64,000 nt of DNA, taken from contig CM039008.1 of NCBI GenBank assembly GCA_017499595.2, forward strand, positions 1,922,001 through 1,986,000. The letters are read 5' to 3'. The DNA is from Psilocybe cubensis (taxonomy: Eukaryota). The notes under the pieces are model-generated. The model had not been told where the DNA came from and did no database searches. It saw only the letters and a program-made list of their open reading frames with translations. Positions 1 to 64,000 of this stretch are shown one piece after another. The position numbers and the translations under genes are program-made. The stretch's first letter is position 1, and the number at the start of each line of letters is the position of its first letter.

Positions 1-183
1 CCGTATGTCCGGAGACAATGGCATGACAAAACGCTTTTTTTCACCTTCTCCGAGCTACGCATGCATTTGACTCGACGGGCGTCGTCGCTGACTCACCTTT
101 ATCTCTCTTCTCTCTCTATCGATGCCGGCCATGTCATATACCAACTGCTAACAATGACGTAATTTGTGTTTGTTTCCGTGCAG

Positions 184-1497
184 ACTTCTTCGCTCTTTCT
201 CTCCGCCGCCCTCCTCCGCGCCATTCTCATGAACCATCTCGCACATTCCGACGCGAGCAAGGCCGCCAAGACCACAGAGGCCAACCTCAAACACAAGGTC
301 GATGACCTCGAACAACAGAGCAACCGCCTAGACGCTGAAGTTCGCAAGTCCGTAATCCTTTCTTTTCTTTCTTGATCTTTACCAATCATATATGACTCCA
401 GATATCGCTCGCAATACAACCAAAAATCGCAAGAATGCCAGCAGCTCCGTACTGAAGTCCAGCAGCTGCGCGCACTCGCGACCACACTCGGCGTTACCCC
501 GCCAGAGTTCCCCTCTGTCCCCACATCCCCCACCCCATCCCCGGCGCCCTACGCCACATCCTCCGCCTCATCTTCCGCCGCTTCCTCCGCCACATCCACC
601 CCCGCCACCAGCCCACCCACCAGCCCGCCGACATCGCCCACCCCAGGCGGACGCTACACCTCCATGCACACACGCTCCGCGTCCCTCTCCTCACGACCCA
701 CCACCCCGGGCATCGGCCTTATGCACTCGCTCTCGCACGGCCCAACTTCCCCCACACGCTCTCACACACCCGCTGTGCGCTCGCATACCCCCGGACCACC
801 CCCATCCACCTCCAGCGGCGCAGCGGGTCTCGACAGGGACGGCTCTGTGCGCAGACCGTACACACCTGGACCGGGCCCATCCACCGCCTCTGCCGCCGCG
901 GAAGCACACAAGCTCATGCGCAGCCAGACCCCGCTGCCCCCGCGCTCGCACACCCCCGCGCCCGCCGCAACAATGCGCTCGCAGACCCCCGGACCGGACA
1001 AGCACTACACCAGCGCGTCGCAGTATGCGCAGCAGCAGGCCGCAGCGGCCGCTGCTGCCCCTCCGGTGCCGTCTATTCCTTCGCGGTTCACGACTGGCTT
1101 GGGGAGCGCGGGTGCTGGCGCGCCGCTGCCCCCGCCTAAACCGCGCAGACTTAGCACGCCGAGTCCGCCTGCAGCCAAGATGATGAGCCGGAGCACGTCG
1201 GACGACAAGTACGGGTATCATTCGACGGCGCACCATGCCCATGCGCCGTCGCACTCGATCTCTGCTAACAATAACATTAATACCTACCACGGGCAGCAGC
1301 ACCAGGTGTGGATGCCGCCCGTGCCGGTGTCGGCGGATGATGATTATGTGATTAGGAATTCGGAGAGGGATGCGGGGAGGGATTATGCGAAGGAGGCGAG
1401 GGACAAGGAGAGGTATGGTGCGAGTCTTGCGAGGAGCAGTACAGCGCGCCCGGCGTCCCGCGCGGGCGGGTTCGTGGGCGGGCTGTTTAAGCGCTGA
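184..1497 (+). CDS. 3' part of a spliced gene: coiled-coil segment followed by a Pro/Ser/Thr-rich disordered tail with repeated RS(H/Q)TP motifs; function unknown
   Basis: Exon 184-347 (...EANLKHKVDDLEQQSNRLDAEVRK), GT-AG intron 348-401, then an open frame 402-1497 (YRSQYNQKSQECQQLRTEVQQL... joining the 664-1497 ORF). The 5' end lies outside the window. Confidence 0.7.
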
Positions 1498-1649
1498 TGC
1501 AGATTCGTGATGCATTTTGTGCGGTTGTTGGTGTTGGTGTGGTTGGTGTGTGGGTTGTTTTGCAGTTTCAGGTTCCTTCGTAACTTTATTTTTTTTACGC
1601 CGGATGTTCTGTTCGGTTGTGGCTCCCTTCCTTGCTTTGTCTCCTCGCT

Positions 1650-4600
1650 TGCTTGCTTTCGCTTTTTGTGCCTCTGCCTCTGCCTCTCTCAATCTCTGGT
1701 TCGACATATAGACTTCTCCCTTCTCATTCCCCTTCCCCTTCCCCGTCTCTCTCCCTGTCTCTATTTTCTTAAAGTTTCTTCTCTCTCTCTCTCTCTGTGA
1801 TGATTCACGATCCACGATCCCCATTCCCATTCCACTCACATTTCATCTTCCATCATCCATCATTCATGGTCTTCATCTTCATCTATCTTCATTATCACTT
1901 CACTTTTCTCATCATCCATCATCCATCTTCATGATCATCGTCAACATACCCCTCGCCAATTCTCAATATCCCATTTCCACTCTACTGCATGTATATCATT
2001 ATTCGCGCTCTAGGAGTTTTTTGCTTCTTTCTTTCTCTCTTTTCTTTCTTTTCTTTTTTCTCGTGTCTCGTGTTTGTGTTTCTGCCTTTTTTTTTTCTTT
2101 TTTTCATCTCGTGAATTCACGTCATCGACTTTTCCTTTTCCTTTCTTCTCTTTTCTTCTTTTTCTCTTTTCTGTGCTGCGTGATCAATCTTACTTGCTCA
2201 ATTACTTGCGCTATCCTACTTCTATCCCTATCTCTCTGCCACCCTGCCCTCCTTAGCTTACCATACCATACGATACTTTTTATTTTACTAGTTGTTTTTG
2301 TGTGTAGTTTTGTTTAATTAGTGACTCTTTTTTTTTCTCTTTTTTTTTGATTGTTTGGGTTGTGTATTTGAGGATGAGCTGTGCTTTGTCCTTCTTTCAT
2401 TTCATTGTCCCTTCTTTCTTTCTTTTGGAGTTTGGAAGTTTGGAAGTTTGTAGTATATTTTTTTAATAGGCCGCCCGCTTTTCCTTTTTCTTTTTCGTTT
2501 TACTTCTTTTTCTTCTTTTTTTTTAAAAAGCTTTGCTTTTCGGGCGGCTGTCGTGTCGTGTTGTGTTCTCCTGGATTTGATTTGGTGGGCGTCGGAGTGG
2601 TGCCGAGCGGACCTGAGGAGTGGTGTGTGGTGCGTGTTTTTTTGTGTCTTTTCATTGATATTCTATTTCTAATACCCTTTTCTTTGTTTTTTTGGGGCTT
2701 TTTTTTGGTCTTTTTTTTTTGGTGCAGGTGTGCAATTTTGGGTACCGGCATGGAATAGATTTCTTGGTTCTTCGATCTTCGACTGGACGATAGAAGGTAG
2801 ACGACGGTTTATCCATCTCATCTCATCCCATCCTATCCCATCTATGATCCATCCGGTATCGATTGCGATTGCGATTGCTTATCCCGACGTCTAATCCGAA
2901 TCGAAATCGAAATCGAATATATGCTATGCTATGCTATGTTATCGTATCATATCGTATCGAATCAACATATCCGATCCAATCCACGCTTCACACCAACTCC
3001 ATGCCCGTGTCCATGCCCATGCCCATGCTTGACTTCGAATTCGAATTCGATTCAATCGCCAAAAAAAAAAAAACAATCTGATCCGTCATCCGTCATCCAT
3101 CCATCCGTCATTATCATCATCCGTCAATATTATCATCGTCTATTATCGATTTTATCGACATCGACATCGACTGGTGGACTATGGACTATTTCCTTCTCCT
3201 CCTGCACCCGTTTTCCCCTCCGCCCACGCCTAAAAAAAGCAATTATCGATCTATTATTCTATGCTTAGAATGACTCTATCTCTATGCAAGGAACCAAAAA
3301 AAAACCACAAGAAACGCTGTATCGTGGCTAGCTCAACCGAAACCCAGAAGCCGATCATAGCAGCAAAATGAATGATTTCCCACTCCCAATCCAAATATTT
3401 GTCAAGACTCGTTACGAACACATTCACCCGCAATGCGATGCGATGCGATATTTCGAAAGTAGAAAAAACAAAACGAAGCAAGGCCGCGGCGCGCTTGTGT
3501 ATGCGTATGCGTATGCGTATGGTTTCTTTTTTATTGCGCTTGCTCTAGCTTGAGCTCTAGCTCTATGATCTTTATTATCCCAGTATACAAACAAACCAAC
3601 AAACCATGCAGTAACGTCCCCCCACCATCACCCTACGCAAGAAAAATCCGATTGCTGTGTCGCTTTGCTCATCCGTCGTCGGTCAGTTGGCGTATGTCGA
3701 GAAGGAGGTGCGGGATCATTTGAAAATTCGTATTCGTTTTTCCGTCATCCATCATCTGCATTCCATTCCAACCCAACCCACGCTCGCGCGCGCGCCCGCG
3801 ACTTCAGTAAGAAAAAACCAAGCAATCTAAATCCATCTACCATTATCCAAAAATCCAAAAATTCACCCCCAAAAAAATATCTTCTGAGGTATTTATTCCC
3901 GGACGCTCACCGCACAGTGTACGGCCGACCACATCCACATTGATAAAAAAACGATATTCTACAGTAACGCCTCTCTCTTCATCGTTCATCGTTCGTCGCA
4001 TTGCTCATCATCATCAACATCATCACCATTCCCATCCACTCTCCCATCCTCATCTTCATCTGCCCACATCGTCATCGCTGGGTTAATATATTATCTTCGT
4101 CATTCGTCGTCGCGATGGCGAGTTGGAAGTTTTTTTCAAAATCAAAAAATACAAAAAATGCAAAAAGATGGCTTCGATTTGATATACCCTGGCCACCACC
4201 GTCCGTCCTCCCGTCCTCCGTCCAGCCTTTTGGGCTTTGGTGTTTGGTTTGACGACGTCGCGGCGGCCCTGCTACACCACCCTATAGAAGTGTTTCGTGT
4301 TTCGTGTCTCGTGTTCCCCATGTCTCGTGTTTTCCTCGTTCTGTCCCTTTGATTCTGTCGTAGTTGTATCAATGTTTTCCTTTTTTTCACTTTCTCGTTT
4401 CTCGTTTCTCGGTTCCCTTCCCGTTTCCCTTCCCTTTAGTCGTGTACTCAATCCCGATATCCAGTTTTTTTTCTCTCTCTCTTCCTCTCTGTTTTCTGTT
4501 TTGTTTCCATTCCACGGCTTAAGGTTATCCTTATTGTTAGTAGTATTTGTTTTTGTTTTTTTTCTCATTTTCATTTTCCCTTTTCTCATCCGAACAATTC

Positions 4601-4870
4601 TACCCTGGATGGACCTTTATCCCCTTCCAAGCCTTGGCCTTGTTTCTCGAGGCTTCGCCTTTGCGATTTCTAATTCTAATTCTAATTTTATTATTCCCTT
4701 TGGATCATGTTCGCCTCCTGCATCATCATCTTTCATCATCATCGTCAATCCAGTCAGTCTCATTCCTCATTCATTCCAAGGTGCATTCTTATTCTCAAAT
4801 CCTACACACGCACACACACACCTGCCTTTTTTTCTTGGTTTTTTTTTTTTTTTTTTTTTTGTCGAATGTT
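1650..4870. repeat. Low-complexity/microsatellite-rich tract (poly-T/poly-A, CT, CAT, ATCGA, GCTAT, GCGTAT units); probable long 3' UTR or intergenic DNA
   Basis: Simple repeats are visible directly; ORFs here are Phe/Leu/Lys-biased artefacts. Confidence 0.75.
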
Positions 4871-5078
4871 ATTAAGTAATAGTAGTCGTAGTAATCTCTT
4901 ACTCATTGCGTAGATAGTATTTTAGCCTGCCTAGAGATCCCTGTGCACCCCTTCTTGTGTTTTTTTTTTGTTTGTTTTTTGCACACGAAAGTATCTTAGT
5001 TTATTTTGATATTTACTTGGTTTTTTTTTTCTTCTCTCTTTTTCGTGATTTTTTGGATACACGTTTTTTTAATGTCAT

Positions 5079-5218
5079 TGGTTTGTTGATTGAAGTTTTT
5101 TGGGTGGCTGGTTTGAGTCTTTTCGCGACGTTACAGTGTTCTGTTGCTGGTTTGTTGATTGAATTTTTTGGTGGCTTGATTTGAGTCTTTCCACGACGTT
5201 ACAGTGTTCTGTTGCTGA
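5079..5218. repeat. Two-copy tandem duplication of a ~70 bp unit
   Basis: TGGTTTGTTGATTGAA...TTTGAGTCTTT...CGACGTTACAGTGTTCTGTTGCTG occurs twice in tandem with a few substitutions. Confidence 0.85.
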
Positions 5219-8200
5219 GTACTAAAGTGGTGTCAGTATGTGGGCCACGCTTGGTGTGTATGGTTTAGGTCCAGGGCTTGTCACTGTCAGAGTGTTTGCG
5301 GGGAGTTTCAGTTGCTCCTGTTATCTGCAATCCCTTGACTAGTGGCATGGCTGGCTGGCTTGTTTAGTTATTCCAATTTCCCGGGATAAAGTGGGAGCGT
5401 CAGGGTTCTGACTTTGTGCAGTGGTGCGGTCACCGGTGGCGCAGCTTGCTCAGGCTCAGGCTAAGGGTTCTGATACCTACCTTCCACTGCCTTCTCGCTG
5501 CATCGAAGGAGGTAGGTCATACAACGTGGAAATCTGGATTCTGAATGCTGAATTCTAATTTCTGGACGTGGTCCAACTTTGTACCCCACTCAGCACTGTG
5601 GAAATTAGGCGATTAAATGAACTTTTGTAATGGCATCTCACAACAAAGTTCCTGCGTTCATGCGTTCATGACGGGACACTGGGGTTGGAATTTGTTGGAA
5701 TTTGGGGGTGGAATTAATTGAAAGTGTGTCTTGTCTTGATATGGGCAGACATGCATGATACGCTATCATTTTCGTTGAAGCTGCTATCGATATCCGTGGC
5801 GTACCCTTCTCGCGCTGAGATGAACGTGGGATGGGAGGGGGGGTTGGCGTAATTTTGGGAGTGGGCGAGGCGAGACCTCAGACTTCAGACGTTTCGGTGT
5901 GCTGCCATTCTCGAGCTTGACATCCCCCTCCCCCCTCGAGAGTTTCAACGAAACCCGTCACTCCGGGTTCTTATTTGAGGGTCGGCGCCCAACATGGGTC
6001 TCTCCCCCCACCCCTCGCGTTCCGAGTCTGTGGTGCTAGTTTTGCGATAGCCGGAATGTTGGTTACGTGGCGATATATCGAATCCCTTTTCTACTGCGGT
6101 CGCAAAATGGGCGTTGAGGAATCTTTACTTCGGTCTTTTTGCATTATGAACTGACGGCGATTGATGATACCCCGGAAGAGCGATCCCACCTATCATCAAA
6201 CGCACGCGTGTGTTACATACATAGTGGGTGTATATCGCCGGGGTCGTTGGGTTCTAACCAGAATAAAGATTAGGTACTGTATGTGACGAGATACACGTGA
6301 ACTGTCTATGAGTTAGAGCGGACATGAATGTGGGGAAGGCATACAATTGGAAAGTTGAAGGGAGGTGACAGACCAGAAGCCCAAGGGGAGAGAACATGTG
6401 AGACGCCCCAGCAGAGTGTATTACAGTATAAGCAGAGCGGCTAACTAGCCGACAGTAAATTCGTCTCCCGGGACGAAGGTGACGATGCTGAAGCTTTAGA
6501 ATAGATTCCTCGCCTCGGATTCAGAGACCTCTGTGAGATAAGACAAGGTAAAATAAGCTTAGGAGTCGCGTTTGCCTATATAAATCACTGAGAATCACTA
6601 TATTACGCTGATATGAATAGGTATTAAGTTCACCTTTATAATACAAGAGATTCAGGTGATATCGTAGGAACGATGAACGATGTCGATGTTTTGGCTTTTT
6701 CTCATCTTCGAAATGAAATCTTATCAGACATCACAAAGTGTTTGTCTAAGTTATGAATCTATTTTTAGATTGACGAGCCTACACAGCCGTCCGGTTGTCG
6801 AGGTCTGAACTAAGTCACGGGGACTGCAGTCAAACCGGAGGCAAACTAGGGACAAACCCAGGAATGCTACCCATTGGAAATTCCAAGTCTGGGTGACTTG
6901 GTGTTGACCCATGTGGTCATGGGTTTACCGCATGTCCTATGCGGCAGACTTCGGTTTTCAAACCAGGGATATTCAGCGTCTCTGCAGACCCGTGAATTTC
7001 TTCAGTCAGGTATTTCCTTTTCAAGCATTGGTTTTTTTTTTGAGAATTGCGGACGGTGTTGGGTGTACAAAATAGTATAATTCAATGGCAACTTTACAGA
7101 GTAGAAAATCCAGAATACAATATACGTTGTACATTAAAGGGAAAGATGGACAGAATAGAGATACGTTACCCAATGACTTGACAGCCCACAACCACCCACT
7201 CCACCCACCCACTCTCCCTTTCAAGCTTTCGACAACTGTTCCTAACCGAAAAGTCAGACATGCCATCTGAAGAAACCGGTAACACATACCAACTAAGAAC
7301 TCTGCACAGATAGTACCCCGCCCATTGCTGTCATCGTATTCCTCAGAAATATTATTACTGTAAAGCATACCTCGGTGTCAGTCTAAGCATAAATCATAAT
7401 CTTTGTAATATATAGCTACTCACCATTTCAGCCTATTTTTGACGAAGAGACAACGAGACAAAACAATACAGATCAGGCCACAGACCAGCCGGTGTTTTCA
7501 AAAAAAACCCTGCACTGCTCAGCGCACTCCCACAAATCAGGAGGTCAGATCTTTCTGACATGCACGGGTTTCACGCAGCACAAAGCGTGTATAAAATGCC
7601 TGTATGACAGGCGAAGATGGTGCCACGGAGAGGCAAACAAAAGAAAGAAAAGAACAGGGACATGGATGTCGGATGACAACCGTTAACACACGATAAATTC
7701 CGAACTTTGGCACTATGTTGCCAAACATATGTCAATTTTGATGGTGCTCATGTGGAAAACCGGAGTCAGACTTTACTCAAGTCAGACTGAAGGAAAGAAC
7801 TTTGAATTGACGCGGTTTCAGCCAGACTTCAGAAATTTCATATATTATTCTCTTGTAATACCCAAGTTTGGAAATATGGAATAATCGGTGACAAACTCCG
7901 GTCAACCGCAAAACGTAGACTCCGACCGGCAGCAGTCTGGTTGACTCCGATTTGACGCAGTCTTAGGTCCCGCCGTGTAGTTGCGGGCACGCGCATACCC
8001 AAAAACGCGTGTTGATCCTTCTGCTTCAAGTAAGTCTGCTTCGTTCTCATTTATCTACTTCAATGCAACACATTTGATCATACCTCTGACTATTCTTGCT
8101 CTAGGCACGCGTCAGCCTGAAGGGGTACACGATCTGGGCACAAACCAGCTGCCAGAAAAGCTATTTCCGAAGTGAAAATGGCGTATTCAGTGAGGCCAGT

Positions 8201-9550
8201 AGCAAATAGCCAGTACATGTCCGGATAATGAATCGATTGAAGCAAGGAAGCACTTGGGAGAAAAGAATTTATTAGCGATTATCTACCACTGGGTAATTCC
8301 GAGTGTTAATAAAGACTTCTTCTCCCATCTCGCTATGACATATATATAATAACCAGGCTTCTCGCAGGCATGAAATTAAAGATTACGATTTCGATTGCAT
8401 GGAGGCACTTTGACATATACGCCATGCTCAGAGTCAAAGCCTCAACGTGACTAATTTTGCATTGGGATGTGTGTAAAACGGTGCCGTAAAAATGAATTCA
8501 TTTCCCAATGCCTATTCTTGTGAAATGAATAGATTAGAGCTGATTATCGTTCTACTTATCGATAGCGTGCTATGTGTTATCTACGAGTGCGGGGAAGCTG
8601 CGAGGAAGCCGTCCTGTGATTGTAGCTTGGAAGCCGGCGGAGGATTATTTAAATAAGCCTGGGCTAGAACGACTGAGCCATGAGGTTGTGGGGTGAAGCC
8701 TCGAGGTTAGAACTGTATGCATGTAGATTGAACGTCAGCGGAGTGTATAGACGAGAGGGAGAATTGAGCCGTGTTTGGGTTAAGAGGATGTAGGTGTAGA
8801 GGTTTTACCTCTGTTTGTCGTACCGGCATTCTGTATCCTAGCATATTTACATTAAAATCCTTGCAAATTGGAAAAAGCGAGGCTGCAGGGTCTTTGTTAT
8901 TGGTCCTCAAGTCAATATATGCCATCTTGACTGCACCGTCAGCGTTGGAGAGGAGAGGTATTTTTTCTAACAGGGAACGGGAAAGACCCTTACAACTTCC
9001 CATGCGTCATCAGTGTGCTCTGCAGGCAGTTGGCGTGATCATCGCCGTTAAACTGGGTAAAGGACCAGTCACATTAGAGCGTTGACTCTGTAATAGCGCG
9101 GTGGAGGCGAGGCGAGGTGCACTGATGTTCCTCTTCGATGGACAATGTGTTATAAGAAACGGCTGAGTAGACCATGTACTGAATAAAGACGTGGCGAGCG
9201 CAGTATTTTACGCTTGATTGTGGGTGTTAGATACCATCAAAATTGTACTAAGTTACGCGGTAGAGTCGGTGATAAAGGTCAAAAGCCTATGCAAACCAGA
9301 AATGGTAGGTTTTAGATTGTAATACCAGTGGACAGGAAACATCCTACCGTTCTTGGTGATGATAAGCATGATCACAGCTATAGGTAGTAGTCAGCCAGCC
9401 AGGACTTTGGCTAAGCCAGGTAAAAATTCTTTCAAACCGTAGCTATTTCTCTATAAACCTACAAAACGAGAAACCGTATTCAATTTCAGACTTCCTAATG
9501 TTGTGGGACTGTTTGGCGCTTGTGGCGGTCACCACTCAGGTTCAATTGGT

Positions 9551-11721
9551 TTAGTCGTTAATTTCAATTCCTTCTCGAATCAAGGCCATCGCTGCAGAGC
9601 TTCTAGGCGTGATGACACATTTAAAAGGGACTGGATATCTAAGGCGCCAGGAAATGTTATCATTGAAGATTCTTGAGTTACAATATGACCAACACTCACG
9701 AAAGCATTCCAGTTGTGAATTCTGGCTTGAGGGCTATCGGGTTGCCAAAATCATCGACGGGTGGTTTGATTTCGAATACCGATAAAACCGACGAAATTAG
9801 GCAGTAAAGCCCATTGTCGCTCATGTGCCTTCCGGGGCATATTCTATCGAAGATGATATATAGCCTCTCTGTCACTCGGACGAATGAAAAATAGTTATCC
9901 TCACCGTCGTCCATAGCCAAAGGCAGCGCATTCTGGGCTCCTTACAGCGGGGTTAATTTTTCCATCTTTTTAATATCTGTCAGGATTATATTTCAATGGT
10001 TCCTCGAATTCTTCCGGGTCATGCAATATGGTCCTGCTTTGACATTAATTTTGCGCTTCTGATTGAAATGTCTTGGTCAAACCATGCATTTCCCAGTACA
10101 ATTGTGCCGCGGGGTATAAAATAGCCGTCGTATTCATCATCGGAAGACGATACATGGCCAACAGCTGCGTGGGACATTGGGTGAATCTCACCACATACTA
10201 TGAGTAACAACACCATACCTAGTGGTACGACCTGATGCCAGCGCATGCTTTCCTTAACCATAGCGTTAATGTAGGGCAGAGAAGGTCGGTCATCAAAATC
10301 CGGTAGACGTTTACCACCAAGGACAGCGTCAAGCTCGGTCTGAGCTTTCTTCTGTACTTCAGGGTAAAGTGCCATTGCTATAAAGAAAGTCTGAACAGTA
10401 GATACAGTCTGTAACCCACAAACGAAATCCCCGTTAGTCGAAGAAAGTAAAACTTGGGCATTGGGGAACTCACAGTATCCGCCCCACCTAGAGGTATCGT
10501 TGGCTTTCTCAAGCAATGAGACAATATAGAGAATAGTAGTTACATACCGACATATGAAACACCGGCAATACTCTCAGCAAGTTCTCGATCTTCTGGGTAA
10601 GTCGGATTGTTTTTATCAGGTAGCCCTTCGATCAACTTCGTAGCCAAACAAGGCACGGCAGTTCCATTTTCCTGTTCAGAGGATTTAGTAAAGAGTGCAT
10701 ATCCAGATGGATTCAAGGTGTCGCAAACCATTGCTTGTTCAACATATTTGAACGGTATCTGACTAAGATCCTCGTTTGCCCTTCTCCAGTGAGCCGCCTT
10801 CTTCTTGAACCCGGCACCAGGAAACCAAGAAGGGACATACTTGAGGGCGGGTACCAGGTCCACCAGAAATGATCCAGGGATACCCGCAGCCGCGAGTCCC
10901 TTAAGGGACTCGTGGCCAGTCGCCAGATATGGATCACCAGATTCTTTGACCTTGATACCATATGCCACGGTCATGATTGCGGCACCAAAGGAGCTTCATG
11001 AATGAAAATATTTATCAAGCATTGAAGTGAGGATGCCATTCAACATACTGGTGAATGTGATCCATGAAATGCTCAGGCGACAGAAGAAGTCGATGAAGTA
11101 ATGCTCGAGCTTCACGTAGTTGTATAGGTTGATAGTTCACAACCGCCTTGTGGTGGAAATGTTCGTTGAACAGTCTTCGATGTCGTCTCCACCATTGGCC
11201 GTAGGGTATCAAAGAGAAGTTGAAATCCGATTTCATTCTATCAAAGCAGAAAGTCAGCTTAGAGACGAATTTTTTTGGATTGTGATCCGAGTCCTTACAG
11301 TTCAATAAGCATAGGTAGCCGAAGTCTGTCTGAGTAGTTCGACGATCGTTTCTCGAATAAATCGTTTGTCCGTTTAAGGGACCCCAAAATAAGGAAGGGT
11401 TGCCCGAGAGCCTCAAAGTAAATCATATCACCTGCGAGAAGACGTAAGCTATTGAGACACCAAGAAATCGTGCAGATATTCACCGTATTTCTTGAACCAT
11501 TGGTCATATACGAGCCAAGGATGCTTGTGTGGTACCTGAAAAACACTACCAATCAATGGGTACCCTTTTGGACCTGGAGGAAATGGGAGTCCGTTTGGGT
11601 TTGGATTACGCGACTTTGCTTGAAGCTTCTTGATAATGACGGCATAAGCAACCGTCCCAATAACAGTCATGCAAATGGGATACGTTGCGAACAACGACTC
11701 CAATATTGTGAGGACAAACAT
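9551..11721 (-). CDS. Cytochrome P450 (basidiomycete CYP64-clan-like), multi-exon, apparently intact
   Basis: N-terminal hydrophobic anchor then PPGPKGYPLIG; I-helix GGADT on a 14-nt microexon (10474-10487); K-helix KESMRW (ExxR); PDRY; heme motif FGYGRR|ICPG across an intron; ATG at 11721, TAA at 9551-9553. Confidence 0.93.
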
Positions 11722-11824
11722 AGGGGGGAATCTGCTAACAAGGAAATATCTCAGTAGTCTGTCAGTGGTTTTATATCCAATGGAAAGCCATTTACAACCG
11801 TATCGCGTTCTCCGATGATGGTGT

Positions 11825-11840
11825 GATAAGGTGGGCAAAA
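11825..11840. promoter_or_regulatory. 16-bp motif GATAAGGTGGGCAAAA upstream of P450 copy 1 (contains a GATA core)
   Basis: An identical 16-mer is at 27675-27690 upstream of the paralogue; function is inferred. Confidence 0.4.
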
Positions 11841-13441
11841 TGGATTGGCAGAATGAGTTTCCAATACGTGCAGTGAGACAACGTTCTTTTTTCATATTGA
11901 AAGTTTGGTCTGCACCGTCTGGAGACTTTGTCGGCAGGCTTTAATTGTACACCTTGCCTTCCGTTAGATTTAAGCTCGTGAGATGTCTTTTCAGTCGGAT
12001 CCAATGGGCAGTTGAGAGAATCATTTGCGGACATTACCTTGAATTTAACAACCTCCTTGACAGTAAACACAACTTGGAGAGGATACTTTGCATGGAATTG
12101 TACAGGTAGCTTTAGACGCTTTGTTGTGAAGATCCTGGATGGAATAACGCAGAGACATCTTTTACATCCTTGCGTGTAAGCGACTTGGGAGAGTGAAATA
12201 GGTTTGTGCCGCGCTAAGTACAGATGATTGTCAGCTGGTAGGAAGAGAAATACAGATCCAGACCTCGGATAGCTCCAAGACTCCTGCCATTCATGGGCAT
12301 TTCATCACACCAATCAAATTCCTACCCATACATACGGCTGTAAATTCATCCTGGTGAGAAACGCTGATATGCCTTGCGGTATTTTATTGGCAGCTCCATT
12401 GAAAAAAAGGTAAACAAAAGCTCACTGTCGAAAGTAAAGGATCCGCTTCCTTAGTTGTGGTATCAATCTCCATGTTACTAAACATAAGCTTCATCGAGAC
12501 ACCGGCAAACCAAAGAAACGAAACTATGGGCAAAGAAAGAAATGGGGTACATATTTCGGAAAGCACTTTAACGTTAGCCACAGGAGCCGCGGCGGTATTC
12601 CAATCTGGTTCATTGTGCTCGTGATCGTGAGTATAAGCTATTTTAAAATCTCTGTCGATGAAAGCTCCGAACCGGGCCATTCAACGAAAACGCGAAAAAT
12701 AAGATTCTAAACTTCAAGTTTGTATATTTGAGCAATGTCATGATATCAAAATGGATATTTCAATCGGCTATGATCTGGATTTTTCCTGGGGTTCAATGAA
12801 CTCCCGTTCATCCAGTCTAGTGATTTATCTCAACCCCTTCTTGAATCAAGGCCGCAGCTGCAGAGTTTCTAGGTTTGATAGCACATTTGAAGGGTAATGG
12901 ATATCTAATGGTACCCCGCATTATTATAAGTGCGCAACCAGAATCAGAATATATATTCTACTCACGATAGCATGCCACTAGTGAATTCTGGCTTGGGAAT
13001 CACAGGGTTCCCACCGTCGTCGATGAATGGCTTAATTTCGAAGACACTTAGGACAGATGAAATGATGCAGTAAAGCCCGTTGTCGCTCATGTGCCTCCCT
13101 GGGCATATGCTATTGGTAGTGATGTGTAATCTTTCTAGAGATGTCATAACTTAAGAAATATTTACTCACCGTCGTCCAAAGCCAAAGGCTGCGCAATCTG
13201 GGCTTCTTACATTGGGATCAAGCTTTCCATCCTTCAGATATCTGTCAGGATTAAATTCAAGTGGATCCTTGAATTCTTCAGGGTCATGCAAAATTGTCCT
13301 GTTTTAAAAAAGTTGCAGAAGTTTCACTGAATCTCAAGAGACATAGACATACCATGCATTTCCCAGTACAACAGTTCCACGGGGAATAAAATAACCATCG
13401 TATTCATCATCTTCCGAGGACACGTGGCCAACGGCTGCACA

Positions 13442-13800
13442 CAGCCATGTAAGCTATATTTATGTATCATACCCCGGCAGTTCCCCAAGTGCCATGATAC
13501 ATCCTGGTGGGGAGAGTCCCAACTGCCCAAGGTGATGTATCAGAGGGTCTGTGGGCGGTATAATCACTGCCGAAGCCTTGCCGGTTGATCCCAACCAAAC
13601 AATGCACCAGGCGGCCCCGCCGGGGAAATTTTGGGGATTTTGCACTGTTCTGTAGGCGTTTTGGCGAGAAAAGGACGCCGAAATAATCTATTAATATGTC
13701 TACATCTAAAACCGCCGTTTGCGCACATCAATGTGGGGGTGGCGGGGTGGATGCATTTGAGGCTGGTTGGATGACGATTTAAAAATAGGCTCACTGACAT
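13442..13800 (+). repeat. Left terminal inverted repeat of the KDZ element
   Basis: TTATGTATCATACCCCGGCAGTTCCCCAAGTGCCATGATACATCCTGGTGGGGAG... from 13460 matches the reverse complement of the sequence ending at 25810. It is near-identical for ~95 bp, then patchy out to ~350 bp (e.g. CCGTTTGCGCACA, CGGGGTGGATG, GGATGACGA). Confidence 0.9.
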
Positions 13801-13922
13801 CATAACGAGATTAGGCGATGCATTGATGGCGCCGGCTCGGTGAATGAAGGTATAAGATTGACCTGTACCCTCCTTATGATCTGTGTATCCAGTCCAGTAT
13901 AGTGTGGTTGGAATGTGTCTAC

Positions 13923-14052
13923 TTCTGTATAAGCGTACACCCCGCGTTCGAGACAGCGCCGGGACGGTCGTTTTTTGCCTGATTAATTTCTGTATCAGCG
14001 TACACCCCGCGTTCGAGACAGCGCCGGGACGTTCAATTTTTAACTGATTAAT
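13923..14052. repeat. Subterminal tandem duplication, 2 x 65 bp
   Basis: Core AGCGTACACCCCGCGTTCGAGACAGCGCCGGGACG is identical in both copies; each copy ends CTGATTAAT. Confidence 0.9.
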
Positions 14053-14389
14053 ACTGGATCCTGAAAACCTCTTGGGTACTCGCAAGAATCACATATTGTA
14101 CAGTCGTTTAGTCGAGTGGGTATCGTGTCATGTATCGTTGTATGAAGTTGGCAAGGTGAGAGATCGACTCCCCAACGTTCATATTTTTCTGCCGCGTGGG
14201 TTTAGTTTCGACGCTAACTTGATGTTTCGGAGTCCGTATTGTAAATTCTTATGATACTGTCCTTCATGTAAATTCAAAGAACCTTAAATAGAATTTGTAT
14301 GATTGTATTATAAAGATGACATTTGTAAAATAGAGCAGCTAATAGAAGTATACTACCCGGCCGCTATATGATTTTGGCTGCGCAGCATT

Positions 14390-16785
14390 TTAGCTATCAT
14401 CTTCCGCATATACCCAGAACTTCGAACTCTTGACAGGTTTACCGTTTCGGGTGAGGACAACCGAAGTTGTTGGCATCGGCGGCAATCTTTTTCGAAAGGT
14501 GATAAACAAATATAAGCAAAAGTCTAAAAATTTCAATGTAAAGACTTACTTTGCTTGCGCAGGAGCAGCAGTAGGAGCGGTGCTTCGTGTCAGTCGTTGG
14601 GTTTGAGGAGGTGCAGATGTCGGTGGTGGTGCAGATGTTGGTTGAGGTGCAGATGTCGGTGGAGGTGCAGATGTTTGAGTCGTACTTCTATCAGTAGTTG
14701 AACTTGATTGAGTACAACCGTAGCAGTAATATGGTCAGTTAGAAATTCAAGTTGGTTTTTAATAATGTGTACTCACCTAGTATTGGCCTTTCGCTTTTTG
14801 GAGGAAATCTTTGATTTTGAATCCCTTTTACGCTTTGAAGACGTTTTCGAGACAGCCTCAATCGCTGTGGTTACTCCCATTGTGTTTCTCGAAATTGTAT
14901 TTGGCGTGTTTGTTACCAACGTAGGTGTAGAGGCGGCGTTTGTTGGGTTTGTTACTGCGACAGATGGGTGGTTGGTACGAGGCGGCAAACCAACAGGTGG
15001 ACTTATCGATGTCGGGGTAGAGGTATTCTCCAATGGGGATACCACTTTTTCAACCATAGGGCGGTTAGTCCCGTGTTCCAGATTTGCTTTAGGAGACTGT
15101 GTTGCGGAAACACAAGCAGAAGGAGATGGTGGCACAGAACGAGGAATGGACGGAGATGGTGGCACTGAGGGAGGAGCAGCTGGAGACGGTGGTGGTGAAG
15201 GTTGTGGTGAGTTTTCTCCATTACTGCCTTCATTTCCGGAAACATTGTCGTCGTCGGCTTCCAACGTATACGGCCAGTCTTCCGGAAAGGGATTATGCCC
15301 CTTCAAATGGCTTTGTGAGTCCACGTCAACCAAATCTTCATTTTCAGCTGTAGGAGACAGTTGGGCTGGAGAAACCTGACGTAAAGTAGGAACCGCATTC
15401 CTTCGTTTTCTAGATTTCTTTTTTTGGGTGCGAGCTACTGATTCAGACACAGGCATGTTTTCAGATCCAATAATTGGAATGGCCTGAATTGATTCGTCTT
15501 CATTTCTGAAGGCTTCGGATCTAGCCATCGGAAGGTGCTCTTGATCTTGTGGCAATGCCCACTCTTTATATTGAGTTTTTGCTTTAAAATACTTCAGCAG
15601 TGTTGAAAATAAAATACAACATATAACTTACAGTAGCATTTGCGAAGAAAATCACCGAAGATCGGAATAATAATGGTCTTGTACCTGAATCGCTCTGCAC
15701 GACCAAAATTCATCTGAATATCTCCACAAGTAACTCCTGAATGAACGCTATTCACGTTGAATGGAAGAAATAAGAACACGGACTAGTATAACAAAAATCA
15801 CGAACCTGATAGTGCCCAACATCCCCCCATTTGCAGGTTCAGGCCCACCGGCCACAAATGTGCACTTCCACCCTGTAATATGGCAGAGCGAATCAAGGAT
15901 AGTGGTCATAAAAGGTCCAATTCCTTCAATAGCACTAATTAAGAATTAGTATACCGTTAGAAACCATAGGAATTCAAAAAAGAAAAACAAAATAGCCGCA
16001 CCGTTGACGTTGTTCCGGAGTCAATGATTCCCCACTAATATCTATGTCGGCGTTGTATTTTGCCATTGCATCACTATGCTCATCTGATGCTATCTTTGTC
16101 CATTTTCTCTTCTCTTCGGAAGTCAACTCCTGGAAAAGTCGCCTTGCAATCTCGTCCCGGGTCTTGGCTAGCAACTTCACTGGAACAAGTGGGTCCATCG
16201 ATTCAATTTCTGCCTCAATGGCATCGCGATTGGCCTTTTCCTTTCTCCACGTGTTCACCGGGGTCTTCAACCGTGGGCGATTAGGTTCTTTTCCCACTAG
16301 TTGTTGGAGGAGAAGTGTGAAGAGATTTTGGGCATCGTTGTTTGCCGATGACGCTTTGGGAGTCTTGTGATCATGTTTATATTGATATTTAAACCAACGC
16401 TTAATTTTCTGTAAATGAAAAGACGTGTTGTGACGTCAGCCTGTCAATCCCAAAATGGCCAGGCACTCACGCCACGAAAGGTCTGGAGACGATGTTGTCT
16501 CTCTTTCTTCTGCTTGCCTAAGATCTCCTGTTCTTCCGGTGAAAGGGTTTCAGGATCGCATTCCGGAATTTCTTCCTCTGCTTCATCGTCTTTAACAGCA
16601 GCTAACTCATCTTCAGTAGGTTCCCAGCTCTCTGGCTTATCCAGAGGAAATCTCTTCAAAAATCGTCGACTTATATCAGCTAGTGTTTCGGAAACTAGCT
16701 GTTGTTCGACAGCCCTTGCATATAGCGGCTTTTGTTCTAGTAGAAAAGCCTTTCGAAGGCCTTGAAAACCACCAGGATTGGGCAT
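14390..16785 (-). CDS. KDZ cargo gene A: divergent HMG-box-like region, conserved globular segment and Pro/Ser/Thr-rich tail (7 exons)
   Basis: The spliced frame is open from MPNPGGFQGLRKAFL through KIKRWFKYQY, RRLFQELTSEEKRKW (HMG-like), TGWKCTFVAGGPEPANGG and IFGDFLRKCY, four TSAP-repeat units at ~14610-14675, to ...FWVYAEDDS* at 14390. Confidence 0.75.
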
Positions 16786-17103
16786 TGAAGTCTACAATGG
16801 TAATCTGGTGAGTTCTTTATGCAGGTTGAATGAATTTTTAAGTCTCTTACCTGCTGTCGAATCGTCAGAAAGTATGATAGTGTTACGCCGGTGTAACCTT
16901 ATAATTTCAATCTCAAATGTATGTTCATTATTATCTTGGCCTTTGCAGCGGCAAAAGTATGAAGCACAATACCCGCTATTACCAGCCTATCAGCGACAAG
17001 AACTCTTCCGATGTCCATCCTTTTTTAACCCCCGACTCCGGAAGTCAACGTGTTCTGGACAGTCATTGTGTCCTTTCCTTGTTCATCCACCTTCGCTTCT
17101 AGA

Positions 17104-18090
17104 ATGAATCCAGAACTGGCCTTTCACAGGCAGTCTCACAATCCTGGATATCTTCAGTTTCTCAATGACCTGCCAAATGTCTTTATTTTCATTGTAAGAG
17201 CTCCGCTGCATGTCATTATCAACGAATATCGGTAAGTTTTATTGTTTGTTATTGTTGTATGTAGCTAAATTTTCTGTCGGAATACAGTTCCATTGGCGTT
17301 GACAGCCTTCTACCTCTTGCGGAAAGAGACCTTGAAGAGTTCTTGCTATCCCGCCAAGATTCGGGGGATGTGCATTTCATTCACCCCCCTCATCCTGATC
17401 TTTCTGGGCCTCCAAGGCGCATTACTCCTGTTCTAGTGGTTGTTCGAGGCCCAATTGATAATATGTTGAGGAGGTCTACGTGAGTCTCAGACATTTTCAT
17501 GCCCTGTATCTTTTTCTTATGCTTGCTTTCTTAGTGATTTCATGGTTGAACACGTCCTCAGTGTGCCAAAGGATGTTCTCAACAATTTTCTTGATGAACA
17601 TCGAAAGACAGGTGCACTGCAGCTTGTGCCCGCACAGTCTTGGTCTGCAGACTATGAATCTGCGCCTTCAACCCGCCTTCGACGCCTTCCCGACACCGTT
17701 TACGTCCGATGGCCTTATTTTGGGAGGCTTTCAGCTGCATCAACAAGAATTCGTGTAGGACGAAATCCACGGCAACAAGCTGCAGGGAGCATTGACGCTG
17801 ACGGTGTTGCCATTGTCCGCTCATCTACCCATGGACAACACGCCAACGCTGCTCTCAACTCCGACAACGACAACGACATTGGCAACACTAGCAGTGATTC
17901 CTCAGATCTGCGTGAATCAATCAGTGTTCAGCCTCGCCGAGCTTCTGCACGTCTCAAAGCGTCTACGACAGCATCTACGACAGCATCTACGTCAGCTACC
18001 TCAGACACCCGAAGATCCCAACGCCTTGAAAATCTAAGGTTGGTTTCATCGTGCCCTAATTGCAAGGGGAAGAAGGCCCATCGGCATTAA
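17104..18090 (+). CDS. KDZ cargo gene B: unassigned ~291-aa protein, 3 exons (17104-17231, 17288-17479, 17535-18090)
   Basis: Two canonical GT-AG introns join into one open frame MNPELAFHRQ...SIGVDSLLPLAERDLEEFL...DFMVEHVLSVP...SSCPNCKGKKAHRH*. Confidence 0.65.
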
Positions 18091-18266
18091 ATATCTACGT
18101 ATTTAGCTACAATGTGGTAGTACAGTTTCTTAAAATTTAACTTCTCTCTTTTGCTCATTATAAGATTATGTGCAGTTAGTTTAAAAGGTGTAATAAAATT
18201 GAAAAATGTTGCAACTACTATATTAAACAAGCTACATGTTGAGCTTCTAGATACCATCGTGGAAGT

Positions 18267-18768
18267 TCAGTTGGTAGAGAACAACTTGAATAAGTGTCGT
18301 TCAAATACCTTTATTCTTTCCTCTAATTTTTTATCTTTCTCTAATTTATTCTTGCGAAAGAAGCTATAAAGTCGGAGGTTAAGCATAATCTCAAGGTATC
18401 CACAAAGTATTGCCTACCGGAGGAATCGAGCCCTATTATTGATTCTGTTTCGATGTTTTTCACGATAACGCTTCTGAGCTTCACGGTGTTTCTCTCTAGC
18501 CACGGAAAGTTCTTCTTTAGACATCCGATCTCTTGAATCATTGATTAGATTGACTTTTAACATATATTTTTAGACGCTTACCTCTGTCGTCTCTTCCTTT
18601 CACGCCCTTTTCTCTTTTCTTCTTCGTGGTTTCTGTTGTCGAGAACGGTGAAGTTTAGTAGCGGTCAAGTGAGGTGAATACATACAGATAATAAAGATTT
18701 TTGCGTCTATTTAACTGATAGTCACGGTCAGGATTGGATTTGAAGTAAAGATGTTTTCGGGGTGCCAT
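18267..18768 (-). CDS. KDZ cargo gene C: small, highly basic alpha-helical protein (~115 aa, 4 exons)
   Basis: Spliced product MAPRKHLYFKSNPDRDYQLNRRKNLYYLNHEEEKRKGRERKRRQRDRMSKEELSVAREKHREAQKRYREKHRNRINNRARFLRFFRKNKLEK...; all introns are GT-AG and about 50 nt. Confidence 0.65.
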
Positions 18769-19536
18769 GATGAGGTGAAGGATAGAACCAGTAATGATCG
18801 ACAAAGGCTGATTGAAAATTTGCCAAGGTAGAAAATGCGGAATATTATTGGTTTCTAAATATAGACGGGAAGACAAGAATGGAAATAGGCATTGGGACTC
18901 GAGTTTTCGAATTTTGAGGTTGCAATATATAGTGCAACAGAGGGTACCATCTATATATAAATGTAGATACATGACCTAGAAGGTCTATAGAGCTGAAATG
19001 TCATTGAAATTAGTACCAGAGGTCTCTGGTTAAAAGTGGGATTGTTGCACGTTTTTGGGCGGAAGACCAACACAGTATTGATGCATATTGATGGGTCAGT
19101 TTATGGCAACATTTGAGTACATCAACTTAACACATATGAGCAGTCCAAAAAGTTTGACAATATATCATTCAGGCTAATTATACCTTCAAATATATGTCTT
19201 TATTATGCCGACAGGTTTCAAATTGGTCTTTCTATCGACTAATCTTTGTTGCATGAGTGGCACGGGCTTTTCCGAGAATCACCGCACAATATCAGACCTT
19301 TTCATGTAACACTCGCGAAATACGGGCATCGATACAAAATTTTTGTGATATACATATAGTAGATGACCAGCTCTATCTATTTGTCAAGTTATTGTATAGA
19401 AAAACACAATTTTCAGTGTCCTATTAGCTTTGCATCATGGCATGATTGGCGAGAATCACTGCAATTGAAATCAAGAACATGAATATTGTACATATTTTAA
19501 ACAGCATATCAAATAACTACCAAGACATTGTATCGA

Positions 19537-21165
19537 CTACTCCCGGAGAACAACTGGTATCAAGTTCACACCTTTAATCCACCTTAAAGACTCTTCTTGA
19601 GCATACGCAGCTAAGCCGTCAGGACTGAGGGTTGCGAGGTATTTTGCCTTTGTCTGGCATTTGTGGGCAACCCAACGAAAAATCCCGCCCGCAGTGTATT
19701 GAGTAAACGAATATCGTCTCTCGTTGGAAGAAATGGGGACGTTGGAGTGGGAAATGAGGGCGGAGGGAAGCAGAATGGTAGAGCCGGGGGGGAACTCGAT
19801 GACTAGTCCTAATTCCCAGAGAATGAGATGCCCCCCTTGTGTTGGATCGAAATTGCCAAGCGCGGTGACAGCACAGTATCCGTAGGGAAGATTAGAGAAG
19901 TCCTTGTGTCTATGGCAGACTGTACAAGGTCCCAGGTTGTAGGTGGCGGCTGAAAAAATGCTGGAAGGGAAGACATGTTTCAAGCCGGGGTCTTTGTGAA
20001 GTTCCTTCAAGTTGGATGCGTAGGCGTCAAATAAATCTTTAGCCCAGGTGTGCATAGCACCTGTGGAATCATGATAATTGGTTAGCAGTGTTTTTACTGT
20101 AGAGGACGGATACGCACCTGAGGCAAAGCCGGCCAACCTTTTGAACGGCTCCAAGCCATTGAGCCAGTCCAGCAACACCTGGTTCACCTTGTTGTTGCGA
20201 AGATTTGATGGCGAGGTTTGTCCACCGCCAAAAGAAACACCGCAGTGAAGGGAATCGAAAGATCCACGACGATTTGGTTTCTTCGGCGGGATAATGCGCG
20301 TTCGTGCTATTTCAAGGGCATCTACAGCAAGACCCATCAGATTATGCCATTGTCCGTCGTCTGGGTGTCCTGCAAGAATAAGAATGGCGCGGCCAGATGA
20401 GTCGGAGACAAACATTGGCTTCCTATGATATGAAACGCGAGTTTAGTGCATGAAAAAGTGAGATTGTACATGTACATACTTTCCATCCCACTTCACAAGT
20501 TTGAACTTATGCTCTGAAGTAGGACCCGTAAGCTCCTCCAGAGTATACATCCTCGACGACTTGGAACGGTCGTTAATGCCAATAAACCCGGTACGAGCAG
20601 CACGTCCTTTCTCCGTAACAAATGTGCTGCTGATTCGTTGCGCACTTTTGACATACTTCCGATGGGAAGATTCGCGAGGCACTGAGTCAACGACTGAGCC
20701 TTTAGTTTGCTCACGTCGATGAGCTCATGCTGCATTTGCGGAGGCATGTTGTCGGGCAGCTCGATGAGGCGGCTTTGCTTTTTTGCGGGGCTTCAGCTTC
20801 GGGTCCGCCGTTGTGGTGACCATGTGGAGAGATGGGGCCAACACCATCTCTTCAGAAGGAATGGTGCACTGCGAAAACGGCGGGCTTGATGAATACGATG
20901 TCGAGATATGCAGGGGAAAAATTGGAGGTGGAAGCAGCATGTCGTGTGCATGATCGTGAGTAGGAGACGGATCCTGACACTTGAGCGAGGGGGTACCGTG
21001 TTCTGGGAGTGAGATCTTGGCTGAAATGACAGGAGATGCAGGAGGAGATGGCTCTGGGGATGTGAGCGGTGATAAACTGAACAGACCATCAGTCTGACCA
21101 CACAGATCAGTCCATTCTTCCAAAGCTACGTCGATGGAGAAATCGGTGCGCAACGTGGGCGGCAT
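19537..21165 (-). pseudogene. TET/JBP-family 2OG-Fe(II) nucleobase dioxygenase with one in-frame TGA upstream of the catalytic domain
   Basis: Catalytic motifs GVSFGGGQ, HKD (HxD), EFPPGSTILLPSALISHSN (distal His) and RYSFTQY (2OG Arg) are intact. The frame from MPPTLRTDF (21165) reads ANAA*AHRREQ... with TGA at 20725-20727; two introns. Confidence 0.85.
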
Positions 21166-21623
21166 TTCGAGAAAGAAAGTCGTTCTTTTTGAAGACAAAG
21201 CAATGATATTAGCAATGGGCAGGCAAACGGGCAATAGATGGGATGGCGAGTTACCACTGGTGGCTCAGTGTATGTCCGGGCTCGAATATTCCTAAGCCAC
21301 CGAGTGGTGAATATTGAATAGTGATAGGATGGTGGGGGTTAGGAAGCGGAGTGCGTACTTAGTTGAGTTTTATAGCTTGTGTTTGGTTGACAGGTAAGTT
21401 GAAGTGCCATTGATTTAGGGTCCATATTCAAATTGTTGATTTGGGGCACGCGTTTACGCGTTCAACCACGTGACTTATTCGTCTTTCTGCGAATGTCCTG
21501 CTTGGCCCATTTGATTTGCTTAATTACTTCGAAGTCAAAAAGCTTAAAGGTGCTTTTAATCGTCTCGTTGACAAAATCACGCAAATCGCCCAGCTTCTCG
21601 ACAACTCTCATTAATATTTATAC

Positions 21624-24600
21624 ATGACAAATGCACTGAAAAGACGCCGAATTGGGGCCTCAAGCTCAACAGAGACATATAGGGATGCTATTCCTTTGCC
21701 CGACAGTTTTGCAACAATCCGTTCCAGTGAAGGCACGGCGGAGGGTAGAGTCAATTATTCTACTATTCTTTCCGCTGGAGCGTGGGACGAGGCTACATCT
21801 TGGATACCTCAAGACGACAATATGTATTCCTTGATGCCGGATAGTACTGGTTTCGACCTTGCTGTAGAAGGCGACTTTATGGATGGAGAGGACGATGACA
21901 TTGTGGTGCCTAATGCAGAGGGCGAACAACAACAAGACGAAATCCAGTCCATACCAATAACACCCGCTGTGCCCGGTGTCAAGGCAAAACAAAGTTTGGT
22001 ATCAGTGAGTCGAACAATACATTATAATTTTTTTGGATTATTACTTACCGTTTCACGCTACTTTAGAAACGCCCGAATGTTGTCTGGTGCTCATTGTATC
22101 GACAGACATACCTAGAGGAACTTATTCGGTGGTCTGGCCGGGGCGATTTTCGACATCTTCAATCTTGTCCCGATTGCGTTGCTCGAGGGGTGGAAACTTT
22201 AGGCCGAGCAGAGTATAGGTGTAGGGAATGCTTCTCTCCAGACCTGACGTGTAACAGTTGTTGTATTAAAAGACATAGACTTCACCCGTTTCATCGTATT
22301 GAGGTATGTACTCAGGTTTAACGGCCCAATTTCTGATTTTGACTTAAATTGTTTTAGCAATGGAACGGCTCAAGTTTTGTAGACGTTACGCTGAAGGAGC
22401 TAGGTCTGATCATCCAGTTGAACCATGCTGGTGCTTACTGCGATAACCCAATTCCGTGTCATTCAAAAATGTTGATTCTGCATACGAACGGCATCCATTC
22501 GTGCAACATTCAGTACTGCGGCTGCTCAAGGGCTATTCCTCCACACCTCCAGCTTCTTCGTCGGCGTATATACCCAGCAACCCAGCTAGCTATGAAGAGT
22601 TGTGCAACATTTGAACTCCTTCGACATTTACATCGACTTGCCCTCACAACAAAGGCCTCTACCTACGACTTCTATCGATGTCTTGAAAAGTCGACTACAA
22701 ACCTTGGTATTGATGTACCAAAGTCACGATACAGGGCTCTCATGAGGATGGTTCTCCAGTGGCGGCATTTACAGATGCTGAAGTGGGCAGGCCGAGGACA
22801 CGATGAACGGGGAGCGGCAGGTACTTTACCTGGAGAATTAATGGTCAAATGTCCATCTTGTCCGCACCCTGGCATCAATCTGCCAGATAACTGGCGGGAT
22901 GCTCCTGATAATATGAAGTAAGCGGACTAGTCTATAATCAATACTATTACTGACTTCAGATAGGTTTTTGTATGCGGTCATGATTTGCCTAGATGCAAAC
23001 TTCAGATTAAAAAATCAAATGGTTTCAAATTACTCCCAGGATCCAGGGCTGGGCTTGGGTCTGGCGTACATGATCCACCGAACAAAGTATGAGGCGTACG
23101 TCAAAAGTAAAGCAAACGAAAACGATGTATGTGAAATTTGTTTGTTACCCCTTTTCAAGTCAAAACTGATAGGTGGAGGTAGATAAGCACCTGCGTAGGT
23201 TTTCAGGCACTTGCTAAGGCAAACAGCAAGTTTTCGAAGGGCCTGAGATATACCGGAGTGGGAATGGGTGTGTGCGGCAGATCAGAAATGATTTTAGGAG
23301 TTGGAAATCTTCATAAGGATGAACGGTGAGTTAAAACCTTTAACGACTACAGATTACCTGACTTATCTATAATGATAGCTATGCCAACATGGACTATATT
23401 TTTGGGACGATTTTAAAGGCCCTCACTGTCGTCTCCGTTCTTGCCAGTTATGACATTGCCTGCCAATGGTTCCTCAACCTTCTTAGGAGAATGCAGGAAG
23501 ACTGGCCGCCTGAAATCAAACCATCGTCGGACATGAGGTTTACTCCCGCAATCCCGAAACTTCATGCTTCTATGCACAAACAGTCTCATGCTAACCACGA
23601 TGTCTACTCGTTGAACCTCATTCCTGGGGCTGGTCAATCTGATGGAGAATGCCCTGAACGTGTGTGGGGCCCGCACAACCCTGTTGGAAATGCCACAAAA
23701 ACCATGGGCCCTGGTGCCAGACAAGACACTCTCGACGACCATTTTGGCTTCTGGAATTGGTTAAAGTACACGTCTATGCGTATCACTCTACTTAAGAGAT
23801 ATCGACGGGCAGTCGCGGATCGAAATGCTCAGGTTGAAGGACATCGTGGTCTGACCGAATCTGTCAAAAAGGAAAATCCGCAGCTGATCGATGTTTGGGA
23901 GAAAATGTGCATTGAGTGGGAATTGGACAAGTTTCCGAAGGACAAGAAGAAAAACCCTTACTATATGCCAAGTATAAGTGAGTTCTCCACATTTTCAAAG
24001 CTCAATGACTTCACAGTAATCATGACTGGCTCAGCGTTAAGCGAAGCTCAGGTGAAGAAAGACCTTGCAGAGAAGGAAGCCAAATTTCTGGCACAGGGTG
24101 GCTCATTCCAGCATGCCACAACATCTTCGATGTTTATATCCCTTGGATTGGAGCTTGAAGAAGCCCAGTAAGTTTTTATACAGACTCCTAATAGCATAGA
24201 CTTACAATATTGGATAGACGACGTGTCAGACGTCTGGCAAAGGGGGTAGGACCTCATTCAACAATCCGGCAGGCAGGGTCTTTGACCGAACAACGAAACA
24301 TTCTCTCAACTCGTATTCGGGCATGGGAGCAGCTCTTGCCGGTCTACATACCAGGAATTGTCCAGTATCAAACAGACCATCCGATTACGACCAAGACTAG
24401 CTACGCTGAAGACGCCGTTCTCTATCTGCCCTCATCAATTCCAGAACCCTGTCGATCACGAATCTGTACCCCCGGACTTGCCAATATTGAGAAGGAGCTG
24501 CGGTTTGCCCAGATGTCAGACTCGCTGGCGTCGATTCGGCAAATTCTCATCATCAAATCGAGAATGATTGATTTCAAAAATAAAAACATTCGAGGACAGC

Positions 24601-25355
24601 GAGACGGTACACGATCGACTACAGTAATCGATCGCGTCCACGAGCGAGCACGTTTTGCGGCCTCAAAGTATCGGTCTGCACGAGCTGCACATTTGGCGTT
24701 AGCAGGAGATGGTGATTGGGAAAACACGTACCGGGTGTTGGAGGATAAGGATGTGAGGGGTTATCAGGATCCAGACCGATTACGACCTCGTGTAGGACGT
24801 CAAGGCATATACGAAGACGGGCATGAGCCATCTTTGAATGTTGAGGTTGATGAAGATGACGGTATAAACCTTGTGAATCAGCTGAGAAATAGGAGAGATG
24901 GAACAGGACAGACCAGAAGAACCCTATCATGGATATGGACAGTCACAATGGGCGTTCGAACGGAGGAGGACCACGACGACATTCTGCGAGTGGAGTGGGC
25001 GAAGAGTTGTGCTCGGGTTATGCGTGCCAAGGAGGAGGTGTTGCTTTTAAAAGAGGAAATGCGGAGAACATTAGCGTTTCTGAAGTACAAATCAGACTGG
25101 TGGGTAGAGCAACAGTCGGCACTTCCAGGTGCTCCAAAGGATTTGGTGGAAGGAATATCTGCATTTGCAATATCCCAGGCTGAGATCCAAACATCCCTCG
25201 CGAACCACTTTCGAAAGCTATGGGCGGCACCTTTCAGTGAGAATGTTGAGGAGGATGTCGACGAAGATGAGGACGAGGTAGAGGAGGTAGAGGATGTACC
25301 TCTAGATGAAGACGAGGAAGATGAATTTGAGAACGAGACAGAAGAGCCCCTGTAG
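21624..25355 (+). CDS. KDZ transposase with CxC2-type cysteine cluster, multi-exon, apparently intact
   Basis: CPDC...YRCREC...CNSCCIKRHRLHPFHRIE; HTNGIH..IQYCGC; CPSCPHPGINLP; catalytic LDANF, SYDIACQW, IPKLHASMH, DGECPERVW; RQDTLDDHFGFWNW; SWIW; RVEWAKS..EEVLLLKEEMRR; acidic tail. Confidence 0.92.
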
Positions 25356-25454
25356 TTTTACCCATGTAATTTCACTTTAGTCATCCAATAATAGTCGTTA
25401 ATTATTTATAGGACATCGACAGATGCGATCATAATTGATGGTATCAGAATGACA

Positions 25455-25827
25455 TCATGTTGGCACCCATCTATTTTAAAACTCGTCATCCGAGCGACCC
25501 CAGAGCCATCCACCCCGTCCTCCCCACATATTTGTGCGCAAACGGTGGCATTAGATAGTAGCTTTATTTATAGATAAAATTATCAGTTTTTCGTGGCCAA
25601 AACACCCATGAGAGAGTGTAAAACTGAAAAATTCTCCCTGCGGGGCCATTTGCTGCGTTGTTTGGCTTTTTGATGGCCCGGCACCCATCACTATGCCCGG
25701 CACCCATTCTGTAGCCCACATGCCCTCTGATACATCATCTTGGGCAGTTGGGACACTCCCCACCAGGATATATCATGGCACTTGGGAAACTGCCAGGGTA
25801 TGATACATAATAGTAGTCACTACAGGT
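25455..25827 (-). repeat. Right terminal inverted repeat of the KDZ element
   Basis: Reverse complement of 13442-13800 (see left TIR). Confidence 0.9.
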
Positions 25828-27674
25828 GCTGCACAACCAGTGTCAATGTGAGTACTTGTGCACAACTTGTATGTGCAGCAACACCATACCTAGCGGCGTG
25901 ACCTGATTCCAGCGCATACTCTCCATGACCATCGCATTAATGTAGGGGAGAGAAGGTCTGTCATCGAAATCCGGAAGACGTTTACCGCCAAGAACGGCGT
26001 CCAATTCGGCGTGTGCTTTCTTCTGCACTTCGGGGTATAGTACCATCGCCATAATGAAAGCCTGAACGGTTGAGACGGTCTTTAACGTATAAATTAGTTA
26101 TTCATTCAGGAAGAGGGAGATTTCTGGGTGTTTGTAAACTCACAGTATCTGCCCCACCTTTACGTAGTGTCAGTCTTCCATATATAAACGAGTTTGAACA
26201 AAATAATACATAAATACGTACCAACATATGATACAGCACTAATATTCTCCGCAATCTTGCGCGCTTCTGCATAGCTTGGGTCCCTCTTATCGGGTAGCCC
26301 TTCGATTAAGGCTGTGGTTAGACATGGTACTGCATCTCCCTTTTCCTATTCATCCGATTGCCGAGCATAGTCAGTAAAAGCTTGAAGTACCGAGGTTAAG
26401 TGGTATTTCCAACCATTTCTTGTTCGACGTGTTTGAATGGTACTTTGGCGAGATCCTCATTCACTTTTCTCCAATGAGCAGCCTTCTTCTTAAACCCAGC
26501 TCCAGGGAACCAAGAAGGGATATATTTAAGAGAGGGTATCATATCCACCAAAAATGAGCCAGGGATACCAGCTGCCGCTAATCCATTTAGAGACTCGTGG
26601 CCAGTTGCCAGATATGGGTCGCCAGACTCCTTGACCTTAATGCCATAGGCCACGGTCATGATTGTGGCGCCGAAGGCTCTGTATAATTGAAATTTAGGCT
26701 GTTAGACCCATGGAAGAGAAAAAAACATTCAAATCAACATACAATTCAATATGTTTCATGAAACCTTCAGGCGAAAAAAGCAGACGCTGAAGCAGCACTC
26801 TAGTTTCATGAAGTTGTATTGGAAGGTAGTTTGCGATAGCCTTCCTGTGGAAATGTTCATTAAATAATCTTCGGTGACGTCTCCACCATTGTCCGTAGGG
26901 TTGCATGGCAAAGTTGAAATCCGATTCCATGCTGTTGAGAATAGTAGCATAGTAAGACATCAACAAGCATGCTAAATTTAAGTTGTTGGAATTTACAGTT
27001 CAATAAGCATAGGTAACCGAAGTCTGTCTGAATAATTGGACGATCGTTTCTCAAACAAGTCATTTGTCCTTTTAAGAGACCCAAGAACAAGGAAGGGTTG
27101 TCCAAGAGCTTCAAAGTAGACCATGTCGCCTGCATGAAGATGTAAGCAATGGGGAACATTAAGATATCCACATAGATGTATACCGTATTTCTTAAACCAT
27201 TGGTCATATACCAACCAAGGATTTTTGTGCGGCACCTGGAGAACGCTGCCAATTATTGGATAGCCTTTCGGACCTGGGGGTAATGGGAGTCTGTTTGGAT
27301 TTCGATTACGCAACTTTGCTTGAAGCTTCTTGACTACATAGGCATAAGCGACTGTCCCAATAACGGTCGCATAAATTGGATAAGTCGCGAACAACGTCCC
27401 TAATGTTGTAGGAATGAGCATGGTGGGTAATTGATTCGAAAAGTAAAAGGTCTCCTGGGTTTATATTGGGCCAGGACTCGTAATCAGGCCTCAGGGGTAA
27501 CTAACGGCATCTAGATAAAAATGGAACCAGCACTTGCATCTGGCTTGTGACACTGATTCTCCAGTGGCAATGATCTAGATAACGAATGAGCTAACACGCC
27601 GAACCGCAATCACATTTAAACAGAAGTTAGCAAGAAATACGTATCGTAATTTATTATATTTACCAAAAACACGA

Positions 27675-27690
27675 GATAAGGTGGGCAAAA
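27675..27690. promoter_or_regulatory. 16-bp motif GATAAGGTGGGCAAAA upstream of P450 copy 2
   Basis: Identical to 11825-11840. Confidence 0.4.
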
Positions 27691-28763
27691 GTGCATTAAA
27701 AAAGGGGAATGCCTGAGATACATTAATCTCGTTTAGTATTGAAAAGTAATACAAGCTTGAAAATGTCTGCCTGACTCCGGATTTGATAGATATTCCGATC
27801 AACATCCGCTCTATCATTGGTCTCGTGAGACATCTATTTGATTGTATTCAATGGGTAGCCGAGGCTAATATTGCCTACAGGACCTCCACCATGACATCCT
27901 TTACTCGTTTGATACTGAGTGGAGAATTATACGTCAAATTTACTATATCAGCTGGTATAGAGATGGCGACATTGTGGAGTGTAAAGGTAGTAAACTTGCA
28001 CAATATGTTTTCTAACTCTGAAACGCTTGCTTCGTAGTGATGGCACGGTACAAAAATGAGTCGCTCAGAAACATTGGTATCAGCAACAGTCGTAAATATC
28101 GTCCACATGTGAATGATTTTAAAAATGGGCTTGCAACGATAAATCGAATCTCGACTGTGTTCTTGAAGAAATGTAAAGCGGTTTTTGATCATACCTTCGA
28201 CTCGAGAGCTTAAGGGCTGCCGTCCGAGGTCTGCTGATCAATACTTGCTACCTCTGACTACTAGGACAATTAAGGTTTAATACGGCATAGAATGTTTTAG
28301 AAAATGGCTCACGGACGCTAGGCGATTCAAATATCTTTGTCAGAAATGTTCACAGTGTGAAAATTGTGACTCAGATTTTTGACATGGGCTCCCTCGCCGC
28401 AACTTGTCACCGAAGTCTCACGAAGCGCCGAACGCATAACACGATTGTTCATTCGGTTGTTTCCGAGAAGGGCGTTTAGTTACATTACGTGATGAGTGTG
28501 AGTGTGACAGTTAACTACGCACGTGTATATATGTAGCTCGTGATCGTGAGATTAGCTATGTTTAGGTGAAAGCCACCCATTTGCTTTCGAATTTAGCATC
28601 AGTACTCTGGCTTAACGTTTAAACAGCTCCCTTCGATAGGCTACATCGATCGCAGGTTGTTGACAATATCAAAGTATCCCAAAATCTCGTTACCTTTCGC
28701 TATTCCCAACCCAAGGTACCTTTGAACACGTTATTGCTTCAACGGTGGTAACCCGGCTTCCCT

Positions 28764-30406
28764 ATGTCATTCGATACACTACACTGGTCGAGTAAGCCGT
28801 TTCTCAAGTGTCACCAAGAAAATACATTCAATTATCTTATCCAGGTCCTACCCGTAAAAATAACAACGAAATTCTATCACCGATACCCAATGAGATATAT
28901 CTCGAAATCTTGAGCTATGTTCGCGACAGCTCCTTCGCTTCTCGCACGTTGTTGAAATTGGTACGCGTATGCCGTTTTTTTGGCGTTATAGTTATTCCTT
29001 GGCTGTTTGAACGAGTGGTGGTTAAACCTAGTGGTGAAAATGACGCGTACTCCCCCCAAAACTGTGCAGAGTTCTGCAGGAGCATACACAATGGCGACGA
29101 ACATGCAAAAACATTGGCGCAGTATGTAAAGACCTGCGTTATGGTGAACTGGGATACACGCAAAGAAGACACTGGTCGATGGATTGCTCCGTTGTTTGCT
29201 TTGTATACCAAATCCATCCAGACTATGACGAATATTCAAGAACTCGACATTTGTCTGACGCACATCACAAAACACGTACTAAAGGCGATGAGCTGCCTAC
29301 CGCGGTTGGAAAGCTTGAAGCTGACTGAATGCAGCCTGGATCCTCATGTCGATATCAAACATCTTGCCAAACTTTCTAGTCTTAAGTTGAAGAAGATATC
29401 ATTCATTGGGATACCACCGATGGCACAGGAACTCTTGGATGATTTTGCCAGTATCGGCATACTAGGAAGCAATCCGGAATCTGTCCATCCCTTGCTCGAT
29501 CATTTGAACTGGGAGTACATCACTGACTTGAACACTACAAATTGGTACCTTGTTGACTTATTATCAGCCGTCAAAGGCGACCTTCGTCTAGAAAGCATGT
29601 CCCTATATCCTTACTTCATGGAAGATAATTTGGACCTTGGAGCTCTCGTATCGATATTGGTTAGGGCACCAGCGCTTCGAGACCTCCGTATTGTGGACCC
29701 ACCTAGCAATTTTTCGACAACTCTACCGGAGCCATTGCATCTGCCAGCTCTGAATATTCTGGAAGCTCCGCCAACTTTAATGGCCTCAATAGTTCCGGGT
29801 AAGCCTGTCGAAGCAGTGGAACTCCACGATAAAACCCTTTCCAAGCACCCCGATTATATACTCGACGCTTTAGCTTTATCTTCCAAGCCTATCGTCAAAG
29901 TGCGCACCACACCGGAATTTTACAAGGCGGTACCATTCTGGAAATATTTTCCAAACCTCACTACACTAGGCCTGACAATCGAACTCAGTCATCCATCTCT
30001 CAACAGCCTCGAAAAGGTTAGTTGTTTGTTCTCTGAGCTCGGATACACATCTGATGTTCACGTACAGGCGCTTTCTGACACTCTGTGCGCGTGGCCCAGG
30101 CACCCCGGTGTTCGATCTTTTCATACCAGGGCAAACATGGGAGATGACTCTGACGCCTTCCTTGATCTGATCCGCCAAAATGCTTGGATAAAGGACATTA
30201 TTTTTCCGCAAATATCCAGTTTGCGAAACTGTCAGTTTTTTTATTGTCTTTCGTGGTTCTACGTAGAAGAAGATGACCACTGGAAACCTGAAATAATACC
30301 ATCCCACGCCCAAGAGGTTGTCGGTCGTCTACTTGTCGCTGAATATAAGGACTACGATAATTGCTTCGAAACACTTTTACTCCATAGTAAAGGTCAGATC
30401 CCATAA
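28764..30406 (+). CDS. F-box / LRR-like protein of the expanded agaricomycete type
   Basis: Exon 1 28764-28791, intron 28792-28844, then IPNEIYLEILSYV...LLKLVRVCRFF (F-box) and LxxLxL repeats (LPRLESLKL, FPNLTTLGL); probable in-frame 51-nt intron 30017-30067. Confidence 0.8.
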
Positions 30407-31525
30407 CTTCCCAATCCTAATCACTTTTCTGATTTTTTACATAGGTTAAACAGCTTTTCATTTTTTCCCCATGACAGATATGTACAACTAGCATCCTTTA
30501 TTCGAAATTTGCAGCAATTATACATTCTGGAACACTCGATCCAATTCACATATTTCTATCAGGCATGTAATCAATCTCGCTATAACAATGCGGCTCATAG
30601 GCCACCTTGGTACCTGCTGCGCATTGAGGAGGTACGCGTACGCGCTGTCTGACACCTTGGTTTCTTTTCGACAAAGGTATCTATGACAGGTTTACAAAGA
30701 TACTCCGAATAGGCACTGAACACGGATCCATTAAGTCTTAAACCATCATCCGACGTATATTGAGGTGCTGCGCATTTGCACCCCGACTTGGCGCTGTGTC
30801 GTTCCCTGTTGTTCGTCAGCCTTGCATTCATGTACTCATGACATGCAAATCCGAAGGCGTTTTGAAGCCGTTGCAAGAATTTTTAGGTTCGTTACTAACC
30901 GCGGTGAATTCTTCATCCCAGGTAGATTGTAAACTGTGGATTAGTGACGTCCTTTATGATTTTTTGAGGACCCTGGTCTGGATGCAGCAGGCTCACTAAT
31001 GCTCCAGTCTTTCCGCCTATGATTCTATGTCATTACAGTTATATTTTGCAGTGCGTTCAAGTACTCATATATTGATAGGAATATGCATGCATTTCCACAT
31101 TACCGAAATCCAGAGCAAACGCCCATATTACCGATCGAAGCATCGCAAATTTCTGTGGCCTTTTTCATCTTGCATCTTACCGTATGGCGTCAACCTACCT
31201 CCAGACAGCGAAAATGTGATGACACAATACAACCGAACCTCTTTACTTCGATTTATGAAAACATAACCTCGGTGTTGGATGGCCGTGGGGCACGGTTCTA
31301 CCATCAAAGGAAATCACTCATCCGACTGCGGATTGCTAGACATGGATGTTACAATCCATTAAGCACTCTCCAACGAGTCACCGTGAAGGCCAAATAACTC
31401 CGTTGTTTCAAACATGGGCTGGCTTGTATAAAAGCAGACCGAGTTCTCTTCTGTTTCCTCGTCTCAAAGAACCAGAGTCAAGTCCAGTTCAACAGCTAAA
31501 GAGTTCTTTACCCAGCCATCAAAAA

Positions 31526-32353
31526 ATGCAGATCACGGTTCAATCTATTTTCGTCGCGGCTGCAATCGCAACTAGCGCCGGAGCATCAGTTATCTCGTGC
31601 GTAACCCTTTTTTGTGTTGAACTGGGACTTGCAAGGAATCTAACACAGTAAATTTTATACAGCTCGAGCGCTTTTGCTGAGACCACATTTTTCGCCACAA
31701 GTTCGGCTTTCGGGGCCCCACCAGAGGCTACTGTGTCTGCAAATGCTACAGTCATAGCTACGAGCGCATTCTTCTCGGATAACAGCACTTTCCCCACCAG
31801 CTCGGCCTTCTCGTTCAACCACACCTTCCCCACCAGCTCTGTTTTCTCGTACAATGGCTCCTTCCCCACAAGCTCAGCTTTCTCGGATAACAGTTCCTTC
31901 CCCACCAGCACAGCATACCCTATCACACTCAGCTCGTACTCGGCCGCTCCAACCACGTTCATCCAACCGTCTTACACCTCCAGTGGCGTTCAGAATGCCA
32001 CTAGCACCGCGGTGTTCACGTTCACCTACGTGCCCATTGCCACAGTCACCGTGACTAAGTATAAGACCAAGTACATCACCCTCTACCCGCCCATCACAGC
32101 CAGCTCCTTCAGCGGCTTCCCCATCTCATCCGTTTCCGTCTCTGCCTTCCCTACCTTTTCCGTTAGCGCCAGTGCCGTATTCCCAACCATTTCCGTCACC
32201 GCACATCCTGGCTTCCCTACCGTTTCCGGTAGCGCCCATCCTGGCTTCCCTACCGTTTCCTTCAGCGCGAATCCTGGCTTCCCTACATTTTCCGTCAGTG
32301 CCAATCCTAGTGATGACATCTCGTCCCCCCCTTCAGCTACTGTCACTGCATGA
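31526..32353 (+). CDS. Secreted Ser/Thr/Phe-rich tandem-repeat protein
   Basis: Signal-peptide-like MQITVQSIFVAAAIATSAGA, GT-AG intron ending at 31662, repeats FPTSSAFSxNx(S/T) and FPT(V/F/I)SxSA(H/N)PG; TATAAAA at ~31427. The exact 3' end is uncertain. Confidence 0.75.
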
Positions 32354-32998
32354 TTGATTGACTGGAAATTGGCAATCCCGGTAATGGGATGATATGTAGG
32401 CTCCACTAGCGTCAATTCACCCCACGAATGTTTTGTGAACGTTGCGATGACCCCTTCACCCTTCCCATGACTGCTCACGATACCTTGATTATTTGTTTAG
32501 ATTAATGGACTTACGTTTATAGTATTATTTCTGAATTCGTCGTAGCATGTAATGTTGCTTCCCAGTAGTGGTTCTTTGTACGTACTTGAACAATGCCATT
32601 ACACATGCGATACGAATTTTGGAGGGAATGTTCCTGTATATCTTTTTTTGATTTCAACGCGAAATATTTCCCGCCGATCCTGACATCATACTTATTTCTT
32701 TCATGATGACTTGAATGCATCAAAAGTTCAATATAGCAATTGGACAAATCACAACTTTAACATGAAAACAATTTTGGCCTACTACCTTGAGTATTTCTTA
32801 AAAGAAACTATCACATAATATCTCAGGCAGTCCGGAACAATTTCACTCTCGCAGTTACCGCAGAACATATCATATGCATAACTTATATTTCTCATATCGA
32901 TGTCTTTGATGAATAGGTTATCTTGTGTGCCTAAAGCATAATCACTTGGAGTTTGGCAGAGTATCATGATATTCTGTACATCATTTGATTGCTTTCCT

Positions 32999-33414
32999 TT
33001 AAGCGGTGGAGTGGACGCCAGTGTGAGGAACCTAGAGAAGTGAGATTTGAATCGAACTATGAGACCAGAGTGTTAATTAATGCAACGAAGGCGACTTACA
33101 GCACTTGAAGAGACTCCGAGAACATTAGCGATGGCATTGAATTCGGCTTCGGTGGGCTTAGCAGCGCCAGTAACGACTATTGACAGGCATTAATCTCCAT
33201 CGTTATGACGGGCCAGGTAAGATTAACTCACTATCGATTACGCGCTGCTCAGAAGCGCCGATGCCGCTGGCGATCTGTCCATATGAATATCCTATAGATG
33301 GACAATGATATTAAGCATTGATATAAAAGTAGCATTGCGATATCGCAAAGAATCTCGCTCACCCTTCTTCTCCTTAGCAGCAGCGAGGGCAGCACATTGA
33401 GGGTTGGGGGCCAT
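32999..33414 (-). CDS. 73-aa stand-alone Cro/lambda-repressor-like HTH protein resembling the cyanate hydratase N-terminal domain (4 exons; absent from the ORF track)
   Basis: Three GT-AG introns give MAPNPQCAALAAAKEKKGYSYGQIASGIGASEQRVIDIVTGAAKPTEAEFNAIANVLGVSSSAVPHTGVHSTA*; TATATAAA ~105 bp upstream. Confidence 0.75.
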
Positions 33415-34282
33415 GATCTCGAATTGGTGGGATTGGGGGCTGGTGCTGGGTGATTGATCGATGTAGATTGGACTAGTGCCAGTGAAAGGAAAGGAAGGTC
33501 CAGAGATTGCTCAGGGTTTATATAGATAATCCTGGAGTCCGATGTCGGTTCCTATTTCATGCACCAAATTGATATAGTTGCCGTTTTGCTGCTAATCCAA
33601 TGCCGAGGAGGACTGGAAAGCGAGAGGTATTCAGAAAGAGAGCCATGCTGTGCGGATTGATGGATGTCCACGGACGATAATAAGGAGATGCGGACTGGCT
33701 AGGCGTCAGATGATCAATCCATCATCTGGAATTTGCCTTGGAATTTGGAAGTGGGAGTAGAAGGGAACGATAAGATTGCTGATGGATCGTTAGCTTTAAT
33801 TTGTCATAGAATAGAGATTGTGTCGGATGATGACATGTTTTTCTCACCTCTAGACCGTCGGAATTCAAAGAAGATTCGGATTTGGGTGGTTCTACTGTAA
33901 TATCTGATTCGAGAACCTGATAAGTCGAATATCATGCCGAGGAGCTTGTGGTGTAAATTATCAGTCCACCCGAGGAACTTAGGTTGATAAATTGCCGGAG
34001 CAAAAGAGGTAATTAGCATTTGACAATATGATTCTTCGTAGACGTGGTGATAAAAGGTTAGACCTTGAAACATCGTAATAGACTCAAAGGTGACTAAACA
34101 ATTTCAGAGCTATCGTGGAAAATCTTGGGAAAGCACCTGCTTCGAGTTGCACAAACTATTGATGAAAGAGCAGAAAGTTTCATCGTAAGAAAACTGATGC
34201 ACGGTGCATAATAATGGTCAGCTTTTCAATGACAATCAAGTCGTGTATCGAGCTTGTGTTCGGGTTCGTCGCGTCGCGTAGA

Positions 34283-34437
34283 TGTTACGGTCAAGGACAC
34301 AGAGAACGAACAACGAGGATTTTCGATGAGCAAACGATGCGCGTTGTTTCGACAAAGGAACCCAAGACCTATGCTACAAGGAATAAAGCTAGGAATGAAA
34401 CAAGGCACGTGCTACGGTACGGTACGTGATCATAACA
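34283..34437 (-). repeat. 3' LTR (155 bp)
   Basis: TGTTACGG...GATCATAACA, direct repeat of 40116-40270. Confidence 0.95.
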
Positions 34438-34451
34438 TCATCCCCCTTTTT
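34438..34451 (-). other. Polypurine tract AAAAAGGGGGATGA
   Basis: Purine run immediately upstream of the 3' LTR on the element's sense strand. Confidence 0.85.
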
Positions 34452-37400
34452 ATGCGGGAGTGTAACGAATGGGCGGTTTAGAAACGCGACCAGAACGAAG
34501 GGTAGTGGTAGGAGCTGGAACATAATTTGAACGAAGGTTTTGGCGAACGATGGGAGGTGAAATAGGACGAATTGGATGAATAATATCAGTTGAGACTGTA
34601 TCTACGAGTGACCGTTTTTGAAAAGAAGAATCAAAAGAAAGGGAATGTGAAATTGGTGCAGGGGTGGCCAGGGCTTCATCGGCAGGGGCATGGGCAGCGG
34701 CAGAGGACGCGGGAGCAAGGTCTTCTTCGGCAGGGGCAGCAGCAAGCGAGGGAGCAGCGGGCAAGCGGGCAGGAGGGTCTTCTTCGGCCATCTGTGAATT
34801 AAACAAAGAATTGTCAGTACGTAAAACAGTTTCGGGGTCGTTAAACGATTGTTGAATTATAATAGGATGGGGGCGAGGTGAACGAGGATGTCGACGATGG
34901 AATTTGTCAATTAATTCATTGAATGTTGTCGGAATGTCAGAAAGAGGGATCCAAGAGTTTTCGGAGTCGGGTAAGTCACGCCATCGTACGAGATATTCAT
35001 AACGATGACCGATTTTACGACAGTCGAGAATATGAGAGATGGAAAGGGCGGGGTCAGCGAGATTAAATGGTTCAGGATCGGAATGGGGATGGAATTCAGA
35101 AGGGTCGGAATAGGGTTCGAGGAGTGAAGTATGAAAGACGGGATGAAGGCGAGAGAGATAAGAAGGGAGCTTGAGAAGGTAGGATTGATTTCCAACTTCC
35201 CGGATGACAGGGTAAGGTCCGAGACGTCGGTGGTCGAGTTTAAGTGAAGGACGGGTGGTGCGAATGTTGCGGCGAAGCAACCATACGAGTTGGTCAGGTT
35301 GATAAGAGGGTGATGGTAGGACATGTTGATTAAAGTATTTTGATTGTTTTTCTTGCGAAAACTGAAGTTCTGCACGAAGCTCTTGATGAATCTGGTCCAA
35401 ACGTTGAGCCAGATCGGCGGCGGCAGGGACAGATGAGTCTTCGGAGAGTTTGGGTTCGAAAGTGGGGTGAAAGGCATAGTTAGCGAAGAAAGGTGTTTGT
35501 TTTGTTGAAGAGTTTTCGGAGTTATTGAATACAAATTCTGCAAGAGGTAAGTAATCGACCCAGTCATCCTGCTGGTAAGAGCAATAAGCACGTAGGTAAG
35601 TCTCAAGCGTCTGGTTGGTACGCTCAGTCAAACCATCGGTGCGAGGATGAAAGGCAGTGGATGTCCGAACATCGACATCGAGCCTTGTCATTAGTTCTTT
35701 CCAAAAGTGCGAAATAAATTGTGCACCACGGTCTGAGACAATCGAGTCCGGAAGACCGTGATAACGAAAGATTCGATCCACGAATATCCACGCCAAATCT
35801 GGCGCAGACGTGGACTCGACGCACGGAATAAAGTGTGCGGCACGAGTTAAACGATCACAAACAACAAAAATTGAATCATACCCATGGGATTTCGGTAGCT
35901 TGACGATGAAATCCATCGATATCGACTTCCACGGGCGATTTGGAATGTCGAGAGGCTGGAGGATACCGTATGGTTTGTGTCGAGGAGCCTTGATACGACC
36001 ACAGGTATCACACGCAGCAACATAGCGGCGGATATACGTGTTGACGCCAGGCCATGAATAATCGCGCATAACCTTGTTCATAGTGAGAGCACGGCCAGGG
36101 TGTCCACCAAGAACACAGTCATGACGTTGATAGACGATTTCTTGACGTAACGACTTGGGTACGTACACACGACCTTTATGGAAAACCATATTGTCATGCA
36201 CCACAAAGTCACGATCGCCTCGAAGAACAGCTTCGCGCCACTCGATGTCTTCACGAAACGCAGATTTGAAGCGTTCCAAGAGTTCGGAGTTGTCGACATT
36301 GAGTGTTGTGAGGCCGGCGGAAGAAGGCAGAATTGAAATAGCATTGATAGAAGCGATATAATCTGTAGCATCAGAGGGAAAAATGCGTTCGGTATGAATA
36401 TGTGTCAGTAAAGCTTGGTGCTGGTGCATCAAGACGTCATCCCCCTTTTTAGGAAAGAAATCGGGGCGCCGTGAAGGAGCATCAGCCACGTTCTGAGCAC
36501 CAGGCAACCAGTCCAAACGAAAGTCAAAATCAGAAAGAAACATAGACCATCGTGCTTGACGACGATTAAGAAGATAAGAAGACATAAAATACTCAAGATT
36601 TCGATGATCACAGCGTACGACTACTGGCTGTGCAGTACCCATAAGCCATGGTCGCATGTCCCGAAATGAATCCACAATAGCGAGAAGTTCTTTATCGTGA
36701 ACTTCGTAGTTGATTTCAGCGGGACTGAACTTGCGAGAGTGAAACGCAACCGGATGTAGATGACCGTCTTCATCTGGCTGTTGTAAAACACCAGATAAAG
36801 CGAAATCGGAAGCGTCAGTGCATAGCGTAGCAGGCTTTGCAGGATTGAAATGTCGTAGAACCGGGTAAGACGTGAATACTCGTTTAAGCTTTTCGAAAGC
36901 TTGCCGTTCGACATCTGTAAAATCGAACTTAACGTTCTTGCGAGTTAGTCGGTTCAACGGAAGAGTGATTTCGGCGTAATGGTCAACAAAACGTCGATAA
37001 AAATTTGTAAACCCAAGAAAAGATTGAATGTCATGAACAGAATGAGGAACCGGCCAATCAGCTATTGTGGCGAGCTTCTTGGGGTTCATTTTGATGCCGT
37101 CAGCACCAATAATATAACCCAGGTACTCAACTTCCGTTTTGTCAAACTCACACTTCTTCGCGTTAGCGAAAAGATGCGAGTCACGGAGACGGTCGAGAAC
37201 AAGCTTGACATGTGCGTCGTGCTCTTCCTGAGTGCGAGAAAAAATAAGAATATCATCCAAATAAACAACACAAAACACGCCAATGAAATCGCGTAATGTG
37301 TCCTGAATAAAAGCTTGAAAAACTGAAGGAGCGTTAGTCAAACCAAAAGGCATAACGAGATATTCGTAAAGGCCGAGAGAAGTGCGAAAAGCAGTCTTCC

Positions 37401-38859
37401 ACTCGTCGCCTTCGCGAATGCGAATAAGATTGAAAGCATTCTTCAGGTCAATGACCGTGAAAAGCTTACAACCTTGGGTACAATCAAGCAAATCATCAAT
37501 ATGCGGGAGAGGATACCTATTCTTTTTTGTGATAGCATTGAGGCCTCGATAATCGACACAGAGGCGTAAATCTCCAGTCTTCTTCTTGACAAACAAAATC
37601 GGAGAAGCGGCGGGTGAAGTCAAGCGTCGAATAAAGCCTTTTTTCACCTGATCATCAATATACTCTGCTAAGGCTTTCTGCTCGTTCTGAGTGAGACGAT
37701 ACATAGGCCCAAACGGAAGATCCTTCCCCTCTTCGATCTCGATCGCACAATCGTACGAACGATGAGGTGGCAGGTTGTTGACTTCGGTGGGAGAGAAGAC
37801 CGAATTTGCCCACGGTATGTACTTGGTGGGAATATATTTTTCGAATTCGGAAGGTGACGGTACACTTGGAGGGTCGAGAATGTCGTCCAAAAGTGACTGT
37901 TCGGATGACATAGTGGCGGCTACATATGCAGGGGAGCCAGCCGGGTGGTAACGCAGCATTGCAAAAGGTGTATTCTTCGCACACTTGCGGAAACGATGAG
38001 AGTTAATGGTGGCCACATTGATTTTGCGACCGGGCAATGGGTTATTGAGGGTGGAGCGACCGTAGCCAGTCCAACGAGTGAGGAAATTGAGAAATGAAGG
38101 CGTAGACGAGGCGGAAGTTTGAAGTTGAAATTTGGGTTCTGAAGTTTGAACTGAAGGATCAATAGAACGAGACGAAAACATAGTACCGCGATGTAGACCG
38201 AAGCCTAAACCGGTAGTGGTAATTGAACACTCATGTAGAGCATTCCGAGGACGAGAAAGATGCTCGAGACCGAAGCCTCTTGCCGAAACGGTAACAGAAG
38301 TCATAGGAGTAAGATTACAACAAGAAAGAGTAAGATCCGGATTCATCCAATCCACATCAGGATTGTGACGCCGAAGCCAATCAAGTCCAAGAATTAAAGG
38401 AAACGCAACGGAAACAACACTAAGAGCAATACGCTCTTTATGTTTATCAACACACAATTCAGAAATAATATCCTGAGTAACGAGACCAGAAGCAATAGGA
38501 CGGTCGTCCACTGCAAGAATAGGAACCGGTATATCTTTTGTGCGACGCGGCAATGAGTGCCGTGCACTAAAGACGTCCGAAATACATGAAGCAGTAGCTC
38601 CAGAATCAATTAACGCATAAGTGTGAATCGGTTTACGATTCGGAAATCGAAGAATAACATTAATAAAAAAATGATGCGGAGAATCAGAATAATGAGAGGC
38701 AGCAAAAACATAACGCGGAGACGGATAACGAGAAAAAGTTGTCCACGACCCGTTATTGAGCCGGGCGTGAATGGGCTCCGAATCGGAAACATGATGAGTC
38801 CCAACATCTGCATCCGGTAGCCCTGGGACTGTTAAAGAGCTACCGGCTAGGCTTTTCCC
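34450..38859 (-). CDS. pol: Pol polyprotein (aspartic protease, reverse transcriptase, RNase H, integrase, chromodomain) in the -1 frame relative to gag
   Basis: The frame is open upstream of the listed ORF and includes ALIDSGAT (protease); YLDD (RT); TDASD..ELLAIV..DH (RNase H); HDCVLGGH..CDTC, MDFI..SDRG..TERTN (integrase); GPY; ILDCRKIGHRYEYLVRW..NSW (chromodomain). Confidence 0.95.
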   Translation of the reverse strand, partial: GKSLAGSSLTVPGLPDADVGTHHVSDSEPIHARLNNGSWTTFSRYPSPRYVFAASHYSDSPHHFFINVILRFPNRKPIHTYALIDSGATASCISDVFSARHSLPRRTKDIPVPILAVDDRPIASGLVTQDIISELCVDKHKERIALSVVSVAFPLILGLDWLRRHNPDVDWMNPDLTLSCCNLTPMTSVTVSARGFGLEHLSRPRNALHECSITTTGLGFGLHRGTMFSSRSIDPSVQTSEPKFQLQTSASSTPSFLNFLTRWTGYGRSTLNNPLPGRKINVATINSHRFRKCAKNTPFAMLRYHPAGSPAYVAATMSSEQSLLDDILDPPSVPSPSEFEKYIPTKYIPWANSVFSPTEVNNLPPHRSYDCAIEIEEGKDLPFGPMYRLTQNEQKALAEYIDDQVKKGFIRRLTSPAASPILFVKKKTGDLRLCVDYRGLNAITKKNRYPLPHIDDLLDCTQGCKLFTVIDLKNAFNLIRIREGDEWKTAFRTSLGLYEYLVMPFGLTNAPSVFQAFIQDTLRDFIGVFCVVYLDDILIFSRTQEEHDAHVKLVLDRLRDSHLFANAKKCEFDKTEVEYLGYIIGADGIKMNPKKLATIADWPVPHSVHDIQSFLGFTNFYRRFVDHYAEITLPLNRLTRKNVKFDFTDVERQAFEKLKRVFTSYPVLRHFNPAKPATLCTDASDFALSGVLQQPDEDGHLHPVAFHSRKFSPAEINYEVHDKELLAIVDSFRDMRPWLMGTAQPVVVRCDHRNLEYFMSSYLLNRRQARWSMFLSDFDFRLDWLPGAQNVADAPSRRPDFFPKKGDDVLMHQHQALLTHIHTERIFPSDATDYIASINAISILPSSAGLTTLNVDNSELLERFKSAFREDIEWREAVLRGDRDFVVHDNMVFHKGRVYVPKSLRQEIVYQRHDCVLGGHPGRALTMNKVMRDYSWPGVNTYIRRYVAACDTCGRIKAPRHKPYGILQPLDIPNRPWKSISMDFIVKLPKSHGYDSIFVVCDRLTRAAHFIPCVESTSAPDLAWIFVDRIFRYHGLPDSIVSDRGAQFISHFWKELMTRLDVDVRTSTAFHPRTDGLTERTNQTLETYLRAYCSYQQDDWVDYLPLAEFVFNNSENSSTKQTPFFANYAFHPTFEPKLSEDSSVPAAADLAQRLDQIHQELRAELQFSQEKQSKYFNQHVLPSPSYQPDQLVWLLRRNIRTTRPSLKLDHRRLGPYPVIREVGNQSYLLKLPSYLSRLHPVFHTSLLEPYSDPSEFHPHSDPEPFNLADPALSISHILDCRKIGHRYEYLVRWRDLPDSENSWIPLSDIPTTFNELIDKFHRRHPRSPRPHPIIIQQSFNDPETVLRTDNSLFNSQMAEEDPPARLPAAPSLAAAPAEEDLAPASSAAAHAPADEALATPAPISHSLSFDSSFQKRSLVDTVSTDIIHPIRPISPPIVRQNLRSNYVPAPTTTLRSGRVSKPPIRYTPA

Positions 38860-40010
38860 GAAGGATCAGCCTTGCCTTTACCCTTGTCCTTGTATTTTTT
38901 CTTTGCATACTCGGACATATTAGGGCAACGAGACGCTGGATGACCTCCTTTGCCACAGTAATAGCAAAGATGAAGATCTGTACGGCGCTTACGTTCAGCA
39001 TCCGTAATAGGACCACGATGCATAGCATCAACCTCCATAGGAACAACATCATTGTTCGAAGACGTCGACGCAACAGGAGCTGACGTAGCGGGTTGCGAAG
39101 AAACATAAGAACGTGAAGAATTTGCCAAACTTGCCTTGTCAAAAATCGACTTAGCGGGACCTGCACGTCGCTCGAGAACACAACGGTGCAGCTTGTTGTC
39201 AATGGAAATGACCATCTTGACATAATCGTCAAAGACGGTTGGGGCATCATTGACAGTGGTAATTGTAATCGCATCCTTGACCGTGTCCTTAAGACCGTCG
39301 TAGAACATTTGAATGGTAGTTTGATCTGTCAGATCTAACTCCCAAACGAGTTCACGGAAACGCGATGCATAAGTAGCAGCGGATCCGTCTTGCTTCAGCT
39401 TTCGCAACTGTGCAAGAGCTGTCGCATAGCGATCACTGTCTTCGAAGTGCTTTTTAAAAGCCTTCAGAAAAGCATCATAGCTCTCAAAGAGCTCGGGGTG
39501 ATACTTTTCCATTGACGTATACCATGCACTCGGTGATCCATCCTCGAGATAGAAACCTAAGTACAGGCATTTGTCTCGATCGGATTCAAAAGCAGCACGT
39601 TGTAAATGAAGAGCATTATTGATTTCACGTACGAAAGAGTCGACGTGTTGAGCACGTCCGTCAAACTTCTTAGGCTCTCGAACACGGATTGTTGCAGACG
39701 GTTTCGAAGAGCCTGACGACGAAGTCGTCGCAGCGCGATTCACGTTCAGTTGTTCGGCAATGAGTTTGAAAGCCTGATGGCTTTCGTTGGCTTCGTGGCT
39801 TTGACGGTTGGCGATGTGTTCGAGATTTTGACCAAGACTGAAAATGGCGCGCCAGAGAAAAGTGCGCTCATCTTCGGGTGTCGGGTTGCCAGTAGGACCA
39901 GGATTATCGACGTAAGGCACCTGACCAGGCTGCTGTTGAGCATTAGCAGCACTGGCAGTGAACTCGGGGAGGATTTCGAAGGAATTGTTGAAAGCGGGAT
40001 TGTGAGACAT
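38847..40010 (-). CDS. gag: Gag (capsid + CCHC zinc knuckle)
   Basis: EPKKFDG, LRKLKQDGSAATYASRFREL, FYDGLK, PMEVDA, CYYCGKGGHPASRC. Confidence 0.95.
   Translation of the reverse strand: MSHNPAFNNSFEILPEFTASAANAQQQPGQVPYVDNPGPTGNPTPEDERTFLWRAIFSLGQNLEHIANRQSHEANESHQAFKLIAEQLNVNRAATTSSSGSSKPSATIRVREPKKFDGRAQHVDSFVREINNALHLQRAAFESDRDKCLYLGFYLEDGSPSAWYTSMEKYHPELFESYDAFLKAFKKHFEDSDRYATALAQLRKLKQDGSAATYASRFRELVWELDLTDQTTIQMFYDGLKDTVKDAITITTVNDAPTVFDDYVKMVISIDNKLHRCVLERRAGPAKSIFDKASLANSSRSYVSSQPATSAPVASTSSNNDVVPMEVDAMHRGPITDAERKRRTDLHLCYYCGKGGHPASRCPNMSEYAKKKYKDKGKGKADPSGKA
38853..38859 (-). other. Putative -1 ribosomal frameshift heptamer G GGA AAA
   Basis: X XXY YYZ pattern in the gag frame two codons before the gag TAG; a -1 slip enters the open pol frame. 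Confidence 0.75.
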
Positions 40011-40103
40011 TGTTGATGTGGCAAATAACCGGGCCGCGAACGACCGGAAGATAACGAAGGTTGATAAACAAGGATAAGATAAGAACTAGAAGAGATTTAT
40101 GTG

Positions 40104-40113
40104 GTCGAAACAA
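40104..40113 (-). other. Self-priming primer-binding site (Tf1-like), complementary to LTR sequence 40177-40186
   Basis: Sense strand reads TTGTTTCGAC 2 nt after the 5' LTR, the exact reverse complement of GTCGAAACAA inside the LTR; there is no TGG tRNA-type PBS. Confidence 0.75.
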
Positions 40114-40115
40114 AC

Positions 40116-40270
40116 TGTTACGGTCAAGAACACAGAGAACGAACAACGAGGATTTTCGATGAGCAAACGATGCGCGTTGTTTCGACAAAGGAACCCAAGA
40201 CCTATGCTACAAGGAATAAAGCTAGGAATGAAACAAGGCACGTGCTACGGTACGGTACGTGATCATAACA
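40116..40270 (-). repeat. 5' LTR (155 bp as read; the true terminal CA is displaced to 40617-40618 by the MITE)
   Basis: Matches 34283-34437 except AAGAAC vs AAGGAC. Confidence 0.93.
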
Positions 40271-40613
40271 CGCCGGACAAAAATGCTGACCAGTTAGCCT
40301 GGGTGTTGTCCTGACCAGTGATGTGACTAGTACCGTGACCAATTACATACTGTCACACATATGTTGTCACGCTAAGTCATTATTAGTAGGCTCAACAGTA
40401 AATAGCATATTACTTGATTTTTAATATTTCGTCTTACTCCGCACTGAGTTCCAACGCAAGACAATCAAGTAATTTGCCATTTACTGTCGAGCCTACTAAT
40501 AATGAATTAGCGTGACAGCATATGTGTGACACTATGTAATTGGTCACGGTACTAGTCACGTCACTGGTCAGGACAACACCCAGGCTAACTGGTCAGCATT
40601 TTTGTCCGGCGTG
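40269..40613. mobile_element. 345-bp foldback MITE with 151-bp inverted arms and TAA target duplication
   Basis: CACGCCGGACAAAAATGCTG... (40269-40419) vs reverse complement of 40463-40613, 7 mismatches counted by eye; 43-nt spacer; TAA at 40266-40268 and 40614-40616. Confidence 0.92.
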
Positions 40614-41149
40614 TAACAGTAGGCCCGATACTGGTGCTTGTGGGTTAAAAATTAAAAAAGAAAATAAAAAAAGAAAATACAAAAAAGGAAAGAGAAGGAG
40701 GGAAGGGAGGGAACGAATTCACCCTTCATTTCATACTACTAACATCGTTACTACACTGTTAGTATCTAACATATCAGTGGTTCGCATTGCTTCACGATTA
40801 GCCGGCTTGGTTCAACTCGGCTAAACTCTTGATTCTCGCTTAGATGAACAAAAATACACGAAAAATAAATCAAACATGGTAAGAGCCCCGAATACATTTC
40901 ATGGAATCTGATGCTCGCTTACGATTTGACCTCGCATAGATAGCACTGTGCAACGGTTAGATGAAGGTGCGCACATCTCCGACGCCAAGGCAAAGGACTT
41001 AGCTGGAAACTGCAACAATTCACAGCAGGGCACCAACAACGCCCACCCGCCGTTCCCGCCGTGATTCCCCAACCCACACCAGCAACAACACCCAGAAAAT
41101 CGAATTGAATACGCGTTGCCGACGCATCCACCATCCCCATGCTCATCAG

Positions 41150-42060
41150 CCGCGTCCCCCATCCATTCCCAGGCTCGTCAAAACTAAACACCGCGCTTCC
41201 CACTTCGAAGACGACGCGCTCGCGTCACGTTGGGGCTCTTGACGACTTGAACGTGCTTTGCCGACGCGTTCACCACCCATTCCCGTCCTCGTCAAGGCTA
41301 TCCACCGCGCTTCGTGCCTCGAAAACGATGTGCTCGGATGATGTTGAGGGTTCTTGGCAAGGTTAGTGTCACTGACAGCCTCCATATGATGCTGTACTCA
41401 CCATACCACACTCATACACACCCAGCAAGTCGTATCGAACACGTTTCAATGCCTCTCTACACCCCGCCTCCCAAACTGGCCGTGCTCATCTTACAAAACA
41501 TCGTCGCTGTGCTTCCCGCTACGAAAACGCCATGCCGGTGAGATTTCTTCTCAAGGTGAGTGACCCCGACAACCTCTTTAAATTTTAGTGCCATACTCAC
41601 CAACATAACCAGCTCGTTCATGGCCAGCTAGGCACGATGAGCCTGAACACGCTGCGACAACGCGTCCTCTATCCCTTCCCGCAGATCCGCGTGTGGGGCT
41701 GTTGTCAAGGTTAGGGTCGTTGACAGCCTCTATCTCACCATACCCAACTCGTACGTCTCTGCACATGTACGTGTGTTCCACGTAGTGACGTGCTCGTCTC
41801 GCAGATGAACTCGTCGCTGCGCTTCCCGATTCAAAAACACCACGATTTCTTCTCAAGGTTAGTGACCCCATCGAAGTCTTTTTACTGGCACGCTGTGTTG
41901 ATGCGTCCAAGTCTTCTATCCATCCCTGCACATCCAATTGTGTCCGCCACGAAATTAACACCCATGAAGTCACATCCTTGAACAAAGCATTCCTGCACTT
42001 TCGCATGGTGTGTCCCTTGAAAACGATGCGCGTCAAGGTTAGTGATGGTGTTGACCACAT
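41150..42060. repeat. Degenerate tandem repeat array (~115 bp and ~310-350 bp periodicities)
   Basis: Recurring CAAGGTTAG, GATTTCTTCTCAAGGT(G/T)AGTGACCCC (~41543, ~41845), TGACAGCCTC..CTCACCATACC (~41373, ~41722) and CCATTCCC..CTCGTCAA..CACCGCGCTTC (~41163, ~41277). Confidence 0.65.
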
Positions 42061-42493
42061 TTGAAGAATGCTCACCAAGAAAAACACGGACCCTCGCATC
42101 CAGACCCACTGACCGCATCATTCTCACGTTGACGGCCGGTGTGGTAAGTGCCGTCTCACACGAAAAGTGATTCTGGACACTTGGGCATGCTGATGCGTAA
42201 AACGCGCTCCTTGGGATGGGCAGATTGATGTTTGTGGTGTTCATGAGGGACACATAGCCTGCTGTGCAGGTGAGGGGTTGAGGGTGCTAATTGGGCGAAA
42301 AGGGAAGGATGATCGAAGACGCGGTAGCTAGAGGATCAACTCTGGTAATGTTTGAGGGTTTCTGAAACTTGTTCTAGATTACGGACAAATAATAAGGAGT
42401 ACAGTAAGTGATTTATTAATTTTATAGCAAGTTGTAGTACTAATTTCAATGGTTTCTACTATTACATGAATGAAATCCAGATGTCATGAGCAT

Positions 42494-45400
42494 TTAGGTC
42501 AGTTTAGGCCATCGCTCCTCGGGAACATCTACCCATCCCACATAACAAGGCTTGTCAGGTCGCTTGGTGTACCGACCTTTGCATTTGACATTTCCACAAT
42601 CACGACAACGGTTGTGGCAATGCTTGACCCGTTGGCGACCCGAACATTGTGTGGAGCCGCATTTTGCACAGGTACGAGGCCGTTTTCCCTTATCTAAAGC
42701 GTGCGATCGTTGAATCTGTTCACGCACACGTTTCTCAGACAGTGCTTCGCGATTTACACGATTGTGTACTGCAAGATTTGTCGCGGTAGTAAAGGTTTTT
42801 CGAGTTGTTGAGTGGGGCAGCAAAAGGTCGGAATTTGCACTTTGCAACGGTGTCTGTTGGTCATCGTGTACAGGTGTGTCTTTGTTGTTACCATGCACCT
42901 CTGAACGATTTGTATTAAAGGTTCCAACAGAAACGGACGTTGGAAGAAGTCCGTCATCGACACTCAGTGGTTTCAGAGTTTTCTCTGGTACACGGGGTGC
43001 CGTTACTGAGCGAGATGGGTTGCTAAGGATTGCTGCCAATGGTTTCCGAATGTCATATGTTGTAAAAAGAGACTCTTTAACATTGAGGTTTGTTTTCCAA
43101 TGTGCATAGTACGATTTTAATTGTTCAATTAACTGCAGTAAATGAATATTAGGATACTAGTCATGTTTAAGCTATTTTGTGCTTACCTTGTATGATATCT
43201 CTGAATTGATATCAGCGTAGTGATTCCAGACCTTCACGGCCTTTTTCCAGATTGGGCCGGATGTCAGAGAGTTGTAGTCGGGATTGGCTTGCATAAGATC
43301 TCGGAAAAGCTGCTTTTCAATGTCGTTATGAATCGGAAGAATGGGCTTTCGTGTGTGTTGCATTTGAGCTAGAAAAGCATGACGTTGCTTTTTGTCAATG
43401 CTAGGAATAAATTCAGACATCCCAGTTGCAATGCGAATGCTGGTTGGAATCGGAAGAATGCCTAACGTTTCGGTGGTAGGAATGTATAGGTTTCCGTTAA
43501 CCCATCCAGTAATTTCCACGGGATTTATTAGAACATCGTGAAGAAATGACAATCGCTCCTGAATGCTGTTGGTTAACCAGATTGAGAAATGGCTGCGATA
43601 CTTTTGTCCAGTGCTATTGAATGTTCCAACCTAACAAAACAGTTTAATATGATAGAGTAAGTAACAGTAGATATGGTCTTTCTTACCACAAGGTTGTGGT
43701 GCAGAGTGAAATCAGCAAGGCATGAGTAAACATGTTGCACTGATGCACCCGACGATGGAAGATGTGATCTAAGATGAGTATGTACTCCACCCTCTGTCAT
43801 GTTTGTTCCACGAAAACATCGATAGATAGTGAGACTTGGTGCTGCACTATCAATCCCTATTGCCGCATAGAGAGGAATTCCGGGTGGATCAGATATAAAA
43901 CCGCGTCGTGTCAAATCAAGAATATGGCCCGAGGTCTTCCAATCATTAAAGTTAAACAAAGGAGCACCTGTTGTAGCATCTTTGAGGGGGCCAAAAGTTT
44001 CAAAAACCTTCTTTAGCAATCCATGCAGTATGTCAGCTGGTGGAATGATTCGTTTACATCGTTTCCATAACCAGCGTGGACGAAGCTTTTGGATTTGCTC
44101 AAAAGTCAATGGTGGTGTTTGCATTGCGCCCCATGCACTAATTTTGGCACGGTCTTCACCGTCAGGAATAAATATTGCATCCCGAAGCTGTCGGGCAAAC
44201 TCTGCACGTAAACCATGTGTTGAGGAGATATGAAACATGTTGAAAACATGGAAAACGTCTTTGAGGACCCGGCTCCGAATTGTACTGTCCCAGGTATTTG
44301 GATACTGGTCCAGTACTTGTTGGCCTAACGATGCACTTTCTGGGTCAATATTGCGAGGATGGTCTGTGGTTATAGGAGGTGCACTAGTAGGCCGATGATT
44401 TTCAACAACAAGATTTCCGATTGAAGGAATTGAATCATCATCAAAAGTTGCATCAAGTGAGAGGTCGTTATCATCCAACTCTGCCAAGCTGGCAGTCAAT
44501 AGATCCTGATTGGATGACTGATCTAGAGACATAGGGCTTGTTTGAGCTCTAGAAGACGAGTCCGACTGACTTGAATGATGTGTCCAAAATGTTGGCGAAA
44601 AGGTCTTTAAATGACTTCGTAAACAGACAAGAGTAAATGGTGGTGTCCCAAATGATGCAAGTGAACAGTTCCGATGACTGCTGATTAGTGCACCAGGGAC
44701 AAATACTTCTTCAATGTCGACAGCAGTTCTTGTAGTAGTAATATTGATGCCATCGAGTTGCCTATCATCTTTGTGGGATGAAATTTTTCCTCGAGCAATC
44801 ACAGATGCCTTGTCGGTGTTGAATAAGAGAACAGGAATGCCTGCATTAAATTGAGAAGGAAGAACTTGCGGTGTTTCAAGAGTCGAAAGTTTGTTGTAAA
44901 TGCATATACAAGCATATGCATCACAGGCTGCATAGGCGAGTTGATCGCGAGTAAGGATTTCATTTTCCCAAGCACTGCTAATGCGCTCGGGAACGTTTTT
45001 GTTTAATCGTTTTCCCAAAACCAATGCACATAGATCAGCCAAACTGCATCGTGCGGAAGATATTACCATTTTGTCTTTTGCATATTTGGCAAGGTCAAGA
45101 GCGCCAACAAAAGGTTTGGGTGACTGGGAAGCAGTTTGAAGATGCTTTAAATCGGCTTCAACAAGCCGTCCAGCTTTCACAATATTTGGATTTTCCAATA
45201 AAATCCTAAGCTGACTTGGAAGTGTACCGCCTGCTAACATATCACCAATCTAATCAGAATTTTATTAGTTTACATTTAATCATTGGTTTAAGTAGCTTAT
45301 ACATTACCTGAAGAATGTATATGGATGATTTATATGCTATTTGAATAATAGCTGTTTGTCCTCGATGCAGAATATGGCCATTAGATGATACTTCAACATT

Positions 45401-45708
45401 CCACTCGGAATCAAACCCTATCACGATTTTTTTGTCAGGATGACTTGGATCAAGATCATCAAGAATAGAGGCCATGGCAGCGTCTATGGCAGACGCTGTG
45501 CTTTTTACAAAAATAGCAATAGGCGGTGTCGGTACGGCAAGTGGTTCAAGATCTGGATACTTTTCAACTGGTACCACAGACTCTCGAAGAGACGGCCAGG
45601 CATCTTCAAGGAATGCCTTGTCACTGGCAACGTTATCTGTAAATGCAAGCTTGGGTTCGGAATGACCATACATCTTGAGTGAGTGAAGCATTTGCTTGAG
45701 TGCGAGCT
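42494..45708 (-). CDS. Transposase-like protein with embedded WRN-type DEDDy 3'-5' exonuclease and C-terminal Cys cluster; 5' part lost in the assembly gap
   Basis: The spliced frame (3 introns) is open from the gap to 42494: AFTDN; exonuclease IGFDSEW, ADL, YAACDA; RVLKDVFH; YRCFRGTNMTEGGVH; CAKC..C..CHNRCRDC..C..C. Confidence 0.75.
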
Positions 45709-45808
45709 NNNNNNNNNNNNNNNNNNNNNNNNNNNNNNNNNNNNNNNNNNNNNNNNNNNNNNNNNNNNNNNNNNNNNNNNNNNNNNNNNNNNNNNNNNNN
45801 NNNNNNNN
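45709..45808. other. Assembly gap (100 N)
   Basis: Run of exactly 100 N, a typical unknown-size placeholder. Confidence 0.99.
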
Positions 45809-48800
45809 CAATCTAGACAATTGGCCCGCCGGCGTCTTCTGGTATTTTGCAGTTGCACGCGACGGTTCTAGAACCTGTACATTGTACTTACTACATGTAG
45901 ATTGTATACATATATGATGGGTTTATGCAGTACTATAGTTAAAGGTGCTGCGGAGCGAGGTCTGGTCTGGACTCTTGAATCTCTGGATTGCAGAGGATTC
46001 CGCAAAGTCTTTTGCTCCTTTTTTCCTTCCCGTCACGATATGGTTGCGGTTGTTGGTTGCAATTGGAATCGCACAAAGTTTGAAATAAAATTGCAAGTTT
46101 GCAAGTTTGGAATATCGGGCATCTGCCATCCAGTCGAACGTCCAGCAAATCAAAATTCTGACGTCTGACGACCTTTAAAAGTTGATCCTCCCTGATTTTC
46201 CCGCATCGTATACTTCTCATGCTTCTGGTTCTCCCGTTCCTTGCCATCGTCAAATTATCCATCAAACCATCAAATTAAAGCCATCACCGTCATCAAACCA
46301 CATCATCATCATCAACATCAATGCGCGAGTTTAGCACAGATCCCGAACACAGCCTCCCGGGTGTTTTCACTGACGCATTCACCCAGAACGCCAGAAGCTG
46401 CCAAAGTCAGATTTTTAGAATTTGATTTTTGGAGTTTAGATATTAGATATTATCTGATCGCTCGGCGGGACTTGAGGGTCCAGGACGCGGGACGCAGGAG
46501 CTGCGAGAATGTACCAGAACAACAAGAACAATTGAAATCTTGCGCCGTGTGGGATTTTAGTTGGCATTGGGATTTGTATTTGGGTTCCATTGGGATTTAG
46601 ATCTGGGCTGGGATGGGGTTGGAATAATTGCGAGTTGGGTCGGGGGCGGCGCCGGGCGGACTCAGGTTCTTTCAAGAAGACACAAGCAGGAAGGTGAAAG
46701 GGAACGACAGCGAAATGGCTACAGTGATGGAAGGGAATAGGGGACGGAGACGGGTGGCATGTCACTCAAGCAAAAGAGGAGGCTAGGGAGAGAAAATTCA
46801 AGAGAGATCAAGAAAAAACGAGGGAGCCAAAGTTGCAGGTTCAAGCGATGTCGGTCTCAATTTCCTCGACGTGGACAGTCTAGTGAAAATGGGAAGCTTG
46901 CTTGCTTACTGGCCGGGTAAAAGTAAAAAGGCTAGATACTAGATCTGAAATGGGACATCGAGTCCAGTTACCAAAGTCAATATACACCGCAACGCATCGC
47001 TCCGCGATGTGTCCAATGTGAATTCAGGGCGGAGCGGGGCAAGTTCTTGACACTGACAGAGATATTGATAGTAGTTGAGTACCTGAGAAACCTGAGTAGG
47101 TTTGTATGTGAGTATGGTATATACACTTTCGCACCGCATTTGTTGACATTGGATTTCGAGGGTGAAATTGTTTTTGTAGGATGTGAATTCAGCTCCAAAT
47201 TTAATATTGGACACTCGATGTTAGATATTCAAAGCTTGATGCTTGATAGCCAAAGCTTGATTTGCGATGTGCGCGGCTTCGAAGGTACAAAGGTGCGCAC
47301 GAAGACGGACATTACGACGTAAAAGTACGCGTACATAGTATGTCATTTCTTGATGTCGATGCACAGCCATGGAGGACTGGGGCCAAAGGATAAGAATAGA
47401 ATAGCGTAGAGTAGAATTCAATAGAATGGAATAATGATAGGGGCGAGCAGGTCGGCAGGGAACAGAAGTACAATGTCATGGAATAGATGGCGCCTCCGAC
47501 CCTGACACGCTTTGCCTGCTCGCACGACCCTGCGAGGGTTGTCCAGTAAAAGTACGGACATGTACGTACGTGTGCTCAAGTGACCCGTCCCGTCAACCGA
47601 ATCTTCGGAGCTGCTAAGGTCGATGGGATAGAAATTAGGATACGATTGGGGGAGGGGGAATCACGATCATTGATGATCATAATGATGCTGATGCTGATGT
47701 CTATACCTAGGATTCGGACTTCCGAGTGATTACTCACTAATCAGGATCGCATCGAATCGAGGAATCGAGGACTGCGGACAAGGGACAAATGGAAGGAGAC
47801 TAGACGAAAAGGCTGTGCTCGCGCGCCCGCGTGCGCGTGAGCGCTCACGGACCGATGCGAGGTTGCATTCTGGGTGCCCTGGCGAGAGCACCGCGATTGC
47901 AAAATGGGTGGTGCATGCATAACTATAAGCTGCAATAGTGTTGCCTTCCCATTCCGTCGATCTGAGGTGTCCTGCGCTGCACGGCACGGGCACATAGTAT
48001 TAATACATATAGCATGACGTGCTCCTGCATGATTGTGCCTTTTAGTGTATACTGTTATTGTAGGCCTTGCATGAGTGCGCCTGTTTGATACCTGGGAGTC
48101 AGTCGGAGTTGATGATCGAGACTTGAACAAGGTGGAGCGTCGTTGCAGTCCCGGTTGGGGCGCGCGTGGTGCACTGTGGATTAATTGGATTTGGTATTCC
48201 GCAACGCGCCGTAGGAGACGTCGGCTCTGCCGCGGCAGAAGTGGTGTTCGGCATGCACGGCGTGGTTGTAGGATGGTTGGTTGGTGGATGGTTATTGTAG
48301 ATAGATTTGGGTGGCATGGGATGGAAGTGTGCTTAATGAGCAGTACAGATGTAGATGCAAATCGGTTGGACACCGAGTCAGCGACGAATTGATAGGATTG
48401 TCCGCTTGGCTCCTTTACGAGAGGTTGTTGATGGCGGTGTGATTTGCATTGCCTGTGAATTTGTAGTGGTGATGGCGACCAAGTTGGACGAGGAGCGGGG
48501 GGGTGAAAGGTATATTGTTTGTGGGTGGATTGGGGATTATAGATTTTTGTGCGGGAAATGAGGAGGTGCGGGTTGTAACTCGGATTAGAATGTAACTTGG
48601 ATGGATTACATTTACGGAGAGCAGCTGGGGGAACGGGGATCTGGGAAATCGGGATGCGGCAGGCACGGGATTCAGGATGGCAACGGTAACCCCGGATAAA
48701 GTAGCGGGCCTTGAACCCGACTTTGTACCATTGGGACAGCGCAGAATTTTAAGTGGAAAAGCACTATCGCCCCTCCGTCCATCTCACAAGTTTCCAACCC

Positions 48801-49011
48801 CACCACACCTCTGCCTGCACCATTCACGACTCACGACAAACACGACTGCAGGTGCGTATTTTCATCGGAGGCATATCAGCACATGCACGCACTGACCACG
48901 CGGCCTCTAGAGATTAGTTTATCCGAAGGCACCTTCGCAGCTCTATCGTCGCCCCATCGATTTTTTCTGGATAGTGTAGCCGCAAGCCGCCAGCGAACGC
49001 AGCACCGATCC

Positions 49012-52000
49012 ATGTCGACATTCAGCACCATGCAGCGTCCACACCACGACCAGCAGTCCCAACAGCAGTCGCGGGTGTACGCCTCCTTCACCGAATCTAT
49101 ATCGAACCCGTCGTCAACCCATTCGTCCCCACGAACCTTTCCTTCCGATCTCGATGCCTTTTACCCCGCACACCAGCTCGGCATTAACAGTGGGAGCGGA
49201 GGAAGCAATGTCGGGACCAGCAGTAGCAGCAGTGGGAGTGGCATGCACAGCCATATAAGCCACCTGCAGCACTCGCAGACGTACCCTCTCCCAGCGGGCA
49301 CGCAGATGCACCCATACATTCCCGCCCATCAGCGGCGGCCCCCGCTTCCGCACCAGAATACGCACCCTCATGCGCCCTTCCACCACCTACACCAGGGGCA
49401 GGGACAGCAGTACTCGCAAACGCACATGCAGCCGAGCCGTAGCTCGTCGTACTCGTCGACGTACACCGCACCGATGCCACTGCAGGTGAGCACGTCGTCG
49501 AGCTCCGTCACGCAGTCTGAGCACGATCCGAACGAACGAACGGCGAGACCGGGTAATGCGCATGTTCATACTCAATTCCATCAGGCGTTAAGTGCCGCTG
49601 CGGCGGCGGCATCAGGATCGGGAGGCGGCATATCGGTGACGGGGGCGGGGGCGGTAGATGCCGAAGGGGCGGGAGCGGGGTCGGGGGCGGGGATGGCGCA
49701 GGAGCGTGCCGAAGACGGCGGCGGCCGGGGCGGCAGCAGCGCAGAAATTTGTGCGGAGACAAACCAAATTTCCTCATCATCACGCCCCTCGTCGTCACAC
49801 TCACGCCCGTCCACGTCACACTCGCGCTCGTCGTCGTCCGCGTCGCCACCACAAGCTCAACAGCAGCAACAGCAAGACTACACAGCAAGCACCCCGGGCC
49901 TCTCCGCGGGGCTCAGCCGACCCCTCAAACCCATTGAGCAAGAACGGCTCGCGCATTTAGACAGGCTAAAGTTTTTCCTCGCCACTGCACCGTCGTCGTG
50001 GGATGCCGCCGCGAAGGCGTCTGGATCTTCTTCTGGGTCGTCATCTTCAGAGGGGGAGTTTGCGTACGGAGGCGGGGGAAATGGCGGGTTCTCCGGTATG
50101 GGCGGGGCACTCAGTATGAACTCAAACTTGGGTCTCGGTATGCCCCTAGTCGAACCCGCATATCATCACGCTCCGCCGCACCCAGCGCTCAACCGCTTCC
50201 TGCTGCCCAACCAGGAGTTCGTGACGTGTGTGCTTTGGAATGGGCTGTACCATATTACGGGCACGGATATCGTGCGTGCGCTCGTCTTTCGGTTCGAGGT
50301 GGGTGATCGTTTTCATGTTTTCCTTTTTTTTTCCTCTTCCCTTCCTTTTTTTCTTTTTTTTTGCCTTTCCATTTCTTTTGAGGGGCTAGGTCACCTCTGG
50401 CGCAGTGTCTGTGTTTCTTTCGTGGGACAAAATTTGGGTGGTTTTTCAGTGATTTGAGATAGGGGTTTCGAGTACACCAAGGTTAAGGAGCGACGAGCGA
50501 GACGTCCTACTCGTCGTTGGAGCGGAGATCAGGGGTCTGCGGGTCTTTTCGGGTGAATGGTTGGCTGATTAGATGGTTTTTGCGGCGGGTGGTGACGGTT
50601 AATGGGGTTGGGGTTTGTGTTTGTGTTTATGCCTGTGGATTCGTGTTTGCGCTTATGGGTTTATGTTGGCACTGGACAACCGACGATGGAGCTGGATTTT
50701 CGGGCGGCGTTTGCGCTTATGTATTTGGTTGTTTGTGTTTGTGGGTTCAACTGCACATTGGGACATCGGATTGTTCATCCGAAAGACTGTCTTTCGATCT
50801 TTAGTTTTAGAACATTGAAGCTGTGTTTCTGAGGGGAAATTTTGTTGACTTCGTTTTTTTTCAAACATTTTATTTTCTTTTATTTTTCTTTTGTTCTATA
50901 GCCTCTGAAGGGTGGGTGCCTCCCTTGGCGTAGATTTGCCTAACTACCTACTACGCTCCTGTAGCGTATTTTCTGTCCTTGATCTACTTCTACACCACGG
51001 CGGGCCCTCACGTCCCCCCCCTCGAGGCCCAGCCTCTCCGGGCTCTTAGCAGTAGCATCTCTACCGTGTGGGCAGGCTGTTTCCCTTGCCTGTAACTTCC
51101 TACATTGACTTGTGATTTTGTTTTCATGGTCTTTGCTTCTCATGTTTTCCCCTTCTATTTTTCGAATTTTTTTTGCTGGAGATCAAATTTCTTTTTTCTG
51201 GCTGGTGTTTATCATGTTGGTGGGATTGTATTGCCATGGCGGACCGGGACTAGATGGCAAAGCAACGGACTTGTTGGAACTCTTTTTTAACTTTTTTGAT
51301 CTTTTTCTTGTTAGAATTTTTTTTTAATCCTTTGCTTTCTTTTTGTGGACGATCAAAGTCCATTTTTATTTTATTTCTGTGAACGTTTAGCTGACTATCT
51401 TTTGTGTTCTGCGTACAGGCATTCGGTCGGCCAGTGAGGAACATGAAGAAATTCGAGGAGGGTGTGTTCAGCGATCTGCGCAATCTGAAGCCGGGCGTCG
51501 ATGCTTGTCTCGAAGAGCCAAAGGTAAGTCCGTCATTCATGCCTTTACTTTTGTTTCGTACGCTCCTATTTTATGTGTTTGCTCTTTTTGTTTTGCTTTT
51601 CACATTTTGGATGGTGAGAGGTGGGAGAGAGAAGGAAACAGTCTGTAGATAAGGATCATACATATGTTCTGGTGTTGAAGGACACACCGATTGGGTGTTG
51701 TTTTTGTTCCGTCCGAGTGTTCGTACATGGCGGAAGCGTGTGCGCCTCCGAAGAGAAGAGAAGGCGGGATATAATATTTTGTTTCATTAATTACGTTTTT
51801 TCATTTCATTTTCATTTTCAAATTTCCCCGATTTAATTTCTGATCCGCATTTTTGTTCCTCGCAGAGTCCCTTCCTCGACTTGCTCTTCAAGTATCAATG
51901 CATTCGCACGCAGAAGAAGCAGAAGGTCTTTTACTGGTAAATTTTCCTTGAGCTTCTCTCATTTCCTCCATTGCCCCATCTCTGCATATCTACATCTACA

Positions 52001-54626
52001 CACCCTTGTTTACACTCGCTAACCAATCCTACTCACCAGGTTCTCCGTCCCACATGACCGCCTCTTCCTCGACGCGCTCGAGCGCGACCTTAAACGCGAG
52101 AAGATGGGTCTCGAGCCCACAACACAGGTAGTCGGCGAGCCCGCGCTCTCATTCACATACGACTCCAAACGGAGCCTGTACGAGCAATTCAGCAAGGCTC
52201 AGGGTGTGCGAGACGGCGAGGGCGAGTTGGAGACGAGCTTGAGGATTGCGGAGGATGGATCAGGTGTGGGTGGGCAGGGAGTAGGTGCGGGTGCGAGTGA
52301 TGGAGCTGAGGGGTCCGGGTCGGTGTCGGGGGACAACAGCGACGCACACATGCACGATGAGAGCGAGAGTGAGAGCGTCGACGACTCCGGTATGACCGGC
52401 GGCGAGGAGAGCGACGCTGCCGGCAGCAGTGGGGCCCATCGTACGCTGAAGCGGCGCTCGGGTGCACCGAACGGCCACCCGTTCTTCACGAACATACCGC
52501 TATTTGAGGGCAGCCCGACGTACAAGCAGCGCAGGAAGAAGGGTACCAAGGGTGGGAGTATGTTGAGGAAGGGCAGTGAAGACTACCCGGACGAGTTTGA
52601 GCGAGGGCGTAGTGTTGGGCTTGGAGGTGTTGGTGTGGGTTTGGGTGCTGGTATTGGCACAGACAGGATGGGTAGCGTGAGCCGCGAGCGCGGTGCTCGT
52701 CCCCCGAAGCACCCAAGTATGCTTCACGAATTTGGCCCTGGCTCGGAAGATGCCAAGGCTCAGGAGATGGCGGAGATGAGCGCCGCGGATATGTTTCTCA
52801 AGCAAGCAAGAGGTCAACTCGTGCCCGGCGATGGTGTGGTGCGCAAACCGAAGCCGCAATATGTTGCGGGGAATGTGAGCGTTGTGTACCACCATGATGG
52901 AAGTGTGCAGCAGGCGCAGCAGCAGATGCAGCGTGGACAAGGCCAACAACAGCATGCCCGCCGAGCGAGTGCGGATGTCGGGTCACCCGACTTTAGCGAC
53001 CCCGACGGGAGCGAAGGCCCCATTTCGGCGTCATATATGCAAACAACATTCGACCCCAGTACCATTGCACCACCCGCGACAGGACAGACTCAGCAACAGC
53101 AGCAAGGACTGACGAGCATATCACAGTACGACGCAGCATCGCCGGACGGCAAGGTGCGCGCATTCGTGTGCCCGCTTTACTCGTGTCAACGGCTTTTCAA
53201 ACGAATGGAGCATTTGAAGCGGCACCTACGTACGCACACGCTCGAACGCCCCTTTTCGTGTACACGCTGCGGGAAGAAGTTCTCAAGGAGTGATAATTTG
53301 ACACAGCACCTGCGCACGCACGAGCGCACGGGGCATGGCGCTGCGGACTCGGTTGCGGGTGGTGCAGGCGCAGGCGCAGGTGGGGACCCGATTAACTGGA
53401 TGGAACCGGAGAATCCGGTGGTTGAGGGAGAGGGCAGCACCGGCGGTAGTCCTGGACAAAGTATGCCGGGCGGGGAGGACGATGGGGCAATGCCTGATAT
53501 GCTGGACTTTGGCGCTGGGGGCAACGGGATCGTTATGTTTGGCGGGGAGGAGGCAGGGCTAGGTCGGATGGTGGGGATAGATATGAACGTGCCGTATGAC
53601 ATAGACATGCATGGGTTCTCCAGCGATCAGCTTGACGAGAGAATGTGCGAGGTCGAGGTCCCCGGTGGTGTGCGCGATGTTCAGGGTGATGAGGAGGGCG
53701 AGGTGATGCGTATGGGCGGTGTCGAGCCGTCTCTCGTGTTTAGGCAGCAGCAGCAACAGATGCCTGGCTCCGAGTTCCCGTTTGTCAGCCAGCCGTCGTC
53801 AGATTTCTCCGACGGACAGTGGGCGACGCGCCCGACGAGCACGCACGGCTCACCCGCAGGTGGGTTCGCGCGTATGTACCACACCCATTCCTCCTCCTCG
53901 TCCCAGTCGTCTAATTTTGGCGAAGATTTCGGGCTCGCGTCGCTCTCTGCGCCGTCGCACCGGCAAAGCTTCGATCATGCAGGATTGTACCCACCGAACC
54001 TGCTTGAAGGAGGCGGGATCGGGCCTGTGAGACGGCACAGGAGCATGACACCGTCACTTGCGCGCAACGGCGAGCCCATCCGCCGTCCGATGACCGCCAA
54101 TAGCAGCGATCTTCAAGGTGTAGGTGGTGGATCACCTGGGAGCGTCTCGTCGATGAACTCGAACGGCGGCGCAGGAGCACGGGGGTACCACCCATACTAC
54201 AGCAACAACAACTCGCGCGCCAACTCGACACACAACAGCCCGCAGGTGCACTCCATCCCGCTTGGAGGTGAGTTGGCAGCTGGACGGCCTGGATCGCGTG
54301 GGTCGAGCTACGGCGGTGTGAGCGGGCTGCATGAGCAGATGCGGCAGATGATGAGCATGGATGGCGGAGGTTCAGGCGCGGGTGCGACTGGATCTGTGTT
54401 TGGGGAGAACGCGTTTAGGACGGGCTCGCCTGCGTCCTTCCACCAAACCGAGTCCCCTGGAACGTTCAGCATCGATTTACCGTTGCAATACACGGGCTCG
54501 CCTGGTTTCAACCCAGCGCAGCAACAAGTTTTGCACGCGGCGACGATGCCTCAGTTTGGCTCCAGCCAGCAGCAGCAGTATGATGGATATTATCACAATG
54601 TCCAGCAGCCACATGCAACGCTTTAA
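49012..54626 (+). CDS. STE12: STE12-like transcription factor (STE domain + two C2H2 zinc fingers); exons 49012-50298, 51419-51523, 51866-51936, 52040-54626
   Basis: [142 protein letters not shown]. The start could be an upstream in-frame ATG (48883). Confidence 0.95.
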
Positions 54627-56628
54627 TTTATTCGCGGATCTCTTTCTTGCTTGATTGATTTTATTTATTTATTGGTTCCAATGCATTCTAACCTCCTTTA
54701 TTTAATTTTCTCTTTCCCTTTTGCTCAGGGTGCCTCCGTTTGATTCGATTATTATGTTATGCTTTGCGTTATCTGGATTTCTTTCTATCTATTGTACACA
54801 AAACCGAGTGGTTTAATATATAAAATCAACCAATATCATTATTTCTGCACAAGTTTGTACTTATTGCAATCTATTGGATTTGTGTATATAGATTCTTGGT
54901 CTTTACCTGATTCAATGGAAACCCGCCTTGGCTGCAGCAGGAAACACGGTGTCATTGTCACATGAAGTCAGAACAGGACTGAGTTTCTGTATCGAAAGTG
55001 AAGAGGCGAGGATACAATAAGTACAGGGTAAGACAACGACTAAGAAGATAAGAAGGGAGATTTACCTTTGAAGGACTTGGAAAAGTTGCAACTGTATGCC
55101 TTTCTTGTGTAAATAAATCATATGTAGTAATCAGTTTCATCAAATGAGGCATGGGGTTTAAATAAAATGTTCTCCCTCTCGTCGGAGAGAAAAGAGTTTT
55201 AATAGTATCTACCCATCAGTATGTTGGCAATAATAACTAATGCCTTTGAGGAGATTCATTATACCAGATCGACACGTTGACTGTCAGAAAACATGAAAGA
55301 TGGAGGGTCTTCTGAGAAGTTATGCCATGTTTTCCCCGTGCCCCGCAAGGAAGAAGCGCCAACCGGTAAGCTCTTGAAATGAGCCATTATGAATCTCCAT
55401 GATATGACAAAGATCAATATGCTCGGTTTACAGCTAGATCCAAAATCCTAGTACGTGCATGCTATTCTAAAAAAAAATTACAATCGTGCGCCTCTGTTAT
55501 GCAAACAAACCATATATGTGACGAGTATGGTTATTGAAAGGGTCTTACCGCCGAACCGCAAATCTATCTCGCTCGCAGCTCATCGTATACACTACTTTTG
55601 AAATGTATGCCACTTCAACAATGCATTATTCTTGCACAACGGTCCGTTGAAGCTTCCAAAGCACATGGGCATCGACATTGTTCTTCTCCACCTGGTTGAC
55701 ATATTTCAGGATAAAATACGACGGATATATCTACCTCACAGCTTGGACGTGATTTTGGTAGTGGTAGTGAAAGAGTCTCTGGGCTTTGGTTCTATCAGTC
55801 AAAAGATGAATTTTGCTTCTGCCGGTCTAAACATCCCACACATAACTTTAAAGTAACTTATACGCATTGGAATAGTATCTATTTATGCTATAGGGTGTTG
55901 ATTCTTGAATTACTTCTTCACGGACCGATTTCAAGATAACATTAAGGCAATTATATTCATAGGTCTGTTATAATCTGGTGGTTCTTAATACTCCCGCGCG
56001 TCAAGAATGTTAAGCCGTGTTACGCGATGCGTGCTACTAATGTTACTCTTGAAGTGTTATAACTATTCTAATTTGTCAACCTTCTTTAAATGTTTGGTTT
56101 TTTTGTAGGGATCGATCTTGAAAACTAGCTTTTTTGCAGAAACCCCACTGATTGGGTTCTGTAAAATAATATTCAGATATGTATCTGTATTCCATAAGGC
56201 AGAAAGACACCTGAGGTGGCCTCATTTGACAAGTGCGAATAGTATAGGCAATGTATGATTCCCGGAGCTGCAATTGACATCCACGGGTAAACATGGGAAA
56301 ATAATCCTCATGATTCGTCCTTCTCGTGGTAGCTCACCTACCTTGCATGGACAGTGGAATGCATCTGCAAGACCTTATCGTGGTGTGGATGGAGCCGCAT
56401 GCCCAGTTTGCCAAGAGACTTATTCTATTTATAAATTAACTGCCGCTTGCCACATCGCTTCACTTGTGGTTCAAATAAGCCACCAGATATCTTGAATATA
56501 CATCCTTCCATTGGTCTGTGATATTAGAACCCCATGGAGAGACTAGATATTCTCACTCTCGATAATGCAGTCATGTAGGTATATGAAGGGCCCTTGCCTC
56601 ATCGATTTAGCATTGAACAACGCCCACC

Positions 56629-59600
56629 ATGGCTTTGGTCAACTCTTCTCCTACATCTCCCAAGACCCAGCGCAGTGATTCGTTTGGGGATGAGAAGGGA
56701 ATTGTTGAAGAGAAAGGAAGTAAAGGCTCTGTAGAGATCGCTGGATCCATCCAGGGAGATGTCTACGATGATATTCGTGCAATTGATATGGGTGAGGATG
56801 GAAAGGAACGTCCCATCGGTATGTAGAGTCACTTGTTACCAGAATTTCTATGCACTAACCCTTTGTCAATAGAAACCGACATCGATGTCGCAACACGTTT
56901 GATATCTCTGGAAGATGACCCAACACTTCCAGCTTTCACATTCAGGATGTGGCTCCTTGGTCTGGGTTTATCGTGCTTTGGAGCAGTCCTGGGACAGATT
57001 TTTGTATGTCTATTCTATTCTGACCATGTTGTCTTTCTGACTTTATGCATAGTACTTCCGACCTCAAACAGTGTACGTTAGCCCACTGTTCCTCCAAATT
57101 CTCGCATATCTTCTTGGACTCGTCCTCGAAGAGATCATCCCTGGGCCCCACAATGTCCGAGAGTCCATGCGAACAAAGGACACAGCATTCTGGAGGTTCA
57201 TGAACCCAGGGCCTTTCAGTGAGTCCAAAAATAATCCTTCTGTTTTCCCGACTAACGTCGTGGATATGCAGACATCAAGGAGCATGTGGCTATTACCATC
57301 TTCTCAACTACTGCGGCAGAGTCTGCTCTTGCGATCAGCATATTTGCAGCAGACGAGCTCTATTATAAACTAGAGGTGCGAATATTGCGTTGATTTATCG
57401 CCCCCTTGGATCCACTTTTCTGACGTCGATTCCCAGCCAAATGTCGGTGTGGGGATATTTACTCTCATCGGTTGGTGGACAGCTGCCCTAGCTGGTGGAT
57501 TTTTTCAAGCAGTTAACTTCTTATCTGCATAGGTTCACAGTTGATGGGGTATGGTCTAGGAGGTGGGTCCACTCCTATTTTTGATACAAACGTAAAGACC
57601 TCTTAGGGGCTTTCAAACATAGGCATCATGCGAGCGTTCCTGGTTTACCCGACGTACATCGTATTCCCGAATCTGCTCCCAACAGTCCAGCTTTTCGATG
57701 CATTGCATCGCGGAAAGAAGATCTTCCTCCAGAAAAAACGCGTCAAGTTCTTCTGGTCTGTCTTTGTGGCGATTTTTGTATGGGAGTGGTTCCCTGAGTT
57801 TATCGCACCGTAAGCGCCCATTTATATCCTTATCATCGTGTGATCATGATACTTATGCTTGTTTTGATCTGCGCAGCACGCTCACTGGGATAAGCATATT
57901 CTGCCTTGCCAAACGCGATAGTGCATGGGTATCTCGGATCTTTGGTGAGATATTTACCGTTCTTCACTATCTGGATATGTTTGGATGCTCATCCGTATGT
58001 GGTGCCACAGGGGGCGCTGCTGGAAATGAAGGACTAGGGATGTTCTCCCTGTGTCTTGACTGGAACTATGTCGGTTCGGGCGGAGGGTCTCTGGGTGCTC
58101 TATTCACCCCTCTCTCGACTCAGTTATCTCTTTATTTCGGAACCATGGTATGCATGTGCGTCACTCACCCGTATGCTCCACCACAATTGCGTTGCTAACC
58201 TCGCCTCACAAAATCCAGAATCGCATTTTGTGCATGCTATGCCGCCAACACCTGGAACGGTCAAAACTTCCCATGGCTCTCTCAGGATTTATTCTACGAA
58301 AATGGAACTACGTACGATCAACTGGCCATTCTGGACGAAAACTTCCGTTTAGATCCCGCTAAGCTTGCAGAAGTGGTTTGTGACACTTGCCATTGTTGGT
58401 ATCTGGAAATAGTACTAACCGCTTATGGAACTATTGCAGGGCCTCCCATGGTTCTCGAGCTCGCAGGTCCTGACCAAGATTGGATCTAATTTGGCAATCG
58501 GAGCTACAATTATGCACGTCATTATCTGGTACGGCAGAGATATCATCGAGGTCGTTCGAAAATACAGGGTAACCGTCCTCTTCTATGCTGCTTTATATTT
58601 CTTCCTAACGCGTAATTATGTAGGCTGGAGAGAACTATGACCCACACCTTGCGAAGATGAAGGTGTACCCTGAGGTCCCGATGTGGTGGTACATCGCCAT
58701 CTTCGTGTCGAGCTTTGCAATGGCGATGGCTACCATTTATACTGGACATTCTCACCTTCCATGGCAAGTCCAGATGCGTTGTATTTTTTGGCACCAAAAG
58801 CTGACACTGCGAAAATTCTAGGTGGGGATTGATCGTGTCGCTCCTCATCGCCGCGATCTTCCTTCCCTTTGTCGTGACGGTCTATGCTATCACCGGTTTT
58901 GTACCCAACATGCAGAACCTCGTTCAGATTCTCGGTGCGGCTATGATTCCAGGTAGCCCACAAACGAACATGTACTTTACTCTGTACGGGTTCAATACGG
59001 TCGACCAGGCTCGTGGGCTCATCCGTGATCTCAAAATGGTACATACGAGGACTTCTTGTTTGACAAAATCTTGAAGCTGACCTTTTGCTTTATTCAATTT
59101 TAGGGTCAGTACACCAAACTTCCTCCTCGCGTCACATTCGTTGTCCAGTCCATCGGAGCCATAGTCGTAAGTCCCTGTATTTTCGTTCCGCACCGTTAAC
59201 ATATTGTAATGGTAAATTGTCATTTTAGGGTGGACTTTTGAACTTTATCATTATGAAGATCCTCATTGCCAGCCACCGTGAAATCCTGCTTGACGTGCAA
59301 GGATCCAACATTGTACGTCCTGATCGTTTCAAAGAGATAAGATTTTGATCAAAGTACTCGCGAATGACAGTGGTCAGGCCAGCAAGTTCAGTCCTTCAAC
59401 AGTGACGCCGTTTCGTGGGGTGCCCTCGGCAACCTCTTGTACGCCCCCGACGGGCGCTACGCTGCAAGTCTCATTCTCTACATTTGAAAATGCATCCGGT
59501 CTTATTTATTCCTTTGTAGCTTGTACCATTCTCTATCCTGATCGGTCTCGCTGTCCCCATCCCCTTTTGGATCCTACACAAGTTCTTCCCCAAGCTCGGC

Positions 59601-60017
59601 GCCAACCGTGTCGTCACACCCGTCCTCTGCTGTAAGATTATCCAAGGCATGCAGAATATCAAAACTGACATCCACTTTTAACAGGGACACTTGGATACCT
59701 CAGCGTCGGCATCAACTCGTCCGTATTCACGACCTTCTGCCTCGCCGTGTTCTCGCAGTACTACCTGCGCCGCTACCGCCCAGGATGGTTCAGGAAATAC
59801 AACTTCCTCCTCTCCGCTGCTCTCGACGGCGGCACCCAAGTCATGGTGTTCGTTTTCACCTTTGCAGTCGGCGGTGGCAGCGGCAAGGTGATAAACATGC
59901 CGAACTGGGCTCTGGTGCGTGTTATCATTTTTGATATGCTATTGCACTGCTGAAGACGGTTTTGAATTTATGTAGAACCCTGTTGGGAACCCGGATTATT
60001 GCCAACGTCTCACCTAA
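56629..60017 (+). CDS. OPT-family oligopeptide transporter, many short exons
   Basis: DDPTLPAFTFRMW, NPGPF|NIKEH, WEWFPEFIAP, GLGMFSLCLDW, DPHLAKMKVYPEVPMWWY, DLKM|GQYTKLPPR, WFRKYNFLLSAALDGG, PNWAL|NPVGNPDYC; TAA at 60015-60017. Confidence 0.93.
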
Positions 60018-60631
60018 ATGTGATGTAATGATAACGATTTTTTGTAATTCTTGTACTAGTATACGTAGCTAGCTGTGTGTGATTTTCCATCGATAGGAAT
60101 GAATGTATAATGCAAACCCAAGAGACCTATCAGCACCCACAGCAGCAAGGGCCGCAACCCTGAACATCTCCTATCCTGCGACACCCAGTCCCGCTCTAAT
60201 GAATATGATGTTTTGGAATTCAGATTCGACAAAGCGATCTTCGAGTTTACACGCCCACACAGCATACGTTAAAAATCGTAAATAATACACGAAAAAAAAA
60301 GAATGATAAAATGAAAGAGAATATGTAACATAATACTGAAGAAAAAAGAAGTGATAAACTATCTGACAAGAAGAAGGGATGAGGAAAGATAAAATAAAGA
60401 GAAAAAAGAAGAATGAACGAGTGTCTATGTCCGTGCTGAAAGGGTCGTCGTTAAATTTTGATCATGGAATATGAAGCTGATGAGCGTGTGAGTAGCGAGT
60501 GATAAACGTTTGTGAGAAGAATAAAGTAAAGTAAACTGAAGAATGAAAGAAGAAAAAAAGGTCAATGTGGTCGTGGCGAAGGATGTAAACTCGAAGTAGA
60601 AGGAAACGAACTGATTTGATTTTTTATTTCA

Positions 60632-63263
60632 TCACCGACTGCGACCCTCTTCCTCTTCCCGCCCTTTCACCCCCGCCCCAACCAAACTATCGTACGTCGG
60701 CGGGATCTCCTTCATCCTCCCCGCCTCGTCGACCTCATCCTCGCCCTCGCCCTCTCTCACAGCTTCCCCTTTGCGCATCACAACCCGGCCCCCGTCCTGA
60801 TGCACCACAACAGCCGAGCCCGCAGCACCCGCACTCGAGCTCACAGACGTCGACCGCCCATGCGCATCCCCATGTACAGGCGATCCCGCACCAGGCCTCA
60901 GCATATCAGGAAGCACCTGACCCTGTTCCTGCCCCGACGAAGACGCACCAGCTGCCCCAAACGACATCTGTTGCTGCGGAACACCGCCAGGCCCATACTG
61001 CAAATACGCATTGTGCCTCGCCTGCATAGGATCGTCCGGGTTCATGACGTGCGGTCGGTACTGCTGTTGCTGTTGTGCTCGGAGTCCCAGTGCCTCGATC
61101 TCCTTCGCGCTGCGCGGGTTATACACACCGGCAGCACCCACACCGCCTGCACCATACCCAGCAGACGAGTGTTCCGACGAGCTCAGTATACTCGGTGCGG
61201 CGCTCTGGCCAGGCGACGGGCCGCGTCCAACAGGCGGTGCATAGGGGTTTACGTTGTTCGGGTAGTACGACCCTGAAGACGCAGTGTACACATCGCTCGT
61301 CGGCGTCGGCGGCTGCGCACCAACACCACCATGGCCGCCCTCCGAGGTCGCAGTTGCAGGGTAGTACGATGACGACGTGCGCGCGCCAGGACCTGCGTTT
61401 CCTTGGTTGTGATGTTGATGATGATGACCATACGCTGCTGCACCTGCACCCACCGCAGCTCCCGCCAACAAAGGCTGCACCTGACTCATCCCCCCTCCTC
61501 CACCCGCATTCGCATTTGGATTATACGCATACGGCGAAATAATCCCTCCTCCACTCACACCGGAATTCAACCGTCCACCCATCCCATCATCACCCAAATC
61601 TTCATCGCTTAGTGGTATCCGTGGTAATGTACCTCCACCACCTTCAACGCCGCCTGCACGACCAGAGACGTACGCGGGGTCAAAGTTTCCATCAAACTCG
61701 TTTTTGGTGCGACGCCGCCGGAGGAGGAAGAGGAGGAATGCTATGAGCACAGCGAGACCTGCGACGCCTGTAGACAACCAGTTAAAGACATGCGTCAAAA
61801 ATAACAGGATGGGAATAGAACAAACCTCCAACAACACCCCCGACAATCGGACCTACATCTGTCCCATGCCCACTACTGAGCGCCTTGGGCGACGTCGAAA
61901 TCACCGTCCCGGGCTGGATGACAGTCGTAAAGGTGACGACGGTGGTGAAGGCCTGACCGTCCGAGGTCATTCTGTGCAGAATTAAAGTACAATGAGTATC
62001 ATGGACCATAAAGGTGCAGAGAAAGATGGAAAGAAAAGTGGAAAATATCAAAACAAGAAAACATCGCGAACAAAATCCAAAAAAAAAAAAATGTCTTCCA
62101 GATAGTCTCTGAAAACGGAACCAACAACCAACCAACTCGACAAACACCGAACAGGAACAGATAATCCCAAAAAAAAACGCAATTCAACAGAAGATGCCAA
62201 CTGCCATGACGTCAATCCAATCATATGCACAAGTTCTCATCCATCCCATCCAGCCGAACCCGCCTCGCCAGGCCACGAAGAAAAAAAAGAAAAAAACCAC
62301 CGACTGCCCGCGGGACATTACTGATATCATACACCTACTGCACAACACCCACTGATCCCACACAGACCAAAAAAACATCGGCATGCACACAAGCCGTATA
62401 CATCCCAGCCAAACACAGACACGAGGCATGCCAAAGTTAGGGTTGTGTGTAGCCATAAACACCCCCCATCACCGCAAACGTTCACAACGGTAAGCTTGGT
62501 GGACAGGATATGGTAATGTCCTGCCACCTCCGTGCCTGACGCATAATAACCGCGGTGATGATGGATTATATTGGATGGTGATGTAGATGCTGATACCGTA
62601 GAACACGGAAAAGGGGGTGATAACGCGATAGGCATAGTGTTGTGCGCGGCATGGCTTGAGGCTGAGGTGAGGTGTAGGATGTGTGCGAATAGGCAGAAAA
62701 TGAAAAAAGAAAGAAAGAAAGAAAAATTTCCGACGAAGCATAAATGAATGAATGAAAAGAAGCACCCAAACTCTCGAAATATCGAAGAGAAGAAGAACAA
62801 AAAGGGACACTCACACTGCTGTGGACGAAAACACACTCGTCGAGCTCTCTGACAGCGTCGAGAGCGACGCAGACGAAGACGTCGCACTTGATGAGCTCCC
62901 GGTCGAGCTCGCGCTGTTGCTCGAGCTACTACTATCACTCGCACTGTTCGTATTGCTCACACTCGAACTCGAGCTGTCGCTCGCGCTCGACGAGCTCGAA
63001 GATGAAGACGAGCTCGACGACGAGCTGGAAGACACAGACGAAGAAGAGGAGGGCCCGGGCGTTATTGATGGATCTGCGGGTACTGTTGGTGGCGTTCGAA
63101 ATGGAGGGGGAGGAGGTGGGTCAGAATGGTGTACATTAGACGATGAAGAGAGAGGAGATGAACCAGATGAGGAGGCAGAACCACCGCCGCCGCTGCTGGG
63201 AGCTGGTGAGCTCGCCGTGGGCGTCGACGCGGGAGGCAGGTCTCCCGGGTCTCGCGTCGCCAT
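60632..63263 (-). CDS. Ser-rich single-pass membrane protein (Mid2/Wsc-like architecture)
   Basis: Poly-Ser N-terminal exon (from 63263), ~0.84 kb intron, exon ...TDVGPIVGGVVG, short intron, GVAGLAVLIAFLLFLL followed by RRRR stop-transfer; cytoplasmic tail with HQDGG and PPTY. No clear signal peptide. Confidence 0.75.
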
Positions 63264-64000
63264 CGTGTATGCGTTCGTGCGATACGAAAGAGAAAAGAAA
63301 AGAGAAAAGACGATAAGAGTAGTGCGATATATCAATCGCAGTGTGAAGTGTGGAGTCGGGACGCAAAAAAGACGTCAATAAGGGAGTGTGCGTGCCCGTT
63401 TATCCGGGTGCCCAAAATACCAAACCAAAAGCAATACACGGATGTATAAAAAAAGGATGCTTGCTGGAATGCAGACCCCCCAAGCAAGGAATCCCTTTTG
63501 TCCCATTTCCTGTCCCCTTTACCTTATCCTTATCCGCCGCCACCACCGCTTCCTGATCGTTCACCCATCCATGGTCCACACACAAAAGCAAAACCACGCT
63601 GGGACCAAATCCTGAATCCGAAGCCAGCAGCGGTTCAGATGCGATCGACGCCGCTCCCGTCATTTCATTTACAAACACACAAAACGAACGAATCACAGCC
63701 GTCCTGCCCTGCCAATGCCAATTATGCCTGGCTTAGCAAGTACTCCGTCCCGGGTTGACGGAAGAAAGAAGAAGAGCGGAAAGCAAAAAGCCAAGCAAGG
63801 GAGGGGACTCACTCGACATTATGGTGGTTCTAGTTCAAAGAGCGTTGCGGTTGGAGCCAGCGAATGTGGTGTGGTGTTGTGTGGTCGGGTGGTATAGGTG
63901 CGGTCTAAAGTCACCCTTGCGTTTTCTCCTTTAATTTTGCAACCCCTTGCCGTTGCCTGGGCCCGGCCGCTGGCGGTGCACCGCTCACGTGTCATTTTGC

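Follow-up and report, generated by a model that had tools for sequence, protein, structure and literature searches.

The window, a 64,000-nucleotide stretch of the Psilocybe cubensis genome, contains a 12,387-bp block (13442–25828, unstranded) that, with a probability of about 85%, represents an autonomous cut-and-paste transposon of the KDZ superfamily, inserted at an intron 3' splice site of a tandemly duplicated cytochrome P450 gene and bearing the Kyakuja signature, by which the published 7-bp target-site duplication (TSD) and CA..TG ends are meant, compared by description. The block is a discrete mobile unit. Other strains lack it here and have it at other sites, where its ends and internal gene order are unchanged and a duplication of 7 bp flanks it.

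Boundaries and mobility of the element

The insertion point coincides exactly with an intron 3' splice site in the P450 gene (..TGTGCAG/C, minus strand), splitting this gene into a 5' part at 25836–27460 (minus strand), annotated as a truncated 399-aa 'Cytochrome P450 monooxygenase COX2', and a 3' part at 12815–13434 (minus strand), which includes the haem-binding CPGRHM region. An uninterrupted tandem paralogue at 9549–11714 (minus strand), whose intactness the initial annotation had noted, was used to fix the insertion point; the left flank (12815–13438) matches its positions 9549–10168 at 72.7% and the right flank (25870–27413) its positions 10199–11714 at 73.3%, colinearly across the insertion point. 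The P450 gene is disrupted by the element in one strain only.

The element begins with CAGCC at 13442 and finishes with CAGGTG at 25828, giving 5'-CA...TG-3' ends. In runs that have the element at other loci, reads and contigs become loose precisely at these two positions. Terminal inverted repeats (TIRs), about 350 bp long, occupy 13442–13788 (plus strand) and 25471–25828 (minus strand). BLASTN aligns 13460–13788 with 25810–25471 at 74.4% over 344 columns (E 1.8e-52), in agreement with the imperfect repeats described initially, and the core arms (13460–13572 and 25698–25810, 113 nt each) are 88% complementary. With the right end set at 25828, the ends align ungapped from base 1, poorly at the tips (7/18 matches) and well at positions 19–131 (99/113). 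The motif ATGTATCA is confined, within the window, to the TIRs, where it occurs at 13462 (+), 13495 (−) and 13535 (+) on the left and at 25728 (−) and 25801 (−) on the right. Long TIRs are also present in two related metagenome loci, L004 having at least 210 nt (98%) and L001 at least 107 nt (100%); these lengths are lower bounds, as the repeats run into the sequence end. Two tandem 65-nt units, 91% alike, are found at 13923–14052 (unstranded), in the stretch that separates the left TIR from the end of gene A.

Mobility was assessed with reads and contigs of four other Psilocybe cubensis runs (X5, X6, X12 and X13) from three studies, compared with the window. The exact empty site, the search for which had been suggested at the outset, was found in all four, weakly in X5; its joint, 13433 to 25828, leaves out 12,394 bases, 8 letters at the joint being assignable to either side, and is supported by 25 reads in X12, 24 reads in X13, one 12,876-nt contig in X6 and one contig in X5 that has just 22 letters on one side of the joint. 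The same element is present at two or more other loci in these runs and ends at the same two bases, with sequences diverging exactly before 13442 and after 25828. The cargo travels with it: copies at other loci carry the same genes colinearly, and a 9,185-nt contig of X6 is colinear with 13645–22801 with 67 differences and zero gaps. In X12, X13 and X6, the element is covered at roughly half the depth of its flanks. BLASTN found no second copy of the element within the 64-kb window.

The initial annotation gave both ends and a direct repeat, GCTGCACA, which is indeed present as eight bases of window sequence at 13434–13441 and 25828–25835, and it anticipated that other copies would share the ends and have target duplications, as the reads of the other runs confirm. 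The TSD, which it left at 7–8 bp and compared with the 8 bp of Zisupton, is 7 bp: the G at 25828 belongs to the element and stays with it at three insertion sites, and the duplicated bases number seven at each of the three readable sites, namely CTGCACA in the window (13435–13441, present as a single copy in the empty allele, and 25829–25835; both unstranded), TAACATG in X12 and X13, and CAGCTGT in X6, the right flank of the last site being present in X5 too.

Transposase, TET/JBP-fold dioxygenase and class of the element

The transposase gene (21624–25355, plus strand) encodes a CxC2 cysteine cluster and a KDZ domain and matches protein models P0240 (1116 aa) and P0121 (1038 aa); its frame is intact in the window copy. 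Pfam searches with the window ORFs gave CxC2 (1.3e-36) and KDZ (3.7e-29), and the annotated full protein P0240 covers KDZ (PF18758) from profile position 1 to 217 of 217 (3e-53), along with CxC2 (2.2e-35); CxC4 and SWIM were not found in P0240, which matched CxC2 and KDZ alone at E<=0.01.

The divergently oriented neighbour (19537–21165, minus strand, two introns) encodes a TET/JBP-fold dioxygenase, whose HxD...H...R Fe(II)/2OG residues are invariant across relatives: H382, D384, H435 and R446 are kept in 20/20 aligned TET sequences and are present in the window ORF. Homologues number 544 at E<=1e-3. The Pfam profile Tet_JBP (PF12851) scored 21.7 and 19.4 bits, below the gathering score of 34.9, and reached E<0.01 in 7/20 relatives (best 9.5e-7). 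The AlphaFold 2 model has a pLDDT of 74, exceeding 80 in the catalytic half, and a Foldseek search of the PDB revealed similarities to CcTet of Coprinopsis cinerea (7vpn, 6e-14), NgTet1 (4.9e-9), TET2 (1.7e-8) and CMD1 (3e-7), all ranking above FTO and AlkB. CcTet (PDB 7vpn, 7w5p, 8jkk), the best structural match (TM 0.57 by target length), has the same Fe(II)/2OG triad, but the identity in the structural alignment is 12–13%, and a 20-sequence profile searched against PDB sequences gave no match even at E<=10. Together with the KDZ and CxC2 matches, this structural likeness bears out the earlier view of a bounded mobile KDZ-superfamily element with a TET/JBP gene.

The same annotation called the element complete, which does not hold for the TET frame. 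An in-frame TGA at 20725–20727, corresponding to codon 147 of the 504-codon intact paralogue, interrupts it, and so the catalytic domain of the window copy is probably not made. Position 20727 is G, giving codon CGA, in all X12 and X13 reads and in the X6 contig, so that codon 147 is CGA in copies of three of the four runs. To judge from the sequence, the window copy is decaying, with its TET stopped by CGA>TGA at a CpG; among the 29 in-element differences listed, out of 155 over the whole stretch compared, the transitions that set the window apart from all four runs are 12/12 GC>AT, the base shared by the four runs being taken as ancestral.

An assembly mis-join or a segmental duplication, in favour of which nothing was found, can practically be dismissed, since independent runs from three studies show the site empty and, at other loci, the element with exactly these ends. 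A Zisupton-type element making 8-bp target duplications is more conceivable, though very improbable. The eight-base repeat flanking the window copy would suit it, as would the TIRs, which Zisupton has according to the main text of PMC12730594; however, the eighth base differs at the two other readable sites, being A on the left against the element's own G at 25828, and assigning this G to the element yields the ungapped end alignment from base 1. The transposase, moreover, has CxC2 and neither the SWIM nor the CxC4 that make up the Zisupton architecture in the available text of PMC11343200. The 7-bp TSD and 5'-CA..TG-3' termini match instead the signature published for TET+ Kyakuja in the main text of PMC12730594, and the Kyakuja-like KDZ transposon is preferred here. 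The window does contain a 100-N gap, at 45709–45808, far from the element.

Accessory genes

Gene A (14390–16785, minus strand) is predicted from tblastn of P0244 to have seven exons and to encode about 690 aa, with a folded, mostly helical N-terminal part of about 360 aa, followed by a long S/P/T-rich tail. P0244 (671 aa) covers all its parts in order, with exons free of internal stops, and is 83% identical over the part aligned by phmmer to the second-exon ORF. The family is conserved, with 147 cluster representatives at E<=1e-3. In 14/80 metagenome TET loci, gene A lies downstream of TET and shares its strand. Where the transposase is divergent and at least 4.69 kb of sequence follows TET, gene A is present on the TET strand in 9/9 loci; it is missing from 6/16 loci with at least 7 kb downstream, none of these six having a transposase match, and from L067 despite a transposase and 4,248 nt downstream, all these counts overstating independence because of near-duplicate loci (L008–L010; L068 and L072). 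The HMG domain suggested initially for the cargo is a weak structural lead: neither the window ORFs nor 10 full-length relatives gave an HMG or other Pfam match, and Foldseek gave nothing at E<=0.001, HMG boxes recurring among the top non-significant matches (E 1.4–5; TM by target 0.4–0.6 over 67–93 columns).

Gene C (18270–18768, minus strand; approximate ends) is predicted to have about four short exons and to encode a small basic protein with the motif H-x-E-A-Q-x-R-Y-R, whose H, A, Q, Y and R are kept without exception in 9/9 aligned ORFs. It forms a conserved block in related loci; tblastx matches in L013 (2.4e-5), L004 (1.4e-4) and L052 (8.6e-4) lie at the same offset from TET. On this comparative evidence, predicted genes A and C travel with TET and transposase in related elements, in the same order and on the same strand.

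Candidate gene B (17104–18090, plus strand) consists of ORFs only. It has no Pfam match and no tblastn or tblastx match to related loci, and its Atlas score of 0.80 is at noise level; the count of five genes given initially is thus short of support. Related loci do, however, have an opposite-strand gene at its position. The gene order and spacing of the two divergent pairs described initially are confirmed: the start codons of TET (21165, minus) and transposase (21624, plus) are 458 bp apart and those of gene A (16785, minus) and candidate B (17104, plus) 318 bp.

Relationship to known elements and possible role

That KDZ transposases are linked with TET/JBP genes has been known since 2014. 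Complete TET+ elements, ends and TSDs included, followed in December 2025 (PMC12730594); the kind of element is therefore already described, in 2014 and 2025, and the window locus is an unusually well resolved example. As presented in the main text of PMC12730594, TET+ Kyakuja shares with the window element a KDZ transposase and a TET/JBP gene within one bounded element, the 7-bp TSD, the CA..TG termini, an Agaricales host and an HxD (not HxE) metal motif. That text states that Kyakuja-1_LB and Kyakuja-2_LB of L. bicolor are without TIRs, a trait given in the description of two families and not in a definition, whereas TIRs are present in the window element (about 350 nt) and in the two metagenome loci (at least 210 nt in one and 107 nt in the other). 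Genes A and C are conserved accessories here, and the main text of PMC12730594 mentions neither such genes nor Psilocybe. Zisupton (Bohne et al. 2012, as cited in the main text of PMC12730594) is alike in its KDZ-superfamily transposase and TIRs and differs in its 8-bp TSD. Cryptococcus KDZ1, KDZ2 and KDZ3, as described in the available text of PMC11343200, are also giant KDZ elements (9–11 kb); their TIRs are long (236 bp in KDZ1), they carry additional genes and they have been seen to move into genes, but they have an 8-bp TSD and a CxC1 cluster and belong to the Dileera clade, and the same text mentions no TET gene.

The dioxygenase has its own peculiarities. Kyakuja TETs keep Asp at the position of CcTET Asp337 and Gly or Ser at that of Gly331, according to the main text of PMC12730594, while the window family has invariant Asn and Cys where CcTET has Gly331 and Asp337, as counted ungapped from HxD and not by the alignment of that paper. 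A rather doubtful extension would make the element part of a distinct five-gene lineage of Kyakuja type, with long TIRs carrying ATGTATCA binding repeats, a TET apart from the CcTET-like AG type, and DNA-binding partners, HMG-like A and basic C, recruiting TET or transposase in cis. If this were true, the Asn and Cys might confer a different substrate preference on TET, and the CGA/TGA allelic series of Psilocybe cubensis would show that TET loss exposes a copy to GC>AT decay. Whatever its lineage, the locus represents a family with very recent activity in a mushroom that can be cultivated, and it offers an exact empty allele and at least three insertion sites among strains, TET-intact and TET-stopped copies, and conserved accessory genes; it could serve as a natural experiment for the hypothesis that a transposon-borne TET protects its own element from methylation silencing and methyl-C deamination.

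For the element as a whole we infer an anti-silencing or chromatin role. The transposase would bind the subterminal ATGTATCA repeats in the TIRs, cut at CA/TG and integrate with a 7-bp stagger; TET would oxidise 5mC, perhaps also 6mA, on the element, and this oxidation might protect both bidirectional promoters from silencing by methylation as well as from the deamination of methyl-C; A, which may have a three-helix part resembling an HMG box, and the basic C could be DNA-binding helpers. A rival reading accepts the mobility of the element but takes TET, A and C for passenger host genes that play no part in its life cycle, or has TET serve the host genome-wide. Such an arrangement would fit a window copy that lost its TET frame yet kept that of the transposase, and in Coprinopsis and Laccaria oxidised mC also lies outside Kyakuja elements (Kojima, main text of PMC12730594). 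It is nonetheless improbable: transposase, TET, C and A retain their order and strand in metagenome loci at 31–44% amino-acid identity, and the arrangement is kept in three diverged families within one genome, a pattern that random passengers would not show, and the catalytic residues of TET are invariant. In the Psilocybe cubensis annotation, A, TET and transposase lie within a few locus tags of each other in two diverged sister families (0012061 and 0012063; 0001679, 0001682 and 0001684).

Termini, empty allele and target duplication

The layout described in the initial annotation, with its inverted repeats, direct repeat and order of genes A (-), B (+), C (-), TET (-) and transposase (+), was borne out in every particular, including the divergent spacers, which measure 318 bp and 458 bp. 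The arms of the terminal inverted repeats (TIRs), 13460-13572 and 25698-25810, span 113 nt with 88% complementarity, and BLASTN lengthens the match to 13460-13788 versus 25810-25471 (74.4%, 344 columns, E 1.8e-52); the BLASTN search of the 64-kb window did not reveal a second copy of the element. The eight-base direct repeat GCTGCACA occupies 13434-13441 and 25828-25835. When the right end is set at 25828, the two ends align ungapped from base 1, with 7 matches in the 18 bases of the tips and 99 in the 113 positions from 19 to 131; the element then begins with CA (13442), ends with TG (25828) and is 12,387 bp long. All five ATGTATCA octamers of the window fall inside the TIRs, three in the left one (+, -, +) and two in the right one; the count by itself is not unusual, five being reached in 7 of 100 shuffles, but the restriction to the TIRs is, and these repeats are candidate transposase-binding sites. 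Long TIRs are also found at two related metagenome loci, L004 (210 nt, 98%) and L001 (107 nt, 100%), both lengths being lower bounds, as both repeats stop at the end of the available sequence.

The stretch 12300-28000 was compared with raw DNA reads of the runs X12 and X13 and contigs of the runs X6 and X5, which come from three studies. In all four runs, 13433 is joined to 25828, so that 12,394 bases are skipped and eight letters fit either side; X12 supports this joint with 25 reads, X13 with 24, X6 with one contig of 12,876 nt (over 255 letters on either side) and X5 with one contig (only 22 letters on one side). The joint represents the empty allele, in which the target occurs once. The element is still present in the same four runs; its depth in X12, X13 and X6 is about half of the flanking depth, and reads and contigs leave the window sequence exactly before 13442 and after 25828. 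Duplications of foreign sites were found on both flanks, TAACATG in X12 and X13 and CAGCTGT in X6, the right flank of the latter being identical in X5, which has one more, different right flank. Both readable foreign sites duplicate seven bases only, and the eighth base leftward is A, whereas position 25828 is always G; this G is therefore part of the element, and the target-site duplication (TSD) is the 7-bp CTGCACA at 13435-13441 and 25829-25835.

A 9,185-nt contig of X6 follows 13645-22801 colinearly and without gaps, at 67 differences; the cargo therefore travels with the ends of the element. The initial annotation had named divergent or duplication-free ends of other copies, cargo restricted to one locus and an assembly mis-join as findings that would speak against a transposon; other copies have the 13442 and 25828 ends and target duplications, the X6 copy carries the cargo colinearly, and the empty site and the exact ends are reproduced in independent runs. 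The sequence is thus a real transposon, a discrete element with fixed ends and a 7-bp duplication, polymorphic for presence and absence and inserted at multiple sites.

One contig of X5, with 25 letters on its shorter side, joins 13541 to 21257 and so leaves out 7,715 bases; it may represent a deletion derivative in which the left TIR and the transposase are retained and A, B, C and TET are missing. At 15536, 15568, 21259 and 21301, X12 and X13 reads depart from the window in groups of 5-10, five groups across the two runs having at least eight reads; these departures suggest relatives of the element that have no more in common with it than portions of gene A and of the spacer between TET and transposase.

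Both flanks are parts of a single minus-strand cytochrome P450 gene, the left one (12815-13438) matching positions 9549-10168 of a tandem paralogue at 72.7% and the right one (25870-27413) matching 10199-11714 at 73.3%, colinearly across the break. The paralogue is uninterrupted, and its 54-nt intron (minus strand) ends with ..ACGCAG, followed by CTGTTGGCC; in the interrupted gene, read on the minus strand, ..TGTGCAG/C stands before the element and is repeated after it, before CGTTGGCC, so the element sits exactly at the intron 3' splice site. The fragment in the right flank has the accession next after those of TET and the transposase and bears the annotation "Cytochrome P450 monooxygenase COX2" (399 aa); PsiH of the psilocybin pathway was dropped as a candidate for the interrupted gene, the annotation being that of a COX2-type P450. 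The P450 gene is whole in X12, X13 and X6, and hence, among the strains examined, the knockout is confined to the reference strain. Several COX2-type P450 genes lie in tandem on the contig, the interrupted one among them (proteins P0392, P0393 and P0394; 9549-13441 and 25836-27460).

Transposase, TET protein and family placement

Apart from introns, the transposase ORF corresponds to P. cubensis JR316_0011711 (P0121), with 100% identity over the queried part. Pfam searches indicated CxC2 (1.3e-36) and KDZ (3.7e-29) domains in the window ORFs and, in the homologous 1116-aa model P0240, KDZ over the whole profile (3e-53) and CxC2 (2.2e-35); SWIM, CxC1 and CxC4 were not found in P0240. TET-containing Kyakuja families are described as having 7-bp TSDs and 5'-CA..TG-3' termini (Kojima 2025, PMC12730594), both common to the P. 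cubensis element. In contrast, Zisupton, to which the element had been compared in the initial annotation, has 8-bp TSDs (Kojima 2025, PMC12730594) and a CxC4+SWIM transposase (PMC11343200), neither of which is present here, and Cryptococcus KDZ1-3 of the Dileera clade have CxC1, an 8-bp TSD and a 236-bp TIR (PMC11343200), unlike the CxC2 and 7-bp TSD of the P. cubensis element. The element therefore carries the Kyakuja signature, which replaces the Zisupton comparison, the placement being made by published descriptions of the families. Kyakuja-1_LB and Kyakuja-2_LB are reported to have no TIRs (PMC12730594), while those of the P. cubensis element are about 350 bp long.

The TET ORF, introns aside, is identical to JR316_0011710 (P0001), and its 301-aa ORF has 544 homologues (E<=1e-3), nearly all of them hypothetical proteins of Agaricomycetes. 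Pfam Tet_JBP scores of 21.7 and 19.4 bits lie under the cut-off of 34.9; seven of 20 relatives match this profile at E<0.01. With the TET-family profile, no PDB chain was retrieved at E<=0.01, and a threshold as loose as E<=10 brought up no TET. At the same time, H382, D384, H435 and R446 are invariant in the 20-sequence alignment, and a Foldseek search with the AlphaFold model (pLDDT 74) found CcTet (7vpn) as the best structural match (E 6e-14), followed by NgTet1, human TET2 and CMD1, with FTO and AlkB lower. The fold and the catalytic residues thus assign the protein to the TET/JBP family, despite a sequence far from CcTet (12-13% identity). PE-type TET enzymes carry HxE (PMC12730594), and this type was ruled out by the HxD motif of the element's protein. 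Kyakuja AG-type TETs keep Asp at the position of CcTET Asp337 and have Gly or Ser at that of Gly331 (PMC12730594); the family of the element appears to have invariant Cys and Asn there, by ungapped count from HxD, a difference from the AG-type that is a lead, not a result.

Companion genes

Gene A is a conserved passenger. It was found at 14 of the 80 metagenome loci located with the TET alignment, always (14/14) on the TET strand and 3.4-6.8 kb downstream; it is present in 9/9 loci that combine a divergent transposase with 4.69 kb or more downstream of TET, and in 10 of the 16 for which this stretch reaches 7 kb or more, the remaining six also being without a transposase match. L067 contains the transposase and 4,248 nt downstream, where no gene A was seen. 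These counts include apparent repeats of one element (L008-L010; L068 and L072). The family comprises 147 cluster representatives (E<=1e-3), typically of 600-850 aa; the P. cubensis paralogue P0244 (671 aa) is 83% identical to the second-exon ORF over the part aligned by phmmer, and a tblastn search with this protein divides gene A into seven stop-free exons that run from 16785 to 14393 on the minus strand. The first exon scores 0.97 in the ESM Atlas, matching solely unnamed basidiomycete clusters. In the predicted structure, residues 1-360 are confident, mostly helices with a small sheet, and the remainder is disordered. Pfam searches revealed nothing credible for gene A in the window ORFs, the related-locus ORFs or 10 full-length relatives, and Foldseek found no significant match to the model; HMG boxes recur among its top weak matches, so the HMG assignment proposed earlier survives as a lead only. 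The 18-nt tandem repeats at 14601-14672 (within 14561-14710) encode SAPPPT-type repeats in the disordered tail.

Related loci contain a conserved same-strand block 0.7-1.3 kb past TET (gene C), which the window matches at an equal offset (L013, 2.4e-5; L004, 1.4e-4; L052, 8.6e-4). Its motif H-x-E-A-Q-x-R-Y-R has invariant H, A, Q, Y and R in nine aligned ORFs; Pfam searches of the gene C ORFs revealed nothing credible. The position of gene B is occupied in related loci by an opposite-strand gene, to which the window gene B ORFs have no significant similarity; neither the window nor the related-locus ORFs have a Pfam match, and the ESM Atlas score of 0.80 means low recognition, at the level of noise, which reduces gene B of the initial annotation to a candidate. 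A V-G-I-F-T-S-W-type motif encoded by related loci looks, by eye, like that of the N-terminal domain shared by RNase H1 and caulimovirus viroplasmin; Pfam gave this resemblance no support. Two diverged sister families of P. cubensis have A, TET and the transposase a few locus tags apart (0012061 and 0012063; 0001679, 0001682 and 0001684), assuming that locus tags follow contig order.

Decay of the window copy, proposed mechanism and neighbouring features

The TET frame contains three in-frame stops, one inside a canonical intron, one terminal and one TGA at 20725-20727, for which no intron removing the stop was found; the NCBI model bypasses it by an artificial intron. The near-identical paralogue JR316_0012692 (P0002, 504 aa, another contig) has Arg at codon 147, and base 20727 is G (CGA) in all X12 and X13 reads and in the X6 contig, X5 having A as in the window. 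Since this stop precedes the catalytic domain, the window copy probably makes no TET enzyme unless translation restarts. Transitions account for 24 of the 29 in-element differences listed, from a total of 155 over the whole compared stretch. The four runs agree against the window at 14 listed positions, 12 of them transitions; at each of these 12 the runs have C or G where the window has T or A, and six of them are at CpG. The TGA stop is a thirteenth such change, seen in three of the four runs. This pattern, drawn from a partial list and polarised by parsimony, is suggestive of methylated-cytosine deamination in a silenced copy.

The element thus carries a KDZ transposase, a TET-fold gene with the catalytic signature intact in most copies, and the conserved companions A and C. 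The transposase would recognise the subterminal repeats, excise at CA/TG and integrate with a 7-bp stagger; TET would oxidise 5mC, perhaps 6mA, on or near the element, which may keep the two bidirectional promoters active and slow methyl-C deamination, and A and C may bind DNA. The KDZ-TET/JBP association reportedly goes back to Iyer 2014. Complete TET-containing elements, their termini and TSDs included, have been in print since December 2025 (PMC12730594), so the kind of element is already known; CcTet acts on 6mA according to the summary in that paper, where the function of transposon-borne TETs is said to be without experimental validation (Kojima, PMC12730594). Its main text mentions neither Psilocybe nor conserved accessory genes, and its supplement may list a Psilocybe family, extra ORFs or TIRs; Psilocybe is also absent from the titles and abstract openings of full-text matches in a literature search not aimed at the genus name. 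Beyond what defines the kind, the element has conserved accessory genes, a TET far from CcTet and long TIRs in which a motif recurs, and its alleles form a natural series in a species that can be cultivated.

The window also contains an apparently intact Ty3/Gypsy chromovirus (34453-40085, minus strand), recognised by domains in its gag ORF (38850-40085; Retrotrans_gag, Ty3_capsid) and in a single 1471-aa pol ORF (34453-38865; protease, RT, RNase H, integrase, SH3 and chromodomain), both on the minus strand. On the plus strand, an ORF with an STE-like transcription-factor domain (48715-50454) and a C2H2 zinc-finger ORF (52023-54623) lie in the same GC-rich stretch, 48715-54623, which is probably a Ste12-type regulator gene. 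A 558-aa ORF on the minus strand (43576-45249) encodes a 3'-5' exonuclease domain (DNA_pol_A_exo1, 1.8e-12) and adjoins a 100-N assembly gap at 45709-45808.

Follow-up and report, generated by a model that had tools for sequence, protein, structure and literature searches.

A mobile DDE transposon of Psilocybe cubensis with an inserted WRN-type exonuclease, probably of the Dada-1_LB type

Within 64,000 nucleotides of Psilocybe cubensis DNA (contig CM039008.1, positions 1,922,001 to 1,986,000; hereafter, the window), a spliced gene that stops at a scaffold gap combines transposase-like motifs with a WRN-type 3'-5' exonuclease. What kind of gene is this, does it move, and has its arrangement been seen before? 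The best explanation, in which we have high confidence, is a recently active cut-and-paste transposon of the exonuclease-bearing lineage represented by Dada-1_LB and Dada-2_LB. Its protein architecture has been in print since 2013; at the DNA level it is a new variant, and the addition made here consists of defined ends, the length of the target-site duplication (TSD) and the lack of targeting.

A DDE transposase with an inserted exonuclease

The window holds the 3' 5,087 bp of one of three near-identical copies (A, B, and C) of an element whose full length is 7,324 bp. The encoded protein, 1,601 aa after splicing, is database protein P0001, and the four exons of copy B in the window, with three GT-AG introns (58, 56, and 54 nt) between them, join into a single open frame; its 1,014 aa are exactly residues 588–1601 of P0001. 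The features are as follows.

40269..40613, no strand: palindromic MITE, 345 bp, TAA-flanked, within the terminal bases of a Ty3 LTR; given for context, outside the element
40614..40621, plus strand: 8-bp TSD TAACAGTA
40622..45708, minus strand: 3' part of transposon copy B, identical to copy C across the stretch
40622..40641, no strand: 3' terminus of copy B, with a GG-starting imperfect terminal inverted repeat (TIR)
~40849..42370, plus strand: second, convergent spliced transcript in the 3' part of copy B, six GT-AG introns; limits approximate
42494..43132, minus strand: last exon, Cys-rich cluster (42670-42545) and stop codon
43187..43630, minus strand: third window exon, conserved C-terminal region
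43687..45249, minus strand: exon with the remainder of the exonuclease, a conserved beta-rich domain, a disordered linker, DxxH (44259-44248), and E1206 (43794-43792)
44887..45427, minus strand: WRN-type DEDDy 3'-5' exonuclease domain, P0001 682–842, split by the 58-nt intron 45250-45307
45308..45708, minus strand: exon with FTDN and the second catalytic Asp D611 (45637-45635) and the start of the exonuclease (D686 at 45412, E688 at 45406)
45709..45808, no strand: 100-N scaffold gap

An earlier note, made from the letters alone, had read one spliced frame with FTDN, a DEDDy exonuclease, KDVFH, TEG, and a Cys cluster, and every one of these lies where it was placed (ADL Asp at 45153, YAACD at 44934-44920, KDVFH at 44259-44248). 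Spliced joints at two of the three window introns, among them the 3' joint of exon 43687..45249, occur in run X9, whose status as RNA is a guess supported by the spliced joints alone, none of the listed runs being recorded as RNA. The low-complexity linker of that note is in part a disordered linker, but about 85 residues following the exonuclease are conserved and are beta-rich in a homologue model; an ESM Atlas search with this domain gave no usable match. An N-terminal CCCC zinc finger (DUF6729; C351, C354, C386, and C389) is encoded in the 5' half of the element, outside the window. Compared with similar DNA at two other loci (L043 and L045), the second, convergent transcript shows no conserved reading frame.

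As judged from structure models of homologues, the element encodes a DDE transposase of the C/DxxH class whose core is of the RNase H type. The catalytic residues in P0001 are D541, D611, and E1206, together with the DxxH motif (D1051xxH1054). The first Asp, which the earlier note supposed lost to the N gap, could be read from other copies, where it is the Asp of ALDHSHK. Among 113 aligned homologues, D541 is conserved in 103, D611 in 106, D1051 and H1054 in 109 each, and E1206 in 101. The models were made of homologues P0109, which has no exonuclease (pLDDT 78.7, pTM 0.79), and P0077, which is full, rather than of P0001 itself; in both, the first Asp lies at the end of a core strand, the second after a strand, and the Glu at the start of a helix. 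The top match of the P0109 model is the IS256-family transposase ISCth4 (PDB 6xg8; Z 13.7, rmsd 3.3, 271 aligned; Foldseek E-value 4.5e-4), and this model has an IS256-like RNase H core with a helical insertion domain. The P0077 model aligns with the integrase core 1asu (Z 9.2, rmsd 3.8, 133 aligned) over model range 226–869, which spans the insertion. In sequence searches, the Pfam MULE family (PF10551) weakly matches P0001 569–628 at E 0.058 and 14.3 bits, below its cut-off of 27.6; a PDB search with the family profile returned exonucleases only and no transposase; and no relative was found in the viral contigs searched. P0001 has no Pfam match to KDZ or CxC, domains that the same library detected in a different element of the window.

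The exonuclease sits between D611 and DxxH, as had been claimed, with all of its DEDDy residues in place (D686, E688, D753, Y826, and D830). Pfam assigns P0001 682–842 to DNA_pol_A_exo1 (PF01612; E 2.6e-15), the best sequence match of the family profile is the WRN exonuclease (E 2.9e-39), and the P0077 model superimposes on that enzyme (2e6l) with Z 16.7 and rmsd 2.3 over 136 aligned residues at 33% identity. The domain thus shares its fold and DEDDy residues with the WRN exonuclease domain (PDB 2e6l, 2fbt), here embedded in a transposase. The five positions are kept in 102 to 105 of the 113 aligned homologues, and in 76 of the 87 homologues with D-D-DxxH-E preserved the DEDD residues are intact. 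Comparison of the C1 and C8 copies gives the exonuclease a dN of 0.086 against a dS of 0.647, and between F1 and C4, pN is 0.143 in the exonuclease and 0.481 in the linker. By these substitution rates, the exonuclease is under purifying selection. Three Apophysomyces proteins without an exonuclease are nested among exonuclease-bearing proteins (tree support 0.94) and may be gene-model artefacts; the tree comprises 58 of 62 rows, is midpoint-rooted, and contains no named Dada, and therefore cannot order gain and loss of the exonuclease across the superfamily.

Possible role of the exonuclease

By analogy with the chemistry of IS256, MULE, hAT, and P elements, the N-terminal GRP (AT-hook-like) motifs would, together with the zinc finger, bind the element's short terminal repeats; nicking at the terminal CC-3' would fall to the DDE core; and the 8-bp duplication would result from host gap repair after both 3'-OH ends had attacked the target at positions 8 bp apart. 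The exonuclease is kept by selection and is probably dispensable for this core chemistry. We lean toward a role as an accessory enzyme that would trim free 3' DNA ends arising from excision, either flanking donor DNA or overhangs, and so aid release or repair. That the exonuclease processes cleaved 3' ends was already proposed in 2013 (PMC3706591), and an element that is intact, polymorphic, and transcribed makes the proposal directly testable.

The same element could instead carry the exonuclease as counter-silencing cargo acting on RNA, that is, on small RNAs or R-loops, a reading that we consider rather unlikely. It draws on close relatives of the domain that act on RNA, since Nibbler/MUT-7 (Z 12.6), RRP6, and RNase D, all of the WRN family, are among the profile and fold matches and Egalitarian is a further relative, and on the convergent transcript, a potential source of double-stranded RNA should it overlap the transposase 3' UTR. 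The nested Apophysomyces proteins that lack the domain would also suit a cargo, but these are the possible gene-model artefacts noted above. Against an RNA substrate, the WRN exonuclease, a DNA enzyme, is the best match by both sequence and fold, and fusion inside the catalytic core places the domain near DNA ends.

Termini, target sites and the relation to Dada

The earlier note found no TIRs. The ends do exist, that at the 3' side at window position 40622, and the element and its relatives terminate in GG...CC TIRs. Within the element's own family the two ends match at 13 of 20 positions, which equals the background maximum, so that the ends of this element rest on copy breakpoints; in sister families the match is 16 to 17 of 20 (copies on C12, C3, and C1), and in metagenome contig L120 it is a perfect 26 bp. 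The TSD is a perfect 8 bp at 9 of 9 sites in genome G000 with both ends found, with exact 8-mers at all six sites that have two aligned copies and at three further sites. Among the 18 of 34 metagenome loci scanned for ends, those with long matches, two (L114 and L120) have a clear TIR and 8-bp TSD, L092 is ambiguous and lies in a tandem repeat, and 15, many with short flanks, have no ends above background. Within the sequence examined, one of 14 candidate ends probed showed a TSD; four of five sites examined again, and likewise the C4 copy, yielded no second end. A scan for the terminal motif allowing one mismatch gave 61 matches against 75 in the control, which is chance level.

The element has no small-RNA target, and no target preference was seen. 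ARAGORN at default settings found no tRNA in any of six rebuilt empty sites (six of the nine G000 sites); five predictions in four of the six at a lowered threshold all disappear at default. Rfam gave nothing at gathering score in 12 flanks; e-value matches on L032 (MIR4371, mir-95) fall below it and represent the MITE hairpin. The six insertion sites compared share no mutual similarity. Nothing was found by Rfam and ARAGORN in the window, or at neighbouring loci by ARAGORN (16 loci) or Rfam (15 loci).

An exonuclease between the second Asp and DxxH was described in Dada elements of Laccaria bicolor and Ectocarpus, which were placed in Dada by sequence (Kojima & Jurka, 2013; PMC3706591). The earlier note's phrase, a poorly characterised family, is accordingly fair for ends and targets but not for the arrangement. 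Ends, TSD, and target are not given in the 2013 text for Dada-1_LB, Dada-2_LB, or Dada-1_ES (PMC3706591), and in a 2025 table for Ectocarpus, Dada-1_Ec32 is marked incomplete, its TSD entered as '?' (PMC12477816 supplement). Our literature search, to which Repbase entries and subscription papers were external, found neither ends or a TSD for a fungal Dada nor a bench test of the exonuclease. With Dada-1_LB, Dada-2_LB, Dada-1_ES, and Dada-1_Ec32 the element shares a DxxH DDE core, an intact inserted DEDDy exonuclease, the CCCC finger, introns, and a similar length (~7.8 kb for the representative of Dada-1_LB, going by the coordinates in Table 1; PMC3706591); it differs from Dada-1_LB, Dada-2_LB, and Dada-1_ES in that its ends are defined, with GG...CC TIRs, an 8-bp TSD, and no visible target preference. 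By eye, 73 of 162 exonuclease columns (~45%) are identical to Dada-1_LB (Fig. S1 of the 2013 paper). The exact Dada-1_LB motif tested occurs in just one protein out of 309, P0212, whose identity to P0001 is 40% across 1,121 columns. Membership in this exonuclease-bearing lineage filed under Dada is very probable, the comparison with named Dada sequences being of the exonuclease only.

Dada is defined by 6–7-bp TSDs, absence of TIRs, and tRNA or snRNA targets (PMC3706591), a definition that the ends, TSDs, and targets reported here contradict. With the target-specific elements of animals and Perkinsus (Dada-U6, -U1, -tL, -tA, and -5S) the element has in common the DDE triad with DxxH and the N-terminal four-Cys finger (PMC3706591, PMC8869645), and the spacing of the first two Asp residues is similar (70 here, 68 in Dada-U6_DR). 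Those elements, in contrast, have 6–7-bp TSDs, no TIRs, fixed tRNA, snRNA, or 5S sites, a C-terminal CCHC finger, and no exonuclease. From the second Asp to the Glu, Dada-U6_DR runs from D635 to E811 and the present protein from D611 to E1206, and the CCCC finger begins C-x2-C here and C-x4-C in Dada-U6_DR. None of the 113 homologues has a C-terminal CCHC finger (C-x2-C-x8-10-H-x7-9-C in the last 200 aa); 39 have a Cys-only cluster there, and many others are partial gene models. Two Dada features, the DxxH triad and the CCCC finger, are therefore present, and four hallmarks are not: the 6–7-bp TSD, the lack of TIRs, the small-RNA-gene target, and the CCHC finger.

In its TIRs, long TSD, and untargeted insertion the element behaves like IS256 and MuDR, whose TSDs measure 8–9 bp and ~9–10 bp, respectively. 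ISCth4 is its closest fold, at an identity of only ~11%, and IS256 and MuDR have no exonuclease insertion. One could thus suppose that these elements are an untargeted MuDR/IS256-like lineage of their own, with no more than a remote ancestry in common with the target-specific elements of animals and Perkinsus, and would count in favor the TIRs, the 8-bp TSDs, the unrelated targets, the missing CCHC finger, the top fold match, and the apparent lack of the 'peculiar features' that, according to a 2015 Repbase paper, led to Dada being kept apart from MuDR. We regard this as improbable. The authors who founded Dada themselves assigned the Laccaria and Ectocarpus elements to it by sequence (PMC3706591), and in the ESM Atlas the core has DUF6729 clusters, mostly from chordates, as its neighbours (feature score 0.95, TM 0.81), with IS256/MULE clusters much more distant (TM 0.53). 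These clusters are themselves unnamed and presumably represent animal Dada.

Placing the element with the Dada-1_LB type leaves room for a more speculative, and on balance doubtful, scheme: in fungi and some algae or protists, elements with the exonuclease might form a large, still active, untargeted branch that keeps the ancestral IS256/MuDR-like state of Dada. The exonuclease would act within the transpososome, trimming donor 3' ends, and the TIR-less, RNA-gene-targeting Dada would be a derived branch from which it was lost. If true, the superfamily would be redefined, with a DDE transposase that has its own end-processing nuclease and can be tested at the bench.

Copies, mobility and the scaffold gap

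Past the N gap, the next base of the element is found in inverted orientation at G000:C11:2092808, next to another 100-N gap. The missing 5' half of copy B lies inverted 125 kb away, head-to-head with copy C in the same 8-bp target. The TAACAGTA 8-mer separates the 5' ends of the two copies (G000:C11:2090564-2090571) and recurs as its reverse complement at the other end of copy C. The 5' half of copy B carries D453N, and a full-length database protein, P0313, has exactly this substitution. At the N gap the scaffold is flipped, the site being a palindromic double insertion of 14.6 kb, which is a practical correction to the assembly; our read check at the pair covered the 3' side of copy C only.

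Assemblies are known to fail at long perfect palindromes, and the pair could be an artefact, with a single element at the target. The 100-N gaps at both ends of the 125-kb segment fit such an error, as does the second junction, which stays unclosed after the flip, the sequence past the second gap beginning mid-repeat (at least 9.6 kb). We nevertheless think an artefact quite unlikely: the 8 bp between the 5' ends are the same as the duplication at each outer end, different sequence flanks each of the 3' ends, the element is interrupted exactly between two neighbouring bases, and the inverted 5' half bears a substitution of its own, matched by P0313. A precedent exists in P elements, which belong to a different superfamily, where two copies in one target likewise keep the 8-bp duplication at their junction, a pattern typical of high activity, with head-to-head pairs in 8 of 85 strains, rarer than head-to-tail pairs in 55 of 85 (McGurk & Barbash, 2018; PMC5932611).

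Of 12 protein matches, three are 100% identical, and copies A and C agree at 99.986% over 7,327 bp. The empty site is present in three other samples (X13, X14, and X6); X13 lacks the element, and in X14 and X6 other flanks adjoin the element end. The element is a mobile, recently active, autonomous cut-and-paste DNA transposon and, in keeping with the mobile origin first suspected, multi-copy. A host WRN-like exonuclease gene, which the database label 'Werner syndrome ATP-dependent helicase-like protein' and the conserved, spliced exonuclease might suggest, is refuted for practical purposes by the dispersed near-identical copies with TSDs and by the empty sites, and Pfam finds no helicase, RecQ, or HRDC family in P0001. 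Entries listed in databases as WRN-like or DUF6729 are transposases.

An exonuclease inside a DDE transposase

The gene lies on the minus strand of the window as four exons, whose GT-AG introns (58, 56, and 54 nt) join them into one open frame of 1,014 aa. This frame corresponds to residues 588–1601 of P0001, the database protein for the transposase, which is labeled 'Werner syndrome ATP-dependent helicase-like protein [Psilocybe cubensis]'; no helicase family is among its Pfam matches.

Pfam matches in P0001, by residue
307–517: DUF6729 (E 1.3e-18)
569–628: MULE, sub-threshold (E 0.058)
682–842: 3'-5' exonuclease (E 2.6e-15)

The earlier note had read the locus, from sequence alone, as a mobile DDE transposase with an inserted exonuclease. 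That reading is correct, and every motif it named was found in the window frame where the note had placed it. Across 113 homologues, mostly from Agaricales with other basidiomycetes and Mucorales, the transposase residue D541 is retained in 103 proteins, D611 in 106, D1051 and H1054 in 109 each, and E1206 in 101; for the exonuclease D/E/D/Y/D residues, the counts are 103, 105, 102, 105, and 104. The full D-D-DxxH-E set is found in 87 homologues, with DEDD intact in 76, altered in 10, and the domain missing from one.

Because P0001 is too long to fold, two homologues were modeled in its stead, and the proposed fold comparison with and without the exonuclease bore out the reading on both. The model of P0109, which lacks the exonuclease (pLDDT 78.7, pTM 0.79), best matches ISCth4, an IS256-family transposase (Z 13.7, rmsd 3.3, 271 aligned), followed by integrases, TnsB, Hermes, and the P element. 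In P0077 (pLDDT 79.7, pTM 0.63), residues 328–485 match the WRN exonuclease (Z 16.7, rmsd 2.3, 136 aligned). P0077 also matches integrase cores, whose alignment runs across the insertion. Directly behind the exonuclease (P0001 ~850–935, window ~44605–44862) is a conserved beta-rich domain with no family assigned, confidently modeled in P0077 and under purifying selection.

The exonuclease itself is under purifying selection between genome copies (dN 0.086 vs dS 0.647 for C1/C8). For F1/C4, where synonymous sites are saturated, pN is 0.481 for the linker, against 0.143 for the exonuclease and 0.139 for the DxxH-E core. Three exonuclease-less Apophysomyces proteins nest among exonuclease-bearing ones in the tree, which suggests that the domain can be lost, but incorrect gene models may account for these proteins. 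Searching the full library with P0109, which lacks the exonuclease, returned 3,258 cluster representatives (E ≤0.001). In the homologues P0110 and P0112, D-D-DxxH-E and a 464-aa insertion remain, whereas the catalytic residues of the exonuclease and its Pfam match are gone. The chytrid homologue P0214 combines an OTU protease with an exonuclease and DUF6729, repeated three times; an OTU plus DUF6729 cluster is present in the Atlas too.

Element ends, target duplications, and a probable double insertion

In the P. cubensis genome, 12 matches to the main exon were located; three of these, on contig C11, are 100% identical. Copies A (C11:601547–608870) and C (C11:2083240–2090563) are 7,324 bp each and 99.986% alike; sister families comprise a C12/C3 pair (99.5% alike) and a C1/C8 pair (79%). 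Alignment of these copies, as the earlier note had proposed, located the ends, and exact 8-bp duplications occur at 6 of 6 sites in the A/C family and both sister families (CATCATTG, TAACAGTA, CATTTTTT, CGAAAACC, GTATTTGG, CTGCTAGT); together with the 12 matches, they confirm a mobile multi-copy element. Two non-autonomous copies and one old C5 copy add three further 8-bp sites. Apart from the decayed C5 copy, elements open with GG and close with CC. Over 20 bases, the terminal inverted repeats (TIRs) match at 16–17 positions in the C12, C3, and C1 copies and at 13 in the studied family, a score equal to the maximum among 306 mismatched flank pairs. A C4 relative (C4:3487025–3493417) is split by an element whose direct repeats measure 450 bp.

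The six insertion sites are mutually unrelated in sequence; the rebuilt empty sites held no tRNA (0 in 6 of 6), and Rfam gave no family at threshold on 12 flanks. Ends were also scanned in 18 of 34 metagenomic loci. L114 has a TIR of 16/20 and an 8-bp target site duplication (TSD), CTATTATA; the GC-rich marine locus L120 has a perfect 26-bp TIR and the TSD GGCGGCTC. In 15 of the 18 no such signal was seen, and one more was ambiguous.

Copy B ends in the window at 45708, at an N gap, and is stacked with a MITE at the right end of a retrotransposon as part of a probable double insertion:

34283–40621, minus strand: Ty3/gypsy retrotransposon; LTRs 34283–34437 and 40116–40270, 99.4% identical; 5-bp duplication GTAGA
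40269–40613: MITE, 345 bp; perfect 40-bp TIRs; TAA flanks, a PIF/Harbinger-type signature; ~20 similar copies genome-wide

The gap check suggested earlier recovered the missing 5' part of copy B, inverted: its following base is C11:2092808, reading backwards to 2090572 and adjoining a second 100-N gap 125 kb off. This half differs by one substitution, D453N; since the full-length database protein P0313 carries D453N, another annotation saw copy B whole. Its 5' end faces that of copy C across 8 bases, the same 8 that are duplicated at both outer ends of the pair. Joining the window's left flank to the far flank of copy C restores the GTAGA duplication of the Ty3 element. In sequencing runs X13, X14, and X6, that far flank runs straight into DNA left of Ty3, so the whole cluster of Ty3, MITE, and both transposon copies is absent at the site in these three samples. 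Both results indicate that the segment between the gaps was flipped in the scaffold. The most likely arrangement of B and C is a head-to-head double insertion of 14.6 kb. P-element double insertions with a TSD at the junction are documented (PMC5932611).

Flipping alone leaves the second gap unclosed, because the DNA beyond it begins inside another repeat. That repeat (C11:2092909 onward) is at least 9.6 kb, has coiled-coil and low-complexity frames, and recurs at C11:2009000–2018900, C6:3244500–3254400, and C15:158000–167900 (copies 99.98–100% identical).

Relation to Dada and proposed role of the exonuclease

The earlier note had suggested a poorly characterized transposon family; the architecture has been known since 2013, when Dada of Laccaria bicolor and Ectocarpus was reported to carry a DEDDy exonuclease in the interval from the second Asp to DxxH (Kojima and Jurka, 2013; PMC3706591). 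That paper has the exonuclease likely processing cleaved 3' ends, and a by-eye count on its Fig. S1 gives 73 of 162 columns identical between P0001 and Dada-1_LB. Later sources set Dada apart from MuDR for peculiar features (Repbase 2015; PMC4455052), put the number of fungal Dada at 1,023, spread over four phyla and counted with a domain profile (Muszewska et al., 2017; PMC5751038), again assign Dada 6–7-bp TSDs and RNA-gene targets, in a paper on fish (Kojima, 2022; PMC8869645), list exonuclease-bearing Ectocarpus Dada as incomplete with TSD unknown (2025; PMC12477816), and still call every Dada family target-specific (2026 review; PMC13565253). No exonuclease mention was found in the available part of PMC12730594.

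By protein, our element groups with Dada-1/2_LB, whereas it departs from the published definition of Dada in four hallmarks and, as DNA, its behavior resembles that of MuDR/IS256. We therefore file it under a Dada-LB-type lineage, not target-specific Dada. What is modestly new is at the DNA level: TIRs, an 8-bp TSD, no target, and the probable head-to-head double insertion. The literature searched, with Repbase records and some supplements outside its scope, yielded no description of the element's ends and no bench test; these DNA-level features make the 2013 exonuclease hypothesis testable.

Given the observed sequence, conservation, ends, TSDs, and polymorphism, and the homologues' fold class, established DDE chemistry would have N-terminal GRP motifs and the zinc finger bind the element ends, a nick fall at the terminal CC, strand transfer follow with an 8-bp stagger, and host repair complete the insertion. 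We lean slightly toward an exonuclease that trims 3' DNA ends freed on excision. The main rival, an RNA-directed role in counter-silencing, seems rather unlikely, and other accessory roles take the remaining probability.

Activity, transcription, and neighboring genes

With contigs indicating presence only and depth a rough guide, X13 shows no trace of the element, X6 carries it on a single 7,401-bp contig with a different flank, and X14 holds it at ~5x flank depth with several other flanks. In run X9, putatively RNA, two transposase introns are spliced out, and six GT-AG joints belong to a second, opposite-strand transcript in the element's 3' part. This spliced transcript (window 40849–42370, plus strand) is made of internal repeats; no reading frame is conserved against the 67–72% similar DNA at C1:59004, C1:72204, and C2:4295005.

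Other features of the window are:

10019–11940 and 26860–27460, minus strand: two mutually similar cytochrome P450-like gene pieces (by eye)
48715–54626: STE12-like transcription factor gene with C2H2 fingers (by eye)
21615–25355, plus strand: KDZ transposase with CxC2 cluster (Pfam above cut-off)
19537–20442, minus strand: divergent TET/JBP-like dioxygenase (Pfam below cut-off)

The last two adjoin, a known association.
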